Shown here: piece after piece, positions 1 through 64,000 of the stretch
How the letters are laid out: every line of letters starts with the position of its first letter
Numbering within the stretch: the first letter of the stretch is position 1
DNA from: Candidatus Zhuqueibacterota bacterium
Lineage (GTDB): Bacteria > Zhuqueibacterota > Zhuqueibacteria > Residuimicrobiales > Krinioviventaceae
Length of the DNA: 64,000 bases
NCBI GenBank assembly: GCA_016934825.1
Contig: JAFGSB010000158.1
Location: forward strand, 66,842-130,841
Direction of reading: 5' to 3'
Made by a program: the position numbers and the translations under genes
The notes under the pieces: model-generated
What the model was told of the DNA's origin: nothing
Database searches by the model: none
Seen by the model: only the letters and a program-made list of their open reading frames with translations

Positions 1-10
1 AGAAAAAAGT

Positions 11-862
11 TTGAATCCTGATGTTCTCGTGATGACCGCGACGCCCATTCCCAGGACCCTGTCCATGACCGTATACGGCGACCTGGATGTGTCAATCCTG
101 AATGAAATGCCGACCGGCAGAAAGCCGATCATCACGCAATGGAGACCTAATCAATCCAGGGCTAAAATATACCGGTTTGTCCGGGATCATGTTGCAAAGG
201 GTGCCCAGACGTATATTGTTTTTCCGCTGGTGGAAGAAACGGAGAAATCGGATTTGAAAGCGGCGTCAGACAGTTATGAAAAGATGAAAGGCGGTTATTT
301 TTCTCAATTCAAACTCGGCCTGCTGCACGGTCGTATGAAAAGCGAGGAAAAAGAGTCCGTTATGGCGACGTTTAAGGCCGGAGATATACAGATACTCATC
401 AGTACCACGGTTATTGAAGTCGGTGTTGACGTACCCAACGCAACGATTATGGTTGTTGAACATGCGGAACGATTCGGGATCACCCAGTTACACCAGTTGC
501 GCGGTCGTGTCGGCCGCGGCGATTTGCAGTCCTATTGTATTTTGATCGGCTATGGAAGGTTGTCAGCCGAAGCGCGAAAAAGGCTGGATACAATGGCTTC
601 CACGAATGACGGTTTTAAACTGGCCGAGATTGATCTTGAATTAAGAGGTCCCGGCGAATTTTTCGGAACTAAACAACATGGATTGCCAGATTTGAAAATT
701 GCCAATGTGGTCAAAGATATTCAGTTGCTGCGCCAGGCCCGCAAGGAGGCTTTTACTCTTGTGGAGCATGATCCGCAATTATCGCATGAAGAAATGCTGG
801 GTACCCGCCATTATTTCTTAAGAAATTACCGGGATAAATACGACCTTGCCTGGGTCGGCTGA
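11..862 (+). CDS. recG: ATP-dependent DNA helicase RecG, C-terminal helicase domain (5' truncated by window edge)
   Basis: Helicase C-terminal motifs MTATPIPRTL, HQLRGRVGRG and the conserved RecG tail; ORF runs off the window start. Confidence 0.8.
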   Translation: MNPDVLVMTATPIPRTLSMTVYGDLDVSILNEMPTGRKPIITQWRPNQSRAKIYRFVRDHVAKGAQTYIVFPLVEETEKSDLKAASDSYEKMKGGYFSQFKLGLLHGRMKSEEKESVMATFKAGDIQILISTTVIEVGVDVPNATIMVVEHAERFGITQLHQLRGRVGRGDLQSYCILIGYGRLSAEARKRLDTMASTNDGFKLAEIDLELRGPGEFFGTKQHGLPDLKIANVVKDIQLLRQARKEAFTLVEHDPQLSHEEMLGTRHYFLRNYRDKYDLAWVG

Positions 863-889
863 TAAAAGTAAAATTGGAAAGGGAAAATA

Positions 890-1174
890 ATGTCTGAGAA
901 ACAAAATAAGGAACATAAAATAACGGTATTATTTTTAAATCTTGTGCTGAGTATGCAAACCGCCGCTTTACAGAATCTGGGCAAAGCGGAAAATCCCATG
1001 ACCGGCAAGGTGGAAGTTAATCCGGAACAGGCCCGGGCGTATATCGACATGCTGGATATGCTTGAAGCCAAAACACAAAACAATCTAAATGACGACGAAA
1101 AAAGATACCTGGGAAACGCGCTTACTGAATTAAAGACAATTTATGTTGAAGAGTTAAAAAAGAAAGATAAATAG
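890..1174 (+). CDS. DUF1844-like small conserved protein
   Basis: 94-aa ORF with a good RBS (GGAAAGGGAAAATAATG); charged helical protein resembling the DUF1844 family. Confidence 0.45.
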   Translation: MSEKQNKEHKITVLFLNLVLSMQTAALQNLGKAENPMTGKVEVNPEQARAYIDMLDMLEAKTQNNLNDDEKRYLGNALTELKTIYVEELKKKDK

Positions 1175-1222
1175 ATTTTTAATAACAAAAATTATGATTA
1201 CTTTTGGTACTGGAAAGATTGG

Positions 1223-2008
1223 ATGAGTAAAATTGCACAGCACAGCAGGCAGGTATGGGAGGATTTCTGGGTAGAAAAACAGGATATCGGACAGGTATAT
1301 TCCAATGCCGACCGGGTCATTAAACAGATAATTAAACTCGGCCCCTGTGAGAAAAAGTTTGTAATGGAAATCGGTGCGGGATCGGGCAGGGACGGTTTTA
1401 AATTAGTGGACCGGGGCGCAATCGTCATATTGCTGGATTACGCGGAGAGCTCATTATCTGTATTAAAAAAATTGTCCGCTGAATTGAACAAACCGGTGTT
1501 TTTGATCCGTGCTGATGCGTTTCATTTACCGTTCAAATCCGATGTATTAGATATCGTTTTTCATCAGGGTCTGTTGGAACATTTCACAAACCCACAGGAC
1601 CTGTTAAAAGAGAATTACCGGGTTTTGAAACCGGGAGGATTCGCGGTCGCCGACGTGCCACAGCGTTATCATTTCTATACAATTGTTAAACATGTATTGA
1701 TATGGTTGAACAGGTGGTTCGCCGGCTGGGAAACCGAATTCTCAATAAACCAGTTGAAAAGAATTTTTTCCGCAACCGGTTTTCTTGTTCATGATGTCTA
1801 TGGGGACTGGATGCGGCCCAGTTTTTTATATCGTGTTTGGCGGGAGGTCTTGAAAAAATTTAACATAAATATTGCTTTGTATCCCAAACCGGTGCCCGTT
1901 TTGTCGGGCATGTCGGACTTTATATTAAATCGTTTCAGAAATACAAAATTTGCATATTATACGTTTATGGATATTGGTGTCATTGGTATAAAGAAAAAGG
2001 TCAATTAG
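1223..2008 (+). CDS. Class I SAM-dependent methyltransferase
   Basis: Motif I VMEIGAGSGRDG and post-I LKPGG motif; 261 aa. Confidence 0.7.
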   Translation: MSKIAQHSRQVWEDFWVEKQDIGQVYSNADRVIKQIIKLGPCEKKFVMEIGAGSGRDGFKLVDRGAIVILLDYAESSLSVLKKLSAELNKPVFLIRADAFHLPFKSDVLDIVFHQGLLEHFTNPQDLLKENYRVLKPGGFAVADVPQRYHFYTIVKHVLIWLNRWFAGWETEFSINQLKRIFSATGFLVHDVYGDWMRPSFLYRVWREVLKKFNINIALYPKPVPVLSGMSDFILNRFRNTKFAYYTFMDIGVIGIKKKVN

Positions 2009-3148
2009 GTGGCGGATTTTCGTTCTTTGAATATTTTAGCGATAAACTGGCAGGATATAAAAAATCCGTTTGGCGGCGGCGCGGAAGTACATTTTCATGA
2101 AATTTTCAGGCGGGTAGCGGCTTCAGGGCACCATGTTACCTTATTATGCTGTGCTTTTCAAGGTGCAAAAACGGAGGAAATGGTTGACGGAATAAAGATT
2201 ATAAGACGCGGTTCGCGGAATTTTTTTAATTATTGCGTACCTGCTGAGTATAAAAAGTTAAGGAAAAACCGGCAGTTTGATATTGTTATTGACGATATCA
2301 ATAAAATTCCGTTTTATACGCCCCTGTATGTAAAAGAACCGGTACTGGCTATTCTGCACCATTTTTTCAGCAAAAGTATATACCTTGAAACATCCTTTAT
2401 TCCGGCAAGTTATGTGTATTTGAGCGAAAAACTGGTTCCCCGTATTTATCATAAAGTGCCGTTCGCTGTGGTGTCCGAAAGTACCCGTCAGGAACTGATA
2501 CGGGAGGGCGTCCGTTCTCCAATAGAACTTGTTCCCAATGCCGTTGATCCCGCATTATACGATTATTTACCGCAACTGAGGAGTGAAACACCGCTGATCG
2601 GATATTTGGGCAGGGTAAAAAAATATAAAAGTATAGACCATATATTGCGGGCCATGCCTGATGTTTTATCGGCGATCCCCGAAACCCGTCTCCTGATAAT
2701 TGGAGATGGTGATTACAGAAAAAATCTGGAGGAAATTGCATTTTCTTTAGGTATTCGTGACAAAGTCCGTTTTACAGGACATGTACCACAAGAGGAAAAG
2801 GTGAAATTATTAAATACTTTATGGCTGGCCGTTAATCCTTCTCCCAAAGAAGGGTGGGGATTAACTGTCATTGAAGCGAACGCGTGCGGCGTGCCGGTCA
2901 TAGCCGCTGATTCCCCGGGCTTGAGAGATTCTGTGGTCCATGAAGAAACCGGCCAACTGTATCCATACGGGAATATTCAGCAATTGGCAAATCAAATAAT
3001 AAAATTATTAAATACTCAGGAAAATATAAGTAAATTTTCAAAAAATTCATTAAATTGGGTCAATAATTTTAGTTGGAATGAATCAGCCACAAAAATAATT
3101 GACATTATTAAAGCGGCAATTGGACATAAGAGTCGGAGAGATTTATAA
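2009..3148 (+). CDS. Glycosyltransferase family 4 (GT-B)
   Basis: C-terminal EGWGLTVIEANACGVPVIAADSPGLRDSV motif (EX7E-type GT4 signature); GTG start abutting the upstream stop. Confidence 0.8.
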   Translation: MADFRSLNILAINWQDIKNPFGGGAEVHFHEIFRRVAASGHHVTLLCCAFQGAKTEEMVDGIKIIRRGSRNFFNYCVPAEYKKLRKNRQFDIVIDDINKIPFYTPLYVKEPVLAILHHFFSKSIYLETSFIPASYVYLSEKLVPRIYHKVPFAVVSESTRQELIREGVRSPIELVPNAVDPALYDYLPQLRSETPLIGYLGRVKKYKSIDHILRAMPDVLSAIPETRLLIIGDGDYRKNLEEIAFSLGIRDKVRFTGHVPQEEKVKLLNTLWLAVNPSPKEGWGLTVIEANACGVPVIAADSPGLRDSVVHEETGQLYPYGNIQQLANQIIKLLNTQENISKFSKNSLNWVNNFSWNESATKIIDIIKAAIGHKSRRDL

Positions 3149-5832
3149 TGCAAAATTACAAATTAATTAATCGTGTATTCGCGGGTGTCGCTTTTGTTTT
3201 CTCACTTTTTATTTATTTGAAAACAATAGCGCCAACGGTATCATTTTGGGATTGCGGAGAGTTTATTACCTGTTCCTATATTCTGGGAATACCCCATCCA
3301 CCGGGTGCACCGTTTTATTTATTGATCGGACGAATTTTTACAATGCTGCCGATTGCGGAAGATATTGCATTGCGTGTAAATATCATTTCCGCCCTGTCAT
3401 CGGCGGTCACCGTTATGCTGACATATTTGATTATTGTGCGTCTTGTCAGGCAGTGGCGCGGTGAACCCCGGAATTCCGAAGATATGTTTGTGCTCGTCGC
3501 CAGCGGATTGGTCGGCGCCCTTGCTTTTGCTTTTACCGACACATTCTGGTTCAACGCCGTAGAAGCGGAAGTATATGCCATCAGTATGTTCTTTACATCG
3601 ATCATTGTCTGGCTTATACTTGTCTGGCTTGAAAAAGCGGAAGAACCGGGTTCCGAAAGATATATACTCATCATAGCATACCTGGTCGGTCTGGCAATTG
3701 GCGTGCATTTGCTGATGATCCTTGCGCTCCCCGCCGTTTTTATGATCGTCTATTTTAAATATTTGGACCGGACCGGCCAAAAAATAAATATAACCAACCT
3801 GCTTGTCTTTGGCGGTATAACTCTGGTAATATTTGCGGTGATCTACCCGGGAGTTGTACAGTGGATCCCGAGAATGGCCGGGAAATTTACATTGTGGTCA
3901 TTGTTACTGCTGCTTTTCACCTTACTCATTAGTACGTTCTGGGTTATTTATTTTAAACAGCGGATCGCCAGTCTGGCGTTAATATCTTTACTGCTGGTTA
4001 TATTGGGTTATTCAACATATACAATGATCTATATCCGTTCGGGACTGGATCCGGAAATTGATGAAAATGATCCTGAAACCACCAAACAATTGGTCAGTTA
4101 TCTGAACCGTGAGCAGTACGGAACCTGGAGTACTTTTCCCCGGCGCTTTAAAGGAATGCCCCAGGAGTGGGAATTCAAACAGTTACAGGATTACGGCAGG
4201 GTTCCGAAAAGCCAGGGTTATGCCACTTACCAGTGGGATAAACAGATGGATTTTATGTGGAATTATCAAATTAAAAAGATGTACATTCGCTATTTTCTGT
4301 GGCAGTTTGCCGGCAAGGGTAAAACCATTGGTCAGGACGGATTTATTACGGAAACGATCTCCTTTAACGGGTTGCTGGGCCTGCCCCTGTTCCTTGGTCT
4401 CATTGGTATGGTACATCATTTTTACAGGCATTGGCGGCACGCTTTATCCATCACCGCATTATTGTTACTGACAGGTATAGCAATAGTCATTTATCTGAAT
4501 CAGGAGGATCCGCAGCCGCGGGAGCGTGACTATGTTTTTGTGGGGTCGTTTTTCGCGTTTGCCATCTGGATCGGTATGGGAGTGACGGCCGTGATTGAAA
4601 TGATACAGGAGGCCCTGCATAATAAATCAAAACTTAGGTATCTGCTTTCAGTTGCGGCAAGTGTTTTGTTATTGCTTGCGGTACCCGTGAATTTGCTGGC
4701 AACTAATTATACGGAACATAACAGAACCGGCAATTATGTCGCTTATGATTATTCTTATAATATTTTACAAACGTGTGATGAAAACGGTATATTATTTACA
4801 AACGGAGATAATGATACTTTTCCGTTATGGTTCCTTCAGTATGTTTACGGGGTGCGCAAAGATGTCAGGGTGGTAAACCTGAGTCTTTTGAACACCAACT
4901 GGTACATCAAACAACTTAAGAAAGAAGAACCCAAAGTACCTATATCACTGTCCGATTCAAAGATTGACGAACTGGAAGTAATGGGCTGGAAGGAGCAAAC
5001 GATCACCATTCCTGTTCCGAAGGACGTCAGGGAAAGAGTACTCACAGATCTGGGTGAAGTGAAGGAGTTGATTCCGGAAGAAAGTGACATCCCTGCGGAA
5101 ATCAGTTTTCAGGTCAAACCGACCGTGTATGGCCAGGGTATCCGCGTACAGGACTATATGATTTTGAATATATTGTACGCAAACCGCTGGCAAAAACCGA
5201 TCTATTTTGCCGTTACGGTTTCGAATCAGAACAAGCTGAACCTTGACGATTATCTCAGGATGGATGGTTTGTGTTTTGAAGTGACCCCGGCAGTGGATGA
5301 AGATTTAATGGCAAAAAAGTTACATGAACATTTGTTTGAAACCTTTCAGTTCCGCAGTCTGAATGATCCCGATGTTTATCTGAATGACAATATAAAAGGA
5401 TTATTACAGAATTACCGCGCCGCCTTTTTACGTCTGGCGGATTATTACCGGCGCAAGCAAAATATGCAAAGTATGTTAAGTGTTCTTGACAGGATGGAAA
5501 CGGTGATGCCGGACAGTGTTATCCCGCCGCCGGATATCCGTCTGCCGATTCAAATCGGTTCATTATATGATCTGGCGGGAGAGGCTGATAAATTCATTAA
5601 AAAAGTAGAGTGGGCAGTGAGTTCTGATCCCGACAATGCGTATGCTGTCGGTACCCTGGTCAGTCTTTACAGCAGGGAAGGGGACCATCAAAAAGCCGTC
5701 GCGTTGTTGGAAAAATGGATGCTGACGCATCCCGATGATCCGGAAGCTCGGAATAAACTGGAACAGGAAAAGGCTTTGATGAATGCTGTTCGTGACTCTG
5801 TAAAAGAAACCGATAATAATGTGAATCAGTAA
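3148..5832 (+). CDS. DUF2723/TMEM260-like GT-C fold membrane glycosyltransferase with C-terminal TPR region (candidate protein O-glycosyl/mannosyltransferase)
   Basis: N-terminal FWDCGEFITCSYILGIPHPPGAPFYLL motif typical of DUF2723; about 11 TM helices; soluble C-terminal half with TPR-like helices. Confidence 0.6.
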   Translation: MQNYKLINRVFAGVAFVFSLFIYLKTIAPTVSFWDCGEFITCSYILGIPHPPGAPFYLLIGRIFTMLPIAEDIALRVNIISALSSAVTVMLTYLIIVRLVRQWRGEPRNSEDMFVLVASGLVGALAFAFTDTFWFNAVEAEVYAISMFFTSIIVWLILVWLEKAEEPGSERYILIIAYLVGLAIGVHLLMILALPAVFMIVYFKYLDRTGQKINITNLLVFGGITLVIFAVIYPGVVQWIPRMAGKFTLWSLLLLLFTLLISTFWVIYFKQRIASLALISLLLVILGYSTYTMIYIRSGLDPEIDENDPETTKQLVSYLNREQYGTWSTFPRRFKGMPQEWEFKQLQDYGRVPKSQGYATYQWDKQMDFMWNYQIKKMYIRYFLWQFAGKGKTIGQDGFITETISFNGLLGLPLFLGLIGMVHHFYRHWRHALSITALLLLTGIAIVIYLNQEDPQPRERDYVFVGSFFAFAIWIGMGVTAVIEMIQEALHNKSKLRYLLSVAASVLLLLAVPVNLLATNYTEHNRTGNYVAYDYSYNILQTCDENGILFTNGDNDTFPLWFLQYVYGVRKDVRVVNLSLLNTNWYIKQLKKEEPKVPISLSDSKIDELEVMGWKEQTITIPVPKDVRERVLTDLGEVKELIPEESDIPAEISFQVKPTVYGQGIRVQDYMILNILYANRWQKPIYFAVTVSNQNKLNLDDYLRMDGLCFEVTPAVDEDLMAKKLHEHLFETFQFRSLNDPDVYLNDNIKGLLQNYRAAFLRLADYYRRKQNMQSMLSVLDRMETVMPDSVIPPPDIRLPIQIGSLYDLAGEADKFIKKVEWAVSSDPDNAYAVGTLVSLYSREGDHQKAVALLEKWMLTHPDDPEARNKLEQEKALMNAVRDSVKETDNNVNQ

Positions 5833-5859
5833 AATGGACTGTTTAAAGGAATTGTTTAT

Positions 5860-6840
5860 TTGGCGGAAAAACGTTTAGATAATACGACAAGTTTCAAACA
5901 GGTTTTATTTACATTTCTAAAAATATGTATTAGCGGTTTGTTGATCTGGTTTCTGTTGGCGCGAATCGGTGTGAACAAATTATTAGCTCAGCTAACCGCC
6001 GCTAATATTTACTGGATATTAGCAAGTATCTTTATATTTTCTCTGAGTAATATCCTGGGCGCTTTGCAATGGTACTTGTTATTAAAATCCAAAGCAATAA
6101 AGTTGTCCCTCTGGCGTGTGATCCAATTTTATCATGTCGGTTTATTTTTTAACAATTTTCTCATCGGTTACGTCGGAGGGGATGCTTTTAGAATTTATGA
6201 TATCAGAAAGAGTTCCGGTAATACGAACGGAGCGCTGACAACCGTATTTTTTGACCGGTTTATCGGGTTTTTTACATTGTCCACTCTTGCCGTGCTGGTT
6301 ACATTGATATGGATGAAACGGTTAACATCTCATGTTACAGTTTATACGATATTAATTGTGTTCGTAATATGGGTAATCGGATTTTATTTTCTGTTTCAGG
6401 AAAATGTCGCCAGAAAATTCTCATGGCTGTTTAGACTTTTTTTGCCCAAAATGATACATATCAAGTTAAAGGAGTTATATTACGAATTAAACAAATTCAG
6501 GCATAATAAAATTTTACTTTTACGTATCTTTGTTATCGCGTTCGGAGTGCAGACTTTGAGAATATTGACGCATCTATTCGCCGCGAGGGCGGTGGGTGTA
6601 AAACTGGAACTGTTATATTTCTTTATTTTTGTTCCCATTATCGCGCTGGCGGCCAGTTTGCCCATATCCCTGGGGGGGATCGGAGTTCGTGAACAAAGCG
6701 GCGTAACCTTGTTTACGCAGGTAGGGGTTTTGTCCGCAAAGGTTGTTGCGTTCGAATTTATTGCCTATCTGGTGGGGATTGTCGCGACAATTCCCGGCGG
6801 ATTGATTTTTGCGTTCCGAAAAAATCATAAAAAAATATGA
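5860..6840 (+). CDS. UPF0104 / lysylphosphatidylglycerol-synthase-TM-region-like flippase-domain membrane protein
   Basis: 326-aa polytopic protein (about 8 TM) with MprF-type flippase-like topology. Confidence 0.5.
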   Translation: MAEKRLDNTTSFKQVLFTFLKICISGLLIWFLLARIGVNKLLAQLTAANIYWILASIFIFSLSNILGALQWYLLLKSKAIKLSLWRVIQFYHVGLFFNNFLIGYVGGDAFRIYDIRKSSGNTNGALTTVFFDRFIGFFTLSTLAVLVTLIWMKRLTSHVTVYTILIVFVIWVIGFYFLFQENVARKFSWLFRLFLPKMIHIKLKELYYELNKFRHNKILLLRIFVIAFGVQTLRILTHLFAARAVGVKLELLYFFIFVPIIALAASLPISLGGIGVREQSGVTLFTQVGVLSAKVVAFEFIAYLVGIVATIPGGLIFAFRKNHKKI

Positions 6841-6880
6841 TCAGGAAAAATACTATTTAATAAAATTCAGGAACAGTGTT

Positions 6881-7939
6881 ATGATAAGAATAAAAAATTT
6901 TAAATTACTATTATCGGTTTTAATTGTTATAATGATCTTTGGAATGGAGTGTGCGCAAAAAGGCCAATCCATGGGATCGCTTCGGAATATTGTCGTGCTT
7001 GCCGATTCACTATTATGGGAACAGGTTGATGATTCCGTTACCCCGATTCTTTCCACAGAAAAATATACACCTCAACCTGAAAAGATTTTTGTGTTGAACA
7101 GAATCGATCCCGGAAGAATCGGAGAATTAAAAAAGTATTCACAAATTTTACTGATCGGTACATTAGACCAGCAGGGGGTCACAAAAAATCTGTTAGATCA
7201 GTTACTGCCGGCCGGTTCAAAAGGCAGGCAGTTGGTCGAAAACAATGAAAGATTCTTTTTCCAGGTAAAAGACCCATGGTCTCGTGAACAGTTGTTAGGT
7301 GTATTAGTGAGTAATGACCTGCCGACGCTTTTGGATAATTTGAAAACGGACAATAAAACGATTTTCGATGCCTTTGATCAACATGTCAATAGCAGGGTTT
7401 TTAACCAGGCTTATTACACATATGAACAAAAGAATATTGAAAAAAAACTGATGAATCAATATGGATGGAGCATCAGGGTGCCCCATGATTATGTAATGAC
7501 GATTGATTCCAGCGCGTCACGGTTTATTTGGCTTCGCCGGACGGGGCCAAACAGACTTATCAGGGATTTGTTTGTCTATTGGGAATCCGTTACTGATCCT
7601 TCATCATTGAGTAAGGAATGGATGCTTGAGAAAATGGCTAAAGTCGCAAAAGAATATTATAAAGGATATTATGTTTATTCAGACAGTTTAATCAAAGTGG
7701 AAGAAGAACTGGTCAACTTTTATGATAATTATTCGATAAAACTGGAGGGTATCTGGCAGGACGATTCCCTGAATGTAGGCGGTCCGTTCAGAAGCTATGC
7801 CTTTTATGATGAAACGGACGGACGTATATATTTACTGGATGGTTCCGTCTGGGCTCCCGAACAAAGAAAATGGCCATTTTTGCGTCAATTAGATATTATA
7901 ATGCAAACTTTTAAAACAAAAGCGCCGGAATCCCATTAA
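6881..7939 (+). CDS. Hypothetical lipoprotein
   Basis: Signal peptide plus lipobox (LIVIMIFGMEC); soluble domain with no recognised motifs. The ORF track starts at 6809 but the internal Met fits the signal peptide better. Confidence 0.45.
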   Translation: MIRIKNFKLLLSVLIVIMIFGMECAQKGQSMGSLRNIVVLADSLLWEQVDDSVTPILSTEKYTPQPEKIFVLNRIDPGRIGELKKYSQILLIGTLDQQGVTKNLLDQLLPAGSKGRQLVENNERFFFQVKDPWSREQLLGVLVSNDLPTLLDNLKTDNKTIFDAFDQHVNSRVFNQAYYTYEQKNIEKKLMNQYGWSIRVPHDYVMTIDSSASRFIWLRRTGPNRLIRDLFVYWESVTDPSSLSKEWMLEKMAKVAKEYYKGYYVYSDSLIKVEEELVNFYDNYSIKLEGIWQDDSLNVGGPFRSYAFYDETDGRIYLLDGSVWAPEQRKWPFLRQLDIIMQTFKTKAPESH

Positions 7940-7990
7940 ACCCAAACACCGGTGAATATAGGGGTGGATTTTTTAAAAAGGAGTAATCTC

Positions 7991-8452
7991 ATGCCAAAAG
8001 TTGCTATTGTAATGGGGAGCACTTCGGACGCGGACGTCATGGCTGTTTCCAGGACATATTTGCAGTTTTTTAATATTGACAGTGAAGTATTTACCCTTTC
8101 GGCTCACCGGACACCGGAACAAACAGCCGCTTTCGCAAAATCCGCTGAGGAAAAGGGTTTCTCGGCAATCATTGCGGGGGCGGGAATGGCCGCGCATTTA
8201 CCGGGAGTCATTGCCAGTTATACATCCCTGCCGGTTATTGGCGTTCCTTTGAGCGGTTCCGCCTTGAACGGTGTGGATGCCCTGTACGCAATCGTTCAGA
8301 TGCCCGCAGGTGTTCCGGTCGCTACCATGGCAATCGGTAAAGCGGGCGCGGCCAACGCGGCCGTATTTTGCGCAAGAATACTGGCCGCCCAATACAACGA
8401 TATTAAAGAAAAATTATTGCAGTTTGTTGAACAGGGGTGTAAACTTGGATAA
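7991..8452 (+). CDS. purE: N5-carboxyaminoimidazole ribonucleotide mutase PurE
   Basis: PKVAIVMGSTSD and AGMAAHLPGVIASYTSLPVIGVP motifs; strong RBS (AAGGAG) 8 nt upstream of the ATG at 7991. Confidence 0.9.
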   Translation: MPKVAIVMGSTSDADVMAVSRTYLQFFNIDSEVFTLSAHRTPEQTAAFAKSAEEKGFSAIIAGAGMAAHLPGVIASYTSLPVIGVPLSGSALNGVDALYAIVQMPAGVPVATMAIGKAGAANAAVFCARILAAQYNDIKEKLLQFVEQGCKLG

Positions 8453-8464
8453 TTGTTGGAGAAA

Positions 8465-9370
8465 ATGAAAATACTGGTTACAGGTTGTTACGGTTTATTG
8501 GGACAAACGGTTTGTGAACGTGCTCCAAAATCTTTTCTAGTTTACGGAGTTGATATACATGAGGGAAATATCGTTTTACCGGATGATAAATATTTTTCTC
8601 TTGATCTGACAGATCGAAAAAAAACTCTGGAATTATTGCAGGATTTAAAGCCGGATTATATTATCAATTCCGCCGCGTACACCGATGTTGACGGCGCGGA
8701 AACGGAACGGGAATTGTGTTGGAAAATCAATGTTGATCTTGTGGAAAATTTAATTTATGGCGCCCGTAAGATTAAAGCCGGAATCGGCCACATATCAACA
8801 GATTATATCTTTGATGGAAAATCAGGTCCTTATGCGGAAGACGCGCATCCCAATCCGATAGGATATTACGGGCGTTCCAAACTTGCCGCGGAGAATGCTT
8901 TGATTGGATCATCGGTGGATTATTTTATAGCCCGTACCATGGTCCTTTACGGAATGTCAAAGAACGGTAAAACCAATTTTGTCACCTGGCTCATCGCCCA
9001 GTTGACAAATCAACGACCGGTCAAGATAGTAAATGATCAATACGGAAATACGACCCTTGCGGATGAACTGGCCGAGGGTATTTGGACATTAATAAAAAGT
9101 GGTTATTCAGGAATTTTAAATATTGCCGGCCGGGAAATCATCAACCGTTATGAATTCGCCGTCAGAATTGCGGAGGTTTTTGGATTCGACAGGGATTTGA
9201 TAACAGCCGTAACCACCGCTGAATTCAACCAACCCGCACCAAGACCGTTAAATTCCGGCCTGATTGTTGACAAGGCTCTTAACGAGTTAAATATTGTGTT
9301 AAGCGATGTTGTTGAAGGATTACATAAATTTAAATCAATTTATTATTCGGGATCACTGGTGCCCGGTTGA
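8465..9370 (+). CDS. rfbD: dTDP-4-dehydrorhamnose reductase (RfbD family)
   Basis: MKILVTGCYGLLGQ Rossmann motif, SAAYTDVD and YGRSK catalytic region. Confidence 0.8.
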   Translation: MKILVTGCYGLLGQTVCERAPKSFLVYGVDIHEGNIVLPDDKYFSLDLTDRKKTLELLQDLKPDYIINSAAYTDVDGAETERELCWKINVDLVENLIYGARKIKAGIGHISTDYIFDGKSGPYAEDAHPNPIGYYGRSKLAAENALIGSSVDYFIARTMVLYGMSKNGKTNFVTWLIAQLTNQRPVKIVNDQYGNTTLADELAEGIWTLIKSGYSGILNIAGREIINRYEFAVRIAEVFGFDRDLITAVTTAEFNQPAPRPLNSGLIVDKALNELNIVLSDVVEGLHKFKSIYYSGSLVPG

Positions 9371-9602
9371 CGGAAACCTTAAGCAGAAATTAAGTTTTTT
9401 AAAAAATGAATCGATAAAATATAGGAGTTCATTTACTTAATAAGACAGGAAACAATATAATATCAGAAAATTTGAATAATTTGATGTTTAGGGTATTGTG
9501 TTCGGTATCAGCCGGCTACAAGTACTCCGATGAATAAAATTTTTTTCGTCCCGTAACGGTTAAAAGGAAAAACCTGTAAACACATAAATAGCGGAGCGGC
9601 CT

Positions 9603-10319
9603 TTGAAAATTTTAGTGATTATCCCTACCTTTAATGAAAGCCAAAATATTGAAAGATTGTTAAATGAGATAACCGGTCAGAATATCAACGGTCTCGATAT
9701 TCTTGTGGTTGATGATAATTCTCCGGACGGCACAGGTGAACTTGTGAAAAGATTTTCTGAAAAGAACTCCGCTGTTCATCTGTTAGAGAGGAATGAAAAG
9801 TTGGGACTTGGAACAGCTTATGTAACCGGTTTTAAATACGCTTTGGAGAAAAATTACGATCTGATCATTGAAATGGACGCCGATTTTTCACACGATCCGA
9901 AAGAACTTTTAAATTTAATCCAGGCCACAAGCCAGTATGATCTTGTTATGGGATCGAGATATGTAAAAGGCGTAAATGTAATTAACTGGCCTTTAAGCAG
10001 ACTGCTGCTCAGTATGGGCGCCAGTTTGTATACGCGTTTGATAACGGGTTTACCCTTGCATGATTGCACGAGCGGTTATAAATGCTTCAAGCGTAAAGTT
10101 CTGGAGAGTATAGACCTGGACAGGATACAGTCGGACGGATATTCTTTTCAAATCGAAATGAGTTTTAAAGCCTGGAAGAAAGGCTTTTCGCTTGGAGAAA
10201 TCCCGATCGTTTTTCTGGACCGTACTGCCGGTACTTCAAAAATGTCGAAAAAAATTCTCAGGGAAGCAATATGGATGGTTTGGAATTTAAAGTTACAAAG
10301 TATACTGGGCAAACTTTGA
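9603..10319 (+). CDS. GT2 polyprenol-monophosphate sugar synthase (Dpm1/dolichol-phosphate mannosyltransferase-like)
   Basis: IPTFNESQNI...VVDDNSPDGT and DADFSHDP motifs of the Dpm1-like GT2 family; TTG start. Confidence 0.8.
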   Translation: MKILVIIPTFNESQNIERLLNEITGQNINGLDILVVDDNSPDGTGELVKRFSEKNSAVHLLERNEKLGLGTAYVTGFKYALEKNYDLIIEMDADFSHDPKELLNLIQATSQYDLVMGSRYVKGVNVINWPLSRLLLSMGASLYTRLITGLPLHDCTSGYKCFKRKVLESIDLDRIQSDGYSFQIEMSFKAWKKGFSLGEIPIVFLDRTAGTSKMSKKILREAIWMVWNLKLQSILGKL

Positions 10320-10399
10320 TTTATAATATATCTTATTTTTCTCGCCGGCTTTTATATGTTGTTGAATATAAATCCTGTAATAAGAATTTTTGAAATGTA

Positions 10400-11779
10400 A
10401 TGCGTATGGCTAATATGGGATTGGTAAAACAATGTCGAAAGATTTGCGGTAAAAAGAATGTATTACACCGGCCAATAGATCTTTTGTTGTACGAATATGA
10501 CGCCAGTATGGAAAAAGGTCGTCCGGATGTCATCGTATTTCCTGAAAATACCGCACAAATACAAGAGATCGTTCGAATGGCTTCCGGTATGGGCGTGCCG
10601 GTCATTGCCCGGGGTTCCGCAACGAATTTATGCGGCGGCACAGTTGCATTCTCAGGCGGTATTATTATCGAATTTTCCAGGATGAAGAATATTTTAGAGA
10701 TAAATGTTGAAGACCAGCTTGCCATTGTTGAACCGGGTGTATATAATCTCGATCTTCAGAACGCCCTGGCGAAATACGGATACACTTTTGCCCCGGATCC
10801 TGCGAGCCAGAAAGTCTCAACTCTGGCAGGTAACGCGGCAATGAATGCGGGAGGGCCGCATTGCTTAAAATATGGCGTTACGGTAAATCATGTACTGGGT
10901 TTGGAAATGGTTTTGCCGAACGGGGAGTTGCTGACAATTGGGGGTCGTGTCTCCACCGCGCCCGGCTATGACCTGACCGGGATTATGAACGGCTCCGAAG
11001 GGACATTCGGTGTTATCACAAAATTATATTTAAAGATCATTCCCATCCCGGAAAGCCTTAAAACAATGCTGATTTCATTTACTGAAATTGAACATGCGGC
11101 AAATTCGGTTTCATCGATAATTGCCCGTGGAATTATTCCGGCCACACTTGAATATATGGATAACCTGTGTATCAGAACGGTTGTCAAATCTTTAAAAGTC
11201 GATTACCCGGTTGATGCCGCGGCCGTATTGATCATTGAAGTCGACGGCCCCGCGTTTACATTAGACGAACAGGTCAAAGAGATCGAATCGATCTGTAAAG
11301 AAAACGGCGCAACGGATATCCGGCTGGCAACGGATGATAATGAACGTAATACCTTATGGACGGGACGGCGTGGCGCATTGGGCGCCATGACACGCCTGAA
11401 ACCGTCAATTGTGGTTTTCGACGGCACGGTACCCAGGAACAGGCTGCCGGAGGCGCTGCAGAGGATCGATGAAATAAGTAAAAAATTCAACCTGCAATAC
11501 GGTACTCTTTTACATGCGGGGGACGGTAATATTCATCCTATCATAGTTTATGATGAACGCAACAGCGAGGAAACAAATCGGGTCAATATCGGTTGTCAGG
11601 AAATTATGAAATTGTGTGTGGAACTGGGTGGAACAATAACCGGCGAACATGGCGTCGGTCGGGAAAAAATACAGGCTATGAAGTATTTGTTCAATCCCGA
11701 GGACCTGCATGCCATGAAAAAATTAAAAACGGTTTTCGATCCCGGTAATATTTGTAATCCCGGGAAAATTTTTCCATGA
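10400..11779 (+). CDS. glcD: FAD-linked oxidase, GlcD-like (glycolate/D-lactate oxidase subunit)
   Basis: FAD-binding PCMH domain and C-terminal HAGDGN...GEHGVG motif. Confidence 0.8.
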   Translation: MRMANMGLVKQCRKICGKKNVLHRPIDLLLYEYDASMEKGRPDVIVFPENTAQIQEIVRMASGMGVPVIARGSATNLCGGTVAFSGGIIIEFSRMKNILEINVEDQLAIVEPGVYNLDLQNALAKYGYTFAPDPASQKVSTLAGNAAMNAGGPHCLKYGVTVNHVLGLEMVLPNGELLTIGGRVSTAPGYDLTGIMNGSEGTFGVITKLYLKIIPIPESLKTMLISFTEIEHAANSVSSIIARGIIPATLEYMDNLCIRTVVKSLKVDYPVDAAAVLIIEVDGPAFTLDEQVKEIESICKENGATDIRLATDDNERNTLWTGRRGALGAMTRLKPSIVVFDGTVPRNRLPEALQRIDEISKKFNLQYGTLLHAGDGNIHPIIVYDERNSEETNRVNIGCQEIMKLCVELGGTITGEHGVGREKIQAMKYLFNPEDLHAMKKLKTVFDPGNICNPGKIFP

Positions 11780-11817
11780 ATTTAAAAATTCGGGAGAACA
11801 TTCAATTGTAGAAAATT

Positions 11818-13122
11818 ATGGATAACTCGTTTACAAAATTGATCGATAAATTAAAGAACCGGAATATTTATCTGGATAAAAACACTTTATCCCGTTACAC
11901 AACCGGTAAGGTTGCGCCTTTTGCGGTCATAGAACCGGACTCACCTCAAATTATGAGTGAGGTGATGCGGGAATGTTATCATCATAAAACCGTGGTAAAT
12001 ATTTGGGGCGGCGGCTCGCATCAGAATTTAGGCGGACAACTACAGCCTTACGATATTACTCTATCGACAAAATGTTTGAATAAAGTCATCGATTATGAAC
12101 CGGATAATCTGACTTTAACAGTGGAAAGCGGCAACACCCTGACGGGTATTCAAAACAGGATCAAAGCGGACAACCTTTTTTTGCCGATGAATCCGCCGTT
12201 TTCTTTGTCCGCGACCGTTGGCGGGCTTGCGGCATCCAATAAGTTCGGTTCGTTTGCGCAATATTACGGTACATTTCGGGATTTTATGCTGGGCGGAAAG
12301 GCGGTCCTCGCGGACGGACAGCTCATCAGGTTCGGCGGTAAAACCGTAAAAAATGTTGCCGGTTATGATATGACCAAACTGTTTATCGGCTCGATGGGTA
12401 CGATTGGCCTGTTAACGGAACTGACGTTCAAACTCATACCGTTTCCCGAGAAAATATTATCCGTTCACTTACTGGCTGATAATCCTGATATACTCAGATC
12501 AGCTCTGGGCAAAATAAAACACACCGCTTATCCGGTTTTATCTTCCGTATTGTTTTTGGATTTAGAGGATGGAACTGTCCGAAATCCGGCATTGAATATT
12601 GATTTTCAGGTGCGGGAAAAGGATGTGAAAAATTATCAAACGGAGATAAACAGGATTTTTACTCAAGATATTACTATGAGCGAAAATGATTTTACAGAAT
12701 ATAATAAACGGGTCAAATCGTATGACGCCTTTTTTGATATTGATGATTCGGAAATATTATATGAATGGATCGTACCCAAATCACAAATTTTCGGGTTATT
12801 GTCCTATCTGCAAAAAGAATCGGAACAATTAAACAGGAATATTAAAGTATTAAGCTATCCCGGTATGGGCATTTTATACAGTAAATTAACGACAGATGAG
12901 AAAAATGATGTATCCGCGCTGGTCACTCTGCTCACCGCCAGGCGTCAATATGTAAAATCCCTTCGTGGTTTAATAAATATTAAGCAATGTCCGGGACAGT
13001 TGAAACAACACTTTGATATGTGGGATATGGCGGGAGACCAGTTCAAATGGCACAAAAGAATTAAACACGAATTCGATCCGACCGGTATTTTTGCAGCGGG
13101 ACGGTTTGTGGGCGGAATTTAA
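11818..13122 (+). CDS. glcE: FAD-binding oxidase subunit, GlcE-like
   Basis: FAD_binding_4-like N-terminus; sits between the GlcD-like and GlcF-like genes. Confidence 0.65.
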   Translation: MDNSFTKLIDKLKNRNIYLDKNTLSRYTTGKVAPFAVIEPDSPQIMSEVMRECYHHKTVVNIWGGGSHQNLGGQLQPYDITLSTKCLNKVIDYEPDNLTLTVESGNTLTGIQNRIKADNLFLPMNPPFSLSATVGGLAASNKFGSFAQYYGTFRDFMLGGKAVLADGQLIRFGGKTVKNVAGYDMTKLFIGSMGTIGLLTELTFKLIPFPEKILSVHLLADNPDILRSALGKIKHTAYPVLSSVLFLDLEDGTVRNPALNIDFQVREKDVKNYQTEINRIFTQDITMSENDFTEYNKRVKSYDAFFDIDDSEILYEWIVPKSQIFGLLSYLQKESEQLNRNIKVLSYPGMGILYSKLTTDEKNDVSALVTLLTARRQYVKSLRGLINIKQCPGQLKQHFDMWDMAGDQFKWHKRIKHEFDPTGIFAAGRFVGGI

Positions 13123-13154
13123 ATTGTTACAAGTCACGAAAGTGAAAAGGAAAA

Positions 13155-14420
13155 ATGGAACTGGATAATGTTTATGATAAAGTGATCTCATGCAGCAAGT
13201 GCGGTTTTTGTCAACCCACATGCCCGACTTATCTGGTATCCGGTCTGGAACACGAGGTTGCACGGGGCCGCCACCAGCTTGTCAGGAGCATTATTGAAGA
13301 AAAGCTGCCCATGAACAAAGACGTCAAAAACACGATTTTTCAATGCCTGATGTGTAACGCCTGTTACACAAATTGTTTTCCGAAAATCAAAACTGATCAA
13401 GTTATTGCCCGGGCCCGGTATGAGTACATTAAACGGTTCGGCCAGCCGCAATTACAGCGGTATATATTCAAATATCTGCTGCGGCATCCGGATACGCTGG
13501 GTCGTTTCCTCAAAATGGCTTCCGTCGGTAAACGAAGCGGGATTTCCGGTCTGGTGCAGGTGTTGAGGATCCTGGGCTGGTTCGGTAAAAATATTGCCAA
13601 TGCTGAAAAATTATTGGATAAAATCCCGTTTAAATCGCTGAGAGAGAGGGCTGATGAAATTTCCCCGGGACAGAAGACGGTTAGGGGAAAAGTCGCCTAT
13701 TTTGCCGGTTGTGGAATAAATTTTGCAAATCCGGATATCGGACTGGCAACTTTGCAGGTGTTAAAACAAAGAGGATTTCAGGTCGAGATATTACCTAATT
13801 ACTGCTGCGGTTTGCCGGCTTATGCCTATGGCGATCTGGATTCGGTCAAATGGTTTGCCGAACAGAATTTTGCCATATTGGAGCAAACCGACGCCGATTT
13901 CATTGTTACGGATTGCGGCAGTTGTACTTCTTTTCTGAAGGAATATCACCGGTTTGTAAATCCACCCGATAAGGGAGACCGTATTGAGCGTGTATTAAAC
14001 AGGGTCATTGATTTTACGCATTTACTCGCTGATACGGAAGAATTCGCTGAATACAAAACGAACGACGACAAACAAAAGATCACTTTTCACGATCCCTGCC
14101 ACCTGGCGCACCATTTGAATGAAAAACAATCTTCGCGGAAAGTGCTGTCCAATTTGCCCGGTTTGGACTTTGTTGAACTGAACGAATCCGATTTCTGCTG
14201 CGGCGGCGCCGGTTCGTATAACATTGCCCATTATGATATTTCCCGAAAAATACTGGAGAGGAAATTAAATAATGTGGAGTCGTCGGGCGCGGATATACTG
14301 GCAACGGCTTGTCCGGCGTGCATCATTCAGTTGGCCTGGGGCGTGCGAAACACCAGACTGCCGGTTGTCGTAAAACATATTAGTCAGGTCGTTCTGGAAA
14401 AAAGTATACAAGGAAAATAA
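13155..14420 (+). CDS. glcF: (Fe-S)-binding subunit, GlcF-like (two 4Fe-4S clusters plus CCG domains)
   Basis: CSKCGFCQPTCPTY and CLMCNACYTNC ferredoxin motifs, followed by Cys-rich CCG repeats. Confidence 0.8.
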   Translation: MELDNVYDKVISCSKCGFCQPTCPTYLVSGLEHEVARGRHQLVRSIIEEKLPMNKDVKNTIFQCLMCNACYTNCFPKIKTDQVIARARYEYIKRFGQPQLQRYIFKYLLRHPDTLGRFLKMASVGKRSGISGLVQVLRILGWFGKNIANAEKLLDKIPFKSLRERADEISPGQKTVRGKVAYFAGCGINFANPDIGLATLQVLKQRGFQVEILPNYCCGLPAYAYGDLDSVKWFAEQNFAILEQTDADFIVTDCGSCTSFLKEYHRFVNPPDKGDRIERVLNRVIDFTHLLADTEEFAEYKTNDDKQKITFHDPCHLAHHLNEKQSSRKVLSNLPGLDFVELNESDFCCGGAGSYNIAHYDISRKILERKLNNVESSGADILATACPACIIQLAWGVRNTRLPVVVKHISQVVLEKSIQGK

Positions 14421-14433
14421 GCAAAGGAAAATT

Positions 14434-15192
14434 ATGAGTAAAAAAGCAGTTGTGACCGAACAACCCGTCACATTTATCAGCAAAGACAGTCAACTTGTGG
14501 GAATACTGCATTCGAGTTCAAGCGACAAGATCATTATTATGTGTCATGGTTTTAAAGGTGATAAAATCGAGAATAAACGGTTGTTCGTGGAAGCCGCGCG
14601 CACCTTTACGCGGGAAAATTATGATGTGTTGAGGTTCGATTTTTACGGATCGGGTGACAGTGAGGGTGAATTTGAAGATACTCTAATATCCACGAATATC
14701 GCCAATTTAACGGACGCCGTTCAATTCGTAAAAGAGAAGGGATATAAGCATATTGCTGTTCTCGGTATCAGTATGGGGGCGGCCGCGGTCATTCTCACCG
14801 TGAATAAACTTGATGTCGAAGCGGTGATCTTATGGTCGGCCGTTCCGGATATGAAAACTGTTTTTGCCGCAAATATAAAAAGCATGGGAGATTTTGATCC
14901 CGATAAAATCGTATACGAGTATGAAGGATGGTCGATCAAACGATACTTTTGGGAAGACGCCGTTCAGTATAATATAAAAGAACAACTGGCCCGAATAAAA
15001 GTGCCGAAGCTTATCATTCAGGGCACTGCGGATGATCCGGTTTTTGTGCAGGGATTTTATGAATTTCGTGAGATCGTCCTGCCCCCGGCCGATTTTATGG
15101 AAATGCCGAACGCCGGGCATACGTATCAAACGCCGGGTCACCGGCTTAAAGTGATACGACAAACGCTTATCTGGTTAAACAGACATTTTTAA
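14434..15192 (+). CDS. Alpha/beta hydrolase (dienelactone-hydrolase-like)
   Basis: GISMGAA nucleophile elbow; His in the C-terminal MPNAGH. Confidence 0.7.
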   Translation: MSKKAVVTEQPVTFISKDSQLVGILHSSSSDKIIIMCHGFKGDKIENKRLFVEAARTFTRENYDVLRFDFYGSGDSEGEFEDTLISTNIANLTDAVQFVKEKGYKHIAVLGISMGAAAVILTVNKLDVEAVILWSAVPDMKTVFAANIKSMGDFDPDKIVYEYEGWSIKRYFWEDAVQYNIKEQLARIKVPKLIIQGTADDPVFVQGFYEFREIVLPPADFMEMPNAGHTYQTPGHRLKVIRQTLIWLNRHF

Positions 15193-15201
15193 TTTGCAGA
15201 G

Positions 15202-16125
15202 GTGGATAATATGGAACATGATGAATCAAGCAACAATCATAAATATTTACAGGCTGAGGACGAAAAGCTGCAGGAGTTGGAACCGGATAAATCGGCGGTG
15301 AAAGCATATCGCAATGTTAAATTTTTAAACAGCAGCGATGCCCGGACCATCAGAATCATGGCGGAATATCTTGAACCGGCAAGCCGGCTGCGTTTTTATA
15401 ATATTAAAGATACCGTTGTTTTTTACGGTTCTGCCCGAATACTTCCTGCCAATGAAACCGGTGAAGAACTGGAATGGTTAACCGAACAACTCAAAACAGC
15501 GGATAAAAATGCCGCTCCCGAGATCGAGCTGCAACTGAAAACGGCCGAACGTGATGTTAAAATGTCAAAATATTATGAGGAGGCGAGACAGCTTGCCTAT
15601 CAAATCACAAAATGGTCGCTGGACCTGGATGAAAACCAGCGATTTATGGTATGTTCAGGCGGCGGACCGGGTATCATGGAGGCGGCCAACAGGGGCGCTG
15701 CCGAAGCAGGCGGACGGACAATCGGTTTTAACATCAGCCTGCCGAGGGAGCAGCACCCCAATCCGTATATTACCCAAAATCTTTCTTTTGATTTCCATTA
15801 CTTTTTTATGCGGAAATTCTGGTTTGTATATACGGCAAAAGCTCTGGTCGTCTTTCCCGGCGGATTCGGCACCTTTGACGAACTTTTTGAACTGCTGACC
15901 CTTCGGCAGACAAAAAAAGTGGTCAAGCCGCTCAGCGTGATTATTTACGGCAAGGAATACTGGAACAGTATTATTGATTTTAACAAAATGGTGGAATGGG
16001 GTGTAATTAGTGAAAATGATTTGAACCTGTTTCACTTTGTCGATGATGTTGAAGACGCGTTTATCACAATACGAAATCATTTTGAAAAAGAATTTGTCGG
16101 TAAGCGAAAGTACTGGCACTGGTAG
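15202..16125 (+). CDS. LOG family / TIGR00730 Rossmann-fold nucleotide-binding protein
   Basis: GGGPGIMEA and PGGFGTFDELFE signature motifs. Confidence 0.8.
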   Translation: MDNMEHDESSNNHKYLQAEDEKLQELEPDKSAVKAYRNVKFLNSSDARTIRIMAEYLEPASRLRFYNIKDTVVFYGSARILPANETGEELEWLTEQLKTADKNAAPEIELQLKTAERDVKMSKYYEEARQLAYQITKWSLDLDENQRFMVCSGGGPGIMEAANRGAAEAGGRTIGFNISLPREQHPNPYITQNLSFDFHYFFMRKFWFVYTAKALVVFPGGFGTFDELFELLTLRQTKKVVKPLSVIIYGKEYWNSIIDFNKMVEWGVISENDLNLFHFVDDVEDAFITIRNHFEKEFVGKRKYWHW

Positions 16126-16210
16126 ACCGAGGGATTGTGATCTCTTGTTGCAGGTAAATTGCATAGGGGAAATGAATAATCCGTAGATACACGCGGATAG
16201 GGGATGTTTC

Positions 16211-16277
16211 ACGCAGATACCGCGGATGGAGCAGATACAAAAAAACACAACCTCTGTCATTTCGACCGCAGGGAGAA
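16211..16277. repeat. Partial copy (upstream module plus left arm) of a MITE-like inverted-repeat element
   Basis: CGCAGATACCGCGGAT...CTGTCATTTCGACCGCAGGGAGAA is shared with 16585-16652. Confidence 0.6.
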
Positions 16278-16329
16278 TTTTTGAGTATAATTAAGACACA
16301 TACGAATCACTTGCAATAGAACCGGCTAT

Positions 16330-16386
16330 GGAGTGCATCGCCTTTATGCGATGCGGATCAGCCGTCCATAAAAGGACGGCACTCCG
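16330..16386. repeat. Nested double-hairpin element; its first hairpin is repeated at 16414-16438
   Basis: GGAGTGC[GCATCGC-CTTTAT-GCGATGC]...[CCGTCC-ATAAAAGG-ACGG]GCACTCC. GGAGTGTATCGCCTTTATGCGATGC recurs 84 bp downstream. Confidence 0.55.
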
Positions 16387-16584
16387 TGTGTAAAAACTAA
16401 TTCAAGCATTTTTGGAGTGTATCGCCTTTATGCGATGCAGTTATTTGCCACGCAAAAAAACACCCCGGAGCGTGGTCTCAAACATCATTATCTGAATTAT
16501 TACATATCCGGTCGTCGAGTAAGGCTGTCGGGCACAGCGAGACAGCCTGTACCGGGACGTCCGCTGATGTTGGAAAATGTCTCT

Positions 16585-16730
16585 CGCAGATACCGCGGAT
16601 ATCGCAGATACAATAAAAAGACCACTACTGTCATTTCGACCGCAGGGAGAAATCTTAAAATGTTTTACATGAACTGATACCTCTTCAAGAAACAAGATTT
16701 CTCTTCGCTGCGCTCATCGAAATGACAGAG
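16585..16730. repeat. Full MITE-like element with about 35-bp imperfect terminal inverted repeats
   Basis: CTGTCATTTCGACCGCAGGGAGAAATCTT...AAGATTTCTCTTCGCTGCGCTCATCGAAATGACAG; the arms are reverse complements. Confidence 0.65.
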
Positions 16731-16827
16731 TGGGTTATTTGGATGAAATTTTACAAAATAATGGAAATTTATTATTAGGTTCAGATTGTCTAATTACTGT
16801 GCGTACAAACCAGACAAAACGCAAATT

Positions 16828-16930
16828 CTGTCATTTCGACCGCAGGGAGAAATCTTATTATGTTTTACATGAACTGATACCTCTTTAGGAAACAAGAATT
16901 TTCTTCGCTATGCTCATCGTAATGACGGAG
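16828..16930. repeat. Second full copy of the MITE-like inverted-repeat element
   Basis: About 90% identical to 16628-16730 across roughly 100 bp, including both arms. Confidence 0.65.
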
Positions 16931-17220
16931 CGCCGACGACGCCTTGGTCGTGAGTTATTAATAAAAATACCCGGTTCCGTATTTTCAGGAGGTTCAGCGG
17001 TTAAAGTATTTTCCCTGAAAGGGTTGCTCTATTTATACTCAGAACTTTATAATACTTATCACGTTTTATAATGCAAATACTCTACTGATAAATAAAGATG
17101 AAACTTGTATTAAATGCCCTCGTATTTTATTATTGATGTCGATTATATGTTCTTGCCGCATTATACACAAATCCTTATGAATATTAATTCTCTTTTTATC
17201 ATTAAAATGTCAGAGGATAA

Positions 17221-18105
17221 ATGCAAATTTCTATCAACGATTTAACACAGGTATATAAAAATGGCAATCGGGCCCTGCAAAAGATCAACCTGGAAATCAG
17301 CAGCGGGATGTTCGGACTGTTGGGACCGAACGGCGCGGGGAAAACAACATTGATGCGTATCCTGGTTACGCTGATGAAACCCACAGCCGGCGCCGTCAGT
17401 GTTAACGGTTATGATCTGCAAAGAAACCGGCGGGAGATCCGCTCAATGCTCGGGTATTTACCGCAGGATTTTCAAGTTTTATCCAAATTAAAGACCTGGG
17501 AATTTCTGGATTACGTCGCCAGGCTTGCCGGCCTGAGGAGTAAAAATGAACGAAGCGCGGCTGTTGACGAAATGCTGGAAAATGTGGGTCTTTTCGACGC
17601 GCGTGACCGCAGGGCGACAAAATTATCCGGCGGCATGAAAAGAAGACTAGGGATCGCGCAGGCGCTGATCGGTCATCCGCAAATTGTCATCGTGGATGAA
17701 CCGACAACCGGTCTTGACCCGGAAGAACGTATACGGTTCCGCAATCTGCTTGCCGAACTGAGCCGGAAGGACATTGTTATTATTCTGTCCACCCATATAG
17801 TCGGTGATATTTCCAGCACCTGCATGGATATGGCACTGTTGAATAAAGGCGAGGTCATTTTTAATGACGCTCCGGAAAAACTTGTACAGGAATGCAGGGG
17901 ACATGTATGGCAGATTAACGCCCTGGACAGCGAGTTGGAAGCCATCAAAGAGAAATATCCCGTTATTTCAACCATTCCATCGGAGAACGGCTGGGAAGTG
18001 CAGATCGTCGCCGATAAACTGGCGGACTTTAAAGGTGAACAGATTGAACCCAACCTTGAGCACGCCTATGTTTACCGTATGGAATATGGTTTAAATAACA
18101 AATGA
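17221..18105 (+). CDS. ABC transporter ATP-binding protein (ABC-2 subfamily) with a C-terminal accessory domain
   Basis: Walker A LLGPNGAGKTT, signature LSGGMKRRLGIAQAL, Walker B IVIVDEPTTGLD. Confidence 0.9.
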   Translation: MQISINDLTQVYKNGNRALQKINLEISSGMFGLLGPNGAGKTTLMRILVTLMKPTAGAVSVNGYDLQRNRREIRSMLGYLPQDFQVLSKLKTWEFLDYVARLAGLRSKNERSAAVDEMLENVGLFDARDRRATKLSGGMKRRLGIAQALIGHPQIVIVDEPTTGLDPEERIRFRNLLAELSRKDIVIILSTHIVGDISSTCMDMALLNKGEVIFNDAPEKLVQECRGHVWQINALDSELEAIKEKYPVISTIPSENGWEVQIVADKLADFKGEQIEPNLEHAYVYRMEYGLNNK

Positions 18106-18142
18106 TAAAATGTAATTGATTTTGTTTTGAAAGGTATAATTC

Positions 18143-21100
18143 ATGACATCATTATATAACATTTGGGTTGTTGCCCGTTATGAAACAAAAATATTATTCA
18201 GAAGCTGGTTTTTCAGGGTACTGGCATTGATCGCCATTGGTATTCTGACCTTTCTGAATATCATTTTTTTTTCCGGCGCCGTTAAAGATGTTCCCTGGGT
18301 TTTAAGAGGTGTTCCCTCATCCATTCCATATTTTAATTTGATGATGTTAAATACCGTTCAGGCCGTATTAACTGTATTTTTGGCCTCGGATTTTCTGAAA
18401 CGGGATGTGAAAACCAATACCACAGAAGTCATTTATATGCGTTCCATGTCCAACGCCGAATATGTGCTGGGTAAAACGGGCGGAATATTAAATATATTTA
18501 TTTTACTGAATTTGATCATTTTGTTTATCGGTGCGGTTATCAATATCGCTTTTTCCGATATCGGTTTTCATTTTATCAATTACATTGTCTATTTTCTGCT
18601 TATCAGTATACCCACAATTATTTTTATTACCGGATTTACATATTTAATCATGATAATCATCCGAAATCAGCCGGTTACGCTGGTTTTAATGGTTGGTTAC
18701 ATATCGCTCTCGTTAATCTATTTACAGCATAAAGCAAATTATATATTTGATATCGTTGCCTTTTATCTGCCGTTATCCTATTCCGATTTTGTCGGCTTTG
18801 ATCAAATTTCAATTATACTTTTACAGCGGGGAATGTACCTGTTTATCGGTCTGTCGTTTATATTTTTAACAATTTTGTTTCTGAAAAGACTGCCGCAGTC
18901 AAAAATTATGCTCAGGCTGGCGCCTGTTCTGTCGGTTATTTTTATGATTACGGCAATATACTTTTGTATAACCAGCCTCGGTGTTTACAGGTCCGGTCAA
19001 TCCCTGCGAACCAATATGACGGCATTAAATGACAGGTATATTAATGAGCCGGCGGTTTCGATAACAGATTGTACGCTTGATTTTGAGCATCTGGGCGATA
19101 CTTTTTCCTGCACGGCAAACCTGAAATTCACCAACCGGGATTCCGTTCCCATAAATTCATATATTTTCAGTCTCAATCCCGGGCTTCAACTGGACAAAGT
19201 TTTACAAAATCAGCAGCAAAAGGAATTTGAGCGGCAATATCATATTATTACCATAAAACCGGAAAGGCCTTTAAATCAGGGCGAGTCCGATTCCCTGATT
19301 TTTGTGTACCGGGGCGCTCCCGATGACAACGCCTGTTACCTTGATATTGATGAACAGAAACGAAGCCGGTCGAATTATATTGTCATGTATAAAGCAGGGA
19401 AAAAGTTCAGCTTTATAACTCCCCAATATGTGCTTCTAACCCGGGAAAATTTATGGTATCCGGTTCCCGGTGTTACACATGGTTCACATCTTTACACAAA
19501 TATTAAAAAGGATTTTATTCGTTTCAAATTAAACGTAAAATTAAAGAGTGATCTTCAACCGGTATCCCAGGGTTCAATGGATAAGATGAGTGACCGTGAA
19601 TTCCGGTTTGTGCCGGAAACCCCGCTGCCGCAAATATCATTAATTATTGGAAACTATAAAAAAATATTTACCACGGTTGACAGTATTGATTATAATCTGT
19701 ATACCCTGCCGAAGCATAATTTTTATTCGCCCTATTTCACGCAAATCGGCGATACGTTGAAATCAATCATCAGCGACGCGAAAAGGGAATATGAAACAAA
19801 ACTCAATCTTGATTATCCTTTTAAGCGGTTATCCATTATTGAGGTGCCCGTACATTATATTGCCTATGACCGTCTTGTTTCGTACCACCAGGAAAACGTA
19901 CAACCGGCGCTGGTATTATTCCCGGAGAATGGGGTCAGTGTTCAGCAAGTCGATTTCAGGGCACAAATACACCGATTCGAAAGAATGGAAAGGCGCATGA
20001 ACCAGACCATTGGTGAAAAGGAAATACAGGCCCGGTTGTTCAACATGTTCGTCAATGTTTTTACGGGCGGCGTTCCCATGTTCAATCCAAACAGGAATAT
20101 TTCTGTAAATTTAAATATATTCCCAAATTATTACACTTATAAAAATGTTGTATATTCCCGGGACTGGCCTGTTTTGAACGCATCCCTTGAAGCCTATCTC
20201 AATAGTAAACTGTCGGAATCCACACCCTTTTTCGCAAGAAACTGGCAGGGAATACTGAATGAAGAAAAAGCCAATCTTGCCTTAAAAACCAGCAGTTTGA
20301 ATGAAATACTCTCCAACCCGGACAACAGGGATATTGTTAATGATGTGCTGGAAAACAAAAGTGAAATGTTGTTCAAATTGCTGACATATGTACTGGGTGA
20401 TGAACAATTCAATACATATTTAACACAATATCTCGACCGGAATCGGTTCACTTCCGTGGATTTCCTGGATTTTGTATCCGGTGTGGAGAACAAATTAAAT
20501 TTTAATTTTTATGATTTTATGCAAAAGTGGTACGGTCAAATCCAAATGCCCGGCTATTATATAGCCAATATCCAGTCATATAAAGTTCTGGACGGCAATA
20601 GAACAAGATACCAGATTCGATTTGATGTATCGAATAATGAAGATATCGACGGGTTGATAACGGTCAATTTTCGTACCAGGGGAGGCGGTGTCCGGGGCCG
20701 GTTTATGGGCGGGGGAGGAGCACGCGGCGAATCGGAACCCGAGCGGATTTATTATATTCAAAAAATGCAGACAAAACAAATCGGCATCCTCTTGGATTCA
20801 CAACCGGGAGCCATAATGATCAATTCACTGGTTTCTTTGAACCTGCCATCCGCAATTGATCGTAGATTTGAAGAATTTGATTTAAATGAAAAAGCCGTTC
20901 CTTTTGAAGGGGAAAAAATTCTGGAAAAGCCCGTAATGCTTTCGCTGCCCAATGAAATTATTGTCGATAATGAAGATGAAGGTTTTACGGTACAGGCGCA
21001 GGATGAGACAAGTCTTTTGAAAAAAATATTCAAAATGAGCAACGGTGATAAAGAAGAATATGTCGGCTTGAATATGTGGCGCGTGCCGAACAACTGGAGC

Positions 21101-21496
21101 AAGACAATTCATTCCGATTTTTATGGGCGCTATGTCCATTCCGCATATTATGTAAAGTCCGGCAATGGTTCCAAAGTGGTAACATGGAATGCCAATATTC
21201 CGGAGAGCGGCCAATATGATGTTTATTGTTATGCAAACACGATTCAGTTCCGGGGAGGACCGGGAAGAGGACGAGGAAGGGGAAGAGAAAGACAACCCAT
21301 GGCGGGCGAAATGCATTATGACGTATATCATGATGACGGTCAGGAAGAAGTGACGCTGGATATCCAATCGGCGCAGGAAGGATGGAATTTTTTAGGAACC
21401 TACTATTTGTCGGCAGGCACTGCCCAGGTCCGGTTATCGGATAAATCAAACGCACGAATGGTCGTTGCCGACGCTGTCAAGTGGGTAAAGCATTAA
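18143..21496 (+). CDS. ABC-2 family permease fused to a large M1-aminopeptidase-like extracytoplasmic domain (no HEXXH zinc motif found)
   Basis: N-terminal 300-aa multi-TM ABC-2-like region, then about 800 aa containing the M1-like segment LTYVLGDEQFNTYLTQYLDRNRFTSVDFLDFV. Two Gly/Arg-rich low-complexity inserts (GGGVRGRFMGGGGARG and GGPGRGRGRGRER). Confidence 0.7.
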   Translation: MTSLYNIWVVARYETKILFRSWFFRVLALIAIGILTFLNIIFFSGAVKDVPWVLRGVPSSIPYFNLMMLNTVQAVLTVFLASDFLKRDVKTNTTEVIYMRSMSNAEYVLGKTGGILNIFILLNLIILFIGAVINIAFSDIGFHFINYIVYFLLISIPTIIFITGFTYLIMIIIRNQPVTLVLMVGYISLSLIYLQHKANYIFDIVAFYLPLSYSDFVGFDQISIILLQRGMYLFIGLSFIFLTILFLKRLPQSKIMLRLAPVLSVIFMITAIYFCITSLGVYRSGQSLRTNMTALNDRYINEPAVSITDCTLDFEHLGDTFSCTANLKFTNRDSVPINSYIFSLNPGLQLDKVLQNQQQKEFERQYHIITIKPERPLNQGESDSLIFVYRGAPDDNACYLDIDEQKRSRSNYIVMYKAGKKFSFITPQYVLLTRENLWYPVPGVTHGSHLYTNIKKDFIRFKLNVKLKSDLQPVSQGSMDKMSDREFRFVPETPLPQISLIIGNYKKIFTTVDSIDYNLYTLPKHNFYSPYFTQIGDTLKSIISDAKREYETKLNLDYPFKRLSIIEVPVHYIAYDRLVSYHQENVQPALVLFPENGVSVQQVDFRAQIHRFERMERRMNQTIGEKEIQARLFNMFVNVFTGGVPMFNPNRNISVNLNIFPNYYTYKNVVYSRDWPVLNASLEAYLNSKLSESTPFFARNWQGILNEEKANLALKTSSLNEILSNPDNRDIVNDVLENKSEMLFKLLTYVLGDEQFNTYLTQYLDRNRFTSVDFLDFVSGVENKLNFNFYDFMQKWYGQIQMPGYYIANIQSYKVLDGNRTRYQIRFDVSNNEDIDGLITVNFRTRGGGVRGRFMGGGGARGESEPERIYYIQKMQTKQIGILLDSQPGAIMINSLVSLNLPSAIDRRFEEFDLNEKAVPFEGEKILEKPVMLSLPNEIIVDNEDEGFTVQAQDETSLLKKIFKMSNGDKEEYVGLNMWRVPNNWSKTIHSDFYGRYVHSAYYVKSGNGSKVVTWNANIPESGQYDVYCYANTIQFRGGPGRGRGRGRERQPMAGEMHYDVYHDDGQEEVTLDIQSAQEGWNFLGTYYLSAGTAQVRLSDKSNARMVVADAVKWVKH

Positions 21497-21504
21497 AAAT
21501 ATGA

Positions 21505-22983
21505 GTGAATATTATGAACGTGAGAAAAACTTTAATTTTATTTTATCTTGTCGGGTTATTTGGTTTAAAATCTTTTGCACAGCAAACTTTGACTCTTGAA
21601 GATGCATTACGTATCGCGATGGAAAACAGCCCGGATATAAAACGTTCCATGTTAAACCTGGAAAGAAGCAGGCAATCATTGAGAGCCCAGCAGGCCGCCC
21701 TGAAATCGAAATTCAGTTTATCCGTAACGCCATTTGATTTCACGCGAATCCGTCAATTCAATACATTTTTCAACACATGGAACACGAACGATTCAAAATC
21801 ATCATCAGGCAATCTCAGCGTAACACAGCCCATCAAGTGGACCGACGGCACGCTGAGTCTGATCAATAGATTCGAATGGCAGGACGCGTACAGTGAATAC
21901 AGTAATGAGCGTAATAAAACTTTTAACAATAATTTATATCTGAGTTATAATCAACCTTTATTTACATATAATCAAACCAGGCTTGACCTGCGGGAACTGG
22001 AACTGGATTTTGAGAACACCTATCTGAGTTACGCTTTACAGAAATTGGGCCTTGAGTACCAGGTTTCCTTAAACTTTTATAATGTATATAAAAATAAAAT
22101 GAGTTATCAAATCGCCGTCGAGGAATTTAATAACCAGGACCAGAGTCTTCAGATTATAAAGAACAAGGTTGACGCCGGTTTATCGGCAAAAGAAGAATTG
22201 TACCAGGCGGAATTGAATCTCGCCACCAGTAAATCAACCGTCCAGAATTCTCAGGTCACCCTGGAAAATTCACTGGACGAATTCAAGCGTCTGACCGGTA
22301 TTTCCTTAATGGAGGACATTGATGTGATCGCCGATGTTTCGCATCAACCGGTTAACGTCGATATTCAAAAAGCTTTGGATACGGGACTGGGAAAAAGAAT
22401 GGAACTGCAGCAAAGGAATATTGACATAGAAAATTCGCTGGCAAATCTCACCCGGACAAAGGCATATAATGAATTCAAGGGTGATTTAACGTTAACCTAT
22501 GGTATTATCGGCACCAATGAAGAATATGAACATATATATGATGAGGCAACCAGAAATCAAAAAGTGTCGTTATCGTTTGAGATCCCTTTATTTGATTGGG
22601 GAGAACGGAATGCCCGGATCAAGGCGGCGGAGGCTACATTGAATAATCAGCATTTGTCGATGGAAAATCAAAAAAATGATATTATTATCGGTGTCAGGCA
22701 GGCGGTCCGGGACCTGCAAAACCTTGAAGTGCAGATTGAAATCGCACGCCAGAACGTTTCAAACGCGCAACTGACCTATGAGATTAAACTGGAACAATAT
22801 AAAAACGGTGATCTGACCAGTATGGACCTGAATTTGTATCAAATTCAGTTATCGGACAGGAAAACCGGTCTGGTTAATGCCCTGATAAATTATAAACTGG
22901 CTTTATTAAATTTGAAAATTGAATCCATGTGGGATTTTGTAAGAAACGAACCGGTCATCCCGGATGTGAAAAGTTTGGATTAA
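21505..22983 (+). CDS. tolC: TolC-family outer-membrane efflux protein
   Basis: Signal peptide; two tandem OEP repeats with typical coiled-coil and LxxALxNN motifs. Confidence 0.85.
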   Translation: MNIMNVRKTLILFYLVGLFGLKSFAQQTLTLEDALRIAMENSPDIKRSMLNLERSRQSLRAQQAALKSKFSLSVTPFDFTRIRQFNTFFNTWNTNDSKSSSGNLSVTQPIKWTDGTLSLINRFEWQDAYSEYSNERNKTFNNNLYLSYNQPLFTYNQTRLDLRELELDFENTYLSYALQKLGLEYQVSLNFYNVYKNKMSYQIAVEEFNNQDQSLQIIKNKVDAGLSAKEELYQAELNLATSKSTVQNSQVTLENSLDEFKRLTGISLMEDIDVIADVSHQPVNVDIQKALDTGLGKRMELQQRNIDIENSLANLTRTKAYNEFKGDLTLTYGIIGTNEEYEHIYDEATRNQKVSLSFEIPLFDWGERNARIKAAEATLNNQHLSMENQKNDIIIGVRQAVRDLQNLEVQIEIARQNVSNAQLTYEIKLEQYKNGDLTSMDLNLYQIQLSDRKTGLVNALINYKLALLNLKIESMWDFVRNEPVIPDVKSLD

Positions 22984-23005
22984 AACAGTATAGAGGTGGA
23001 ATAAC

Positions 23006-23383
23006 TTGTTCAAAGTGTTACTTGTCGGTGCGGGAGGTTTCGTCGGTTCGGTTCTGCGCTATTCCATGAGCGGACTGGTGCATCGGATGTTGAAAAATGC
23101 GTGGTTTCCCTATGGAACTTTAACGGTAAATTTACTGGGTTGTTTTTTAATCGGTTTTTTCAATGGCCTGGCAGAATCAAAACAAATTTTTTATGCGGAA
23201 ACAAGGCTTGTATTATTTATCGGAGTTTTAGGCGGATTTACGACCTTTTCAACTTTTAGTTACGAGTCATTCAGCTTTTTGCGGGATGGACAGCTTGTAC
23301 CCGCTTTTTGGAATGTAATAATTCATGTGGTTTTTGGTTTGAGTGCGGTTTATTTTGGCGATTTTGTGTCACGTTTATTTTAG
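23006..23383 (+). CDS. crcB: Fluoride ion channel CrcB/FluC
   Basis: GAGGFVGSVLRY and GFNGLA...GGFTTFSTFS motifs of CrcB; 125 aa. Confidence 0.9.
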   Translation: MFKVLLVGAGGFVGSVLRYSMSGLVHRMLKNAWFPYGTLTVNLLGCFLIGFFNGLAESKQIFYAETRLVLFIGVLGGFTTFSTFSYESFSFLRDGQLVPAFWNVIIHVVFGLSAVYFGDFVSRLF

Positions 23384-23392
23384 GAGAGAACG

Positions 23393-23734
23393 ATGAAGCT
23401 ACCCGACCAGGGACATTTGTTACGTATATTTATCGGTGAGAGCGATAAACATGAACACATGCCCCTGTATGAATGGATTGTCCGAAAGGCCCGGGAATGT
23501 GGTCTTGCCGGCGCTACGGTTATCAGGGGACTGCAGGGTTTCGGTCCCACCAGCCGGGTGTACACAACTAAAATTCTGCGTTTATCGGAAGATCTGCCGA
23601 TCATTATCGAAATTGTCGACACCATAGAAAAAATAGATAACTTTTGGCCCGTCATTCAGGATGTTATTCCTGAAGGGCTGGTCACCATCGAAAAAGTCCA
23701 GATTAAATTCTATCGAGGCGGCAAAATCTCCTGA
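23393..23734 (+). CDS. DUF190 domain protein (P-II-like fold, crcB-associated)
   Basis: HLLRIFIGESDKHEHMPLYEWIV...GATVIRGLQGFG is typical of DUF190, which is often adjacent to crcB. Confidence 0.75.
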   Translation: MKLPDQGHLLRIFIGESDKHEHMPLYEWIVRKARECGLAGATVIRGLQGFGPTSRVYTTKILRLSEDLPIIIEIVDTIEKIDNFWPVIQDVIPEGLVTIEKVQIKFYRGGKIS

Positions 23735-23778
23735 CAATGTCAATTCATTTAACTTATATAGCAATGAGGTAAAAACCT

Positions 23779-24827
23779 TGAAAAAATTAATTTTATTACT
23801 GATAATCCTGATATTCTTTTTGGCTTGCAACAGACAGGATTCCAATGTTGACCTTCAGATTGCTATTCCCGTTTCGGTCGAAGAAATAAAATATAAGCCG
23901 ATTGAGGAATTTGTAACGGCAACCGGAACCGTATATGCAATTCAGGAAGTTGACCTGAAAGCGGAAACCCCGGGATTTTATCGTCTGGCTGAAAATAAAA
24001 CAACCGGGAGACCTTTTACTCTTGGTGAACAGATCAAAAAAGGTGAGATCATCATATACCTTGATAACCCCGAGCTGGAAAACAGCATAAAAATTGAATC
24101 CCAGAAGCTGAACCTGGACATATCGGAACGGGAATTCGAAAAGCAAAAATCTTTATATGAAAAGGGCGGCGTGACGCTGCGGGAATTAAAAAATGCCGAG
24201 ATAAGCTTTATCGACGCACAATATAACTATGAAAGCGCATTGTTACAGCTTGCCAAAACAAAAGTTATTGCACCTTTTGACGGTATTATTATTGATTTGC
24301 CTTATCACACGGAAGGGACACGTGTAACGACGGATTCGCGAATGGTTCAGCTTATGAATTATAAAAGATTATATTCGGAATTCAACTTGCCGGGGAAAGA
24401 CCTGCCGCAAATCAAGGCCGATCAGCGGGTCAGGGTCATGAATTATTCCGTGCCGGATGATACGCTGTGGGGAAAGGTGACCCAGGTCGCGCCGGCCTTT
24501 GATCCGGACAGCCGGTCTTTTAAAACGTCGATCGAAGTGGATAATTCGCAAATGATTTTCCGTCCGGGTATGTTTATCAAGGCCGAAATTATCGTCGCGC
24601 ATGAAGACAGCGCTATTGTTATACCCAAAGATATTATACTGGCACAGGGTGATGAAAAATGGGTATATACCGTTGTAAAGGGCGCCGCCGACCGACGCAG
24701 GATAACTACCGGTATTGAAAATCCCCTTGAGGTACAGGTTCTGGAGGGATTAAAAGTAGAAGAACGACTGGTTGTGAAAGGTTTTGAAACCTTACAGCGT
24801 AATTCCAAAGTAAAAATAATTCGATAA
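23779..24827 (+). CDS. Efflux RND periplasmic adaptor subunit (HlyD/MFP family) lipoprotein
   Basis: Lipobox FLACN; coiled-coil, barrel-sandwich and beta-barrel regions. The ORF track start (23661) overlaps DUF190, so an internal TTG at 23779 is the likely start. Confidence 0.8.
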
Positions 24828-24854
24828 TCATTTGAGAATTAGAAATTTTATTAT

Positions 24855-27800
24855 ATGGAAAATATTACAAAATTTTCGGTAAAGTATCCGGTAACGATTT
24901 TAATGCTGATATTGGCTGTGTTGTTACTGGGTTACATTTCATTTAAAAAACTGGGGATAGACCTGTTCCCGGATTTAAACAATCCCCGGATATTTGTTGA
25001 AATAAAAGCCGGAGAACGCCCCCCGGAGGAGATTGAAAAACAGTTTGTTGAAAATATCGAATCCCTGGCAATCCGGCAGCGTAACGCGATACAGGTTTCG
25101 TCGATATCCCGGGTCGGCTCGGCGCAAATTACCGTTGAATATACCTGGGAAACCGACATGGACGAGGCGTTTCTGGATTTGCAAAAAGCCCTGACCGGAT
25201 ACAGCCAGAACAGCGATATTGACAATATAAGTATTTCGCGGCATGATCCCAATTCGGCGCCGGTTATGCTGGTTGGTTTTTCGAATCCGCAGATTACCGA
25301 TATGGATGAATTGCGCCGGGTCGCTGAAAATTATATACGAAATGAATTGATCCGTCTGGAGGGAGTTGCCGAGGTAGAATTGCTGGGTTATGAAGTCAAA
25401 GAGGCCGTCATCGAAACAAACAATTATCTGCTTGAGGCTTATGGTTTAACAACAGATGAAGTGACAAACCGGGTTATGAATTTTAACCGTAATATGTCGG
25501 GCGGTTCAATCGAGGAGATGGGGCGAAAGTATATCATCAAGGGGGTCGGAGAAATAAAATCCCTGCAGGACATAGAAAATGTTATCGTGACTTATAAAAA
25601 TGCGGAACAAAATGTTTCCGCAGGCAATGAAGCGATATCTAAACGAATTCCGGTATTTTTAAAAGATATCGCGACGGTCAGATTAATAAACAAGGATCCG
25701 GAAAATATCATACATGTAAACGGCAACAGGTGTATGGCGCTGGCAATTTACAAAGAAACAAAGTACAATACGGTTAAAGCGTCAACAACCCTCCTGGATA
25801 AGCTAAATGAACTGAGAAAAGCCCTGCCCGGCTACGAATTGTTTGTTATCAGCAACCAGGGAGAGTTTATCACCAAATCGATAAACGAAGTCAAGCAAAC
25901 AGCGTTGATCGGGATTCTGCTGGCCGTGCTGGTGCTGTTCGTATTTTTACGCCGTATCGGGGTTACGGTTATTATCAGTCTTGCGATCCCGATTTCCGTG
26001 GTAGCTACATTTAATCTCTTGTATTTCAAAGGATTAACATTGAATATTATGACCCTGGGCGGACTCGCGCTCGGAGCGGGTATGCTGGTTGATAATGCCA
26101 TAATCGTCATGGAAAATATTTACCGGAACCTGGAAGAAGGAATGTCCTTAAAAGAAGCCGCCATTACCGGAACGGCGCGGGTGGGAGGGGCCATAACGGC
26201 TTCGACTTTGACGACAATTGTCGTTTTTTTACCCATTGTCTATTTGCATGGAACCGCTGGAGAATTATTCAAGGACCAGGCCTGGACGGTCGCTTTTTCT
26301 TTGTTATCGTCGCTGGTCGTGGCGATTCTGGTTATTCCGATGTTGAGTGTCTGGTTGTTGAAAAGGGAAGAAAATTATAAATATCAAACCATTACATTTC
26401 CAAAATACAGAACCTTTCTGGACAGAATGCTGAATAAATCGGGAATGATCATTCTGGGCGCGATAGCGCTCGTTATTATTGCAGTACTGCTTGTGCCTAT
26501 TGTGGGCAGCGAGTTTATCCCCAAAACGGATTCCGATGAGTTCTCAATTAATCTAAAACTGCCGGAAGGGACCGAATTAAGGCGCACGGAAAGTACCGTC
26601 AGGAATATTGAGGATATGGTCAAACAATTGTTTGGCGATAATATTTTAACGGTTTACAGTAAAATAGGACCGTCTGCAAGTCTTACCGGCATCGACAATG
26701 AGGCTTATGAGGATGAAAATACGGCAACCGTATTGATCAAGCTGGATAAAAACCGGAAAATCGGCAGCGAGGAGATTATTAACCGGCTGTCTTTATCTAT
26801 CGGCGCCATTCCCGATATTGAGGCGGAATTTATTCAGGAACAAACCGAACTGCAAACCACATTAGGGACGGATGCGGCTCCAATTGTGCTGGAAATAAAG
26901 GGGAACGACCTAAAGGTGATCCAGAATTTGACCGAACAGGCCGCTGAAAAACTGGAAAATATGAATGATTTATTCAATATTGCTACCAGTTTCGACGAAG
27001 GCCGGCCGGAAGTCGATGTGGTGATTGACAGGGTCCGGGCTGGATTATTAAATGTAAGCATCAATACGATAAGCGATCAGCTTACAAGCCAATTGGCCGG
27101 TCAGGAAGCCGGGCAATGGCAAAACGATGGAGAATTGCAGGATATAATCGTTAAATTGCCCAAAGTTGATATTAAGCAGTTATCGGGTATTACCCTTCAA
27201 TCCGGTGATCAGAAAATCAGCCTGGACGACGTGACGGATATAAGAATAACCCAGACAACCAATGAAATATACCGCAGGAACCAGACCCGGATCGGGAAGA
27301 TAACCGCTCATATCAGGTCGGATAAACCATTTGATTCTATCGTTAAGCGTATAGATGATGAAATGAGCACTATTACCTATCCACCCGACTACAAGTATGA
27401 AATTACCGGCGAAGAACTGAAAAGGAGGGAAGCGTTCGATAATTTGAAATTCGCGCTTTTATTATCGATCATTCTTGTGTATATGGTTATGGCGTCGCAA
27501 TTCGAATCGCTTGTTCATCCCTTTATTATTTTATTTACCATACCGCTGGCCGGAGTCGGTTCCGTGTTTCTGTTTTTTATATTGGGAAAAAGTTTTAATG
27601 TAATGGCATATATCGGAATCATCATGCTTGCGGGTATAGCGGTGAATGATTCGATTATTCTGATCGATGCGATAAACCAGTTAAAGAGCCAGGGACGGAA
27701 ACAGCGGGACGCGATCCTGACCGCCGCGCAGTGGAGAATTCGTCCCATTATTATGACCAGTTTGACCACCATTCTCGCGCTTTTTCCTCTGACCATCGGT

Positions 27801-27944
27801 TTCGGTGAGGGCGCTTCTTTACGCGCGCCGCTGGCGATGGCTGTTATCGGAGGTTTGATCAGTTCGACAATTCTGACATTAATTGTTATACCCTGTGTGT
27901 ATTGGCTGGTTGACAGATTAACTCATCCTGCTTTTGTTGACTAA
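24855..27944 (+). CDS. Efflux RND transporter permease (AcrB/HAE family)
   Basis: 1029 aa, 12-TM topology with two large periplasmic loops; conserved TM4 and TM10 regions. Confidence 0.9.
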   Translation: MENITKFSVKYPVTILMLILAVLLLGYISFKKLGIDLFPDLNNPRIFVEIKAGERPPEEIEKQFVENIESLAIRQRNAIQVSSISRVGSAQITVEYTWETDMDEAFLDLQKALTGYSQNSDIDNISISRHDPNSAPVMLVGFSNPQITDMDELRRVAENYIRNELIRLEGVAEVELLGYEVKEAVIETNNYLLEAYGLTTDEVTNRVMNFNRNMSGGSIEEMGRKYIIKGVGEIKSLQDIENVIVTYKNAEQNVSAGNEAISKRIPVFLKDIATVRLINKDPENIIHVNGNRCMALAIYKETKYNTVKASTTLLDKLNELRKALPGYELFVISNQGEFITKSINEVKQTALIGILLAVLVLFVFLRRIGVTVIISLAIPISVVATFNLLYFKGLTLNIMTLGGLALGAGMLVDNAIIVMENIYRNLEEGMSLKEAAITGTARVGGAITASTLTTIVVFLPIVYLHGTAGELFKDQAWTVAFSLLSSLVVAILVIPMLSVWLLKREENYKYQTITFPKYRTFLDRMLNKSGMIILGAIALVIIAVLLVPIVGSEFIPKTDSDEFSINLKLPEGTELRRTESTVRNIEDMVKQLFGDNILTVYSKIGPSASLTGIDNEAYEDENTATVLIKLDKNRKIGSEEIINRLSLSIGAIPDIEAEFIQEQTELQTTLGTDAAPIVLEIKGNDLKVIQNLTEQAAEKLENMNDLFNIATSFDEGRPEVDVVIDRVRAGLLNVSINTISDQLTSQLAGQEAGQWQNDGELQDIIVKLPKVDIKQLSGITLQSGDQKISLDDVTDIRITQTTNEIYRRNQTRIGKITAHIRSDKPFDSIVKRIDDEMSTITYPPDYKYEITGEELKRREAFDNLKFALLLSIILVYMVMASQFESLVHPFIILFTIPLAGVGSVFLFFILGKSFNVMAYIGIIMLAGIAVNDSIILIDAINQLKSQGRKQRDAILTAAQWRIRPIIMTSLTTILALFPLTIGFGEGASLRAPLAMAVIGGLISSTILTLIVIPCVYWLVDRLTHPAFVD

Positions 27945-30900
27945 AATTAGCGGACATATGAATTTTTTCGGATCTTTAATAAAACGTAAAGTTTTTATCA
28001 GTATGCTTTTTGTGGGGCTGTGCCTTTTGGGTATTGTCTCCTATAAACAGCTTCCGGTTGAATTATTCCCCAACGCCGAACTCCCTTTTTTAATAGTTCA
28101 GGTCAGTTCCGTCCAGGAAATGGACCCGGAGTATCTTGAAAAACAGGCCATTGTGCCCGTCGAAGGAGTTATTACAACACTGGACGGGATTGAAAAGATT
28201 GAATCATACGTGGAAAGACGCCGGGGGATTGTTTTTGTATATTTCAATCAGAAAACCAAAATTAAATATGCCTATTTAAAGCTCGAAGAAAAAATAAATT
28301 CGATCAAAGCGTCGCTTGGCGATGAATTTTTTGTAACGGTTTTTAAGGTCGATACGGATCAGATTGCCAATATGTTCATGACCCTGCAGGTCCGCGGCAG
28401 CGGCGGTTTGAACAGGGTGAGGGAGGTTATCGATCAAAAAGTGACCCCGGAGTTACAAAATATCGACGGCATCGCCAATGTGGAGATCTTTGGCGGACAG
28501 CAAAAATCAATTGAGATCATTCTGGATGAACAGGCATGCCGCGCCCATGGAATTACCCCCGCGACAATCCGTTCCATAATTTCAGGTAATAATAAATATA
28601 AATCATTTGCCGGTAAAGTATACAGTGAAGATAAATATTATTTTGTCAATGTTACGGCCGATTATGGAAATGTCGAAGATATTGAAAATATTATTGTGGA
28701 CAGCAACGGCCCGGTTTTTCTAAAAGATATCGCGGATGTGTATTTTGGCGTTAAAGAACAGACAACCATCAGCCGCGTTAACGGCAAGGAAGCCATAACC
28801 ATTCAACTCATAAGAGATACGCAGGTAAATCTGATTGATCTATCGCATAAAACAAAAAGGATTATCAAACAGTTAAATGAAAATCTGGCGCCGGATGATG
28901 TAGAAGTTGTGATTCAAAGTGATTCCGCCGAAATTGTGGAAAAAAATATTCATCTCATCATACAGCTTGCTCTGGTCGGCGGGTTGCTGGCCGTCGTCAT
29001 CCTCTGGATATTTTTACGTAACATGCGGCTGGTTTTGATCATTGCATTATCCATGCCTGTTTCCATTTTCACCGCATTTAATTTTTTCTATGCGTTCGGT
29101 ATAACCATCAATAGTCTGACCCTTGTCGGAATGGCGCTGGCAATCGGTATGCTGCTGGATAACAGCGTGGTGGTATTGGAAAATATATACCGAATCTTTG
29201 CCAATTACAAGAATCCCGATCAGGCGGTTGTCCAGGGAACCGGTGAGGTATGGCGGTCCATACTGGCAGCCACATTGACCACAATTACGGTTTTTCTCCC
29301 GTTTGCCTTTGCGTCCAACTTTTTAATCAAATTGCTTGGCCGTCATATCGGCGTATCCATTATTTCAACCCTCGGAGTTTCGCTTGTTATTGCATTTTTA
29401 CTCATCCCTATGGCCGCATATATAATTTTAAAGAATTTAAAAAAGGATTCTCCCGTTAATTTTCAATTCGTTTCGCATAATAACAGGCTGTTGCAAATTT
29501 ATAATGTTGTGTTAAAATCGTGCCTTCGTTTTCCCGCCAGAACGATAATCGGTACAATTTTTTTATTTTTTGTAAGTTTGATGATCTGTCTTGCCCTCAG
29601 TATAAATATACCTCGGGAAACGGAAGTTAAGGAATTTAATCTGTACTTGACCATGCCGCGCGGTTCAACCCTGGAATCGACCGATGCGGCAACGGCCGAA
29701 CTCGAAAAACTGCTGGAGAATATAAAGGAAAAAGATGAGATCATCAGCAAAATATATGAAGAGGAATCAATTGTAACCATAAAATTAAAGGATAATTATT
29801 ATAATATTGATAACCGGTCTATACCGCAAATCAAGGAAAAGTTAGAAAAAACCATTAATGATTTTCGCGTGGCGGATGTCAGTTTTGACCAGCCCCAGTC
29901 GGGAGGACGTTTCAGGGGCGGGGCGGGACAAAACCCGGGCCTCGGTCTCGAAAATCTGCTGGGTATCGGCAGCCAGAACGAGCGGGTTGTGATTAAGGGC
30001 AATGATTTCGAAAAGATGCGAAATATCGCTGATGATATTCGAGATTATATTGCCGATCTGACAACCGTTAGTAATACGAATATCAATATGTCCGACGACC
30101 GCCCGGAAATTCAATTGTTATTAGATAAACAATTATTAAGTCAATTCAATGTTTCGTTGAATGCCATCGCCGGCGAGTTATCAACATTTGAAAATGAGTT
30201 CTCATCTAATATTAAATTCAAACAGAATACCGAAGAATATGATATTATCATTAAAACCAATAATGAAAAACAAAAGTCTTTCGATGATCTGCAAAATATT
30301 CGTATCCCGTCTGAAACCGGCGGAGAATACGAACTGGACAACCTCAGCCGTATTATTTACTCGCAGGGCATTTCCGGGATCAATCGTGTCAACCAGGAAA
30401 AACAAATAGAAATTACCTATAGATTTATCAGCGAGGTAACCGCGTCAAAGGAGTATCTGAATTCGGCGAGAAGCGAAATCGACCAGATTATCGCGAATCT
30501 GAACCTGCCGTCCGGAATAGCCGTCGAGGTCATTCATGACAGCAGTGAACTGCAGGAATTTTATTTTTTGATTGGCGCTACGTTTATATTAATTTTTATG
30601 ATCCTCGCATCCGTTTTCGAATCATTATCGACGCCGTTTGTAATTATGTTTACCATTCCGCTGGCGGCGATTGGCTCCCTGTGGGCGCTGATCCTGACCG
30701 GGAACTCTATACTGAATGCCAACACGTTGATCGGATTTATTATTTTGCTGGGGGTTGTCGTGAATAACGGTATTATTTATATCGACTATACGCGAATATT
30801 GATCCGCAAAAAATATAAAAGGTCCCGCGCGTTAATGATGGCAGGACGGGCGCGGGTCCGGCCGATTTTGATCACCGCTATTACGACCATCATTGCCATG

Positions 30901-32634
30901 CTGCCGCTGGCAATGGGAAAATCCGAATACGTCGCCCAAATCGGCGCTCCGTTTGCTATAACGGTGATTGGCGGCTTGTCGCTCAGCACATTGTTTACAC
31001 TTGTTTTTATACCGACGTTTTATTCCGGTCTTGATACGGCCCTGAGATGGTTATATCAATTGAACTGGAAAATCAAACTATTGCAGATAATCGCATTTGT
31101 AACAGGGTGCGTGCTTGTATATTATCATGTTGAAAGTTTCCTGTGGCGTTTTATCGATCTGCTTTTGTTATTGCTGGTTATACCTTCAATAACCCTGTTC
31201 ATTTTTAAGAGTCTGCGACGCGCCAGGGCCGATTATATAAAACCGGACCGGGAATTGAAAATCAAAGTCCGGCAGCTTGTAAAAATATACGATGATTACA
31301 GCCGATTTAGCCGGGAATGGAACAAGGGGAAAAAAATACGGGAAAGAGCGGAAATCAGCAAGGAATATAAAACCCGGAAAGATATTGAACATCTTTTATG
31401 GGAATTGCCGCTGCTTATTTTTCTTTTCTACTTTACCTATCTTTATTTGAGAAGCTATTTCTGGATGTTTGTTCTTTCTCATTTTGTTTATTTTTATGTC
31501 TTTTACCTGCTCGGACCGTTCCTCAGTCAATTAAGGAACGGGTTGCTGGCAAAAAGAATCTATTCGTTGGTTTATTGGGGTGTGCCGTTATTGAATTTGA
31601 TCTACTTCTACATTCGCTGGAAAAATATCCCGGCGTTGATTTTCATCGCCGTAATCTGGACGCTGGCCCTGGCAGTGTATATCACATCCAATAAACTTCA
31701 CCGGGAAAAGGTGGATATTGTACGTCTGGGTGGAAAGTTTAAAAAGATTCGGCAGAATTTTTATCGGCTGGTGCAAATAATACCCGTAATCGGACGTAAA
31801 AAGTCTCCGTTTAAAGCCCTGGACGGGATTTCACTGGAGATTGGCAGCGGTATGTTCGGTCTGCTAGGACCGAACGGCGCCGGTAAAACAACATTGATGA
31901 GAATAATATGCGGCATCCTTGAACAGAGCCGCGGCAAGATTTGGGTAAACGATATCGCTCTTGAAGAAAAACGCGAGGAATTACAGGGTTTGATCGGGTA
32001 CTTACCCCAGGAATTCGGCATGTACGAAAATATGACCGCATTCGAATTTCTGGATTACCAGGCATTATTAAAGGGTATCCTTGATAATGAGCAGCGGGAA
32101 AAACGTATAGACTATGTCCTGTCCGCCGTACACATGCAGGAAAGCCGGAACCAGAAAATCGAATCTTTTTCCGGGGGCATGAAACAGCGCATCGGTATCG
32201 CGCAGACATTGTTGCATTTACCGCGCATACTGGTCGTGGATGAACCCACTGCAGGTCTCGATCCGAGGGAACGGATCCGTTTTCGTAATTTGCTGGTCGA
32301 ACTCGGACGCGAGCGGATTGTCATTTTTTCGACACATATCATCGAAGATATTGCCAGTTCCTGCAACAAAGTTGCGGTTTTGAACCTGGGTAAACTCGTA
32401 TATCTTGGCACGCCGACACAAATGGTGAAAATTGCGCAAAATAATGTCTGGCATTTTTATTTAAGTGCGGATGAATTTAAAGAAAAAAGCGCTGATTTGA
32501 CAATTGTACACCATATGCGTATTAAAGACAGAATTCGAATCCGCTGCCTGGCAAATGAAAAACCGTATCCCGACGCGGTACAGGTGAAACCGACGCTTGA
32601 AGACGCCTATTTGTGGTTGTTACGTAATGAATAA
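27934..32634 (+). CDS. RND transporter permease fused in frame to four extra TM helices and a C-terminal ABC ATPase domain
   Basis: Residues 1 to about 1035 form a complete AcrB-like RND. A roughly 200-aa basic/amphipathic linker with about 4 TM helices follows. Residues from about 1290 form an ABC ATPase (GLLGPNGAGKTT, FSGGMKQRIGIAQTL, ILVVDEPTAGLD) about 50% identical to ORF 17221. Single uninterrupted ORF; its start overlaps the upstream RND stop. Confidence 0.85.
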   Translation: MLTKISGHMNFFGSLIKRKVFISMLFVGLCLLGIVSYKQLPVELFPNAELPFLIVQVSSVQEMDPEYLEKQAIVPVEGVITTLDGIEKIESYVERRRGIVFVYFNQKTKIKYAYLKLEEKINSIKASLGDEFFVTVFKVDTDQIANMFMTLQVRGSGGLNRVREVIDQKVTPELQNIDGIANVEIFGGQQKSIEIILDEQACRAHGITPATIRSIISGNNKYKSFAGKVYSEDKYYFVNVTADYGNVEDIENIIVDSNGPVFLKDIADVYFGVKEQTTISRVNGKEAITIQLIRDTQVNLIDLSHKTKRIIKQLNENLAPDDVEVVIQSDSAEIVEKNIHLIIQLALVGGLLAVVILWIFLRNMRLVLIIALSMPVSIFTAFNFFYAFGITINSLTLVGMALAIGMLLDNSVVVLENIYRIFANYKNPDQAVVQGTGEVWRSILAATLTTITVFLPFAFASNFLIKLLGRHIGVSIISTLGVSLVIAFLLIPMAAYIILKNLKKDSPVNFQFVSHNNRLLQIYNVVLKSCLRFPARTIIGTIFLFFVSLMICLALSINIPRETEVKEFNLYLTMPRGSTLESTDAATAELEKLLENIKEKDEIISKIYEEESIVTIKLKDNYYNIDNRSIPQIKEKLEKTINDFRVADVSFDQPQSGGRFRGGAGQNPGLGLENLLGIGSQNERVVIKGNDFEKMRNIADDIRDYIADLTTVSNTNINMSDDRPEIQLLLDKQLLSQFNVSLNAIAGELSTFENEFSSNIKFKQNTEEYDIIIKTNNEKQKSFDDLQNIRIPSETGGEYELDNLSRIIYSQGISGINRVNQEKQIEITYRFISEVTASKEYLNSARSEIDQIIANLNLPSGIAVEVIHDSSELQEFYFLIGATFILIFMILASVFESLSTPFVIMFTIPLAAIGSLWALILTGNSILNANTLIGFIILLGVVVNNGIIYIDYTRILIRKKYKRSRALMMAGRARVRPILITAITTIIAMLPLAMGKSEYVAQIGAPFAITVIGGLSLSTLFTLVFIPTFYSGLDTALRWLYQLNWKIKLLQIIAFVTGCVLVYYHVESFLWRFIDLLLLLLVIPSITLFIFKSLRRARADYIKPDRELKIKVRQLVKIYDDYSRFSREWNKGKKIRERAEISKEYKTRKDIEHLLWELPLLIFLFYFTYLYLRSYFWMFVLSHFVYFYVFYLLGPFLSQLRNGLLAKRIYSLVYWGVPLLNLIYFYIRWKNIPALIFIAVIWTLALAVYITSNKLHREKVDIVRLGGKFKKIRQNFYRLVQIIPVIGRKKSPFKALDGISLEIGSGMFGLLGPNGAGKTTLMRIICGILEQSRGKIWVNDIALEEKREELQGLIGYLPQEFGMYENMTAFEFLDYQALLKGILDNEQREKRIDYVLSAVHMQESRNQKIESFSGGMKQRIGIAQTLLHLPRILVVDEPTAGLDPRERIRFRNLLVELGRERIVIFSTHIIEDIASSCNKVAVLNLGKLVYLGTPTQMVKIAQNNVWHFYLSADEFKEKSADLTIVHHMRIKDRIRIRCLANEKPYPDAVQVKPTLEDAYLWLLRNE

Positions 32635-32658
32635 TTTATTATTTTGACGGATTAAAAT

Positions 32659-33384
32659 ATGAAACCGGACACATTATCAGTCAGAAAAATTTTATCTATT
32701 ATTATAAAATTAACAAGATATAATTTAAAAATTATCTTTGGCAACATATTTATATATTTTTTACTTGGCTCAATCGGCTTTTACCTGTTAATTTCGGTCA
32801 TTACTTTTTTCGATTCAAGCATTACCCCCACTGCTGCAATCGTATACTACCTGCTGTTGTTTCCGGGATTATTATTAATTTTTTACCCCACGACCTTTGG
32901 TATCCAGTATGACAGCGACACCAGGATGCTGGAAGTACTTTTTGGTATACCGGATTATCGTTACAAAGTGTGGCTGGTGCGATTGGCAATTATTTATGTT
33001 CTTGTTTTTTGTATATTGATTGTGCTTGCCTTTTTCGGATTGATCGCATTTACACGATTTTCAATCCTGAACATGGTCTTTCAACTCATGTTCCCGATAT
33101 TTTTTATCGGCAGTCTTGCCTTTATGACGTCAACTCTGGTCAGAAACGGGTACGGAGCAATGGTAATTTTAATTATAGTCGGAATGGTTTTCTGGGTATT
33201 GAGCGGCATCCTGGTTGAAAGCCAGTGGAATTTATTTCTCAATCCGTTTCGTGTACCCGAAAATGTAAATGAAATAATCTGGGCGGATATTAAAGTCAAA
33301 AACCGGCTTTACATTCTTTCGGGTACAATCCTGATGCTTTTATTCGGACTTTTTAATATGCAAAAACGGGAAAAATTTGTCTGA
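32659..33384 (+). CDS. Small 6-TM ABC-2-like permease (putative partner of the fused ABC domain)
   Basis: 241-aa polytopic protein; N-terminus resembles the ABC-2 permease N-terminus of ORF 18143. Confidence 0.5.
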   Translation: MKPDTLSVRKILSIIIKLTRYNLKIIFGNIFIYFLLGSIGFYLLISVITFFDSSITPTAAIVYYLLLFPGLLLIFYPTTFGIQYDSDTRMLEVLFGIPDYRYKVWLVRLAIIYVLVFCILIVLAFFGLIAFTRFSILNMVFQLMFPIFFIGSLAFMTSTLVRNGYGAMVILIIVGMVFWVLSGILVESQWNLFLNPFRVPENVNEIIWADIKVKNRLYILSGTILMLLFGLFNMQKREKFV

Positions 33385-33386
33385 GT

Positions 33387-33584
33387 TTATTTAAGATTGA
33401 TTTTAATGGAATTTCCCGATTTTTGAAAATCCAGTTTATCTTCCCGCGCCAGCCAGCCGATCGCGGCGTGTAATGTAAAATCATTCGAATTGACTAATTT
33501 TTTTAATTGCGTCAAGGTCATCGGTCCTTTTTTATTTAATAATTCCCACACATTCCCGGCCAATACACCAATTTCATTTTTCAT
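33387..33584 (-). CDS. Winged-helix DNA-binding protein (DUF2582-like)
   Basis: 65-aa ORF; ELLNKKGPMTLTQLKK wHTH-like; convergent with the efflux locus. Confidence 0.55.
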   Translation of the reverse strand: MKNEIGVLAGNVWELLNKKGPMTLTQLKKLVNSNDFTLHAAIGWLAREDKLDFQKSGNSIKINLK

Positions 33585-33765
33585 TGTTTTTCTCCAAATG
33601 TCTTAATAATGTAATCTTTGTTCTTTAATAAATTTTTTACTGCTTTTTTGTTTTTTGGAAATCAATTTTTCATTTAAACCATTTATTTCAATATTTTATT
33701 TCAAAAATAATATAAACTGTTTGCAAAATTAAGAAAAAATGACTATAATATCCTGAATATAGTTG

Positions 33766-33940
33766 AATAGAGGCGCCTTTTGCAAGAGTAAACACATCAA
33801 AGGATAAGCGTATCTGTTAAAGATGTGTTAAAAGGGCAACAGGCCGAAATAGTTCCGATACGCTTTAAGGAGCTATTGGGACGGTATGTGAACAACTACC
33901 GTACTGTCACGGAAAAAAATCCGTGGAGCGCTATTTATTA
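33766..33940 (+). ncRNA. Lysine riboswitch (L-box) aptamer
   Basis: Starts with AGAGGCGCC (P1 5' strand). Conserved AAAGGGCAACAGGCCGAA core and 3' ACUGUCACGGAAAAAAAUCCGUGGAGCGCUAU, paralleling the B. subtilis lysC leader (GCUGUCAAGAAA...UUGGAGGGCUAU). A T-run follows at 34003-34012; lysine genes lie downstream. Confidence 0.7.
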
Positions 33941-34031
33941 AACATGCTGATTAATAGAAAAACAGTAGGTTGATTGAAAAGGGCGCCCCGATTCTTTCGA
34001 CCTTTTTTTTTGTTTATTTCGTTTGTTAATT

Positions 34032-35027
34032 ATGATTGAATTGCTGAATAAATTGATCGGAATTCCGTCCGTAACGGGTGATGAATATCATATCGGACAA
34101 TTTCTGGAAGAACTGCTGAAAAATAAAGGTTATACGGTAAAAACACAGGCAGTCGATCAAAACCGGTTTAATATTATTGCTTTAACGGACAATGATCCCT
34201 TTGTTCTGTTTAACACACATATTGATACGGTCCCGCCCTTTATTCCCCCCGGCAGGGATGGTAACAGGATTTATGGTCGCGGCGCCTGCGACGCGAAAGG
34301 GCAGATTGTAACCATCATCGATGCGGCAGACCGCCTGCTGAAAGAAAATATAAAGTCTTTCGGTTTGCTGTTTGTTGTCGGCGAGGAAGTTGAATCCGAC
34401 GGCGCTAAAAAGGCCGCCCGTTTGAATTTAAATTCACGCTATCTTGTGATTTGCGAACCAACGGAAAACAAGTTGGTGGTCGGACAGAAAGGGACAATTG
34501 TATTTCGAGTCAAAGCAAAAGGATCGGGCGGACATTCCTGTAATCCGGAAAAAGGTGAATCTGCAATACATAAAATCATATCCTATTTGTCCAAATGGCA
34601 GGATTATGATTGGGGAACAGATCCCTTTTTCGGTCAATCAACCGTAAATATCGGCAAAATATCCGGGGGATCGGGAATAAATATTTTGGCCGAGTATGCG
34701 GAAGCTGAAGGTATTTTCAGAGTGACGACTTTTGTGAAACAATTGAAACAAAAAATGGAACAATTGAATAATAAACTGGTTGATATTGAAATACTCAGCG
34801 AATCCGATCCGCAGAGACTGTTTAAACTGGACGGATTCGAAACGACAATCGTTGGCTTTGGAACGGATGCGTCTTATTTAAAACCCCTGGGCGATATATT
34901 AGTACTGGGCCCGGGCTCGATTGAATTCGCGCATTGTGATAATGAACATATTGTTATTGAGGATTTGAAGACAGGTTCGGATTTACTGGTCAAGATTGTA
35001 AAACAATTAATAAAGGGAAATGAGTAA
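34032..35027 (+). CDS. M20 family metallopeptidase (ArgE/DapE/LysK-type N-acyl-amino-acid deacylase)
   Basis: HIDTVPP and GRGACDAKG metal-binding motifs plus GEEVES; first gene after the lysine riboswitch. Confidence 0.75.
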   Translation: MIELLNKLIGIPSVTGDEYHIGQFLEELLKNKGYTVKTQAVDQNRFNIIALTDNDPFVLFNTHIDTVPPFIPPGRDGNRIYGRGACDAKGQIVTIIDAADRLLKENIKSFGLLFVVGEEVESDGAKKAARLNLNSRYLVICEPTENKLVVGQKGTIVFRVKAKGSGGHSCNPEKGESAIHKIISYLSKWQDYDWGTDPFFGQSTVNIGKISGGSGINILAEYAEAEGIFRVTTFVKQLKQKMEQLNNKLVDIEILSESDPQRLFKLDGFETTIVGFGTDASYLKPLGDILVLGPGSIEFAHCDNEHIVIEDLKTGSDLLVKIVKQLIKGNE

Positions 35028-36419
35028 ATGGTAGTAATGAAATTTGGCGGTACTTCGGTAGCGGACGCCGCGGCCATGCGCAGAGTGGCGGAAATTGTGA
35101 AAACAAGAATAGATAAAAAACCCATAGTCGTTGTATCCGCGGTTGGCGGCCTGACTGATAATCTGGTTGCATTGAGCAAAGAAGCTAAAAACCGGAATAT
35201 GACAAAGGTTCAGGAAGTTGTAAATGTTGTTACGGAAAGGCATTTAAAAATAGTAAGGGACCTTGGTCTGGATAAAAATGGTTCACTGGTAAATGTTGTC
35301 ACCGAAACCGCCGAACAACTAAAAAAGGTATGTACAACAATCTCTGAGGCGGAGTCGATGCAAAAAGCCCTGGTGGATGAACTTTTAAGCACCGGGGAGT
35401 ATCTCTCTTCCCATATTATGGCTGCTTACCTTGATTCTGTCGGTATGAACGGTGTGTGGGCGGACGCGCGGGAGATACTGGTGACGGATTCCGTTTACGG
35501 CAGCGCCAAACCCAATATCGGAGAATCAACTGAAAAGGCAAAAGCGAAATTACTGCCGCTGGTTTCCGATAATAAAGTACCGGTTATTCAGGGATTTATC
35601 GGCCGGGACAAAAACGGGAAAATTACCACCCTCGGCCGGGGCGGTTCCGATTATACCGCTTCACTGATCGGCGCCATGCTTGATATGGAAGCGGTGGAAA
35701 TCTGGTCCGATGTCAGCGGGGTATTAACGGCCGATCCGTCTCTGGTGCCGGAAGCAAAGAGAATTCTGCTCATGAGTTTTCAGGAAGCGGCCGAACTGGC
35801 ATATTTTGGCGCCAAAGTTCTGCACCCGGCAACGATGCATCCGGCTGTTGACAAAGGTATTCCCATTTACGTATTAAATTCGATTTATCCGGAACAGGGG
35901 GGGACAAAGATCGCTCTGTCTTCCGATATTGCGGAAGACAAAATTTGCGTTGTGAAATCAATTGCCTATAAAGAAGGATTGACAGTTGTTACCGTTAACA
36001 GTACCAGAATGTTGATGGCGCATGGTTTTATGGCATCGATATTTCAGATTTTTGAAAAGTACAATACTTCCGTCGACCTTGTGGCCACATCGGAGGTGAG
36101 CGTATCGGTCACGATTGATAATACGGAACATCTTGAAGAGATCAAAAAGGAAATCAGCGCTTTTGCCACCGTAGGCGTTGTGAGTAACAAGGCGATTGTC
36201 TGTCTGGTCGGCCAGCACCTGAAACGCACCAGCGGTATGCCGGCAAGGATTTTTGGCCTGCTCGGCGATGTGCGCATCCATTTGATCTCACAGGGCGCTT
36301 CTGAAATTAATATCAGTTTTGTGATTGACGAAGTGGACTTGAAACGTGTCATTCAGCGGTTGCACGATCATTTTTTCGGCAACTCTTATGACGTGGAAAT
36401 TTTTGCTGAAAATAATTAA
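35028..36419 (+). CDS. lysC: Aspartate kinase
   Basis: VVMKFGGTSVADA N-terminal kinase motif; two C-terminal ACT domains. Confidence 0.9.
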   Translation: MVVMKFGGTSVADAAAMRRVAEIVKTRIDKKPIVVVSAVGGLTDNLVALSKEAKNRNMTKVQEVVNVVTERHLKIVRDLGLDKNGSLVNVVTETAEQLKKVCTTISEAESMQKALVDELLSTGEYLSSHIMAAYLDSVGMNGVWADAREILVTDSVYGSAKPNIGESTEKAKAKLLPLVSDNKVPVIQGFIGRDKNGKITTLGRGGSDYTASLIGAMLDMEAVEIWSDVSGVLTADPSLVPEAKRILLMSFQEAAELAYFGAKVLHPATMHPAVDKGIPIYVLNSIYPEQGGTKIALSSDIAEDKICVVKSIAYKEGLTVVTVNSTRMLMAHGFMASIFQIFEKYNTSVDLVATSEVSVSVTIDNTEHLEEIKKEISAFATVGVVSNKAIVCLVGQHLKRTSGMPARIFGLLGDVRIHLISQGASEINISFVIDEVDLKRVIQRLHDHFFGNSYDVEIFAENN

Positions 36420-36424
36420 TTTAT

Positions 36425-36608
36425 AACGCCAGTGTTCGGTTAAATCCGAACACGCCACTCTAAACATATTATATTATTAAAATTATCAGATATGAAATCA
36501 TTATTTGACTTTTATGTAAAATTTGAATTGTTTTAATTACATTAATTGATTTTATTAAACTAATAAACCGGATCAGGCAGCGGTGTCCGGTTAACGGACA
36601 CCGCTGAA
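36425..36608 (+). repeat. About 190-bp hairpin-terminated intergenic repeat, copy A
   Basis: 5' CGCCAGTGTTCGGTTAAATCCGAACACGCCACTCTAAACATATTA ... 3' CCGGATCAGGCAGCGGTGTCCGGTTAACGGACACCGCTG. Homologous along its length to copies at 41836 and 49876. Confidence 0.7.
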
Positions 36609-36625
36609 TTTATAAGGATATTTTT

Positions 36626-37357
36626 ATGAAAATTGGTATTTTAGGATATGGCAGGATGGGGCACGAAACTGAAAAAATCGCCGCATATTCCGGTCATTCT
36701 GTCGCGGCAATTTTTGATATCGATAAACCGTTTGAAAAAACTTCGGATATTAACGGTTCGGAAGTGATAATTGATTTTACCCTGGCGGGAGCGGTAATCG
36801 ATAATTTAGAAACGGCGGCGTTTTTGGGAGTGCCAATCGTCGAAGGGACTACCGGCTGGCTTGACGGTTTTGATAAAGTAAAACAAATAAAAAATCTGAC
36901 CATGATTTACAGTCCCAATTTTTCTATTGGGGTATACCAGTATACCAAAATAGTCGAATACGCGGCAAAAATAATGGGTACCCTGGATAGTTACGATTGT
37001 TATTTACACGAGTGGCATCATACCGGCAAAGCCGACAGCCCCAGTGGAACGGCAAAAAAATTGTCGGATATACTATTGAATAATTTACAACATAAAGATA
37101 AAGCCCTGTTCGATACAAGCCATGGAGTTATTGATAAAAAAGCGCTGCATGTAACATCCACAAGGGTTGGCAGGGTTCCCGGAACACATGAGATCGGTTT
37201 TGATTCCTTATATGATAGTATTCTGTTGAAACACCAGGCCCACGGCCGGGAAGGATTAGCTTCCGGCGCGGTAAAAGCCGCCGAATGGATTATTGGTAAA
37301 AAAGGAATATTTACAATGGACGATTTCATGAATGATTTAAACAGGCAAAGCAGTTAA
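36626..37357 (+). CDS. dapB: 4-hydroxy-tetrahydrodipicolinate reductase
   Basis: MKIGILGYGRMG Rossmann motif; DapB C-domain with EWHHTGKADSPSGTA. Confidence 0.9.
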   Translation: MKIGILGYGRMGHETEKIAAYSGHSVAAIFDIDKPFEKTSDINGSEVIIDFTLAGAVIDNLETAAFLGVPIVEGTTGWLDGFDKVKQIKNLTMIYSPNFSIGVYQYTKIVEYAAKIMGTLDSYDCYLHEWHHTGKADSPSGTAKKLSDILLNNLQHKDKALFDTSHGVIDKKALHVTSTRVGRVPGTHEIGFDSLYDSILLKHQAHGREGLASGAVKAAEWIIGKKGIFTMDDFMNDLNRQSS

Positions 37358-37385
37358 AATTTTCTCATAAAAGTGAAAGGACGCA

Positions 37386-38276
37386 ATGATGGATTCTTCC
37401 AGATTTCGCGGTACCACCGTGGCATTGATTACGCCGTTTTTAAGTAACGGAAACGTGGATGAAACGGCTTATAAAAATTTACTGGACTGGCAAATAGAAC
37501 AGGGAACAGACGTTATATTGACATGCGGTACAACGGGCGAAAGCGCCACTCTTTCTCATGAAGAACACGAAAAAGTGATCGAAATAACCATTCAACACGT
37601 TAACGGCCGGGTACCCGTATTGTGCGGAACCGGCAGCAATTCGACCAGTGAAGCGATATCGTTAACTCAATTCGCGGAAAAAGCCGGCGCCGACGGTATT
37701 CTTTCAGTCGGGCCCTATTATAATAAACCTCCCCAGGAGGGATTTTACCAGCATTTTAAAGCCATTGCCGAATCCGTCAGTCTGCCGGTTATTATTTATA
37801 ACGTGCCGGGCAGAACCGGCAGCAATATCGCCGCGCAAACCACACTCCGCCTTGCAGATATTCCGAATATTATCGGTATTAAAGAGGCCAGTGGAAACTT
37901 GTCACAGATCATGGCAATTATTAAAGACCGTCCGAAGGGTTTTCTTGTGCTGTCGGGAGACGATTCAATTACACTGCCTATTTTATCATTCGGCGGGGAC
38001 GGCGTCATATCCGTTGTTGCCAACGAAGTTCCCGCCATGCTGCACGAAATGGTTCACAGTACATTTGCCGGTAACTGGGACAGGGCGCGCGAATTACACA
38101 ATAAATTACTGCCGCTTATGGAATTTAATTTTGTCGAGAGTAATCCGATCCCCGTTAAAACGGCGGTCGCTTTAATGGGTAAAGTTGAAGATCATTTCAG
38201 GCTGCCGCTGGTTAATATGACGGAAGCGAACAAACAAAAAATGAAAGATATTTTAAAAGAATTGGGATTGATTTAA
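37386..38276 (+). CDS. dapA: 4-hydroxy-tetrahydrodipicolinate synthase
   Basis: GTTGES, Schiff-base lysine region and YNVPGRTG motif. Confidence 0.9.
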   Translation: MMDSSRFRGTTVALITPFLSNGNVDETAYKNLLDWQIEQGTDVILTCGTTGESATLSHEEHEKVIEITIQHVNGRVPVLCGTGSNSTSEAISLTQFAEKAGADGILSVGPYYNKPPQEGFYQHFKAIAESVSLPVIIYNVPGRTGSNIAAQTTLRLADIPNIIGIKEASGNLSQIMAIIKDRPKGFLVLSGDDSITLPILSFGGDGVISVVANEVPAMLHEMVHSTFAGNWDRARELHNKLLPLMEFNFVESNPIPVKTAVALMGKVEDHFRLPLVNMTEANKQKMKDILKELGLI

Positions 38277-38290
38277 TAATCGGATAGAAT

Positions 38291-39145
38291 ATGGACAATT
38301 TTAAATTTTATAAATACCACGCTTTGGGAAATGATTATATCGTCATAGACCCTAAGGATACAACCCTGGATATGACGGTGGAAAATATCAGGTTAATATG
38401 CCATAGAAATTTTGGCATCGGCTCGGACGGAATTTTATACGGTCCGCTTGAGACCGAAAAGGGCGATTTCGGCCTGCGGATTTTCAATCCCGACGGCAGC
38501 GAAGCCGAAAAGAGCGGAAACGGGCTGCGCATTTTTTCCAGGTATCTGTGGGACAAAAAGTTGGTGCGGGATGAACCCTTCACGGTCGATACTCCCGGCG
38601 GACTGGTTAACTCTGTTATATTGCGAAACGGTGAACTGGTCGATGTGGAAATGGGCCGCATCAGTTTTAACAGTACAAAAATACCTGTTACGGGCGGCGA
38701 GCGCGAGGTCATAAATGAAAAGATAACCGTAAATGAAAAGACTTTTCAATTTTGCGCAGCGTCCATCGGTAATCCGCATTGTATTATCCCGTGTGAAGAG
38801 ATATCCAGGGAACTGGCGACTTTATATGGTCCTCACATCGAGACACATTCCATATTCCCGAAAAGGATCAACGTCCAGTTTTTAAAAGTGCTTGACAGAA
38901 ATAATATAAAAATTGAAATATGGGAACGCGGCGCCGGGTACACGCTGGCATCCGGCAGCAGCAGCAGCGCAGCAGCCGCGGTCGCCCGTAAACTGGGTTT
39001 GTGTGATAATCATATTACGGTTCATATGCCCGGGGGCGAGTTGAAAATTTCAATTTCCGACAATTATGATATTACCATGACGGGACCCGTCACACGCATT
39101 GGCGATGGTGTTTTAGTAAAAGAAGCTTTTACGACCAAAGTATAA
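38291..39145 (+). CDS. dapF: Diaminopimelate epimerase
   Basis: YHALGNDYIV N-terminus; catalytic Cys pair (GNPHCI and ERGAGYTLASGS). Confidence 0.85.
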   Translation: MDNFKFYKYHALGNDYIVIDPKDTTLDMTVENIRLICHRNFGIGSDGILYGPLETEKGDFGLRIFNPDGSEAEKSGNGLRIFSRYLWDKKLVRDEPFTVDTPGGLVNSVILRNGELVDVEMGRISFNSTKIPVTGGEREVINEKITVNEKTFQFCAASIGNPHCIIPCEEISRELATLYGPHIETHSIFPKRINVQFLKVLDRNNIKIEIWERGAGYTLASGSSSSAAAAVARKLGLCDNHITVHMPGGELKISISDNYDITMTGPVTRIGDGVLVKEAFTTKV

Positions 39146-39174
39146 GGTCAACAATATAAACGGAAAGGTCACGA

Positions 39175-40404
39175 ATGGCAACGATTAATTCGAATTATAA
39201 TAAACTTGCGGCCGGGTATCTGTTTCCTGAAATTGCGAGAAGGACCCGGGCATTCCTGGAAAAGAATCCGGGGGTTAAAGTCATGCGCCTGGGTATCGGC
39301 AATACAACCGAACCCCTGACGCCCTCCGTCATTAAGGGATTGTTTTCGGGGGTCGAAAAATTAGCTTCCGTCGATACGTATACGGGATATGGGGACGAAC
39401 AGGGAGACGCCCGTTTAAGGGAGGCATTGAAGAAACAATACGCCGGACTGGGTGTAAACCTGGATATCGGCGAAATATTCGTCAGCGACGGCGCCAAGCC
39501 GGACTCCGGTAATATACAATCCATATTCGGGCAGGACAATATCATCGCGGTGCAGGATCCGGCCTACCCGGTTTACGTGGATACCAACGTTATCGCAGGC
39601 CGCACCGGTTTTTTTAATAAACAGAGAGGATTGTATGACGGAATCGTCTATATGCCCTGCACTGAAGCGAACGGATTTTTTTCGCCGGTTCCGGATCAAA
39701 AAGTGGACTTGATTTATATTTGCAGCCCCAACAACCCGACGGGTACCGTGGCAACAAAAGAGCAGTTAAAAACATTTGTCGATTACGCCCGGCGGAATAA
39801 AGCGGTCATTATTTTCGACGCGGCTTATTCCGCGTTTATCAAGGATGATTCTCTTCCCAAAAGTATATTTCAAATTGACGGGGCGGCGGAATGCGCCCTG
39901 GAGATAAACAGTTTTTCCAAAATTGCCGGTTTTACTGGCGTCCGGCTCGGCTGGGCCGTGGTGCCGAAAGCGCTGACGGTTGAAAACAGCGAACCGGGAA
40001 AAATAAATGCCCTGTGGAACAGAAGACAAAGCACTTTTTTTAACGGCGCTTCCAATATCGTGCAGGAGGGCGGTCTGGCCGCTCTTTCCGAACAGGGTGC
40101 AAAAGAGTGCCGTGGATTGATAGATTATTATATGGATAATGCCCTAATTATCAAAAACGGATTGACGGAAATCGGTATCAGGGTTTTCGGCGGAGATAAC
40201 GGCCCGTATATCTGGATGCAAACTCTTAACGGAATGAACTCGTGGGACTTTTTCGATAAATTAATAACCGAGACACATGTTGTCGGCACCCCCGGTTCCG
40301 GTTTCGGACCGAGCGGCGAGGGATATTTTCGTCTCAGTTCTTTTGGTCATAAACAGGATATTATCAACGCGGTTGACAGTATAAAACAGAATCTGGTGAT
40401 ATAA
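39175..40404 (+). CDS. dapL: LL-diaminopimelate aminotransferase (DapL type)
   Basis: N-terminal INSNYNKLAAGYLFPEIARR is characteristic of DapL; class I aminotransferase with the PLP-lysine SFSK motif. Confidence 0.85.
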   Translation: MATINSNYNKLAAGYLFPEIARRTRAFLEKNPGVKVMRLGIGNTTEPLTPSVIKGLFSGVEKLASVDTYTGYGDEQGDARLREALKKQYAGLGVNLDIGEIFVSDGAKPDSGNIQSIFGQDNIIAVQDPAYPVYVDTNVIAGRTGFFNKQRGLYDGIVYMPCTEANGFFSPVPDQKVDLIYICSPNNPTGTVATKEQLKTFVDYARRNKAVIIFDAAYSAFIKDDSLPKSIFQIDGAAECALEINSFSKIAGFTGVRLGWAVVPKALTVENSEPGKINALWNRRQSTFFNGASNIVQEGGLAALSEQGAKECRGLIDYYMDNALIIKNGLTEIGIRVFGGDNGPYIWMQTLNGMNSWDFFDKLITETHVVGTPGSGFGPSGEGYFRLSSFGHKQDIINAVDSIKQNLVI

Positions 40405-40422
40405 TCTATAAAGGAAATTTTT

Positions 40423-41739
40423 ATGTTATTGTCCGGCTACGGAAAGGTAACCGATATAATTATTATTGATGCGGCGAAACGGTACGGAACACCTTTTTAC
40501 TTATATGATGAGAGTTTGATCGTGGAAAAAGGCAATACGGTGCTATCCATGCCGAACGCTTATGGTTTAAATGTCAGCTATGCCATGAAGGCAAATTCCA
40601 ATAAAGCCATATTACAGCTTTTACATAAACTGGGCTTCAGGATTGACGCGAGCTCTTTGAATGAAGCGCGGCGCGCCCACTTTGCCGGCTTTCCATTGAA
40701 CAGGATCATGCTAACGACCCAGGAAATTCCATTAAATAAAGACCGCCGGGATCTTGAACAGATGATGCTGCAGGGACTGAAATATAATGTTTGTTCCCTG
40801 CGGCAGCTGCATCTGATCGCAGAGTTTGCCTCGAAACATCATATCAATCTGGCCATGCGCGTGCACCCGGGTGTAGGGACCGGGGAATCCGTCACAAGAA
40901 ACACCGGCGATAAATATTCCTGTTTTGGCGTGCATCTGACGGATATCGAAAAAGCCCTGCAATATGCTTCAACTATGGGTTTGAAATTTGATCTTGTACA
41001 TACACATATCGGGTCCGGTGGCAGTCCGGTTGAATGGCGTAATAATATTGAAAGGGAATTGAGTTTTGTGGAAAAATATTTCCCCGACGCGACAACCGTC
41101 AATTTCGGCGGCGGCTTTAAAGAAGCCCGTATGCCGGATGAAACGGCGTCGGATATTCATGATCTGGGTTTATACGCCAAACAACGGTTTGAGGATTTTT
41201 ATAAAAGGACCGGGCGCAAACTGACAATGGAAGTGGAACCCGGTACATTTATCGTCGCCAATGCGGGCTATATTGTATCGACGGTGCTTGACATCAAACA
41301 AACCGGTCCGGACGGGTTTGAATTTTTAATTCTCGATGGCGGGATGGAAGCCAACGTCAGGCCCCTGTTGTACGGGTCCAGGCATCCGTTTTATATCGTA
41401 TCCAAACAGGGGCAATTGCTGTCATCCGAATTTGATTTGAACGGCTTTGATTCGGAAAAAGATTTGCGCGTTATTGTGGGGCGCTGCTGTGAAAGCGGGG
41501 ACTCGCAGTGTCTCGACGCAAATGGTAACATTGTACCACGTGTGATGGCCAAACCGGAAACCGGTGATTATGTTGTAATTGGCGGGACCGGCGCCTACTG
41601 TTCATCCATGTCGCCATATAATTATAATTCCTATATTCAGGCCCCGGAAATATTATTGCGGACAAACGGGGAGTTGCAGATCATCAGGAAACCGCAGACC
41701 CTGGAACAAATGATCAAAAATGAAATGTCCCTGGATTAA
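40423..41739 (+). CDS. lysA: Diaminopimelate decarboxylase
   Basis: Fold-III PLP decarboxylase with YAMKAN PLP-lysine motif, GGG and CESGD motifs. Confidence 0.85.
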   Translation: MLLSGYGKVTDIIIIDAAKRYGTPFYLYDESLIVEKGNTVLSMPNAYGLNVSYAMKANSNKAILQLLHKLGFRIDASSLNEARRAHFAGFPLNRIMLTTQEIPLNKDRRDLEQMMLQGLKYNVCSLRQLHLIAEFASKHHINLAMRVHPGVGTGESVTRNTGDKYSCFGVHLTDIEKALQYASTMGLKFDLVHTHIGSGGSPVEWRNNIERELSFVEKYFPDATTVNFGGGFKEARMPDETASDIHDLGLYAKQRFEDFYKRTGRKLTMEVEPGTFIVANAGYIVSTVLDIKQTGPDGFEFLILDGGMEANVRPLLYGSRHPFYIVSKQGQLLSSEFDLNGFDSEKDLRVIVGRCCESGDSQCLDANGNIVPRVMAKPETGDYVVIGGTGAYCSSMSPYNYNSYIQAPEILLRTNGELQIIRKPQTLEQMIKNEMSLD

Positions 41740-41754
41740 TATTGAACTGATCTT

Positions 41755-41783
41755 GGAAAAGCCCTTTTAAAGGGCTTTTTTAC
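41755..41783 (+). terminator. Rho-independent terminator of the lysine operon
   Basis: GAAAAGCCCTTTTAAAGGGCTTTTTTAC: perfect 7-bp GC-containing stem, 5-nt loop, then a U-run. Confidence 0.8.
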
Positions 41784-41835
41784 TTTATGATCCTTTATAA
41801 AAGGTTTGACATGAGAGTTTGAATTAATTATATTT

Positions 41836-42033
41836 AGCCTGACACCAGTGTCCGGTAAACCCCGGACGCGACACTCTTAACATATTTATATATTAACGTA
41901 TTCTGATATAATATCATTTATTGATTTGTTTGAGAAAAATAAATTTTTATAATTATTTAACCTGATTTTATTTAAATTGTAAGCCGTATCAGGGAGCAGT
42001 GTCCGTGAACCGGACACCAGTGTTAGCCTGAGT
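41836..42033 (+). repeat. About 190-bp hairpin-terminated intergenic repeat, copy B
   Basis: 5' AGCCTGACACCAGTGTCCGGTAAACCCCGGACGCGACACTCTTAACATATT ... 3' CCGTATCAGGGAGCAGTGTCCGTGAACCGGACACCAGTGTTAGCCTGA. Confidence 0.7.
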
Positions 42034-42053
42034 AAAATAAAAAAAAGAGAATT

Positions 42054-43112
42054 ATGAAAGTTAAAGATTATCAACGCGCCCCGCTCTTCAATGATATACG
42101 GCTTGGAATAGTATTGATTATTATTCTTGTCTTTAGTTTTACTTTTTATCTTATCCGTGTTCCTTCCGGTATCGGATTTGCCATATCGGCTTTTTTGGCC
42201 CTCATTTTATTTATTTCCCCGTTTATTTTATTGGCCAATCCAACCCTAATTAAAATTCTGCGTAAAGATATTGAAACCCATCCGATACATGTATGGATTC
42301 TGCCGTCATTTTTGTTCGTTGTTTTATTAATCTACGCATTCATAACAGGACATGCTGACGGTCCGGGTATTTTAAAAGGTTTCCTTTATTGTTTCGTTCC
42401 TTTTTTACTGTTTATGCTTTTGAAAAACAGTTCGCCGGTATTGACAATTCCTGATGTTATCCTTGTCCTGGTTTTGTGGCTTCCGGTTGAATTCGGATTC
42501 GTACCCGACCTTGGTATCCCGCACGTGCAATCCGTTATCAACGTGTATTTATTGATCGGTTTGAATATTATATTATATGTTTACCTGGTTATGCGTCAAT
42601 TACCCGATATGGGTTATACTTTCAGATTAAAGGATCATGAATGGCGGACCGCTGTCATGAATTTTTTAATCCTATTGGTGATAGCAATACCGGTCGGGCT
42701 GCTCACTCATTTTATCGTTTTTTCCCGGACTATGCCCTCTTTTGGGGAAATGATACAAAAATTACTGTTTATTTGTTTTTTTGTCGCCCTGCCGGAGGAA
42801 ATATTGTTCCGCGGGGTCATCCTCAATTTAATTGAAAAACAATTGGGCGGGGTAAAAAAAGCGGGTACGATCGCCATGTTGATATCATCCGTTTTATACG
42901 GACTGGCGCACGGTAACAATTCAAGTCCTCCTTTTATCGATTTATCGCCTGGATCGTTGGGAACCTGGCATGTACCATGGGCTTTTATGCTGCTGGCAAC
43001 GATAGCCGGTGTCTTTTACGGTTTGACCTATATAAAGACCCGTAAGATTTTTGCCGCTGTAATAGTCCATTTGTTCATTAACTGGAGCTGGTTTGTTTTT
43101 TTCAGCGGTTAA
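42054..43112 (+). CDS. CPBP-family (CAAX/Abi) intramembrane metalloprotease
   Basis: EEILFRG motif 1, LYGLAH motif 2 and a C-terminal His motif; 8 to 9 TM helices. Confidence 0.7.
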   Translation: MKVKDYQRAPLFNDIRLGIVLIIILVFSFTFYLIRVPSGIGFAISAFLALILFISPFILLANPTLIKILRKDIETHPIHVWILPSFLFVVLLIYAFITGHADGPGILKGFLYCFVPFLLFMLLKNSSPVLTIPDVILVLVLWLPVEFGFVPDLGIPHVQSVINVYLLIGLNIILYVYLVMRQLPDMGYTFRLKDHEWRTAVMNFLILLVIAIPVGLLTHFIVFSRTMPSFGEMIQKLLFICFFVALPEEILFRGVILNLIEKQLGGVKKAGTIAMLISSVLYGLAHGNNSSPPFIDLSPGSLGTWHVPWAFMLLATIAGVFYGLTYIKTRKIFAAVIVHLFINWSWFVFFSG

Positions 43113-43270
43113 AACCGGTTCAACTCATAATTACAAACTAAATTGATCCATTTTATCTTTCAGCACAAAAGCAAAGTGGATGATACGACTGTTGATATGA
43201 AAATAAAATTGTTACAGGTATAATAAACGATATAAAATATTACATACAGGAAAAAGTTCGGGACAGCAAT

Positions 43271-44533
43271 ATGAAAAAAGATAAACCCAGGATCATGGTA
43301 TTCGGAATCGGCTCGTTTGCCGCTTCCGCCATGCGGGTGTTCGCGGAAGACGGCGCCGAGGTTTTTTGTTATTTGACCCGCGAATACGGCCATTATGGTC
43401 CATCACAGGAAGGTAAGACCTTTTATTATAAAGACATACCCAATCCCTGTGACATATTAAAAAAATTAAAAATCGATATGGTGTTTCCGATGTCCATCAA
43501 CTGGCACCAGGAAGAATGGACGGAGGAATTTTTACAAACGGGTATCCCGGTGTTTTCCCCGGTTCATGACGCCATGCTGTTGGAACGGGACAGGGATTTT
43601 GCCAGAAAACTATGTAAAAAGTACGGTATACCGTTTCCCCAGTCCCACGTCGCCAAAAATCGGCTTGAAGCGCTGGCTTATGTGAACGCGCATCCCAAAC
43701 CCTATGTCATTAAAAATCCGTTGTGTCGGCCCGGCAGTCCCGTGCATACAATCGTTACGGAAACCGTTCAGGACACAAAAAGCTGGCTGGAAAATGTGAA
43801 TTACGCCGAAGGTGTTTTTTTACAGGAATATATGGGCCGCAGGGAAGCGGGCCATATTGCTTTCATCAGCAACGGTGAAATATATTCGGTGGTGACCAAC
43901 CAGGAATATAAATGGTCCTTTGACGGCAACATGGGCCCGGTTGCCGGAGCGCCTTTGGGCGGACTGGTGGAAGTAGATCCCGGAGATAAATACGGGCTTG
44001 CCAGGGAACTCATTCACCCATTGCTGCCCTGGTTCAGGGAAACGAATTTTAACGGCCCTGTACAGGTTACCGCGGCCAAACGTGACAGCAAATGGTATGT
44101 GCTGGAATACAATGTGCGCACCGGTGTTACGGCCGGTCTGCCGTTGTTACGTATGCTGAAAAATCCGGTCAAAACGATTATGGATACGGCTGTGAACAAA
44201 AAAATCAATATAGATTATGTAAAAAGGAATGAATATGCCTGCGTGTTGACATTGGCTGGCTGGGGGTACCCCTATACCAAAATCACAGGTCCGTATTTGA
44301 CGGTACAGGTAAACGGTAAAACGGATTGTGATATCTGGTGGAATGAAGTGGAAGGCGGAGGGGGCGGACAAATGTTCATGTCCGGACACCGGATAGCGGA
44401 CGTTGCCGCCGTTTCGGATTCAATGGAAAAAGCCGTTCAGATCGCTTACAAAAATATAAAAAAGATATACTGCCTGAGCAGTTATTTTCGTCTTGATGTC
44501 GGTAAAAGTTTGTGGCCGCCCGGAAGTGATTAA
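43271..44533 (+). CDS. PurD-like ATP-grasp ligase (phosphoribosylamine-glycine-ligase homolog lacking the N-domain GGREHA motif)
   Basis: Collinear similarity to PurD N, ATP-grasp and C domains (e.g. VLEYNVRTG vs PurD VIEFNCRFGDPE). The invariant PurD GxGGREHA is replaced by GIGSFAASAM. Confidence 0.65.
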   Translation: MKKDKPRIMVFGIGSFAASAMRVFAEDGAEVFCYLTREYGHYGPSQEGKTFYYKDIPNPCDILKKLKIDMVFPMSINWHQEEWTEEFLQTGIPVFSPVHDAMLLERDRDFARKLCKKYGIPFPQSHVAKNRLEALAYVNAHPKPYVIKNPLCRPGSPVHTIVTETVQDTKSWLENVNYAEGVFLQEYMGRREAGHIAFISNGEIYSVVTNQEYKWSFDGNMGPVAGAPLGGLVEVDPGDKYGLARELIHPLLPWFRETNFNGPVQVTAAKRDSKWYVLEYNVRTGVTAGLPLLRMLKNPVKTIMDTAVNKKINIDYVKRNEYACVLTLAGWGYPYTKITGPYLTVQVNGKTDCDIWWNEVEGGGGGQMFMSGHRIADVAAVSDSMEKAVQIAYKNIKKIYCLSSYFRLDVGKSLWPPGSD

Positions 44534-44559
44534 ATAGAGAAAGAATTTAAACATACACA

Positions 44560-45351
44560 ATGAAAATCGTATTTTCGGAATATAAATCGGATTACGCAAA
44601 TTATATCTTCCCATATTCCATCTGGGCTTACCCGGAGGAGCATGAGACGCCTGCGGATTTATTTGACCGGGGCTTTTTACCCAATTCGCCCAACCTGGAC
44701 CGTTTTTACCTGTGCAGAAATGTTCGTGTTGATTTGGATCGATATGAACCTTCATCAGAGAACCGAAGGATTTTACGGAAAGGGGAGGGCATAGAACCGG
44801 GACTGGTGGAACGGCAGAATTTTGACTTTTCTCCGTCGTGGCGCGAGTTTTGTAAAAAGTACGCCGATGAAAAATTCGGCAAGGACGTGATGAGTTATGA
44901 CAGGCTCGACCGTATCATGAGCGCCCCAATCATTTCGCATGTGATGATATTTAAAGACCTAAAATCTCAAAAGGATATCGGTCTGGTGTTTTTATATATT
45001 GAAAAACCCCATGTTGCTTTTTATTATTATTCGTTCTATGATCTCAACTTTTTTCGGAACAGTCTTGGAATGTTTATGATGACGTCGGCAGTTGGAGAAA
45101 TGAAGAATAATGGTGTTCGGCATATTTATCTCGGATCGTGTTACAGCCGGAATGCCCTTTACAAAACCCAGTTCGAAGGCGTGGAATTTTTTAACGGGTT
45201 CAGATGGTCCGATAATATCAATGAATTAAAATACCTGATCGCCAGGGACTCCGATAAGGTGGACCATCATTTGCTTGAGTCCGACGATTTTACAAGCCGG
45301 TTTTATCCTGATGGAATTAATCCCGGAATACAGACCCGGCAAAACGATTAA
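44560..45351 (+). CDS. ATE/Bpt-family aminoacyl-tRNA-protein transferase-like protein
   Basis: VRVDLDRYEPSSENRRILRK matches the Bpt IRISVPDIELSRSQKRLLAK region; FYYYSFYD and HIYLGSCYSRNALYKTQF match the Bpt/ATE_C core. Confidence 0.6.
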   Translation: MKIVFSEYKSDYANYIFPYSIWAYPEEHETPADLFDRGFLPNSPNLDRFYLCRNVRVDLDRYEPSSENRRILRKGEGIEPGLVERQNFDFSPSWREFCKKYADEKFGKDVMSYDRLDRIMSAPIISHVMIFKDLKSQKDIGLVFLYIEKPHVAFYYYSFYDLNFFRNSLGMFMMTSAVGEMKNNGVRHIYLGSCYSRNALYKTQFEGVEFFNGFRWSDNINELKYLIARDSDKVDHHLLESDDFTSRFYPDGINPGIQTRQND

Positions 45352-45743
45352 ATTACCGGCAGGACAGGAAAACTGTTTTTTATATTACTCCTTCCACGGG
45401 TAAGAATATTAGTTAATTATTCACCATTCTCGTGAAGATATTTTATTTTATGTATTAGATTAAATTTTTATAAAATATATAGTATTTTTTTATACTTGAT
45501 TTTTTAATAAATCAGGATTATTTTATAAAGATTTATTATATATTATACAAATTTGATAAATTATATAAGTAAGGTTTTAACCGGCAATATCGTTAAAATT
45601 TTATTATAAAAGAAGCTGCTTAGGAACACACGAACCTCCCGCACAGGATTTTTATTCATCGACTTTAGGAACTCTGGAAAAAGACAGCTCACTCATTCAG
45701 GCTTTAAGTTCTTATTTGTTCATAAACAAATGGAATAAAAAAA

Positions 45744-47786
45744 TTGTTACCCGTAGTAACAACAATTGAAACAAAGTGTAAACGCTGTTATTCCTGTATA
45801 CGGAATTGTCCGGCAAAGGCGATAAAAGTCGAAAAAGGCCAGGCAATGGTCATAACCGAACGATGTATTGCCTGCGGTTATTGCGTCAAAGTGTGCCCGC
45901 AGAACGCCAAAAAAATACGTGATGATATTTTTCCCACCCTGAATTTATTATCTTCTAAAAGTCGAACAGTCGCCGTATTGGCGCCGTCTTTCCCGGCAGC
46001 TTTCCCGGATCTGGAACCCGGGAAAATTTTAACCGCGATACGGAAACTTGGATTCAGCCGCGTATATGACGTGGCGTATGGCGCTGATTTGATCAGTAAA
46101 GAATACAGGGAGTTATTGGACTCCAATATTATGCCGTTTATTATTTCCTCCCCCTGTCCCGCAGTTGTTAATTATATTGAAAAATACTATCCCATTTTGA
46201 CAATGTGTCTGGCCCCGATTGTATCTCCCATGATCGCTATCGGCAGGTACATCAGCAAATATATTAATCCTGATGCGTTTATTGTTTTTATCGGTCCCTG
46301 CATTGCAAAAAAGAAAGAAATGGGCGACCCGAAAGTCACAGATGTAATAAATCAGGTTTTGACTTTTGATGAATTGAAAGAGCTGTTTACGAAAAAAAAT
46401 ATACAACCCGGCAACGAATTACCGGGTGAATTTGACGGTCCGAATGCCCACCGCGGAAAACTGTTCCCGGTTTCCGGGGGATTGTTAAAAAGCGCCGAAT
46501 TAAATTATGATATTACGGATAATGATATCATTGTCACCGAGGGTAGGGATCGCGTTCTGGAGATTTTACAGAAAGCTTCCGAAGGTCAAATTGAGGCTAA
46601 GTTTTTGGACCTGCTTTTTTGTGAAGGATGTATCAACGGCCCGAAAATTGACAATAACCTTTCGGTGTTTGTAAAAAAAGACAAGGTGATTAATTATATT
46701 AACAGCCGGGTTGAAGAGGAAAAAGAATTTACCCTGGAAAATTTCGATTTAAGCGGGCTGGATCTTGGACGTAAATTTACCAATGAATATAAGGACGAGA
46801 AAATTCCGGATGAAAACGAAATAAAAGCAATACTGCAACTTACCGGAAAAAGTAATCCTGAAGATGAACTGAATTGCGGGGCCTGTGGTTATATATCCTG
46901 CCGTGAGAAAGCGATTGCCGTTTACCAGGGACTGGCCGAGGCTGAAATGTGCCTGCCCTATATGCTGGACAGACTGGAAAAAGTCCAAAATGAGCTGCAA
47001 AAGTCCAATATAGAACTAAAAGAATCCCTGGATACCCTGAAAAAGACCCAACAACAGCTTATTCAATCGGAAAGGCTGGCTTCAATTGGAGAATTGGCCG
47101 CGGGAGTGGCTCATGAATTGAACAATCCGTTAGGGGGAGTGCTAATTTTCAGCAGTCTGTTACTAGAACGAAAAAACATCAGCGATCCGGAATACAGGGA
47201 TTTGAAAAAAATTATTGAAGAGACCGAGCGCTGCAGGAAAATTGTGCACGGATTGTTGGACTTTTCCCGACAGTCCCGTTTGCAGGCCGCTATCGCCGAT
47301 CTAAACAAGATATTAATCAGCACCCTGACCCTGATTGAAAATCAGGTCCTGTTCCAAAATATAAAAATTGTCAGGGAACTGAATCCGGATATCCACAAAG
47401 TATTTGTTGATGTCGGCCAGATTCAGCAGATAGTATTAAATATTATTTTCAACGCGGCTGAAGCGATGGACGGAAAAGGTACGCTAATTGTAAAAACCGG
47501 TTTTTCCCCGGACAAAAAATTTGTACTTGCCAGCTTTAAAGATACCGGAACCGGAATATCGGCGGAACTGCTAAATAAAATTTTTGATCCTTTTTTTACG
47601 ACCAAACCCCCCGGCAAAGGTACAGGATTGGGCCTGTCAATATCTTACGGTATCATAAAAAAACACAAAGGCGATATTATTGTTGACAGCAAGCCGGGGA
47701 AAGGGACCACATTCACAATCAAATTGCCTTCCGCCCTGGTCATGCAGGATACATACCAATTGAATAATAAAATTGTACAAAAATAA
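45744..47786 (+). CDS. Sensory [FeFe]-hydrogenase-like (HydS-type H-cluster domain with two N-terminal 4Fe-4S clusters) fused to a histidine kinase
   Basis: 2x CxxCxxCxxxCP ferredoxin motifs; H-cluster motifs SSPCPAV (L1 variant), [10 protein letters not shown] (L2) and FCEGCINGP (L3). A coiled-coil is followed by the HisKA H-box [12 protein letters not shown] and HATPase_c N/G boxes (GTGLGLSI). TTG start. Confidence 0.8.
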
Positions 47787-47903
47787 AGTTCAATTTGTCA
47801 GTCATGTTTATGGATAAAAAATGGAATAGTTTATAACAGGATTCAATATCACATGCGTCCGGATAACGGACATCAAATATCCTGTATTCATAAAAGGATG
47901 ACA

Positions 47904-48245
47904 TCGATGGTATTGGAAACAATAGCAAAAAAGCTGTCATTAAAACCATTATATGAAAATATGAAAATCGATATCGAGATAAATGGTATTATTGCATCGG
48001 ATATTTTAAGCGATGTTATGGCAAGAGCGCAAAAAGGTGACTTGTGGATAACAAACCAAACCCATGTTAACGTTATTGCGATTATTTTTTTCAAAGGATT
48101 ATGCGGCGCCATTTTACCGGGCGGCCGGGAACTCGACAATGACGCTGCTGAAAAGGCCATTGAAAAAGGAATACCTGTTTTTATGTCCGACTTGTCCGCA
48201 TTCGATCTGGCGGGTCAGATCTACGGTATGGGTATCAGAGAATAA
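47904..48245 (+). CDS. DRTGG-domain-like small protein
   Basis: About 113 aa from the internal Met; fold-family similarity to DRTGG proteins that accompany sensory hydrogenases. Weak call. Confidence 0.4.
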   Translation, partial: SMVLETIAKKLSLKPLYENMKIDIEINGIIASDILSDVMARAQKGDLWITNQTHVNVIAIIFFKGLCGAILPGGRELDNDAAEKAIEKGIPVFMSDLSAFDLAGQIYGMGIRE

Positions 48246-48832
48246 AAAAAAATGAAAAAAATTTCACTTTTTTGAAAAAAAGACTTGCACATTTTATTTC
48301 GTTTGTTTATAATTAAATAAAGTTGTGAAAAAAAGTACAGCTTTTGTTTATTATCATACGGAACCGATTTTCTATACATCTACAGTGAGGGTCCTGACCT
48401 GCCTCCCCGATATTACGGCCCACTACTCTTGAGACGATACCAGGATATTGAATTAAACAATACCTTTGAGTTGTCTTTATTATGCTACGAGGATTGGGAC
48501 GGTGTTTACGTATATGAGTACGATCCGGAAAATGGTAAAGGAATGTTTTTCTATTTATTGTGATATTATAGCCGCTAATCACCGACTTTTTTTGAATAGG
48601 GATTACAAGTTATAACTTCAACAAGCAGAATAAAACCGGATTGATCGATTTCATTGTAAAATCCACAAGATTGCCCAATCAAATTTACTAAAATTTTTTT
48701 CAATCAGAAAATTTTTTGACATTGTTTTTGTTGATTTTGAAAATTTTAATGATGCATTAATTCATCATGTGTCCATGTTGAAGCGATTGTCATATTTAAG
48801 ATTTTGTATTGAAATTCGATGGAGGTGAAGTA

Positions 48833-49861
48833 ATGATTATCAAAGTGGACGAATTTATTGCGTTTTTATATAAATGTCAGGATAAGGGATTTTCCGGTTT
48901 TGATCAAATTATTTTACCCGTCAGGTCCGGGAATAAAGATTCGGATTCGTTTTATTTTGCGCAATTATCAAAATCAAAAGAATTTGATATAGACTCCTAC
49001 CGGACCGTCGATCCATTAAAAATGTTTTTCTTTCTTCCCCGTGAAAAAATTCTGCCGCAAACATTTGATAATACAAAACGCTTGATCGTCGGCGCAAAAG
49101 GTTGTGATATCAGGGCGCTGAAAGTGCTTGACAAGGCCATGATTAATGAAGATTTTGTCGATCCCGCTTATTTTTATTGGCGGCAAAATACCACAATCAT
49201 TAGCGCGGATTGTACCGACATTGCCCCGACCTGTCATTGTAATCTGGTAGACGGACATCCTTATGCCGAAGCTAATTTTGATCTGAATCTTTCCCGCTAT
49301 AAAGATGTTTATGTCGTCACATCGGGAAGTGAAAAGGGCGAGGAATTGCTGGAATTATTAAAAAAGGAATGTAAAGTTGAACCCGGGTCCCCAGAAATTT
49401 CTGCCAATATTCAGGAGCAAAGAAATAAAATAATCCGGTTATTGGAAAAACAAAATGAACAATACGAGAGAAATAATGAATTTGAAAAATTAAAACAAAA
49501 CCCGATGGATAATTGGTCAGATGAATCCAAAACATGTATCGGGTGCGGCGCCTGTACGAATATCTGCCCGACCTGTTATTGTCTTATTTTAAATGATGAA
49601 ACAAAAGCGGAAGAATTTGTCAAGGTCAGGAGCATGGATTCCTGCCAGTTAAACGGATATGCCCGCGTTGCCGGCGGAAGCACGCCCCGGCCTAAAATGT
49701 TCCAGAGATTTCGTAATCGTTATTTATGTAAATTTCTATTTATGAAAAGTAATTTTGATATGTTGGGCTGCACGGGGTGCGGAAGGTGTACGGAAGCATG
49801 CGCGGCCCAAATTGATTTTCGTCAGGTAGTCAATTCTGTTTTGAACGCGGTTGTCGATTGA
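48833..49861 (+). CDS. AsrA/HydB-like iron-sulfur subunit (anaerobic sulfite reductase A / sulfhydrogenase beta family)
   Basis: C-terminal CIGCGACTNICPTCYC and CTGCGRCTEAC clusters; typical length. Confidence 0.65.
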   Translation: MIIKVDEFIAFLYKCQDKGFSGFDQIILPVRSGNKDSDSFYFAQLSKSKEFDIDSYRTVDPLKMFFFLPREKILPQTFDNTKRLIVGAKGCDIRALKVLDKAMINEDFVDPAYFYWRQNTTIISADCTDIAPTCHCNLVDGHPYAEANFDLNLSRYKDVYVVTSGSEKGEELLELLKKECKVEPGSPEISANIQEQRNKIIRLLEKQNEQYERNNEFEKLKQNPMDNWSDESKTCIGCGACTNICPTCYCLILNDETKAEEFVKVRSMDSCQLNGYARVAGGSTPRPKMFQRFRNRYLCKFLFMKSNFDMLGCTGCGRCTEACAAQIDFRQVVNSVLNAVVD

Positions 49862-49875
49862 AAATAGATATGTAT

Positions 49876-50062
49876 AGCACTAGTGTCCGGTTAAACCCGG
49901 ACACGACATTCGTAACATATTATTTTATTAACGTTTTTGGATATGATTTCATTAATTGATATGGTTGAATAAAATTAAATTTTTCCAATTTTTAGCTTGA
50001 TTTTATTGAACTTGTAAACCGGATCAGGCAGCGGTGTCCGTTAACCGGACATCAGTGATGTT
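49876..50062 (+). repeat. About 190-bp hairpin-terminated intergenic repeat, copy C (inside the hydrogenase operon)
   Basis: 5' GCACTAGTGTCCGGTTAAACCCGGACACGACATTCGTAACATATTA ... 3' CCGGATCAGGCAGCGGTGTCCGTTAACCGGACATCAGTGATGTT. Confidence 0.7.
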
Positions 50063-50095
50063 ATAGTAGAATTTTTGAGGTAACAGGAGAAGATT

Positions 50096-50917
50096 ATGAA
50101 TAACCCGTATGAGGTCGTACCTGCCACGATATATGAAATTATTCAGGAATCTCCGTTAATTCGCACGTTACGTGTTCAACCGGAGAAACCCATACCGTTT
50201 AAAACCGGACAATTTATTGAACTGACCATACCCGGCATTGGCGAGGGTCCGTTTACTCCTTCATCATCACATTTCATCAGCGAAAATATGGATATTACCA
50301 TCATGAAAACCGGTTTTGTGACGGAATATGTTCACAGAGCTAAAGTCGGCGACAAAGTGGGTTTGAGGGGACCCTACGGTTCGCATTATCCGCTCGAAAA
50401 ATTCAAGGGTAAGGACCTTTTGATACTTGGCGGCGGCTGCGGACTCGCGCCGTTACGATCACTTTTTACGACCCTGCTGCATGAAGTGGAAGATTATAAC
50501 AGCATTACATTTTTCGCGGGAGCTAAAACGCCAAAGGATTGTATCTACAAGGATTCGGTGACGGATTGGAGAAAATATGACAATGTCACGTTTATGCGCA
50601 GTGTCGATGTTGTTCCCGATGGCGAAGAGTGGGACGAGGAAGTTGGGCTGGTTACTTCGCTGTTATCCAAACTGGATATTGATACGGCTGTAAATCCGGC
50701 GGTGGTTTGCGGACCGCCTGTTATGATGAAGTTTGGTACAATGGATTTGATCAAATGCGGTTTCCGGGAAGAAAATATATATCTGTCGATGGAAAAGAAA
50801 ATGTACTGCGGTTTCGGCCAATGCCGGCATTGCGTGATGGGCGAGTTTTATGCCTGCAAAGACGGCCCCGTGTTTACTTATGCCCGGATAAAGAATGAGG
50901 AGGATATTTGGGAATGA
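50096..50917 (+). CDS. AsrB/HydG-like FAD/NAD(P)-binding oxidoreductase subunit with C-terminal [2Fe-2S]
   Basis: FNR-like fold (GQFIEL, LILGGGCGLAPLRS) and CGFGQCRHCVMGEFYAC cluster as in PyrK/AsrB/sulfhydrogenase gamma. Confidence 0.8.
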   Translation: MNNPYEVVPATIYEIIQESPLIRTLRVQPEKPIPFKTGQFIELTIPGIGEGPFTPSSSHFISENMDITIMKTGFVTEYVHRAKVGDKVGLRGPYGSHYPLEKFKGKDLLILGGGCGLAPLRSLFTTLLHEVEDYNSITFFAGAKTPKDCIYKDSVTDWRKYDNVTFMRSVDVVPDGEEWDEEVGLVTSLLSKLDIDTAVNPAVVCGPPVMMKFGTMDLIKCGFREENIYLSMEKKMYCGFGQCRHCVMGEFYACKDGPVFTYARIKNEEDIWE

Positions 50918-51417
50918 AAAAACTTTTTATTGATGTTCCGGCCCTGATCAATTCCGGCGCAGCAGTCGATCAAATTAAATGCGAATATCTTTTTCACAGA
51001 AAAAATAACGGCGCTTTTTCCCTGCTGGAGGTGGCGCAATTTGCTTCATATTGCCGGCAGTGTACGGAATCGTTCTGCGTCTCGGCATGCCCGGTGGAAG
51101 CCCTGGAACGGCAGGAAACCGGAACCATCAAACGGCATAATATGCGATGTGTGGGGTGCAAAAGTTGTGTACTGGCCTGCCCGTTCGGAACGATTTTCCC
51201 CGAGGTCATTAATTATGTGACCTGTCAGTGCGATTTGTGTTTGAATCAGTTGGAGCAGGATCCTGACTATGTTCCGCTGTGTGTGAAAACCGCACCCGCT
51301 CAAACCTTTGCGATGAAAGAGTTAACGGAAGAAGACCCGCAGCAGCATATCTATTTTTCGGGTAAGCATCTGGCAATTAAAAGTCCGAACTGGCGGCACA
51401 AGGAGGGCAAGTCATGA
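50908..51417 (+). CDS. 4Fe-4S dicluster electron-transfer subunit (HycB/HyfA-like)
   Basis: CRQCTESFCVSACP and CVGCKSCVLACP plus a CDLC motif. Confidence 0.7.
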   Translation: MGMKKLFIDVPALINSGAAVDQIKCEYLFHRKNNGAFSLLEVAQFASYCRQCTESFCVSACPVEALERQETGTIKRHNMRCVGCKSCVLACPFGTIFPEVINYVTCQCDLCLNQLEQDPDYVPLCVKTAPAQTFAMKELTEEDPQQHIYFSGKHLAIKSPNWRHKEGKS

Positions 51418-52343
51418 ACATAGAATATGTGTTTTTCCTGCTCATTTTTCCCGGTCTGTTATTTACCGGTATTTTGGGACTGACCGTCGGCTGGGTTGAC
51501 CGGAAGGTCTCCGCGCGGTTCCAGTTTCGTGTCGGTCCGCCCTTTTTACAGAATTTTAATGATTTTTTCAAATTGCTTGGCAAAGAAACGATCATCGTCA
51601 AAGAAGGAGTACATTCATTATTTATTGCGGCTCCTTTTATCGCTTTTGCCGTGATCGTTCTGATTTCAACCATGATCGGCGTCGCTTTGTTCTTCAATAA
51701 AGGCTTCGGCGGCGACCTGTTTGTGATCATGTATTTGTTAATGGTTTATTCCGTTATGATCATATTAGGCGGATCGTCTACAGGAAACGTTTATTCCAGC
51801 ATTGGCGCCGCAAGAGAAATGAAACTGTTGCTGGCCGATGAACTGGCTTTTATATTTGTGTGTATGGTGCCCGTCGTTAAAGCGGATTACCAGTTGAGTC
51901 TTGAACAGATTTTGAACTGGCAAAGTATTGAAGGCGCTTTTATAGGTTCCGTATCCGGTGTGATCGCCTTTATTGTCGGTATCCTGTGTATCCAGGCAAA
52001 AATGACGCTGCCGCCGTTCCATATCCCGGAAGCGGAAACGGAACTCGTAGAGGGGCCATTTATGGAATACAGCGGGCCGCCGCTGGCTTTCTGGAAATTA
52101 AACCATTTTATGCTGTATGTTGTCCTGCCCTTTTTACTGGTGCTGTTATTTCTGGGCGGTTTCAATCTGCACGGTCTGGGTATACTTTGGGCCGTTTTAA
52201 AATATTTTTTGATTGTCGTGGTTATGATCATTATAAAAAATACCAATCCGAGGATCAGGATTGATACGGCATTAAATTTTTTCTGGAAATACGCCGCGCT
52301 GTTGGGTTTTATAGCTTTAATCTTAGCCGTGTTAGGAGTTTAA
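51414..52343 (+). CDS. Group 4 hydrogenase membrane subunit (NuoH/HycD/EchB family)
   Basis: 309-aa 8-TM protein with complex-I subunit-1 family signature regions. Confidence 0.75.
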   Translation: MNIEYVFFLLIFPGLLFTGILGLTVGWVDRKVSARFQFRVGPPFLQNFNDFFKLLGKETIIVKEGVHSLFIAAPFIAFAVIVLISTMIGVALFFNKGFGGDLFVIMYLLMVYSVMIILGGSSTGNVYSSIGAAREMKLLLADELAFIFVCMVPVVKADYQLSLEQILNWQSIEGAFIGSVSGVIAFIVGILCIQAKMTLPPFHIPEAETELVEGPFMEYSGPPLAFWKLNHFMLYVVLPFLLVLLFLGGFNLHGLGILWAVLKYFLIVVVMIIIKNTNPRIRIDTALNFFWKYAALLGFIALILAVLGV

Positions 52344-52344
52344 T

Positions 52345-52764
52345 ATGGGATGGTATAATAAAAGACTGGCAAAATCAATATGGGTGTTTCATCTAAGTGC
52401 GTCCCCGTGTAATAATTGTGATATCGAAATACTGGACCTGCTCACACCAAAATATGATCTGGAACGGTTCGGGATCAAGCTCGTGGGTTCTGTCAGGCAC
52501 GCGGATGTGATCCTGTTGAGCGGTATCATCAATCAAAAAGTCGCCCCCAAAGTTACACATTTATATTCGCAGGCGCCGAAACCTGTTTTTGTCGTCGGCG
52601 TGGGAACATGTCCTGCCGGCGGCTGTTGCTTTAACGACAGCTACAATAAAGTGCCCTGCCGAGAGGACGTCATTCCCATTGATATGTATATACCCGGTTG
52701 TCCGCCCAAACCGGAAGCCATGATCGAGGGCGTTGTAAAACTTGTGGAGGTTCTGAATGGATAA
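52345..52764 (+). CDS. [NiFe] hydrogenase small subunit (NuoB/HycG/EchC family)
   Basis: Cys ligands for the proximal cluster: CNNCD, GTCPAGGCCF and GCPPKPEA. Confidence 0.85.
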   Translation: MGWYNKRLAKSIWVFHLSASPCNNCDIEILDLLTPKYDLERFGIKLVGSVRHADVILLSGIINQKVAPKVTHLYSQAPKPVFVVGVGTCPAGGCCFNDSYNKVPCREDVIPIDMYIPGCPPKPEAMIEGVVKLVEVLNG

Positions 52765-53188
52765 AACCAAAGAATTCATCGAGGCTATGGGTGATAAAAT
52801 ATATAAAAAGATCGAGAAAAAAGGCCGCCTTTATTTCGAGGTGGATAATGAAAATTTACATACCGTGGTAGAGTATTTATTTCATAAAATGGGGTGCCGG
52901 TTATCCACGGCAACGGCGATGGAAATGTATCACGGCATAGAGGTGCTGTATCATTTTTCACACGACGAATCCGGCCAGTACTTTTGTCCGCGTATGGTCA
53001 TGACCGATCTGAAAAATCCGAAAATGAAATCGATTACGCCCATCATCAAAGGCGCGGAGTGGATTGAAAGGGAAATGTGTGAATTTTGGGGCATCGAATT
53101 TGAGGGCCATCCGCGTCCGGAACGGCTGCTGTCCAGAGAGCACCCCCAACAACTTGACAAACCATTACGATTCAGGAGGAATTCATGA
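52757..53188 (+). CDS. NuoC/EchD-like 30-kDa subunit
   Basis: NuoC-family fold; positioned between the NuoB-like and NuoD-like genes. Confidence 0.7.
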   Translation: MDKTKEFIEAMGDKIYKKIEKKGRLYFEVDNENLHTVVEYLFHKMGCRLSTATAMEMYHGIEVLYHFSHDESGQYFCPRMVMTDLKNPKMKSITPIIKGAEWIEREMCEFWGIEFEGHPRPERLLSREHPQQLDKPLRFRRNS

Positions 53189-54372
53189 ACAAGAATACCA
53201 TACCGGTTGGCCCATTCCATCCGTTGCTCGAAGAAGCCGAATATTTTAACCTGGTCGTTGATGGCGAAACCGTCGTTGATATTGATATTGATATCGGCTG
53301 GATGCACAGAGGGCACGAGTTTATCTCGGAACAAAAAACGTTTACCCAGTCCATTTATCTGGTGGAACGGATCTGCGGTATCTGTTCCACGTCACACCCG
53401 CTGGCATGCGTGCACGCGATAGAGGATGTCGATAATACCGAAATCCCATTGCGGGCGCGATATATCCGCACACTGATCGGAGAACTGGAACGCATTCACA
53501 GTCATCTGCTCTGGCTTGGCCTGGCAGGGCATTTTATCGGTTACGATACCCTGTGGATGTGGTCCTGGAAATACAGGGAGCCGGTTCTGCAAATGTTTGA
53601 GCTCATTTCCGGCAACCGCAATCATTACAACATGTTGAGAGTCGGGGGCGTCTCGAGGGATGTGGATCCAGAAAAAATTCCCGGCCTGACAGATGTATTG
53701 GATATGCTCGACAAAAAACTGATCATGATCGCCAAGGCCGCCAATGATGACCCGGTCCTCAGATCGCGATTGAAAGGAGTCGGCGTTTTAACCCATAAAG
53801 ACGCCCTCGATTATTGCGCTGTGGGTCCGACTTCCCGGGCATCCGGAGTCCCGGCGGATGTGCGCAAGTCCGAGGATATAGACGCATACAGCTTGGTCGA
53901 TTTTGATGTCATTGTGCTGGAAAACGGCGATGTCTATGATAAACTAATTGTCCGCGTGCTGGAAATGCTGGAATCCACAAAAATTTGCCGTCAATGTCTG
54001 GAAAAATTAAAAAAGGTAAAAGGTCCGATATTAAACAATGTGAAGAATATATCTGCAGGAGAAGGCATCGGCCGGTATGAAGCGCCGCGCGGCGAAGTGT
54101 TTCATTATGTACGGACCGACGGCACAAACAGGCCAATCCGGCACAAGGTTCGGGCCCCCAGCTATGTCAATATTCCCACTTACGCGGCGTCATGTGTGGG
54201 TCTGCCGATTGCCGATGTGCTCATCACAACTGCATCGGTCGATCCATGTTATTGTTGTACCGAACGCTCCCTGAAGGTCGTCAATAAAAATAAACAACCG
54301 TATCAAATAGACTTATTAAAGTTGTCCCGCGAAAAGACCGAACGGATCAGGAGGGAAACATATGGAGGTTAA
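53185..54372 (+). CDS. Group 4 [NiFe] hydrogenase large (catalytic) subunit (NuoD/EchE/MbhL-like)
   Basis: N-terminal RICGICSTSH (L1 CxxC) and C-terminal DPCYCCTER (L2 DPCxxCxxR) Ni-Fe ligand motifs. Confidence 0.85.
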   Translation: MNKNTIPVGPFHPLLEEAEYFNLVVDGETVVDIDIDIGWMHRGHEFISEQKTFTQSIYLVERICGICSTSHPLACVHAIEDVDNTEIPLRARYIRTLIGELERIHSHLLWLGLAGHFIGYDTLWMWSWKYREPVLQMFELISGNRNHYNMLRVGGVSRDVDPEKIPGLTDVLDMLDKKLIMIAKAANDDPVLRSRLKGVGVLTHKDALDYCAVGPTSRASGVPADVRKSEDIDAYSLVDFDVIVLENGDVYDKLIVRVLEMLESTKICRQCLEKLKKVKGPILNNVKNISAGEGIGRYEAPRGEVFHYVRTDGTNRPIRHKVRAPSYVNIPTYAASCVGLPIADVLITTASVDPCYCCTERSLKVVNKNKQPYQIDLLKLSREKTERIRRETYGG

Positions 54373-56182
54373 TGTTGTGCTGATTTATCTGGCCGCAATC
54401 CCCTTTGTGATTGCATTGTTGAATATTTTATTGCCGCCCGTTATGCAAAAAATTCTTACCCTGTTGGGTTTAATATATCTACTGCGGCTAACGGTACTCC
54501 TGTATTCCGGCGTGGCGGAAAATTTTATTTTGTTCGGGGAGACAGTATTTTCTGTTGACCGGTTGGGTCTGTTTGTGTTTACTTTTATCCAGGTTTTGAG
54601 TTTTATTATTTTCATATTTTCACTGCAGGGTCTGGATAAAAGAATCGAAAAAAAGTTTCTTATATTATATCCCATGACCGTTTCATTTTGCAACGGCGTC
54701 GTTTTGAGCGAACACGTCTTTAGTTTTTTGATTTTTTGGGGATTGTCGGGTCTGGCGCTGTATTTATTTTGCATGCTTGGGCTGACAAAAGGAACGCCGC
54801 AAACGGCAAAGAAAACTTTTATTTTAATCGGCGGGAGCGATGCTTTTTTAATTTTAGGAATGGTCAGTATCTGGTTTTTGAAACCGGGATCAAGCTGGTC
54901 GTTAATCGATCTGCACATACCGTTAACCGGTGAACTTTCTGTTGTCGCGTTTATCTGCCTGGTAATCGCTGCGTTTGCCAAAGCCGGGGGATTTCCGTTC
55001 CATACATGGGTTCCCGATTTCAGCCAGGACGCGCCCATTGAAAGTGCGGCATTCCTGCCGGCATCTTTGGATAAATTACTCGGCATTTATCTTTTGGCCC
55101 GGATAATGACGCAATTATTTGAGGTAACGGTCACCGTGAACCTTGTCATCATTACTCTTGGCGCGATGACGGTTATTTTTGCCGTCATGATGGCCATGAT
55201 ACAACACAGCGGCAGAAAACTGTTAGGGTACCACGCGGTCAGCCAGGTGGGGTATATGATCATGGGCGTCGGCAGCGGCGGCGCACTGGCGTTCGCGGGC
55301 GGGTTGTTCCATATGATCAATCATACAATTTATAAATCCAATCTGTTTTTAACGCTCGGCTCCGTGGAAAAACAGACCGGCACAAGCGACCTGGAGAACC
55401 TGGGCGGTCTGGGTAAAAAAATGCCGGTCACATTTATAATGGCCATGATCGGCGCGTTCGCCATATCCGGTATTCCACCGTTTAACGGATTTTTCTCCAA
55501 GTGGATGATTTATCAGGGTTTGCTTGAACTGGCCGGAAGTATGAGCAAGGTCCAGCAGGTATGGCTGCTTGTCTGTTTGATCCTGGCGGTTTTCGGCAGC
55601 GCGCTTACCCTGGCAAGTTTTTTGAAATTTTTACATTCGATCTATCTGGGAAAACGGCCTGCAAAGTATGATCATATAAAAGAAACAAAGCCCAATCAGT
55701 GGCTCTCAACCGGTTTGCTTTCCGCGCTATGTGTTGTATTTGGTTTGTTTGCGGTCAGTATTCCGTTAAAACGACTGATTTATCCCGTTACCATGGAATT
55801 GGGATATCCTTTACCCGACTTTTTGGGTGATTATAATCCGCAGTTGTTATTCCTGATGTTTGCCCTTGCATTTATTGCGGGATTCATTATTTACCTGTTT
55901 ACTAAAAATGTTCGTTACGACCAGAATTATCTCGGAGGTATGCCGGCCCTGGAAAAGTACAGGGTTGCCGGTACCGAATTTTATAATGAGATCCGCAACA
56001 TGAAACCTTTAAAAGCGATTTTCGACGCCGCCGGGAAAAAATATTTTGATATATATGATCTGGGAACCCGGTTTACTTTTTCGGTTTCCGGGCTCTTTCA
56101 ACGCGGCCATCCGGGACAGTTGCAGTTATATCTTTTATATATAATGGCGGGCGTTTTAATATTTATTTTGCTTGTTCATTAA
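54362..56182 (+). CDS. Antiporter-like membrane subunit (NuoL/MrpA/HyfB family)
   Basis: 606 aa, about 16 TM, proton-pumping complex-I ND5-family core. Confidence 0.8.
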   Translation: MEVNVVLIYLAAIPFVIALLNILLPPVMQKILTLLGLIYLLRLTVLLYSGVAENFILFGETVFSVDRLGLFVFTFIQVLSFIIFIFSLQGLDKRIEKKFLILYPMTVSFCNGVVLSEHVFSFLIFWGLSGLALYLFCMLGLTKGTPQTAKKTFILIGGSDAFLILGMVSIWFLKPGSSWSLIDLHIPLTGELSVVAFICLVIAAFAKAGGFPFHTWVPDFSQDAPIESAAFLPASLDKLLGIYLLARIMTQLFEVTVTVNLVIITLGAMTVIFAVMMAMIQHSGRKLLGYHAVSQVGYMIMGVGSGGALAFAGGLFHMINHTIYKSNLFLTLGSVEKQTGTSDLENLGGLGKKMPVTFIMAMIGAFAISGIPPFNGFFSKWMIYQGLLELAGSMSKVQQVWLLVCLILAVFGSALTLASFLKFLHSIYLGKRPAKYDHIKETKPNQWLSTGLLSALCVVFGLFAVSIPLKRLIYPVTMELGYPLPDFLGDYNPQLLFLMFALAFIAGFIIYLFTKNVRYDQNYLGGMPALEKYRVAGTEFYNEIRNMKPLKAIFDAAGKKYFDIYDLGTRFTFSVSGLFQRGHPGQLQLYLLYIMAGVLIFILLVH

Positions 56183-56216
56183 TTATAGATTCAATACGAA
56201 TAGAGCGGAGGAAATA

Positions 56217-56759
56217 ATGCCAATAGAAACCTGGTTAACGTTTGTTCTCGGGTTTATGATAATCGGATCGATCGTCGCGCTGGAATTGAAGGATATTTTG
56301 TCTTCGATCATCTCAATCGGGGTTGTCGGACTTGGGGTATCGGTCGCTTTTCTTTTTCTTCAGGCCCCGGATTTGGCGATTGTACAGTTCTTATTTGAGA
56401 TATTTGCGATTATCATTCTGGTCAAAGTCTTTATTAAAAAAGATTATCACTATGAAGAACCGTCAAGAATAAACAAAATGCTAATCGGTGTGACCGTTAT
56501 TACACTTGCCGTCATATTTATTTTCAGTATATCCGTGTTTAAAAATATACCGCCTTTTGGCGAGCCTTTACTGCATACGTCGAAATATTATCTTGAAAAT
56601 GGCGCCGGTGATACGGGAGCGGCAAACCTGGTCAGTTCCATTATTCTTGATTACAGGGCTTATGATACACTTGGAGAAGTAACGGTGTTATTTACCGCTA
56701 TTCTGGGTTCTGTAACGGTTCTACGATTGAGTATCCGAAAAAATAAAAATAAGGAATAA
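56217..56759 (+). CDS. MrpB/MnhB-like antiporter subunit
   Basis: VSSIILDYRAYDTLGE matches the MnhB motif. Confidence 0.7.
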   Translation: MPIETWLTFVLGFMIIGSIVALELKDILSSIISIGVVGLGVSVAFLFLQAPDLAIVQFLFEIFAIIILVKVFIKKDYHYEEPSRINKMLIGVTVITLAVIFIFSISVFKNIPPFGEPLLHTSKYYLENGAGDTGAANLVSSIILDYRAYDTLGEVTVLFTAILGSVTVLRLSIRKNKNKE

Positions 56760-56761
56760 AA

Positions 56762-57211
56762 ATGAAACGGCAGACAGGTATGACTTTGATTGTCAAAACC
56801 ATAACGCGGCTAACGGTATGGTTAATTATTCTTTACGGTTTTTATATTATCTTGCACGGCCATTTAACCCCCGGCGGCGGATTTGGCGGCGGCGTTATCA
56901 TTGCGCTGGCTTTTCTGAATGTATTGCTGGCATACGGACGTGAATTTACAGACAAATGGTTAAAGATTTCATTCCTGGAAAAGCTCGAGTCTTTAAGTAT
57001 TATCCTCTTTTTACTATTAGGGATAACGGCGCTATTGGCCGGTAAATTGTTCCTGGAAAATTTTATCGGTAAAGGGCATTTATATCATTTGTTGAGCGCC
57101 GGCACGATACCCGTTTTTAATATAATTATCGGAATTAAAGTGGCCATGTCTTTATTTCTGGTTATCTGGATTCTGTCCGGTTTGAAATTGGAGGAAGGAG
57201 AGGAGGCATGA
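56762..57211 (+). CDS. MnhB-domain membrane subunit (MbhE-like)
   Basis: HLTPGGGFGGGVIIA motif typical of MnhB-domain proteins. Confidence 0.6.
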   Translation: MKRQTGMTLIVKTITRLTVWLIILYGFYIILHGHLTPGGGFGGGVIIALAFLNVLLAYGREFTDKWLKISFLEKLESLSIILFLLLGITALLAGKLFLENFIGKGHLYHLLSAGTIPVFNIIIGIKVAMSLFLVIWILSGLKLEEGEEA

Positions 57212-57543
57212 TTATTTATCTTTTGTGTTTTGTACTTTTTCTGGTCGGGATTTATGGCGTTATAACCAAAAGGGACCTGGTCAAGATCATCCTTTCGCTC
57301 GCCATTATGGGATATTCGGCCAATCTTTTTTTAATTTTGTTCGCCTATAAAAAATCGGCGTTATATCCCATTTTGGAAAAAGGGGTGGACGTCCCGATGG
57401 TCGATCCGCTGCCGCAGGCCCTTGTTCTGACTTCGATTGTTATTGAATTGGGTACTACAGCCCTGCTTGTTTCCCTTGTTGCTAAGTTGTTTCAAAAATA
57501 CAGGACATTTGACATTACTAAAATAAGGAGGCTGTTAGGATGA
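57208..57543 (+). CDS. MrpC/NuoK-like subunit
   Basis: 111 aa, 3 TM, NuoK-like. Confidence 0.7.
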   Translation: MIIYLLCFVLFLVGIYGVITKRDLVKIILSLAIMGYSANLFLILFAYKKSALYPILEKGVDVPMVDPLPQALVLTSIVIELGTTALLVSLVAKLFQKYRTFDITKIRRLLG

Positions 57544-59015
57544 TCCTCCCATTTTATATCATTATACCTTTATTTACGGCATTTCTCATTTCGTTGATCG
57601 GCGGTAAAAAAGATTATGCGGCTGTGATTTTTTCCGTAATATCTGTTTTTTCGCTGGTTTGTCTGTCATTATATGGTTTTTTTATCGGCGGCCGGCAAAT
57701 CCTGGTGTACAGGATGAGCGCATGGGATATCCCTGTCGGCATAAATCTGGTTCAGGACTCTTTGTCATCATTTGTACTGGTTATGATCAGCATCATTTCA
57801 TTAACCTCGGTCCTGTTTTCAATCCAGTATATCCGGCATTTATCCCAAGATTGGAAATACTATGCTCTATTTATGCTGTTGTTGTCCGGTATGAACGGTG
57901 TCGTGCTGACCGGCGACCTGTTCAATCTGTTTGTTTTTATGGAGATCGCCCTGATAGCGGCTTTTTCCCTTGTCGCTTATGGCGGCAGGGCGGAGGAGTA
58001 TGAAGCGGCTTTTAAATATGCCGTGATGGGTTCCGTCTCATCAACGTTGATACTGGTCGGAATTGCGGTAACTTATTGCTCGACATCGACATTAACGCTG
58101 GCGCTCATCGCCGAACGATTACCCGCGCTAAATACCAAAGTCGTTTACTGGATCGGCGGTCTTTTTATGGCAGGTTTCGGACTTAAAACCGCGGCCATGC
58201 CGTTTCACGCCTGGCTCCCGGACGCGCATTCTTCCGCACCGGCTCCGATATCTTCCATGCTTTCCGGTGTGCTGATTAAGGCGCTTGGAATTTATGTTTT
58301 GATACGAATTTTCTTTAACGTGTTGGGCGCGCCGGAATTATTTATGCGTATTTTTATGGTGCTCGGGACTGTTTCCATCATAATCGGCGTTTTCCTGGCC
58401 ATCGGTCAATGGGATATGAAAAGACTGCTGGCGTATCACAGTATCAGCCAGATCGGTTATATATTACTGGGCCTGGGACTGGCAACGCCGCTTGGCATAT
58501 TGGGCGCAATATTTCATATGTTCAATCACGCTATATTTAAAGGATTATTGTTTTATAATGCCGGCGCTGTTGAAATGGCCCTCGGAACGCGTAATTTAAA
58601 GAACCTGGGAAATATTTCAAAATTACTGCCGGTCACATCCGGCACGTCAATGATCGCGTCATTGTCCATTTCCGGGATTCCGCCTTTTAACGGATTTTTC
58701 AGTAAACTTATTATTATCATTGCTGCGATTAAATCCGGGCATCCTGTATACGCATTTCTGGCCGTTGTGGGAAGTATTCTGACACTGGCTTCATTTATGA
58801 AGGTGCAAAGATACGGCTTTCATGGCGACAGGGTGATTGAAACAAAGCAAACCAATGTTGGCCTGGCCATGAATGGGGCAATGATCACGCTTGCCGTATT
58901 ATGTCTGGTAACCAGTTTGATGATCGTGCCCGGTATAAAGGAGAGTATTTTAGACCCGGTCATTGCGGTCATTTTGAATAAAACCCAATACATTCAAATG
59001 GTTATGGGGAGGTGA
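57540..59015 (+). CDS. MrpD/NuoM-N-like antiporter subunit
   Basis: 491-aa ND2/4 family core, including the WLPDAH motif. Confidence 0.8.
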   Translation: MILPFYIIIPLFTAFLISLIGGKKDYAAVIFSVISVFSLVCLSLYGFFIGGRQILVYRMSAWDIPVGINLVQDSLSSFVLVMISIISLTSVLFSIQYIRHLSQDWKYYALFMLLLSGMNGVVLTGDLFNLFVFMEIALIAAFSLVAYGGRAEEYEAAFKYAVMGSVSSTLILVGIAVTYCSTSTLTLALIAERLPALNTKVVYWIGGLFMAGFGLKTAAMPFHAWLPDAHSSAPAPISSMLSGVLIKALGIYVLIRIFFNVLGAPELFMRIFMVLGTVSIIIGVFLAIGQWDMKRLLAYHSISQIGYILLGLGLATPLGILGAIFHMFNHAIFKGLLFYNAGAVEMALGTRNLKNLGNISKLLPVTSGTSMIASLSISGIPPFNGFFSKLIIIIAAIKSGHPVYAFLAVVGSILTLASFMKVQRYGFHGDRVIETKQTNVGLAMNGAMITLAVLCLVTSLMIVPGIKESILDPVIAVILNKTQYIQMVMGR

Positions 59016-59524
59016 CGATGAAAATAGAAATGAAAAGCAGGATCGTCGTTTTTGTTTTGGCTTATTTGGTCTGGCTGGCTCTGACACATATCGGGGATAT
59101 CCAGGAAGTCATTGCGGGATTTATCATCTCGATTGTGGTTGCCCTGATTGCCGGTAAATTTTTTATTACCACAAAAAAACAAAAAGGGACCGTACGCCGG
59201 ATTATTGCGGCCGTAATATATATATTCAAATTCCTCTGGGAAATGATCAAAGCCAATTTTCACGTTGCCTATATTGTGATACACCCGATGTTACCGATTA
59301 AACCCGGGATCGTCAAGATCAGGACTAGATTAAGTAAAGACTCCGCGATCACTATACTGACAAATTCAATCACCCTGACGCCCGGCACATTAACCGTTGA
59401 TTTAAATCCTGATAAAAAAGAGATATACGTTCACTGTATAGATGTTATATCTGCCGATGTGGAAGAAAATACACGGAATATCGGTAACAGGTTTGAAAGT
59501 ATTTTAACGGAGGTTTTCGAATGA
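59012..59524 (+). CDS. MrpE/MnhE-like subunit
   Basis: Size, topology and position in the Mrp module. Confidence 0.65.
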   Translation: MTMKIEMKSRIVVFVLAYLVWLALTHIGDIQEVIAGFIISIVVALIAGKFFITTKKQKGTVRRIIAAVIYIFKFLWEMIKANFHVAYIVIHPMLPIKPGIVKIRTRLSKDSAITILTNSITLTPGTLTVDLNPDKKEIYVHCIDVISADVEENTRNIGNRFESILTEVFE

Positions 59525-59859
59525 AACTGTTAAAATGGTTTTTAGGATTCATTTTTATAGCCGCATTTATATATTACAATTTTTTTATATATGATGGAAA
59601 ATTACTTTTCAGGCTCATAAATATAAGTCTTTTTTGTTCGTTGTTTGTACTGTTCAGGGTCATATTCGGCCCGACAGCGGCCGACAGAATCGTTGCGGTT
59701 GATATTTTGGGTATATTGATTGTGGGTTTGCTGGCGTTATTGGGCTTGTATTACAAACAGGGATTTTTTATGGATGTCGCTTTAATCTGGGCGTTGTTAA
59801 GCTTTGTCGCATCACTTGCCTTTTCAAAGATTCTGGAAGGGAGGCAGTTAGATGATTAA
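59521..59859 (+). CDS. MrpF/MnhF-like subunit
   Basis: 112 aa, 3 TM. Confidence 0.6.
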   Translation: MKLLKWFLGFIFIAAFIYYNFFIYDGKLLFRLINISLFCSLFVLFRVIFGPTAADRIVAVDILGILIVGLLALLGLYYKQGFFMDVALIWALLSFVASLAFSKILEGRQLDD

Positions 59860-60193
59860 GGAAACGATTGGTATGATATTTATATATATCGGCATCGGGT
59901 TTGATTTTTTCGGTGTCCTGGGCCTGGTGCGTTTACCGGATGTGTATAACCGGCTGCAGGCGGCGACGAAATGCGTAACGTTCGGTTCCGCCGGTATTAT
60001 GTTCGGCGTTTTTATTTTAAACGGATTTAACAGTTTTGGATTTAAAGCGTTGCTGGGTATCGCTTTTATATTTCTGACGTCCCCGGTCGCGGCGCATGTC
60101 ATTGCCCGGGCCGCGCATCGCAGCGGCGTACCGCTGGCAAAACAAACGGTCGTCGATGATTATGCTAAAGATAACGATTTAAAAGATTTATAA
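59852..60193 (+). CDS. MrpG/MnhG-like subunit
   Basis: GIGFDFFGVLGLVRLPDVYNRLQAATK is the canonical MnhG motif. Confidence 0.8.
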   Translation: MIKETIGMIFIYIGIGFDFFGVLGLVRLPDVYNRLQAATKCVTFGSAGIMFGVFILNGFNSFGFKALLGIAFIFLTSPVAAHVIARAAHRSGVPLAKQTVVDDYAKDNDLKDL

Positions 60194-60254
60194 TTATCTG
60201 CCGGAATTCAGTACATATGTACTGCCAAAGACAGAGAATTTATGGAGGCTTGTT

Positions 60255-60857
60255 ATGTATCTGCCGAAGATACGGGAAATAAAAGAAGCATTGACATCAT
60301 TTTTTACACCGCCTTATACAACCGGATTTCCGGCCGAGCCTTATACGGCGCCGGAACAATACCGGGGCAGGCCGAAATACGATCAGGAGTTTTGCATCGG
60401 CTGCGGAACCTGCGCGCAGGTGTGTCCCACTCAGGCTATCACTATAACTGATAACCCGGAGAAAAAAACTCGTACATTGACTGTCGATTATTGTTTATGC
60501 ATGAATTGCGGACAATGTGAAGAAAAATGTATTACCCAAAAGGGGATTCATTTAACGAATGATTATTCTTTGGCAATTATGGACAAAAATGATCCGAATG
60601 TGTATGAATCGATTGAACGTGAACTGGTTTTATGTGAAAGCTGCGGCGGGGTTATCGCATGCAGACCGCATCTTTTGTGGATCAAGGAGCGGCTTGGCGC
60701 CAAAGCTTACGCTCATCCGAATTTACTGCTGGAAACTCAAAAGCAGTTTTTTCAGGTCGAGGATTCCAAAGTTAAAGCCAGAATACGGCGCGAGGATCAA
60801 ATAAAACAAGTCTGTCCCAAATGCCGGAATTTAATTGTAGTGGCCGATGAATTTTAA
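60255..60857 (+). CDS. 2x[4Fe-4S] ferredoxin subunit (NuoI/MbhN-like)
   Basis: CIGCGTCAQVCP and CMNCGQCEEKC motifs. Confidence 0.7.
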   Translation: MYLPKIREIKEALTSFFTPPYTTGFPAEPYTAPEQYRGRPKYDQEFCIGCGTCAQVCPTQAITITDNPEKKTRTLTVDYCLCMNCGQCEEKCITQKGIHLTNDYSLAIMDKNDPNVYESIERELVLCESCGGVIACRPHLLWIKERLGAKAYAHPNLLLETQKQFFQVEDSKVKARIRREDQIKQVCPKCRNLIVVADEF

Positions 60858-61326
60858 ACAGTTTTCACAAGAGTTGGCGTGCTATAAACCCGAAGAAATT
60901 ATATTTGTCGGACTGGGTAACGAACTGTGCGGCGATGATGCGGCCGGCCTTATATTTATTGATAAACTCAAAGATGTACCGGATTTTACCGGTTCCATTT
61001 TTATCACCGCCCGGACAAATCCGGAAAATTTTTTACAAAAGATACTCGACTCAACCGGTAAAGTTATTGTTTTTATAGATGCCGCCCAATTTAACGGAAA
61101 ACGCGGAGAAATATCTTGGATCGATGCCGATAATCTGGAACTATTGAGTATCAGTACACATGCATATTCATTGAGAATGGTGGAGCAGTATTTATTAAAC
61201 TACCGTCACTTTGATTTTAAATACCTGGGGATCGATTCGCTGCACATGAATTTGGGTGATCAGTTATCTTCACAAGTATTAACCAAAATAGCCGTTTTTT
61301 TTGCTCATGTCAGGAACTGCAATTAA
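60847..61326 (+). CDS. hycI: [NiFe] hydrogenase maturation endopeptidase (HycI/HyaD family)
   Basis: FVGLGNELCGDDAAGL N-terminal metal-binding motif of hydrogenase maturation proteases. Confidence 0.7.
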   Translation: MNFKQFSQELACYKPEEIIFVGLGNELCGDDAAGLIFIDKLKDVPDFTGSIFITARTNPENFLQKILDSTGKVIVFIDAAQFNGKRGEISWIDADNLELLSISTHAYSLRMVEQYLLNYRHFDFKYLGIDSLHMNLGDQLSSQVLTKIAVFFAHVRNCN

Positions 61327-61340
61327 AATAGAGAAAAACA

Positions 61341-61745
61341 TCATATTTTTCTGAACATTGTGGTTTCCGTAATCTGTGTGTATAATTCTGAGAAAAATTC
61401 ATTTGGATCAACTGTTTTTACATCTATTTTATCCAGTAGTTCCAGGTTCTTTAAACAACAGCACATTAAATTTGCATTTAATCTAATGAGCAATTCACTG
61501 TCCTTTTTAGAAAGTTTTTCTATTTGTTTTTCAACTTCAGAATAATCCGCATTGGGGAACCTTGCCTTGACGACGGCCAACTGGTGTAAAACACTGTTTC
61601 TTACACCGATATTGTCTGATTTTAATCCATGTAAATAATTTTTAATAGCCAATTGTAGTTTGTCTTTCGGGTAATCATCGCTTTTGGCATATGTTGTTGT
61701 AATGCCAGCCGTTAGGATGACCAAAATAATTATTATTTTTTTCAT
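61341..61745 (-). CDS. Small secreted HEAT-repeat-like protein, paralog 1
   Basis: Signal peptide MKKIIIILVILTAGITTTYA; GLKSDNIGVRNSVLHQ HEAT/PBS-like unit; RBS AGGAGAT. Confidence 0.6.
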   Translation of the reverse strand: MKKIIIILVILTAGITTTYAKSDDYPKDKLQLAIKNYLHGLKSDNIGVRNSVLHQLAVVKARFPNADYSEVEKQIEKLSKKDSELLIRLNANLMCCCLKNLELLDKIDVKTVDPNEFFSELYTQITETTMFRKI

Positions 61746-61985
61746 GATTAAATCTCCTGAAAAATAACACCTGGAAATTTTAAACAAGGAATTATTAATT
61801 ATTTAGATTCTTCCGTAAGGCCTTACCGAATATCATTCATTTTTTTCATTCCGCATTTATTATACGTGGTAGTGATTATTTGGTTACAAATTTTATTGCC
61901 ATCATCCCAATAGGAAAAAATTTTTTATCCTGTCTACAGCGGTATATTCCGGATTTTCAGTAGTTTATTGTACTTTTGTCGATGT

Positions 61986-62023
61986 TGAAAAAAAAGCCGG
62001 AACCTGTACAGGTTCCGGCTTTG
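61986..62023 (-). terminator. Rho-independent terminator downstream of the minus-strand gene 62055-62453
   Basis: Plus strand AAAAAAAAGCCGGAACCTGTACAGGTTCCGGCTTT: perfect 10-bp GC-rich stem; on the minus strand it is followed by a U8 run. Confidence 0.8.
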
Positions 62024-62054
62024 TGATATGTTACGGATATGATGTAAATATCGT

Positions 62055-62453
62055 TTAATATACTTTTTCAATTTCCCCGACCTGGTTGTATAACTCTGTG
62101 AAAAATTCTCTCGGATCCACCGTTTCGGTATTCACTTTACCGGTAAGCTCACTGTTTTTCAAATATTTGTAGGCTATACTTGCATTAACTCTGATCAGAA
62201 CCTCTTTATCACTCCTTGATAATTTTTCTATCTGTCTCTCAATCCGGCTTAAATTAATGTTGGGATATCTAGCCTTTAAAACGGTTATTTGATGCAACGC
62301 ACTGTTTCGAATCCCGGGATTATCGGATTTTAAGGCCTTTAAATATCCTTCGGTTGCAAATTTTATTCTGTTTTCAATGGTATTCAGGTTACCGGCAAAT
62401 GTTGTCACTGAGAAAATAATCAGTAACGCGAAAACAATATATAACTTTTTCAT
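62055..62453 (-). CDS. Small secreted HEAT-repeat-like protein, paralog 2
   Basis: About 50% identical to 61341-61745 (ALKSDNPGIRNSALHQ, VDPREFFTELY); signal peptide; RBS AAAAGGAGAT. Confidence 0.6.
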   Translation of the reverse strand: MKKLYIVFALLIIFSVTTFAGNLNTIENRIKFATEGYLKALKSDNPGIRNSALHQITVLKARYPNINLSRIERQIEKLSRSDKEVLIRVNASIAYKYLKNSELTGKVNTETVDPREFFTELYNQVGEIEKVY

Positions 62454-62815
62454 GGCCCAATCTCCTTTTTAAACAAAAATTTTAAATAAATATTAAATTT
62501 TAAATATATTTAAAATATTAAATTGAATTTCTATATTTATTAATTTTCTATATTATTTTGTTGTCTACAGTATATCATACGTAACAAAAATAAATAAGTT
62601 ACATCGTTTTATATTTTTTTTTCATCACGATAGCGGCTAACCGCATGACGCCGTAAAATATTGAGTACAAGAATTTCATGACGGCGAACGGAAGTTGTAC
62701 CGATCATGAGTGGTTTTGAAAATTTAATGTTGTTTAAATCTTGGGAATTTTTAATATTTTTGTATCACATTTCAGGACATTAAAACGATTTTAATTAAAA
62801 ATGATGTGATATTTT

Positions 62816-63745
62816 ATGGATACACATATACGGAACTGGCTGCTTGAAGGTGACCCGGCAATACGCTGGCAGACATTACGTGATTTAATGGGTACGGAAC
62901 CTGAGACGGTACGGAACGAACGGCATAAAGTTGCCGATCGTGGCTGGGGCGCGAAATTACTGGCCCTGCAGGACGATTCAGGAATGTGGGGCGGGGGTAT
63001 TTATTCCCCAAAGTGGATATCGACAACATACACAATGTTACTGCTGCGGCGGCTTGGTCTTGAGCCGAAACATCCGCGGGCGCTCAGGGCCTGTCAACTT
63101 TTACTGGATAAAGGCTTTTACCGGGACGGCGGTATTAATTATTTTGCGGTGCTGGATCATAGCGAAACCTGTGTCACGGGTATGGTGCTTTCCATTGTGG
63201 CGTATTTTCAGTATGAGGATAAAAGGATCAACTCTTTGGTTGAACATCTTTTGAGCCAGCAAATGCCCGACGGTGGATGGAACTGTCAGTCTTATTATGG
63301 CGCGGTGCACGGTTCGTTTCATACGACCATAAATGTTCTGGAAGGATTATATGAATTCGAAAGATATTCCGGCCTGGAAAAGACCGGTGTACAATCCGCA
63401 ATCAATCATGCCGTGGAATTTTTACTCCGACATAAACTGTATAAATCGGACCGGACGGGAAAGATCATCAATCCGAATATGACCCGCTTTTCATTCCCTC
63501 CGCGCTGGTATTATGATGTTTTACGCGCTCTCGATTATTTCCAGGCAAGCAAAAGGCCGTACGATCCGAGATTATCGGACGCTCTTGAACTGGTCCATAA
63601 AAAACGGTTAAAAGACGGCGCCTGGCCGCTGCAAAACCGGCACCCCGGAAGAACCTTTTTCGAAATGGAAGAACCGGGAAAACCGAGCCGCTGGAATACT
63701 TTAAGAGCATTAAGGATTTTAAAATGGGCGGAAGAGAAATTTTGA
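62816..63745 (+). CDS. Prenyltransferase/squalene-cyclase-repeat (alpha-alpha toroid) protein
   Basis: Two QW-like motifs (QDDSGMWGGG and QQMPDGGWN). Confidence 0.5.
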   Translation: MDTHIRNWLLEGDPAIRWQTLRDLMGTEPETVRNERHKVADRGWGAKLLALQDDSGMWGGGIYSPKWISTTYTMLLLRRLGLEPKHPRALRACQLLLDKGFYRDGGINYFAVLDHSETCVTGMVLSIVAYFQYEDKRINSLVEHLLSQQMPDGGWNCQSYYGAVHGSFHTTINVLEGLYEFERYSGLEKTGVQSAINHAVEFLLRHKLYKSDRTGKIINPNMTRFSFPPRWYYDVLRALDYFQASKRPYDPRLSDALELVHKKRLKDGAWPLQNRHPGRTFFEMEEPGKPSRWNTLRALRILKWAEEKF

Positions 63746-63802
63746 ACTGAAAAAAGATGCCGCTGTCCTGCCGGCCAGGCTTAATGATTTATTTTGAGGG
63801 AG

Positions 63803-64000
63803 ATGATGAAACCAATTATCAGTGTACATGAATATGTATTGAAATCCGGCGTTACCGGAAAAGATTTTGAACGGGCGGTCAAAATTGCGAAATCGGAAAG
63901 CCTGTTCGACCTACCGGGACTCGAAAACCATTATTTTCTGAAAGGAGTCAAGGGCAAGCGCAGGGAACAATACACGGCGGTGTGGATATACCGCGACAGG
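63803..64000 (+). CDS. Hypothetical protein, 3' truncated by window edge
   Basis: RBS GAGGGAG 6 nt upstream of ATGATG; open to the window end. Confidence 0.4.
   Translation, partial: MMKPIISVHEYVLKSGVTGKDFERAVKIAKSESLFDLPGLENHYFLKGVKGKRREQYTAVWIYRDR

What the first reader, a model, noticed from the sequence alone, without database searches (positions are those of the whole stretch)
1223..10319. Envelope glycosylation toolkit resembling a lipid-linked, periplasm-facing O-glycosylation pathway
The GT2 Dpm1-like polyprenol-phosphate sugar synthase (9603), the MprF-like flippase-domain protein (5860) and the DUF2723 GT-C-fold enzyme (3148) together match the logic of polyprenol-P-sugar synthesis, flipping and periplasmic transfer. 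DUF2723 is a homolog of human TMEM260, recently shown to be a protein O-mannosyltransferase. A GT4 enzyme, a methyltransferase and rfbD are also present. The long TPR tail of the DUF2723 protein suggests protein-substrate recognition.
Basis: inference. Interest (0 to 1): 0.6.

Follow-up and report, generated by a model that had tools for sequence, protein, structure and literature searches.

The report
Bacterial TMEM260-type envelope glycosylation gene cluster
A conserved operon in an uncultured KSB1 bacterium encodes a bacterial relative of the human protein O-mannosyltransferase TMEM260 together with the enzyme that makes its lipid-linked mannose donor and a candidate flippase; the same enzyme family, unstudied, is present in Bacteroidota, whose protein O-glycosylation still lacks its initiating enzyme.

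Summary
ORF 3148-5832 is a TMEM260-family GT-C enzyme (PDB 9RQL, E 7e-20). It keeps the human residues D52, H67, R264, Y267 and the catalytic base D441, as D35, H50, R321, Y324 and D554. It has 13 predicted membrane helices, and its catalytic loops, Rossmann-like domain and roughly 150-residue TPR tail face the periplasm. The 238-residue GT2 is a soluble DPM1/Ppm1-type polyprenyl-phosphate mannose synthase, already named so in GenBank.

The order methyltransferase, GT4, DUF2723, flippase-like protein, DUF4837 lipoprotein, PurE, RmlD-like protein, GT2 is conserved across KSB1 and Calditrichota with varying flanks. In Ignavibacteria-type genomes the methyltransferase-GT4 pair sits on the other side of DUF2723.

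Donor synthesis and periplasmic transfer are well supported. The flippase's substrate and the acceptor are inferred. A protein acceptor is most likely; LPS or a glycolipid is not excluded.

Most novel reading: this is the missing core machinery (transferase, flippase, mannose-rhamnose core) of Bacteroidota-type O-glycosylation. DUF2723 proteins are expressed in P. gingivalis, T. forsythia and P. intermedia, and no paper discusses them.

The parts
1223..2008 (+). Class I SAM-dependent methyltransferase, 261 aa, with no membrane helix (cytoplasmic). It travels with the GT4 gene.
   Evidence: Pfam Methyltransf_11 at 4.6e-18. No specific NCBIfam model reaches its cut-off. No hydrophobic segment. 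GenBank MBN2413668.1, 'class I SAM-dependent methyltransferase'. It lies next to GT4 and DUF2723 in KSB1 (upstream of DUF2723) and in Ignavibacteria/Bacteroidota MAGs (downstream).
2009..3148 (+). GT4 (GT-B fold) glycosyltransferase, 379 aa, cytoplasmic. Its stop codon overlaps the start codon of the next gene.
   Evidence: Pfam Glycos_transf_1 at 3.9e-41 and Glyco_transf_4. All NCBIfam hits are far below their cut-offs; the full-length one is Agl16. The best full-length PDB matches are PimA and PimB' (E about 2e-15). No membrane helix. Found in 22 of 83 DUF2723 loci.
3148..5832 (+). TMEM260-family (DUF2723) GT-C glycosyltransferase, 894 aa. It has 13 predicted membrane helices (residues 1-524), a periplasmic Rossmann-like domain (about 525-745) and a TPR domain (about 746-892). 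Key residues: D35, E38, H50, R321, Y324, R458/R460, D554.
   Evidence: PF11028 at 9.3e-69. PDB 9RQL TMEM260: E 7.1e-20 with the single sequence, 1.2e-26 with the profile. AF2 model pLDDT 80.8. The Foldseek top hits are all GT-C enzymes: PglB, STT3, AftA, ALG12, Pmt4, ArnT. Residue mapping. Invariance. Topology.
5860..6840 (+). Stand-alone MprF-flippase-domain (UPF0104/PplT) membrane protein, 326 aa, about 8 membrane helices. It begins 27 nt after the GT-C gene.
   Evidence: PF03706 at 6.5e-38 over profile positions 2-301 of 302. TIGR00374 flippase-like, 63.5 bits against a cut-off of 43.2. Hydropathy. It lies next to DUF2723 in all 16 loci that have it: directly downstream, or separated from it only by a generic GT2 gene. 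Literature.
6881..7939 (+). DUF4837 lipoprotein, 352 aa (the ORF could start at TTG 6809; GenBank starts at 6881). Periplasmic, two domains; the C-terminal domain has a PsbP/Mog1/LpqN-like fold. Role unknown: accessory protein, escort, or bystander.
   Evidence: PF16125 at 3.7e-42. A signal-peptide Cys is conserved in homologues. AF2 pLDDT 91.1. Foldseek hits: PsbP, M. tuberculosis Apa, MTC28, LpqN, Tsi3 (E 6e-6 to 1.5e-4, target-normalised TM-score (TMt) about 0.4-0.6). Found in 18 of 83 loci, between the flippase-like gene and purE wherever both are present.
7952..8452 (+). PurE (N5-CAIR mutase). A purine-synthesis gene embedded in the block, most likely a co-transcribed bystander.
   Evidence: PF00731 at 3.5e-55; TIGR01162 at 176.5 bits against a cut-off of 149.6. 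It keeps this position in 14 loci.
8453..9370 (+). RmlD-like NAD(P)-dependent reductase (dTDP-4-dehydrorhamnose reductase family), cytoplasmic. In relatives it lies directly upstream of the GT2 gene.
   Evidence: PF04321 at 1.8e-63. TIGR01214 at 221.9 bits against a cut-off of 224.05. The RmlD-GT2 gap is 7-34 nt in relatives. No rmlA, rmlB or rmlC in the window.
9603..10319 (+). Soluble DPM1/Ppm1-type GT2, 238 aa: polyprenyl-phosphate mannose (hexose) synthase.
   Evidence: PDB 5MLZ (P. furiosus DPMS): E 2.5e-33 over the whole catalytic domain, with DAD, SRY, R131 and S135 conserved. No membrane helix. Identical to GenBank MBN2413675.1, 'polyprenol monophosphomannose synthase'. Found in 19 of 83 DUF2723 loci.

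Best explanation
The block encodes a lipid-linked glycosylation route that acts on the periplasmic face of the inner membrane.

Step 1 (supported by sequence). The soluble GT2 (9603-10319) makes polyprenyl-phosphate-hexose, most likely beta-mannosyl-phosphoryl-polyprenol from GDP-mannose, on the cytoplasmic face.

Step 2 (inferred). The lipid-linked sugar is moved to the outer leaflet. The UPF0104/MprF-type protein encoded 27 nt after the transferase gene is the best candidate. Before flipping, the sugar may be extended by the GT4 and methylated by the methyltransferase.

Step 3 (enzyme class, chemistry and topology supported; acceptor inferred). The 13-helix TMEM260-family GT-C enzyme binds the donor through D35, H50, R321 and Y324. 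It uses D554 of its periplasmic Rossmann-like domain as the base, and transfers the sugar with inversion to a hydroxyl group. The acceptor is most likely Ser or Thr of exported proteins, held by the Rossmann-like and TPR domains as in human TMEM260.

The DUF4837 lipoprotein may be an accessory. PurE is a bystander. The RmlD-like protein supplies a deoxyhexose for the same or a neighbouring glycan.
For: Transferase (ORF 3148):
- PF11028 at 231 bits, and PF28495 in all homologues.
- PDB TMEM260 hit at E 7e-20 with the sequence and 1e-26 with the profile.
- The residues shown by mutagenesis to be essential in human TMEM260 (D52, H67, R264, Y267, D441) align to D35, H50, R321, Y324 and D554. These are invariant in 30 KSB1-type sequences and in at least 84 of 85 sequences from several FCB (Fibrobacteres-Chlorobi-Bacteroidetes group) phyla.
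- The AF2 model folds as GT-C.
- Hydropathy and the positive-inside pattern give 13 helices, with all these residues and the C-terminal domains outside the cytoplasm.
- Prevotella intermedia's DUF2723 protein is O-glycosylated at residues 823 and 844. The equivalent stretch of P0451, a close relative of that protein, aligns to about residues 623-650 of ORF 3148. This supports a periplasmic C-terminal domain.

Donor synthase (GT2):
- DPMS hit at E 2.5e-33, with the DAD motif and the phosphate ligands conserved.
- No membrane helices.
- Named 'polyprenol monophosphomannose synthase' in GenBank.

Linkage:
- The genes from 1223 to 9370 are packed with gaps of 0-27 nt.
- The order is conserved in KSB1 and Calditrichota with varying flanks. 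The methyltransferase-GT4 pair changes side in Ignavibacteria-type loci.
- The trio of UPF0104, GT-C and AglD-like GT2 has been predicted in archaea.
Against: - No acceptor is identified. The TPR is the least conserved region (42% mean identity, against 62% for the membrane and Rossmann-like parts), and only one Asn (N755) of a possible Asn ladder is conserved.
- The Dpm1-like GT2 lies within 10 kb of DUF2723 in only 19 of 83 loci, and the flippase-like gene in 16 of 83.
- In Ignavibacteria the downstream neighbour is a gene like LPS heptosyltransferase II. In Chlorobi it is lpxA.
- UPF0104 proteins with experimental backing move phospholipid or glycolipid products, as in MprF and GpgSDF.
- A single-sugar transfer does not need a cytoplasmic GT4 or a methyltransferase.
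- The R264/Y267 match rests on a locally weak alignment (1.9 bits), and R355 could not be placed.
- Sugar identity cannot be read from sequence.
- The whole region is a co-directional array of housekeeping genes, so some of the synteny may be inherited rather than functional.
Confidence: 0.5

Rival explanations
1. The donor chemistry is the same, but the acceptor is a lipid-anchored glycan and not a protein. The GT-C enzyme decorates lipid A or LPS core (as ArnT, FlmK and RgtA-D do), or it extends a glycolipid made by the GT4 and flipped by the UPF0104 protein (as PimA/PimB' then PimE with Ppm1, or as GpgSDF). The DUF4837 lipoprotein would act as a periplasmic glycolipid escort.
For: - A GT9 gene scoring 129.5 bits against the 134.6-bit cut-off for LPS heptosyltransferase II lies 32-164 nt downstream of DUF2723 in most of the 16 Ignavibacteria loci that carry it. 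lpxA follows directly in Chlorobi.
- The GT4's best full-length solved relatives are the phosphatidylinositol mannosyltransferases PimA and PimB'.
- GT4 plus a UPF0104 flippase is an established glycolipid module. UPF0104 fusions to GT-B domains and to methyltransferases are recorded.
- The C-terminal domain of DUF4837 resembles LpqN, a mycobacterial envelope lipoprotein.
- Cytoplasmic glycosyltransferases (GT4, generic GT2, a GT2 fused to a phosphoglycosyltransferase, GT9) are the recurrent neighbours.
Against: - The enzyme belongs to the TMEM260 family and gives no ArnT/PMT_2 Pfam hit.
- It keeps the acceptor-side catalytic Asp in the Rossmann-like domain, and it keeps a TPR module. In the one characterised member these hold a peptide.
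- The GT9 and lpxA adjacency is lineage-specific and absent from KSB1.
- The PimA similarity (E about 1e-15) is ordinary for GT4 enzymes.
- The PsbP-like fold match is moderate (target-normalised TM-score about 0.5).
Confidence: 0.27
2. The block is not one pathway. It is a conserved co-directional run of housekeeping genes holding two or three independent envelope modules:
- GT4, methyltransferase and flippase making a membrane glycolipid;
- RmlD and GT2, with the GT2-phosphoglycosyltransferase fusion seen in relatives, feeding a polysaccharide;
- the GT-C enzyme acting alone.

These would be kept together by inherited synteny and not by shared function.
For: - PurE, and in relatives a xanthine permease and a PfkB kinase, sit inside the block.
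- recG and the DUF1844 gene upstream are as conserved as the glycosylation genes. In other phyla DUF2723 follows lepA-lepB-hemW.
- Almost all genes over more than 50 kb are on one strand.
- The GT2 has its own 232-nt upstream gap with a promoter-like site.
- In relatives the RmlD-GT2 pair is followed by a GT2 fused to a phosphoglycosyltransferase.
Against: - A GT-C enzyme needs a polyprenyl-P-sugar donor, and the only candidate synthase in 64 kb is this GT2.
- The methyltransferase-GT4 pair stays next to DUF2723 even when order and flanks change between phyla.
- Wherever the flippase-like gene is present it lies next to DUF2723: directly downstream, or separated from it only by a generic GT2 gene.
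- The coding sequences of the first four genes abut or overlap.
Confidence: 0.15

Closest known systems
Human TMEM260 protein O-mannosyltransferase (PDB 9RQL/9RQM/9RQN; GT-C)
   Same: - Same Pfam families (TMEM260_N and TMEM260_2).
- Same domain order: a membrane GT-C core, then a luminal or periplasmic Rossmann-like domain, then TPR.
- D52, H67, R264, Y267 and D441 are conserved as D35, H50, R321, Y324 and D554.
- The donor is a polyprenyl-type phosphate-sugar.
   Different: - Significant alignment covers only the first about 200 residues and about 130 residues around the Rossmann-like domain.
- 13 predicted helices, not 11.
- The peptide-contact residues are not conserved (R439 aligns to N552, P443 to D556, E466 to S579).
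- No IPT-domain substrates are known in bacteria, so the acceptor is unknown.
- It is encoded with a GT4, a methyltransferase, a flippase-like protein and a lipoprotein.
Actinobacterial protein O-mannosylation (Ppm1 plus the PMT enzyme Rv1002c, family GT39)
   Same: The logic matches: a soluble Ppm1-type GT2 makes polyprenyl-P-mannose, and a GT-C enzyme transfers it to exported proteins on the outer face of the membrane (established knowledge).
   Different: The transferase family is different: no PMT Pfam hit was found. The host is a diderm of the FCB (Fibrobacteres-Chlorobi-Bacteroidetes) group. No Ppm2/Lnt-type membrane partner for the GT2 was found.
ArnC/ArnT, with FlmF/FlmK and RgtE/RgtA-D (LPS modification through polyprenyl-P-sugars)
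   Same: A Dpm1-like GT2 paired with a periplasm-facing GT-C enzyme. ArnC is the second-best solved relative of the GT2 (E 3e-10), and ArnT appears among the fold matches.
   Different: - No ArnT/PMT_2 Pfam hit at E<=0.01.
- ArnC has C-terminal membrane helices; this GT2 has none.
- The flippase type differs: ArnE/F are SMR-family proteins, and the protein here is UPF0104.
GpgSDF of P. aeruginosa and HexSDF of C. difficile
   Same: A cytoplasmic GT4 and a stand-alone UPF0104 flippase-like protein in one operon.
   Different: Here there is no deacetylase. A GT-C enzyme, a Ppm1-type GT2 and a methyltransferase are present. The flippase-like gene follows the GT-C gene, not the GT4 gene.
Archaeal Agl pathways: AglD with its UPF0104 C-terminal domain plus a GT-C enzyme, and AglJ/AglP lipid-linked glycan assembly
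   Same: - The combination of a dolichyl-P-sugar synthase, a UPF0104 flippase domain and a PMT/STT3-like GT-C enzyme has been predicted.
- The best NCBIfam hits of the GT2 and the GT4 are AglJ and Agl16.
- A SAM methyltransferase acting on a monophosphate-linked glycan has a precedent (established knowledge).
   Different: All these scores are far below the family cut-offs. The proteins here are separate, not fused. The archaeal route is N-glycosylation by AglB.
General O-glycosylation of Bacteroidota (D-S/T-A/I/L/V/M/T sites)
   Same: - The reducing-end core is mannose plus rhamnose, and the glycans are often methylated.
- The core transferase and the core flippase are undiscovered.
- DUF2723 proteins are expressed inner-membrane proteins in three model species.
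- This cluster offers a mannosyltransferase homologue, a mannose-donor synthase, a rhamnose-pathway reductase, a GT4, a methyltransferase and a flippase candidate.
   Different: - KSB1 is outside Bacteroidota.
- No glycoproteome exists for it.
- No LFG-type locus (metG-wzx-GTs) is in the window.
- The link is a hypothesis only.

Membership tests
TMEM260 family (PF11028 + PF28495, GT-C) | N-terminal GT-C module matched above Pfam's gathering score | tested here: met
   PF11028 at 231.2 bits against a cut-off of 24.2, residues 35-205. PF28495 is recorded for all close homologues.
TMEM260 family (PF11028 + PF28495, GT-C) | Asp and His of the sugar-recognition motif in the first extracytoplasmic loop (human D52, H67) | tested here: met
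   They align to D35 and H50 (domain 1, 46.9 bits). Both are invariant in 30 of 30 sequences. Across phyla D35 is kept in 85 of 85 and H50 in 84 of 85. D35 was part of the pattern used to retrieve the loci; H50 was not.
TMEM260 family (PF11028 + PF28495, GT-C) | Arg and Tyr of the donor-loading loop (human R264, Y267) | tested here: met
   Human R-E-E-Y-G aligns with R321-E-Q-Y324-G. This segment is colinear with the two significant segments but scores only 1.9 bits by itself. The motif is kept in 84 of 85 bacterial sequences and lies in the long periplasmic loop.
TMEM260 family (PF11028 + PF28495, GT-C) | Catalytic base Asp in the Rossmann-like domain (human D441) | tested here: met
   Human R-G-D441-L-P aligns with N-G-D554-N-D (domain 3, 28.8 bits). 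D554 is kept in 85 of 85 sequences.
TMEM260 family (PF11028 + PF28495, GT-C) | Arg in membrane helix 10 that contacts the sugar (human R355) | tested here: inconclusive
   R355 lies just outside the aligned stretch. Invariant R458 and R460 (PQPRERDY) sit 2-4 residues from the expected position. This motif was a retrieval pattern.
TMEM260 family (PF11028 + PF28495, GT-C) | C-terminal TPR domain with an Asn ladder that holds the acceptor peptide | tested here: inconclusive
   TPR is present (TPR_19 and TPR_14; eight helices at 747-892). Only N755 is conserved (76 of 85), and the TPR is the least conserved region.
TMEM260 family (PF11028 + PF28495, GT-C) | Transfer of mannose from polyprenyl-type P-mannose to Ser/Thr of a protein | not testable with these tools
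   This needs enzymology or glycoproteomics.
DPM1/Ppm1-type polyprenyl-phosphate mannose synthase (GT2) | GT-A catalytic domain with the DAD metal and diphosphate motif | tested here: met
   MDADFSHDP aligns with P. furiosus DPMS DADLQHPP. The overall E is 2.5e-33 over residues 1-229.
DPM1/Ppm1-type polyprenyl-phosphate mannose synthase (GT2) | Ligands of the polyprenyl phosphate (PfDPMS R117 of SRY, R131, S135, K178) | tested here: met
   GSRY, the R of NWPLSR, and S are conserved. K178 is Ser here (alignment read), so three of the four ligands are kept.
DPM1/Ppm1-type polyprenyl-phosphate mannose synthase (GT2) | Soluble catalytic subunit without its own membrane domain (as in DPM1 of types I/II, and Ppm1) | tested here: met
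   238 aa with no hydrophobic segment. A membrane partner was not identified.
DPM1/Ppm1-type polyprenyl-phosphate mannose synthase (GT2) | GDP-mannose as the donor | not testable with these tools
   The GenBank name is an annotation, not a test.
MprF flippase domain / PplT (PF03706, TIGR00374) | Full-length match above curated cut-offs, in a multi-helix membrane protein | tested here: met
   PF03706 at 131.3 bits against 33.4, covering profile positions 2-301 of 302. TIGR00374 at 63.5 bits against 43.2. About 8 hydrophobic segments. No solved relative was found by sequence.
MprF flippase domain / PplT (PF03706, TIGR00374) | Translocation of a lipid, and which lipid | not testable with these tools
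   The candidate substrates (polyprenyl-P-sugar or the GT4 product) are inferred.
ArnT / PMT_2 (GT83) and PMT (GT39) | Match to the PMT_2, ArnT or PMT Pfam models (PMT enzymes also carry MIR domains) | tested here: not met
   No such family was reported at E<=0.01. The similarity is only at the level of the GT-C fold.
RmlD (dTDP-4-dehydrorhamnose reductase) | Score above the equivalog cut-off of TIGR01214 | tested here: inconclusive
   221.9 bits against a cut-off of 224.05, full length. PF04321 at 214.7 bits.
Bacteroidota general O-glycosylation system | Glycans on D-(S/T)-(A/I/L/V/M/T) sites of exported proteins, and an LFG-type locus | not tested
   No glycoproteome exists for KSB1, and no LFG-like locus is in the window. 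Only the presence of DUF2723 proteins in three Bacteroidales was shown.

The most novel reading that the evidence does not exclude
The DUF2723/TMEM260-type enzyme is the long-sought initiating transferase of the general protein O-glycosylation of Bacteroidota and their FCB (Fibrobacteres-Chlorobi-Bacteroidetes group) relatives. This KSB1 operon would preserve the whole missing 'core glycan' machinery in one place.

1. Ppm1 makes polyprenyl-P-mannose.
2. The GT4 adds rhamnose, with the RmlD-like protein supplying dTDP-rhamnose.
3. The methyltransferase methylates the glycan.
4. The UPF0104 protein is the missing core flippase.
5. The GT-C enzyme transfers the short monophosphate-linked glycan en bloc to Ser or Thr.

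That would make it a TMEM260-family O-oligosaccharyltransferase. It would also give the first assigned polyprenyl-P-mannose-type flippase.
Probability: 0.3. Interest if true: 0.85.

Novelty: new variant of a known kind. Interest (0 to 1): 0.6.

Why it matters
1. It shows that the residues just defined by cryo-EM and mutagenesis in human TMEM260, a congenital-disease enzyme, are conserved in a very large bacterial family. That family has 1,769 representative clusters (50% identity) at E<=1e-30. This offers tractable bacterial models and an evolutionary origin for the human enzyme.

2. Bacteroidota O-glycosylate hundreds of exported proteins through a mannose-rhamnose core. A 2025 review states that the core transferase and the core flippase are undiscovered, and it suggests looking for O-mannosylation homologues. 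DUF2723 proteins are expressed in P. gingivalis, T. forsythia and P. intermedia, and no paper discusses them. The KSB1 operon gives a concrete gene list to test by knockout and glycoproteomics in cultured species.

3. The tight pairing of a stand-alone UPF0104 protein with a GT-C enzyme and a Ppm1-type synthase gives a bacterial candidate for moving polyprenyl-P-mannose across the membrane. That step is still unassigned in eukaryotes.

Tried and rejected
- **AF2 on DUF4837 with locus-derived sequences.** It was redone with database homologues.
- **Solved relatives of the flippase-like protein.** None was found by sequence.
- **Literature.** Searches for DUF2723, PF11028 and PG2144/PGN_0192 found nothing on bacterial members. 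A search for a Bacteroides O-mannosyltransferase or core-glycan enzyme found no identification.
- **Promoter and terminator scan.** It gave no clear operon boundaries.
- **Rest of the window.** There are no further glycosylation genes, no second DUF2723 gene and no rmlA, rmlB or rmlC.
- **The roughly 350-aa GT2 next to DUF2723 in Marinimicrobia and Calditrichota.** I considered it as an alternative polyprenyl-P-sugar synthase and rejected that. It is a generic GT2 (MftF, PgaC or rhamnosyltransferase-like, all below cut-off).
- **Taxon names for the long (about 1,100-aa) homologues.** Cluster look-up was uninformative. Only the neighbourhood and the similarity to Prevotella peptides suggest Bacteroidales.
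- **Fold match of DUF4837 to M. tuberculosis Apa, a classic O-mannosylated protein.** I did not read this as evidence that DUF4837 is a substrate. To my knowledge, the glycosylated parts of Apa are its disordered tails.
- **D-S/T-x motif counts in the periplasmic domain of ORF 3148.** I counted these by eye: about 2 observed against about 1 expected. This was not pursued.

Full report
**1. What is in the sequence**

Positions 1223-10319 hold eight tightly packed + strand ORFs. Pfam and NCBIfam identify them as follows.

| Coordinates | Identity |
|---|---|
| 1223-2008 | SAM methyltransferase |
| 2009-3148 | GT4 glycosyltransferase |
| 3148-5832 | TMEM260-like/DUF2723 protein with C-terminal TPR |
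| 5860-6840 | LPG_synthase_TM 'flippase-like' protein |
| 6881-7939 | DUF4837 protein |
| 7952-8452 | PurE |
| 8453-9370 | RmlD-like reductase (221.9 bits against a 224.05 cut-off) |
| 9603-10319 | 238-residue GT2 |

- Upstream lie recG and a DUF1844 gene. Downstream are glycolate-oxidase-like genes.
- The rest of the window is housekeeping: efflux pumps, lysine synthesis and others. It holds no further glycosylation genes.
- Six of the proteins are identical to GenBank entries MBN2413668-MBN2413675 of a candidate division KSB1 MAG. The entries are named generically, except the GT2, which is 'polyprenol monophosphomannose synthase'.

Three corrections apply: DUF4837 and PurE were omitted, the TPR is short, and the GT2 is set apart by a 232-nt gap.

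**2. The GT-C enzyme (ORF 3148)**

Its only non-TPR relative among solved structures is human TMEM260. The E-value is 7e-20 with the single sequence and 1e-26 with a 30-sequence profile.

The 2026 cryo-EM preprint on TMEM260 describes these features:
- eleven membrane helices, followed by a luminal Rossmann-like domain and a TPR domain;
- D52 and H67 in a sugar-recognition motif;
- R264 and Y267 in a donor-loading loop;
- R355 in helix 10;
- D441 of the Rossmann-like domain as the catalytic base.

All of these were tested by mutagenesis.

In the HMMER alignment these residues map as follows.

| Human TMEM260 | ORF 3148 | Local motif in ORF 3148 |
|---|---|---|
| D52 | D35 | FWDCGEF |
| H67 | H50 | PHPPGAP |
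| R264, Y267 | R321, Y324 | REQYG |
| D441 | D554 | NGDNDTFP |

- All are invariant in 30 KSB1-type homologues.
- All are kept in at least 84 of 85 sequences from KSB1, Calditrichota, Marinimicrobia, Ignavibacteria, Chlorobi and Bacteroidota MAGs.
- Caveat: the loci were retrieved through the WDCGEFI and PQPRERDY patterns. Invariance of D35, E38 and residues 455-462 is therefore partly by construction. H50, R321, Y324 and D554 are independent of those patterns.
- Caveat: the REQYG segment aligns with a locally weak score.
- R355 could not be placed.

The AF2 model (pLDDT 80.8) matches only GT-C enzymes: PglB, STT3, AftA, ALG12, Pmt4 and ArnT.

Hydropathy and charge distribution give 13 helices with the N-terminus inside the cell. 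This puts every residue above, the Rossmann-like domain (about 525-745) and the TPR (about 746-892) in the periplasm.

There is indirect experimental support for this topology. The Prevotella intermedia orthologue is O-glycosylated at residues 823 and 844. Through the P0451 alignment, these correspond to the Rossmann-like domain of ORF 3148.

Conservation falls from 84% identity in the first loop to 62% in the membrane and Rossmann-like parts and 42% in the TPR. The same trend is reported for TMEM260.

**3. The donor synthase**

- The GT2 aligns over its whole length with the catalytic domain of P. furiosus dolichyl-phosphate mannose synthase (E 2.5e-33).
- It keeps the DAD motif and three of the four dolichyl-phosphate ligands defined for that enzyme: the SRY arginine, R131 and S135. 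K178 is not kept.
- It has no membrane helix, like DPM1 and Ppm1.
- Its next-best solved relative is ArnC.
- Sugar specificity cannot be read from the sequence.

**4. The other genes**

- **Flippase-like protein.** It is a full-length, stand-alone UPF0104/PplT domain. The literature gives two precedents. In archaea this domain is fused to the AglD dolichyl-P-sugar synthase and neighbours a GT-C enzyme. In bacteria it accompanies GT4 enzymes that make glycosylated lipids, as in GpgSDF and HexSDF, and it is found fused to GT-B and methyltransferase domains.
- **GT4 and methyltransferase.** Both are cytoplasmic and match no specific family. The GT4's best full-length solved relatives are PimA and PimB'.
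- **DUF4837.** It is a lipoprotein. Its C-terminal domain has a PsbP/Mog1/LpqN-type fold (pLDDT 91).

**5. Conservation of the neighbourhood**

In KSB1 and Calditrichota genomes down to about 43% identity the order is methyltransferase, GT4, DUF2723 (one or two copies), flippase-like gene, DUF4837, purE, rmlD-like gene, GT2. A permease and a kinase gene are sometimes inserted before the rmlD-like gene. The outer flanks differ between genomes.

The table gives the number of the 83 non-redundant loci in which each gene lies within 10 kb of DUF2723.

| Neighbour | Loci (of 83) |
|---|---|
| Generic GT2, some fused to a phosphoglycosyltransferase | 25 |
| GT4 | 22 |
| Dpm1-like GT2 | 19 |
| DUF4837 | 18 |
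| RmlD-like | 17 |
| Flippase-like | 16 |
| GT9 | 16 |
| Methyltransferase | 14 |

- In Ignavibacteria and Bacteroidota MAGs the arrangement is lepA-lepB-lepB-hemW-DUF2723-(methyltransferase)-GT4. The methyltransferase-GT4 pair has changed side but stayed adjacent. This is the best evidence that the link is functional.
- In Marinimicrobia a generic GT2 follows DUF2723.
- In Ignavibacteriales a gene like LPS heptosyltransferase II follows it.
- In Chlorobi lpxA follows it.

DUF2723 thus behaves as a core, vertically inherited envelope gene of the FCB (Fibrobacteres-Chlorobi-Bacteroidetes) group, with lineage-specific glycosyltransferase partners.

**6. Most likely mechanism**

- *Shown by sequence:* a cytoplasmic Ppm1-type synthase, and a periplasm-facing TMEM260-type transferase with a complete active site.
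- *Inferred:* the UPF0104 protein moves the lipid-linked sugar; the acceptor is Ser or Thr of exported proteins; the donor sugar is mannose.

I put the whole statement at 0.5. The rivals are a lipid-anchored acceptor, either LPS or a GT4-made glycolipid (0.27), and independent modules held together by inherited synteny (0.15).

**7. Comparison with known systems, and novelty**

The system works like TMEM260, or like Ppm1/PMT-type O-mannosylation. On every testable criterion the transferase is a member of the TMEM260 family. It is not a member of the ArnT or PMT families.

No paper treats bacterial DUF2723 proteins. The only full-text mention says TMEM260 has 'distant homologs in bacteria'. The family is large: 1,769 representative clusters at E<=1e-30.

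The composition is not that of any described system. It combines a TMEM260-type GT-C enzyme, Ppm1, a UPF0104 protein, a GT4, a methyltransferase and a lipoprotein. I therefore rate it a new variant of a known kind.

**8. The lead that raises the interest**

A 2025 review of Bacteroidota O-glycosylation makes four points:
- the reducing-end core is mannose, rhamnose and glucuronic acid, of which only the hexose and the deoxyhexose remain when the LFG locus is deleted;
- methylation of the glycans is common;
- the core flippase and the core transferase are undiscovered;
- homologues of eukaryotic O-mannosylation should be sought.

Supplementary tables of three glycoproteome papers list DUF2723 proteins of about 124 kDa as expressed inner-membrane proteins:
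- P. gingivalis, PGN_0192;
- T. forsythia, Tanf_01470;
- P. intermedia, BWX39_09045.

P0451, a 1,109-residue homologue that closely resembles the P. intermedia protein, keeps all the motifs.

The KSB1 operon holds a candidate for each missing function:
- a mannosyltransferase homologue;
- a mannose-donor synthase;
- a rhamnose-pathway reductase;
- a GT4;
- a methyltransferase;
- a flippase-like protein.

A model in which a short monophosphate-linked glycan is built in the cytoplasm, flipped and transferred en bloc would explain the cytoplasmic partners. The single-sugar model does not.

This is a hypothesis (probability about 0.3). It is directly testable in cultured species.

Noticed in passing
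window 27934-32634 (+): A 1,566-residue ORF joins a complete RND transporter (ACR_tran, residues 15-1031) to an ABC ATPase domain (ABC_tran, 1297-1440). It lies directly after a normal RND pump, a membrane-fusion protein and an outer-membrane factor. This is an unusual fusion of two transporter energy types, or possibly a frameshift or read-through artefact.
   Followed up: no
window 45744-47786 (+): A 680-residue protein combines an [FeFe]-hydrogenase large-subunit-like domain and ferredoxin clusters with HisKA/HATPase_c. It looks like a sensory hydrogenase-type histidine kinase.
   Followed up: no
window 6881-7939; model m8b545d1e205d: DUF4837, a family of unknown function, is a lipoprotein. 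Its confidently modelled C-terminal domain has the PsbP/Mog1/LpqN fold. The top matches include cyanobacterial PsbP and the M. tuberculosis proteins Apa, MTC28 and LpqN.
   Followed up: partly
L005/L006/L013, L010, L012, L016, L082: Some KSB1-type genomes carry two tandem DUF2723 genes. Both copies are about 49% identical to the window's protein. The first copy has faint TPR hits and the second has none. They could act as a heteromer or have different acceptor specificities.
   Followed up: no
L004 19705-21777; also L016, L018, L024, L028, L032, L035, L044: In relatives the RmlD-like/Dpm1-like GT2 pair is followed by a fusion protein of about 510-700 residues. In the one example annotated with Pfam (L004) it joins a GT2 domain to a Bac_transf phosphoglycosyltransferase domain. 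The window has no copy.
   Followed up: partly
supplements of PMC8729774, PMC8550257, PMC10897501: The DUF2723 proteins of P. gingivalis, T. forsythia and P. intermedia are themselves listed as O-glycoproteins. The P. intermedia protein is modified at DTL-823 and DSI-844.
   Followed up: partly
L063 11321-12118 and the other Chlorobi loci; L078 10869-11933 and 15 other Ignavibacteria loci: lpxA lies directly downstream of DUF2723 in Chlorobi. A gene like LPS heptosyltransferase II (129.5 bits against a 134.6 cut-off) lies directly downstream in Ignavibacteria.
   Followed up: partly
window 1-50000: Almost every credible gene is on the + strand, and cumulative GC skew rises steadily over the first 16 kb. 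This fits a long leading-strand stretch.
   Followed up: no
window 890-1174: A small DUF1844 gene follows recG. It lies immediately upstream of DUF2723 in Marinimicrobia, and upstream of the methyltransferase gene in KSB1. Its function and any link to the cluster are unknown.
   Followed up: no

Follow-up and report, generated by a model that had tools for sequence, protein, structure and literature searches.

A 1.1-kb Gene-Free Spacer in a Candidate-Phylum Genome Is Probably an Intergenic Dumping Ground of Ssn-Related, TGTC-Tagged Hairpin Repeats

Introduction

In the genome of an uncultured KSB1/Calditrichota-like bacterium, a gene-free stretch of 1.1 kb filled with inverted repeats and hairpins separates a LOG-family gene from an ABC-transporter operon. 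A preliminary description proposed that this stretch is either a "MITE graveyard" or a structured noncoding RNA (ncRNA) or regulatory region controlling the operon that starts at 17221, raising the question of what these repeats are and whether they control their neighbor. We conclude that the region is probably an intergenic dumping ground of small repeats with no cis-regulatory role, whose main tenants are Ssn-related TGTC-tagged hairpins of the CGTC-REP superfamily; these main repeats are arranged as two tag-outward inverted pairs (dimers 1 and 2) and one solo arm. All positions refer to the window (i.e., the whole 64,000-nt stretch of DNA that was analyzed), and the numbered loci (e.g., L033) are contigs from other genomes.

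Anatomy of the Spacer

The MITE-like inverted-repeat elements are real, and every feature that had been described could be located in the sequence, some with revised boundaries. The features of the region are as follows.

16126 to 17220: non-coding spacer, LOG-family gene on one side and ABC-transporter operon on the other
16204 to 16245, forward strand: short tandem CGCRGATA module with A-rich tail, copy 1, directly 5′ of the solo arm
16254 to 16282, forward strand: solo TGTC-tagged arm, decayed, 27/29 match to the 29-mer
16330 to 16385, unstranded: Y-shaped double hairpin, unrelated to the TGTC arms
16413 to 16438, unstranded: direct repeat, a second and partial copy of the double hairpin's first stem-loop
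16522 to 16548, unstranded: GGCTGTC-GG-GC-ACA-GC-GA-GACAGCC hairpin (DNA fold)
16577 to 16618, forward strand: CGCRGATA module with A-rich tail, copy 2, directly 5′ of dimer 1
16612 to 16623, forward strand: 12-nt direct repeat, copy 1, AATAAAAAGACC, bracketing a 348-nt block absent from L119
16628 to 16656, forward strand: dimer 1 left arm, exact 29-mer (TGTC tag, ATTTC, GA, CC, GCA, GG, GA, GAAAT, C, TT)
16657 to 16693, forward strand: dimer 1 spacer, 37 nt, kept in dimer 2 and in the L120 dimer
16694 to 16728, reverse strand: dimer 1 right arm, long-loop variant, reverse complement CTGTCATTTCGATGAGCGCAGCGAAGAGAAATCTT, forming inverted repeats with the left arm
16828 to 16856, forward strand: dimer 2 left arm, exact 29-mer
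16857 to 16893, forward strand: dimer 2 spacer, also 37 nt, 87% identity to dimer 1
16894 to 16928, reverse strand: dimer 2 right arm, decayed, with mismatches in the stem
16960 to 16971, forward strand: 12-nt direct repeat, copy 2, AATAAAAATACC, bracketing the same 348-nt block
16972 to 17220, forward strand: promoter-proximal region of the ABC operon, conserved, distinct from the repeats, alignable in 5/5 relatives

Each arm is a TGTC-tagged hairpin with nine stem positions: five base pairs that start with A-T and T-A, tandem G·A mismatches at positions 6–7, and two more base pairs that close a GNA triloop. An unpaired C comes directly after the hairpin; the loop measures 3 nt in the left arms and is long in the right arms. 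The 29-mer CTGTCATTTCGACCGCAGGGAGAAATCTT is exact at 16628 and 16828 and has two mismatches at 16254; no further copy was found in the 64 kb, and the expected count was 0 in 100 shuffles. Four window arms carry the tag TGTC, and the decayed arm at 16894–16928 carries CGTC.

The two full elements share 87% identity over 115 nt at an offset of 200 nt. Their starts at 16628 and 16828 agree with the preliminary description, while their true ends are 16728 and 16928 rather than 16730 and 16930. The terminal repeats are indeed inverted; however, they do not represent one ~35-bp unit, as the left arm measures 29 nt and the right arm, which has the longer loop, 35 nt, and each element is therefore a heterodimer. 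A third copy does exist at 16254, yet it is a nearly full arm (16254–16282) rather than a truncated one; its 3′ stem half is decayed (GAATT, not GAAAT), and the arm hairpin fold is lost. Dimer 1 as a whole folds at −24 kcal/mol (z = −6.2, DNA fold), and dimer 2 reaches just −12.9 kcal/mol (z = −2.0).

The remaining hairpins and modules that had been reported were likewise recovered. The duplicated upstream module (16204–16245 and 16577–16618, a direct repeat of 86% identity) follows the LOG stop codon in L122 and L123 and precedes the dimer in L120; among the fetched loci, its carriers are the syntenic relatives and a single unrelated locus (L188). The double hairpin (16330–16385) has a DNA fold of −18.3 kcal/mol (z = −4.8), and its partial repetition consists of a 26-nt hairpin at 16329–16354 and 16413–16438 (96% identity); this first hairpin was absent from every fetched locus and from the viral contigs and was found in the window only. 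The copy at 16413–16438 is also the single terminator-like site in the scan, with no excess over shuffles. The GGCTGTC...GACAGCC hairpin (16522–16548; −8.9 kcal/mol, z = −3.9) keeps its stem in L119, where two non-stem positions differ. The short open reading frames (ORFs) of the spacer, which had been described as repeat-derived, had no Pfam match and show no conservation in the relatives, because the underlying DNA is missing or different there.

Turnover Among Relatives and the Conserved Promoter-Proximal Region

The gene order of the locus is preserved in relatives whose ABC proteins are 96%, 92%, 90%, and 82% identical, and their repeat content differs, with spacer lengths of 758, 831, and 330 nt in relatives as compared to 1095 nt in the window; only the final ~190–250 nt before the ABC start codon are conserved. 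The 96% relative (L119; MAG GCA_976565245.1) lacks the 348-nt block carrying both dimers and has a solo arm inserted elsewhere, although copy 2 of the CGCRGATA module is kept. A 12-nt direct repeat, AATAAAAAKACC, flanks the two-dimer block as a whole in the window, where L119 has a single AATAAAAAAAC; the indel boundaries are too fuzzy to separate a gain of the block in the window from its loss in L119.

Of the whole spacer, only 16972–17220 can be aligned across all five relatives, and this portion contains the invariant blocks CAGAACTT, ACGTTTTA, ATGAAAC..GTA, and AGAGGA. The consensus RNA fold of this proximal region was negligible (−3.5 kcal/mol), with no convincing structure, and promoter and terminator scans gave site numbers no higher than those in shuffles. 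An E-value-mode Rfam scan of the region returned nothing relevant (top score of 21.9 bits against a threshold of 60), so that no family reached threshold there; at the gathering threshold, the only match in the whole window was a lysine riboswitch at 33760–33941. With the repeats themselves differing among relatives, these results speak against a structured ncRNA or regulatory region for the 17221 operon. An exact look-up of the LOG protein returned no record.

Distribution and Conservation of the Arms

The repeat is not confined to this locus; the exact 29-mer was found at at least 117 loci of other genomes, in ~45 assemblies and at least eight phyla, and a single assembly can hold as many as 13 of these loci. 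The element had no BLAST match among plasmids and phages, the arm was found in only 9 of 2.9 million viral contigs, and a literature search with the sequence string returned primers only. A short-read assembly of the same genome (a Logan contig) starts at window position 16831, inside the dimer 2 left arm; this assembly break at the repeat suggests that further copies exist elsewhere in the source genome.

Among 106 anchored arms, 74 (70%) are accompanied by a tag-outward partner no more than 170 nt away, 3 are paired tag-inward only, and 29 are solo; arms in other genomes also occur in heteropairs with unlike stems and loops. An alignment of 69 distinct arms showed 96.1% paired cells, as compared to 24–60% in slid controls. 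Double changes were found in 59 cells, a number reached by none of 500 shuffles (14.3 ± 2.8), and one-sided changes numbered only seven, which fits a constraint at the DNA level or on both strands. This covariation keeps the pairing inside a single arm and not from arm to arm, and G·U is rare among the covarying pairs. The flanks are conserved as well: in 315 distinct hairpins, picked by the stem alone with flanks ignored, T, G, T, and C at positions −4 to −1 are each present in 96–98% and C at +1 in 313 (99%). The arm tail is CTT, with T in 88% and 84% at +2 and +3, respectively.

Association with a GIY-YIG Nuclease Gene

Clustering of ORFs within 1.5 kb of the 29-mer at the 117 loci yielded repeat-derived pseudo-ORFs only and no recurrent protein family; the nuclease link was found via one locus (L033) and the literature. 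In L033, a gene preceded by the exact 29-mer and followed by an inverted arm encodes a single-domain GIY-YIG protein of 95 aa (PF01541, 3.9e-15), in which Y8, Y19, and E66 have the same spacing as Y6, Y17, and E64 of SsnA (SsnA residues from PMC11893778; compared by spacing alone). This protein is a candidate member of the Ssn clade (CDD cd10448), whose catalytic residues are Y, Y, and E. Across 80 independent metagenome loci, all from genomes other than that of the window, an arm head lies within 150 nt of a ~95-aa GIY-YIG gene upstream in 59/74 cases, downstream and inverted in 59/75, and on both sides in 48/72. The upstream arm ends ~1–3 nt 5′ of the start codon and the downstream arm starts at the stop codon; the 95-aa GIY-YIG protein gene is the sole gene repeatedly bounded by arms.

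Both window arm types recur among these ssn-bearing metagenome loci. The dimer 1 left-arm sequence is identical upstream of GIY-YIG genes in L033/L126 and L204, and the dimer 1 right arm shows a 94% match to arms of the ssn-bearing L167 and L168. The window pairs share the ends and orientation of the arm-gene-arm cassettes, with a 37-nt spacer in the place of the gene; the dimer 1 spacer opens with AAAATG, the arm-tail/start-codon context of ssn cassettes, and has no similarity to these cassettes outside the arm tail. No ssn homolog was found in the 64-kb window or in L118–L125 (syntenic contigs of relatives). The best match in tetranucleotide signature between an ssn-bearing contig and the window's lineage was L166 (r = 0.90), as compared to 0.93–0.97 for true relatives. 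Because the arms belong to a repeat class that brackets the Ssn gene elsewhere, they are probably not regulatory RNA.

Alternative Explanations

Four other explanations were weighed. The repeats could be orphan relics, i.e., inert leftovers of a past invasion in a nuclease-free genome, changing by local duplication and deletion only. Decay is seen in one dimer and in the solo arm, the 80-nt stretch formed by module and arm (16204–16282 vs. 16577–16656) and dimers 1 and 2 resemble local segmental duplicates, and ssn is missing from the window; however, two arms match the cross-phylum consensus 29-mer at every position, the assembly break suggests more genomic copies, and Ssn is encoded in 81% of genomes with >200 such motifs (PMC11893778), and we thus consider this explanation unlikely. 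It seems quite improbable that the repeats act at the RNA level, with hairpins transcribed together with the LOG gene or in the ABC leader and serving as terminators, mRNA stabilizers, or regulatory ncRNA. This would be consistent with the strong folding of the dimers and with the location of arms between unidirectional genes, 3′ of an ORF, where many REPs sit (PMC3733652). Against it, Rfam gave no match, no U-tract follows the arms, the terminator scan remained at shuffle level, and close relatives keep both genes yet have missing or different arms. Tandem G·A mismatches and GNA triloops, moreover, are typical of stable DNA hairpins. The rarity of G·U among covarying pairs also disfavors an RNA-level role, as does the finding that SsnA fails to bind its site when this is made of RNA (PMC11893778).

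Two further explanations invoke transposases. Classical MITEs would have ~30-bp terminal inverted repeats, bound by a DDE transposase whose gene lies elsewhere, and would move by cut-and-paste with target-site duplication. The inverted-repeat build, the size of ~100 bp, the multicopy state, the presence and absence among relatives, and the 12-nt direct repeat bracketing the two-dimer block all recall such elements, but neither the dimers nor the perfect palindromic copies known from other genomes are directly flanked by a duplication, arms are also found singly or in heteropairs with unlike stems and loops, and covariation acts within an arm and not between arms. As the 117 loci also lack a recurrent neighbor protein family or recurring transposase, and the only recurrent gene bounded by arms encodes the 95-aa GIY-YIG protein, a classical MITE origin is very improbable. 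What stands of the "MITE graveyard" is thus the presence of non-autonomous MITE-like units and their decay (one dimer and the solo arm), and not the transposase-binding terminal repeats. REPIN-type elements mobilized by a RAYT (REP-associated tyrosine transposase, IS200/IS605 family) follow the same logic of tagged, intergenic, multicopy hairpins in inverted pairs; given that the tag is TGTC or CGTC instead of GTAG, that no Y1-transposase-like gene recurs beside the arms at the 117 loci, and that CGTC-type repeats were never associated with RAYT genes in the published survey (PMC3733652), this origin is scarcely credible.

Proposed Mechanism and Significance

If the Ssn-related hairpins behave like the Neisseria NTS repeats with SsnA, each arm would fold when DNA becomes single-stranded (during replication, transformation, or conjugation), and a cognate Ssn nuclease would bind the arm on the 5′-TGTC strand and cut a few nucleotides upstream. 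The pairs may represent miniature, gene-less derivatives of an arm-ssn-arm cassette that could spread or be lost via nuclease activity or recombination at the hairpins. On the same analogy, the ABC operon would not be cis-regulated by the repeats, and its putative conserved control region would lie 3′ of them. A bolder proposal, which we regard as possible but doubtful, is that the arm-ssn-arm cassette is itself mobile and actively spreading by horizontal transfer, with a GIY-YIG single-strand nuclease in the role of a transposase, with the window pairs as its non-autonomous miniatures. Several observations fit this proposal, including the identical 29-mer in at least eight phyla, the repeat turnover among 96%-related genomes, the placement of the ssn ribosome-binding site and start codon within the arm tail (a context retained by the window spacers), and tandem arrays of half-arms adjoining full arms; these half-arm arrays may have been left by successive rounds of cleavage and repair.

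A puzzling gene-free stretch of a candidate-phylum genome can now be assigned to a class of hairpin repeats that partner with Ssn, an enzyme characterized only in 2025. For annotation, this means that the repeats should not be taken as the control region of the ABC operon. Two points go slightly beyond the literature. The presence of an identical 29-mer in at least eight phyla speaks for horizontal transfer or, alternatively, for a very close co-evolution of repeat and nuclease, and the gene-less pairs, which resemble MITE-type derivatives of that enzyme's cassette, bear on the question of how such repeats multiply.

Comparison with Known Repeat Classes

Bacterial MITEs such as the Neisseria Correia element share with the window elements a length of ~100 bp, terminal inverted repeats, an intergenic location, and a multicopy state. 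However, the window elements lack individual target-site duplications, their ends fold on themselves and occur singly, and, in contrast to bacterial MITEs, we know of no DDE transposase parent for them. REPIN/BIME (RAYT) elements are likewise non-autonomous, inverted pairs of tagged hairpins, with a single-copy nuclease gene flanked by the same repeats; they differ in their GTAG tag, in their enzyme (an HUH Y1 transposase vs. GIY-YIG here), and in being lineage-specific and vertically inherited, whereas the 29-mer is identical across phyla.

The arms are CGTC/TGTC-tagged REPs or Ssn-related motifs, each an independent hairpin unit, and the matching published classes are the CGTC/TGTC-tagged REPs (Di Nocera, De Gregorio, and Rocco 2013; PMC3733652) and the SRM/Ssn system (Chenal et al. 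2025, Nat Commun 16:2388; PMC11893778). The CGTC-tagged REP superfamily, which includes Neisseria dRS3 and Rickettsia RPE-4 and RPE-6, is characterized by a CGTC tag (variants TGTC and CCTC), a stem of 8–9 bp, a loop of 4–5 nt, and a tail of approximately CCA; its dimers are mostly head-to-head with spacers of 20–100 nt and rarely tail-to-tail (PMC3733652). The arms described here share the unpaired CGTC/TGTC tag, complementary A/T at stem positions 1–2, ~9 stem positions, the dominance of tag-outward dimers (74 head-to-head, 3 tail-to-tail only, and 29 solo) with family-conserved spacers and common heterodimers, and the lack of an adjoining dedicated transposase. They differ in the tail (CTT vs. 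~CCA), the loop (3 nt, or at least 13 nt in long-loop arms, vs. 4–5 nt), the G·A-interrupted stem, and the occurrence of the 29-mer in phyla outside the five of that survey.

Ssn proteins are GIY-YIG ssDNA endonucleases with NTS/SRM repeats (PMC11893778). All five window arms fail to fit the published SRM pattern, HGTCWYN(0-2)YYVSBRHN(0-5)WNVSBRGN(0-2)RNCYNB (PMC11893778), with 3–4 substitutions needed, while an NTS control fits with 0; this misfit arises because the window-arm stem is AT-rich and G·A-interrupted. Our results also go slightly beyond the literature in that arms with a G·A-interrupted stem are abundant and escape the published search pattern; for this reason, published counts of such motifs are likely underestimates. 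The NTS stem is a perfect, GC-rich 8 bp, unlike the AT-rich window arms with their tandem G·A mismatch and GNA triloop; the host here is an uncultured bacterium, and the Ssn-like gene partner was seen in other genomes only. Nevertheless, the arms resemble NTS/SRM repeats in having (C/T)GTC directly 5′ of a palindrome starting with AT and a conserved C directly 3′, which gives them an orientation, and the flank positions conserved here (TGTC and the C at +1) are those critical for SsnA cleavage and binding (PMC11893778). Both kinds of repeats reach hundreds of intergenic copies in some genomes, have a broad phylogenetic spread, and form inverted repeats around a ~95-aa single-domain GIY-YIG gene in an IS-like arm-gene-arm arrangement.

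Repeats in the Spacer Between the LOG-Family Gene and the ABC Operon

The spacer at 16126-17220 is a cluster of Ssn-related (Ssn, ssDNA nuclease), TGTC-tagged hairpin repeats arranged in MITE-like pairs. All repeats listed in the preliminary description, which had proposed either a MITE graveyard or a structured ncRNA or regulatory region, were found in the sequence; the feature is real and had been seen correctly. The basic unit (arm) occurs in inverted pairs with tags outward (dimers) or unpaired (solo arm).

Features of the spacer and its surroundings
15202-16125: LOG/SLOG-family gene, 5′ neighbour of the spacer
16204-16245 and 16577-16618: CGCRGATA tandem module
16254-16282: solo arm, 3′ stem half decayed
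16330-16385: Y-shaped double hairpin (-18.3 kcal/mol, z = -4.8)
16413-16438: partial copy, the first hairpin of the double hairpin again, 84 nt downstream
16628-16656, 16657-16693, 16694-16728: dimer 1 (left arm, spacer, right arm)
16828-16856, 16857-16893, 16894-16928: dimer 2 (left arm, spacer, right arm; right arm decayed)
17221-18105: ABC-ATPase gene, 3′ neighbour of the spacer

The spacer contains three copies of the 29-mer of the left arms, CTGTCATTTCGACCGCAGGGAGAAATCTT; the remainder of the 64 kb has none (chance expectation, zero). The left arm (29 nt) and the right arm (35 nt, with a longer loop) represent two variants of one unit, and the terminal inverted repeats are therefore imperfect by construction. 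Judging by the resemblance of 16204-16282 to 16577-16656 and of dimer 2 to dimer 1, local segmental duplication clearly contributed to the repeats at this locus.

The double hairpin at 16330-16385, its partial copy, and a hairpin at 16522-16548 are thermodynamically non-random and have no kinship to the TGTC arms; the first-hairpin motif was not found in the other fetched loci or viral contigs. At this locus the CGCRGATA module predates the arms and is present in relatives (contigs with the same gene order) that lack them. In several relatives, CGCRGATA(N1-3) short tandem repeats follow the LOG stop codon in the same place; they were found as well in a metagenome contig unrelated to these (L188) and look like a separate small-repeat family.

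Locations of CGCRGATA(N1-3) short tandem repeats
Window: 16181-16245 and 16577-16618
L119 (relative): 193-230
L120 (relative): 4358-4390
L122 (relative): 2445-2530
L188: 821 and 900

Hairpin Structure of the Arms

Each arm folds as 5 bp, a G·A/A·G tandem, 2 bp, and a triloop. Covariation was assessed in 69 distinct 28-nt arms gathered by a pattern anchored on non-stem positions only; 96.1% of cells were paired, compared with 24-60% in slid controls, and six of the seven pairs showed two-sided changes. Double-change cells numbered 59, whereas shuffling gave 14.3 +/- 2.8 and never reached 59 in 500 trials, and there were just seven one-sided changes; as the 69 arms are related repeats, these counts do not represent independent events. 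Among 315 hairpins chosen by stem alone from a second locus set, T, G, T, and C at -4 to -1 were each conserved at 96-98%, and C at +1 was found in 313. A hairpin formed by DNA accounts better than one formed by RNA for the rarity of G·U pairs, for the tandem G·A mismatch, and for the GNA triloop, which is that of the d(GCGAAGC)-type mini-hairpin.

Distribution of the 29-mer in Other Genomes

A search for the elements elsewhere identified the exact 29-mer in at least 117 stretches of species-representative genomes (about 45 assemblies, among the matches listed), including at least 12 loci in Luteimonas marina FR1330 and at least 13 in a Thermodesulfobacteriota MAG. Further hosts include Mucilaginibacter, Sphingobacteriaceae, Microscillaceae, Ignavibacteria, Binatia, Dadabacteria, Chloroflexota (three orders), two Planctomycetota, and several Gamma- and Betaproteobacteria; plasmids and phages, when searched, yielded essentially no arms. 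Among the matches listed, 74 of 106 arms with enough flank had a tag-outward inverted partner within 170 nt, three had only a tag-inward partner, and 29 were solo. Dimer spacers vary from genome to genome, and the partner stem often differs (ATCCC/GGGAT, ATCTC/GAGAT, ATTCC/GGAAT), so that it is pairing inside each arm, and not between the two arms of a pair, that is preserved. No recurrent protein family adjoining the arms was found across the at least 117 loci.

In several Desulfobacterota loci (L006, L009, L010, L011, L083, and similar), the arm pair occupies the middle of an extended palindrome (...TTGATGCGTTSGTAAAAAGTCC ... GGACTTTTTACGAGTTCATCAA...), which is either a target of the pair or part of a composite element with it. 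For 16 of 106 arms, the outer half of the arm is repeated in tandem directly outside the full arm, in the same orientation (unit, e.g., CTGTCATTTCGACCGC plus 4-6 nt; 2-5 repeats; period about 20-23 nt). They span several phyla, including one Planktothrix plasmid, and may record either successive rounds of cleavage and repair or hairpin slippage; we found no published description of such arrays.

Locations of half-arm arrays
L003: about 6870-7110
L112: about 3570-3640, minus strand
L216: 712-810
13 other loci

Turnover of the Repeats in Relatives

Downstream of the ATPase gene, the window encodes a 1117-aa protein and then an outer-membrane efflux protein. The gene order is kept in contigs with ATPases 96%, 92%, 90%, and 82% identical to that of the window. 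Homologs of the ATPase are labelled as candidate division KSB1, Calditrichaeota, or Zhuqueibacterota, so that the window derives from an uncultured bacterium in or near these groups. The spacer measures 1095 nt in the window, compared with 758, 831, and 330 nt in the 92%, 90%, and 82% relatives, while the contig of the 96% relative (L119) begins within it. Only the final ~190-250 nt 5′ of the ABC start codon can be aligned in every relative. Upstream of this stretch, the repeat cargo differs relative by relative: L119 lacks the entire 348-nt block carrying both dimers (bracketed in the window by AATAAAAAGACC and AATAAAAATACC) and carries, at window position 16475/16476, a 60-nt insertion that includes a solo arm; in the 92% relative, a single dimer of the window's sub-family, with a similar spacer, is accompanied by a solo end; a distinct arm variant, CTGTCATTCCCGCGAAAGCGGGAATCC, occurs in the 90% relative; and the 82% relative has no arms. 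In a short-read assembly, the sequence of the genome that holds the window breaks off at 16831, within dimer 2 (left arm), as is usual at a repeat with further copies in the genome. The repeats are thus recent, variable passengers and not conserved regulatory sequence.

The conserved stretch (window about 17030-17220, five relatives) contains invariant blocks, i.e., CAGAACTT, ACGTTTTA, ATGAAAC..GTA, CGTA, and the ribosome-binding site, which are probably the real promoter or operator of the ABC operon; its consensus RNA fold yielded nothing meaningful (-3.5 kcal/mol). The repeats do not appear to be a regulatory RNA: the arms vary or are absent in relatives, and the conserved part has no meaningful fold. 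Within this stretch, GAACTTTATA and AAACTTGTAT, ~56 nt apart, look like a direct repeat, and ACGTTTTAT is near-complementary to ATGAAAC.

An Rfam scan of the window gave no match besides a lysine riboswitch aptamer at 33760-33941 on the plus strand (114 bits; gathering threshold, 30). Apart from a Golvesin_C domain at its C terminus, the 1117-aa protein (gene at 18143-21496) shows no more than a weak M1-peptidase match; encoded between the ABC ATPase and the outer-membrane factor, it makes an unusual ABC-ATPase partner.

Association of the Arms with Ssn-Like GIY-YIG Genes

One of the at least 117 loci, L033 (a deltaproteobacterial MAG), contains a 95-aa GIY-YIG gene (PF01541, 3.9e-15) with the exact window 29-mer directly 5′ and an inverted arm directly past the stop codon; in its product, Y8/Y19/E66 are spaced exactly as the catalytic residues Y6/Y17/E64 are in SsnA. 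Scanning metagenomes with the L033 protein retrieved 80 loci (63-98% identity), in which the upstream arm typically ends in ...GAGAAATCTTAAATG, the start codon directly adjoins the arm tail, and the downstream arm starts at the stop codon (e.g., TGGTAAAGATTTCTC...). An arm head was present within 150 nt upstream in 59 of 74 metagenome loci, inverted downstream in 59 of 75, and on both sides in 48 of 72. Both window arm types recur at these loci. The window dimers therefore share the ends and orientation of the ssn cassettes, with a 37-nt spacer in place of the gene; this spacer retains the ATG (start AAAATG), followed by a 5-codon frame. No ssn homolog was found in the 64-kb window or in the relatives' contigs, and tetranucleotide signatures assigned no ssn-bearing contig to the window lineage.

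In the metagenome loci (L126-L205), the arm tail AATCTTAA lies at the presumed ssn spacer position, directly before the ATG, and GGGAGA, the 3′ stem half, presumably sits at the ribosome-binding-site position; given these placements, hairpin formation in the mRNA could occlude ssn translation initiation.

On Planktothrix agardhii plasmid p1 (L216; NZ_LR882964.1, 18847-19131), an Ssn-like gene with arms lies inside a defence island, with an MmeI-type restriction-modification gene on one side and drmA, the DISARM helicase gene, on the other. A methylmalonyl-CoA-mutase-like operon in metagenome locus L166 is interrupted at 371-718 by an arm-bearing ssn cassette, inserted between the large-subunit and B12-binding-subunit genes; the next genes, as read from ORF translations, appear to encode a MeaB-like GTPase and then an adenosyltransferase.

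Proposed Mechanism and Relation to Published Repeat Classes

To the observed anatomy, conservation, nuclease-gene association in other genomes, and turnover at the window locus, we would add a mechanism in which the arms of the window bacterium fold once single-stranded and a cognate Ssn recognises the folded arm and cleaves 5′ of TGTC on the forward-arm strand. As each strand of a tag-outward pair bears one forward arm, cuts would be predicted at the two outer borders.

Neisseria dRS3 and Rickettsia RPE-4/6 belong to the CGTC-tagged REP superfamily defined by Di Nocera et al. 2013 (PMC3733652); the stems of this superfamily start with A/T, it has no dedicated transposase, and it mostly forms head-to-head dimers (tags outside) with spacers of 20-100 nt. 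The Neisseria version, NTS (CGTCATTCCCGCGMAVGCGGGAATCYRG), was studied by Chenal et al. 2025 (PMC11893778): SsnA, a 94-aa single-domain GIY-YIG endonuclease, binds it solely as single-stranded DNA, on one strand only, and cleaves a few nt upstream; cutting depends on the three nt 5′ of the palindrome, and binding most on the C just 3′ of it. Such motifs, termed Ssn-related motifs (SRMs), flank ssn homologs across bacteria, giving an IS-like arm-gene-arm layout (PMC11893778). The TGTC-tagged repeats add a member to a known, recently characterised class. The published SRM search pattern misses the window arms, which require 3-4 substitutions; they appear to be an uncatalogued variant of the SRM class and not a textbook member.

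Follow-up and report, generated by a model that had tools for sequence, protein, structure and literature searches.

The locus lies in a metagenome-assembled genome of candidate division KSB1, within a stretch of 64,000 nucleotides referred to here as the window. Between positions 17221 and 33384, nine genes run in the same direction (+ strand, as do all features given below), separated by gaps of 9-43 nt. In order, they encode an ABC ATPase (ATP1), an ABC-2 permease with an 830-aa ectodomain (PermM1), a TolC-like outer-membrane factor, CrcB, a DUF190 protein, a periplasmic adaptor (MFP), a stand-alone RND permease (RND1), a second RND permease fused to an ABC ATPase (RND2::ABC), and a 241-aa permease (Perm241). 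The successive gaps are 37, 17, 22, 9, 43, 27, 13, and 24 nt, and none contains a terminator-like site. All genes of the original prediction were found where it had placed them, and its description of co-directional, near-abutting genes agrees with these gaps. It had set a TolC, an MFP, and a second, stand-alone RND between two ABC modules; all three are present, but crcB and the DUF190 gene had been overlooked.

ATP1 (17221..18105) is a free ABC ATPase of 294 aa and of the DrrA/GldA/NosF type (Pfam ABC_tran, E 1.6e-32; best NCBIfam matches DrrA, 208 bits, and GldA, 187 bits, both under the family cut-offs). Its ATPase fold is contiguous, with a canonical Walker A, signature, Walker B with the catalytic Glu, and H-loop, and a C-terminal accessory domain is present. 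The adjoining PermM1 (18143-21496) is a membrane protein of 1117 aa with a partial Peptidase_M1 match and a Golvesin_C match. Its membrane part (aa 1-285; 18143..18997) consists of an ABC-2-like six-helix core and then a seventh hydrophobic segment, which would place the remainder of the protein in the periplasm. ABC2_membrane_2 is found in 9 of 37 PermM1 homologues (best E 1e-9), and the JGI label for such homologues is NosY-type permease. By Pfam and by profile comparison with the PDB, the ectodomain (aa 286-1117; 18998..21496) matches a cold-active aminopeptidase (3cia, E 3.8e-8) and a xanthan lyase (6f2p, E 2.5e-7): an M1-aminopeptidase-like segment occupies aa 714-796 (nt 20282-20530; Peptidase_M1, E 4.5e-6), and the terminal Golvesin_C module, at aa ~988-1115 (nt 21104-21487), resembles the C-terminal module of xanthan lyase. 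The M1-like character that had been predicted for this ectodomain is real, but it is confined to the part beyond the zinc ligands. In a motif scan of 120 homologues, the zinc-site HEXXH was missing in 119 and GXMEN in all; PermM1, having neither the HEXXH-(18)-E site nor the GXMEN exopeptidase motif, is not an M1 zinc aminopeptidase.

The TolC-like outer-membrane factor (21514..22983; Pfam OEP, E 2.5e-44; NCBIfam TolC and NodT families) is given the start used by the gene caller for locus L088, with an alternative GTG at 21505. It is followed by the crcB fluoride channel gene (23006..23383; Pfam CRCB, E 1.3e-28), at which no fluoride riboswitch reaches the gathering threshold, and by the DUF190 gene (23393..23734; Pfam DUF190, E 1e-37). 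Both are lineage-specific insertions: crcB occurs only in the window and in two related loci (L004 and L013), and DUF190 accompanies it there, with a remnant in L005. The periplasmic adaptor, of 349 aa (23778..24827, the start codon being the gene caller's choice), belongs to the NCBIfam family RND_mfp (186.7 bits; cut-off 94.9) and matches Pfam HlyD_D23; its match to MacA is weak (59.6 bits). Adaptor and outer-membrane factor are both kept across the cluster loci.

RND1 (24855..27944) is a stand-alone HAE1-type permease of 1029 aa (ACR_tran, E 5.7e-215, full length), and RND2, the RND domain of the fusion (ORF aa 9-1034; 27958..31035), gives E 1.7e-175 with the same profile. Of its 1021 positions, the profile covers 1-1020 in RND1 and 5-1018 in RND2. 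The two are 28% identical, MdtB is the closest solved relative of both (RND1, E 1.4e-94), and their tandem arrangement is preserved in all loci that extend to this point. The cluster thus holds the parts of a tripartite HAE1-type RND pump, namely a full-length permease with its cognate adaptor and outer-membrane factor. The canonical proton relay (AcrB D407, D408, K940, and R971) is absent from both permeases. An Asp-Asn pair takes the place of the TM4 Asp-Asp (invariant in 66 RND1 sequences and found in 70 of 71 RND2 sequences), the position of the TM10 Lys is Val in all 66 and all 71, and the TM11 Arg, invariant in RND1 and RND2, is the only canonical basic relay residue retained. RND proteins of the SecDF type function on a comparable minimal relay set, and these residues could still support proton coupling.

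The fusion ORF, which starts at 27934 or 27958 and ends at 32634, encodes 1566 aa, with ACR_tran at aa 15-1031 and ABC_tran at aa 1297-1440. Beyond the RND domain come two extra membrane helices, TM13-14 (ORF aa 1045-1098; 31066..31227), which in an AlphaFold2 model (pLDDT ~90) span residues 11-31 and 35-64 of the model numbering and are predicted to bring the chain back to the cytoplasm. Of 83 related loci, from Bacteroidota, KSB1, Krumholzibacteriota, Calditrichota, Melioribacteraceae, and Chlorobiota, 79 have an RND2 frame that stays open into the ABC part; the join is conserved in at least six phylum-level groups and in thousands of database proteins. Independent annotation pipelines predict full-length fusions of 1558-1605 aa, and 16 of the 150 best matches to ATP1 are themselves fused representatives (1425-1590 aa). 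In two independent samples (L002 and L003), RND and ATPase are separate but adjacent genes, split between TM14 and the first ATPase strand, and in two long-read assemblies (L013 and L037) the frame is broken. These exceptions might suggest that the 1566-aa ORF arose by an assembly or frameshift error, or by loss of a stop codon in the MAG, and that the genes are really separate; the comparative data refute such an artefact, whose chance is negligible, since the frame is continuous across independent assemblies and phyla, the linker region between RND2 and the ABC part is conserved with invariant residues, and NCBI places a single gene between JXQ31_18555 and JXQ31_18565 (judged from locus-tag spacing). 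The fusion of an RND to an ABC ATPase, as originally predicted, is genuine and conserved.

The ATPase of the fusion is itself interrupted. Its first beta-strand and A-loop Tyr, ELKIKVRQLVKIYDD, lie at ORF aa 1107-1121 (31252..31296; residues 76-85 of the AlphaFold2 model form the strand), and this region is the best match to ATP1 aa 1-14 within the whole 1566-aa ORF; K83 is invariant across 60 homologues, and conservation of Y85 among them is 90% or higher. There follows an insertion of 170 aa (ORF aa 1122-1291; 31297..31806) with no Pfam match, which contains one cytoplasmic helix and then four membrane helices (124-137, 141-165, 169-195, and 198-224 in the model) and conserved residues W122, P125, W181, and P184. 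The remainder of the ATPase, from Walker A to the H-loop, and the C-terminal accessory domain occupy 31807..32634 (ABC_tran, E 6.5e-29). The contiguous fold, in which the A-loop precedes Walker A by ~25 residues, is not found in the fused ATPase; instead, 170 residues with four predicted membrane helices part the A-loop Tyr from the second strand, and when the insertion is deleted the domain aligns with ATP1 without a gap. The motifs GPNGAGKTT, SGGMK(R/Q)R, VDEPT.GLD, and STH are present in both ATPases, and the catalytic motif residues are invariant in the 60 homologues of the fused one, whose model matches TM_1403, LptB, and NosF in Foldseek. Four membrane helices beside the adenine-binding Tyr represent an unusual variant of a very well-studied protein fold.

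Perm241 (32659..33384), encoded directly downstream, has six hydrophobic helices and no match in Pfam or NCBIfam. Its predicted model is that of a six-helix type V (ABC-2) membrane domain without an ectodomain, in line with the minimal ABC-2-like permease originally proposed. A strictly conserved loop at residues ~81-108, with invariant Q83, D85, D87, E92, R101, K103, and R108, is predicted to lie at the position of the helix by which type V permeases contact their ATPase.

The locus had been described as a pair of reciprocally domain-swapped, paralogous ABC modules. The ATPases do belong to one subfamily, as both are of the DrrA/GldA/NosF type, and the membership in unrelated subfamilies that would have refuted the original prediction does not apply. 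BLASTP gives 41% identity between them over 275 aa (global alignment, 39%), rather than the ~50% claimed. In addition, the C-terminal domain ending in LEHAY/LEDAY, which had been called unusual, is the ordinary domain of DrrA/NosF-type ATPases: in an exhaustive search, free ATPases of ~290 aa align with ATP1 end to end, and both TM_1403, a free ATPase of 285 aa, and NosF can be superposed on the model of the fused ATPase over ~283 columns. Neighbour-joining puts the fused ATPases in one clade and the ATP1 orthologues in a second, nested among free ATPases; the two clades are not sisters. ATP1 orthologues from different phyla share 66-70% identity, but only 38-40% with the fused domain; this distance and the separate clades argue against a recent duplication. 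The cores of PermM1 and Perm241 show no significant profile similarity (hhalign probability 1%, E 0.05). The tree, the identities, and hhalign give no sign of domain exchange between the modules, and the domain-swap reading is unsupported.

All 48 informative loci, those whose 10-kb flank extends far enough, have the order PermM1-TolC-MFP-RND1-RND2::ABC-Perm241, with PermM1 immediately upstream of TolC in every one. ATP1 is immediately upstream of PermM1 wherever that region is visible (L084-L089, L091, and L092), whereas the genes upstream of ATP1 vary; in KSB1, Krumholzibacteriota, Bacteroidota, and Gemmatimonadota, the cluster begins with ATP1-PermM1. Recurring as it does in dozens of genomes and several phyla, this gene order is far beyond chance, and synteny strongly supports one inherited unit, as had been proposed, rather than two pumps that are neighbours by accident. 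Synteny points to shared function or regulation; it falls short of proving a physical complex. In one KSB1 genome (locus-tag prefix EH223), the cluster is found in two pieces, ATP1-PermM1-TolC-MFP (L089) and RND1-RND2::ABC-Perm241 (L010), which indicates that the halves need not be co-transcribed. Each ATPase there remains with its adjoining permease, and tblastn with the window's TolC and MFP as queries found no adaptor or duct gene in the 21.6 kb covered of the second locus.

Taken together, these findings argue, if only by a modest balance, for one conserved operon whose products make up a single, functionally integrated system for export across the envelope, combining two kinds of pump. 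Its backbone would be an MdtABC-type tripartite RND pump, composed of one outer-membrane factor, one adaptor, and RND1 with RND2. Past its twelfth helix, RND2 continues through two more predicted helices into an ABC ATPase that is split after the A-loop Tyr by four predicted helices, an arrangement that would pin the ATPase to the membrane beside the RND domain. Gene adjacency suggests that the fused ATPase pairs with Perm241 (ABC module 2) and that ATP1 pairs with PermM1, whose M1-like ectodomain is presumably catalytically dead (ABC module 1). The most likely mechanism would be a hard-wired relay, in which an amphipathic or membrane-associated substrate is extracted from the cytoplasm or the inner leaflet by the ABC-2 modules at the expense of ATP and handed over to the periplasmic side, where the RND permeases capture it for expulsion by way of the common adaptor and outer-membrane duct. 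In module 1, the substrate might instead be handled in the periplasm by the PermM1 ectodomain. The mismatch in symmetry between an RND trimer and an ABC dimer speaks against an integrated system; a workable stoichiometry, such as two RND2 per trimer, is speculative. A stronger form of the proposal, that secondary-active RND and primary-active ABC parts form a true hybrid machine, using ATP and the proton gradient in the same transport cycle, is possible but doubtful. Such a complex would be held together by the RND2-ATPase fusion and the membrane-embedded insertion, and it could work as a relay of two stages within a single particle, or else ATP could gate or drive the RND permeases.

It is unlikely, though still a serious contender, that the genes encode co-localised but physically independent transporters, kept together for one pathway or regulon. 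ATP1/PermM1 would then be an ABC-2 pump in its own right, working through the adaptor and TolC, like YbhGFSR or MacAB-TolC; the RND pair would be an ordinary MdtABC-like pump with the same adaptor and duct; and the fused ATPase with Perm241 would be a third transporter, its fusion serving only co-expression or co-localisation. This scheme fits the position of each ATPase gene directly before a single permease gene, as is usual in homodimeric ABC-2 systems, and it fits the EH223 genome, where TolC and the adaptor stay with ABC module 1. In L087 and L091, a single ATP1 is followed by two tandem copies of PermM1, which suggests that module 1 forms a dimer of its own instead of partnering module 2. 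In addition, the fusion is dispensable in L002 and L003, and the cluster tolerates lineage-specific genes (crcB, DUF190, and DUF418). However, co-expression alone explains poorly why 79 of 83 loci, across phyla, retain the fusion with its six additional membrane helices. In addition, the 21.6 kb covered of the EH223 locus with the RND pair contain no adaptor or duct gene, and PermM1 is directly upstream of TolC in every informative locus.

Less probable again, and by our estimate improbable, is an RND pump assisted by ATP, in which the fused ATPase drives or gates the RND cycle through its insertion and TM13-14, replacing or supplementing the proton-motive force, and Perm241 is a scaffold for ATPase dimerisation. 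The loss of the AcrB-type relay from both RNDs would be explained, and the four-helix insertion begins right after the adenine-stacking Tyr, so nucleotide binding could be coupled to movements within the membrane. However, neither the remaining TM4 Asp nor the TM11 Arg varies, which would still permit proton coupling; Perm241 appears to be a complete type V permease whose conserved cytoplasmic loop fits an ordinary ATPase-permease pair; RND1 carries no ATPase; and the natural split in L002 indicates that the covalent link is inessential.

The integrated export system proposed here has relatives among known transporters. In MdtABC-TolC and MuxABC-OpmB, as here, one adaptor gene precedes two tandem, divergent HAE1-type RND genes (28% identity in the window); in addition, MdtB is the closest solved structure to both RNDs, and the outer-membrane factor is encoded in the cluster. 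This is a likeness of genes, and a heterotrimer here is putative. Unlike those systems, RND2 adds two helices and a C-terminal ABC ATPase, the cluster adds two ABC-2 permeases and a second ATPase, and the TM4 Asp-Asp and TM10 Lys are lost. In the E. coli systems YbhGFSR and RbbA/YhhJ-YhiI, ABC-2 ATPases and permeases are encoded beside an MFP-family adaptor, as in the cluster, and the former includes two distinct ABC-2 permeases, YbhS and YbhR; no RND, ATPase-RND fusion, membrane insertion in an ATPase, or M1-like ectodomain is known in either of these E. coli systems. MacAB-TolC likewise combines an ABC transporter that has a periplasmic domain with an adaptor and a TolC-type duct, but MacB is a four-helix type VII protein, whereas Perm241 has six helices and a predicted type V fold, and in PermM1, whose homologues match ABC2_membrane_2, the ectodomain follows the membrane core; a MacB-type pump is thereby rejected. 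NosDFY is a type V ABC transporter that acts on a periplasmic domain. The cluster has no NosD-like beta-helix, copper-chaperone context, or nearby nos genes; its periplasmic part is M1-like, fused to the permease, and linked to RND, adaptor, and TolC. PermM1 also shares an N-terminal ABC-2 core followed by a large M1-like domain with the M1-fused ABC-2 permeases, which TCDB lists as a peptidase-fused, functionally uncharacterised ABC-2 family and NCBI names "ABC transporter permease/M1 family aminopeptidase"; it differs in lacking HEXXH and GXMEN, in its Golvesin_C end, and in always lying within an RND cluster.

No description of an RND-ABC fusion with two ABC-2 partners was found in the literature, and the accessible portion of a 2021 review of tripartite efflux systems does not mention an RND-ABC fusion. 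Public records name the fusion only "efflux RND transporter permease subunit" or "hypothetical protein." If its parts cooperate, the system would offer a natural test of the coupling between extraction, from the cytoplasm or the inner leaflet, and capture by RND pumps in the periplasm, an old question for drug and lipid export; cultured carriers (Marinifilum and Ancylomarina) make genetics and cryo-EM feasible. A hybrid machine, if true, would represent a class of envelope-spanning exporter that has so far escaped recognition, although it would be widespread in Bacteroidota and related phyla. RND pumps, powered by the proton gradient, and ABC transporters, powered by ATP, are regarded as alternative engines of tripartite efflux; here the two are joined in one polypeptide.

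The locus at 17221-33384 contains nine genes, all on the + strand and separated by gaps of 9-43 nt. It begins with ATP1 (17221-18105), a free 294-aa ABC ATPase of the DrrA/GldA type, and PermM1 (18143-21496), an ABC-2-like permease of 1117 aa with a hydrophobic N-terminal core, a partial Peptidase_M1 match and a Golvesin_C match. These are followed by the genes for a TolC-like outer-membrane factor (21514-22983), the fluoride channel gene crcB (23006-23383), a DUF190 gene (23393-23734), the periplasmic adaptor MFP (23778-24827), the stand-alone RND permease RND1 (24855-27944), RND2::ABC (27958-32634), which joins a full RND domain to an ABC ATPase in a single ORF, and Perm241 (32659-33384), a 241-aa ABC-2 type permease with six helices and no family match. 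PermM1 and Perm241 are identical to the NCBI proteins JXQ31_18530 and JXQ31_18565 of a candidate division KSB1 MAG. The gene list of the original prediction had missed crcB and the DUF190 gene, which sit inside the cluster (23006-23734), between the TolC and adaptor genes. This fluoride-related pair is found only in the window and its closest relatives (L004 and L013), apart from a remnant of 33 DUF190 codons left in L005, and is therefore a recent insertion, which presumably uses the transcription of the cluster.

On the 5' side, the 1.1 kb before ATP1 is non-coding and contains hairpin repeats. A 23-nt core, TGTCATTTCGACCGCAGGGAGAA, occurs here in three exact copies (16242-16930), where none is expected by chance; the same region has two 115-nt copies that are 87% identical, one of which (16616-16730) was tested and gave a long hairpin (-39.4 kcal/mol, z -7). 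Neither the rest of the window nor any of the 88 related loci contains the core, so the repeat seems to be a MITE- or REP-like element specific to this lineage. A separate 26-nt repeat is present at 16329 and 16413. Downstream of the cluster, a full-length lysine riboswitch (33760-33941, + strand, 114 bits) lies directly 5' of an M20 peptidase gene (34023-35027) and an aspartokinase gene (35028-36419). This riboswitch opens an unrelated lysine-pathway operon and is the 3' boundary of the efflux cluster. It is also the only Rfam match in the window at the gathering threshold; neither a fluoride riboswitch nor any other element was detected within the locus. The flanking genes (LOG-like, hydrolase, M20 peptidase, aspartokinase) have no relation to transport. 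A scan with a σ70 pattern, which may not be that of the host, gave 80 promoter-like sites versus 53 expected, and with rules that likewise may not be those of the host there are 30 terminator-like sites versus 20 expected, none of which lies in an intergenic gap.

The fusion of an ATPase to RND2 had been proposed from the window alone, and is borne out by its relatives. When ORF residues 1035-1566 were used as the query, at least 8000 candidates were scored; the best 120 of these all have E <1e-179, and many of them have an RND-domain end and carry the name 'efflux RND transporter permease subunit'. The same region was located at 245 places in genome contigs, from which 80 loci were retained. 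Among the loci holding both parts, the frame runs from RND2 into the ATPase without a stop in 79 of 83, which rules out an artefact; the fusion is genuine and old. Among the exceptions, two are long-read assemblies whose frame is broken; the others are L002 and L003, independent samples in which the RND gene (1101 aa) and the ATPase gene (483 aa) lie 17 nt apart. The split in L002 and L003 lies between two additional helices and the opening strand of the ATPase, which marks the domain boundary. In L001 (494-7132), a long-read metagenome contig, RND1 and RND2 are called as fragments of 463, 176, 652 and 931 aa, probably because of indel errors; fragmentation of this type explains why many database entries of this family are 'partial' or only 800-930 aa long.

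An AlphaFold2 model of residues 1035-1566, made with 60 homologues (mean pLDDT 85), predicts two membrane helices, a β-strand, a cytoplasmic helix and four membrane helices ahead of a standard ATPase fold that includes the C-terminal domain. No other part of the ORF matches ATP1 residues 1-14 as well as the strand, ELKIKVRQLVKIYDD, and once the 170 residues that follow it are removed, the sequence aligns with ATP1 without gaps. Both the lysine and the tyrosine of the strand are conserved; by its aligned position in the fold, we take the tyrosine to be the adenine-stacking A-loop residue. The insertion is kept in all 60 homologues and has near-invariant Trp and Pro residues of its own.

The two ATPases do belong to the same subfamily, as first suggested, and are 41% identical over 275 residues rather than about 50%. 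The C-terminal accessory domain, thought to be unusual, is ordinary: free ATPases of ~290 aa match ATP1 end to end, and both TM_1403 and NosF can be superposed along their entire length on the modelled fused ATPase. In an exhaustive search with ATP1, fused proteins show 41-48% identity, a range that also takes in many free ATPases; between phyla, ATP1 orthologues keep 66-70% identity. A neighbour-joining tree of 107 domains places the fused ATPases in one clade and the ATP1 orthologues in another, among free ATPases, which speaks against the two as sister paralogues. Nothing supports a recent duplication or the reciprocal domain swap that had been envisaged. Since the tree is star-like at its base and was made without bootstrap, an ancient common origin of both within the subfamily is possible.

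For the permeases, 13 of 50 Perm241 orthologues weakly match ABC2_membrane_3, with no curated family for these orthologues, and 9 of 37 PermM1 homologues match ABC2_membrane_2. In hhalign the two cores are collinear over 202 columns at a probability of 1% and E of 0.05, values with which their homology is held unproven. The M1-like character of the PermM1 ectodomain stands as a similarity in sequence, which begins past the zinc ligands; among 120 homologues HEXXH is missing from 119 and GXMEN from all, so the ectodomain is not a peptidase, and an active M1 enzyme was rejected. The last ~130 residues of PermM1 resemble the C-terminal module of a xanthan lyase. A Gemmatimonadota MAG (L087, 6251-13423) and its close relative L091 (10001-17174) carry a tandem duplication of PermM1 after their one ATP1. 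This arrangement speaks for two separate ABC dimers rather than a mixed heterodimer, and is a hint that PermM1 dimerises with itself.

Using tblastn with the proteins of the window against related loci, the order TolC-MFP-RND1-RND2::ABC-Perm241 was found in 56 loci. The C-terminus of PermM1 lies directly 5' of TolC in 48 of these; in the other 8, the 10-kb flank stops inside or just before TolC. A metagenome scan with PermM1 as the query gave one locus only, and wider gene contexts came from exact-protein look-ups of PermM1 homologues. These contain ATP1-PermM1-TolC-MFP-RND1-RND2::ABC in L085 (Krumholzibacteriota), L086 (Bacteroidota), L087, L091 and L092, and the genes 5' of ATP1 differ among L085, L086, L087/L091 and L092. 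Carriers include Bacteroidota, KSB1, Krumholzibacteriota, Calditrichota, Melioribacteraceae, Chlorobiota and Gemmatimonadota, and, from protein names, Latescibacterota, Zixibacteria and Zhuqueibacterota. Judged by this shared gene order, the cluster is a conserved unit. A DUF418 membrane protein gene, confirmed by Pfam, lies between MFP and RND1 in a Bacteroidales locus (L044, 2080-3318) and is suggested by a similar-sized gap in L061, L075 and L076; in L047, L056, L074 and L081, a stretch of 500-760 nt that separates RND1 from RND2 is unassigned.

The reading with the best support places all components in one integrated export system: a tripartite pump with two RNDs and, tethered to it, an ABC-2 transporter, alongside a further ABC-2 transporter whose periplasmic domain is large. 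The main rival holds that these are independent pumps, kept together by shared function. A KSB1 genome (locus-tag prefix EH223) bears on both, as its cluster is in two pieces on different contigs. One piece (L089, 9082-15939) has ATP1-PermM1-TolC-MFP followed by unrelated genes, with hydrolase and LOG-like genes upstream of ATP1 as in the window; the other (L010, 3811-12357) has RND1-RND2::ABC-Perm241 behind a sulfatase gene, its Perm241 being identical to EH223_06910. Co-transcription of the halves is thus not obligatory. The adaptor and duct genes remain with ATP1-PermM1, and no gene matching the TolC or MFP of the window is present within the 21.6 kb covered of the RND locus, which argues that the two halves depend on each other. 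Each ATPase also stays with its adjacent permease, supporting the pairings ATP1-PermM1 and fused ATPase-Perm241. Within an integrated system, substrate would likely be taken out of the cytoplasm or inner leaflet, reach the periplasmic side and likely leave from there via RND, adaptor and duct.

The boldest reading is that of an ATP-assisted RND. In both RNDs, TM4 (RND1, 26085-26120; RND2, 29149-29184) has Asp-Asn versus the Asp-Asp of the AcrB type, and TM10 (27633-27668 and 30751-30786) has valine at the position of the AcrB-type lysine (66 RND1 and 71 RND2 sequences). The canonical proton relay is consequently reduced, which leaves room for a possible part of ATP in the RND cycle. In both sets the TM11 arginine never varies, and RND1 has an extra Asp in TM10 in 52 of 66 sequences, where RND2 has Asn.

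The full-text literature searched, whose reach excludes most subscription journals and TCDB, describes neither an RND-ABC fusion nor this cluster, and neither is mentioned in the accessible portion of a 2021 Chemical Reviews survey of tripartite pumps; public database names for the cluster proteins are generic. RND1 and RND2 are both full length and, at 28% identity, form a divergent pair, as in two-RND pumps of the MdtABC type. The closest solved structure for both is MdtB, so the best PDB match assigns neither a B versus C role nor a stoichiometry. The system uses parts of known kinds; its new variants lie in the fusion, the split ATPase and the fixed association.
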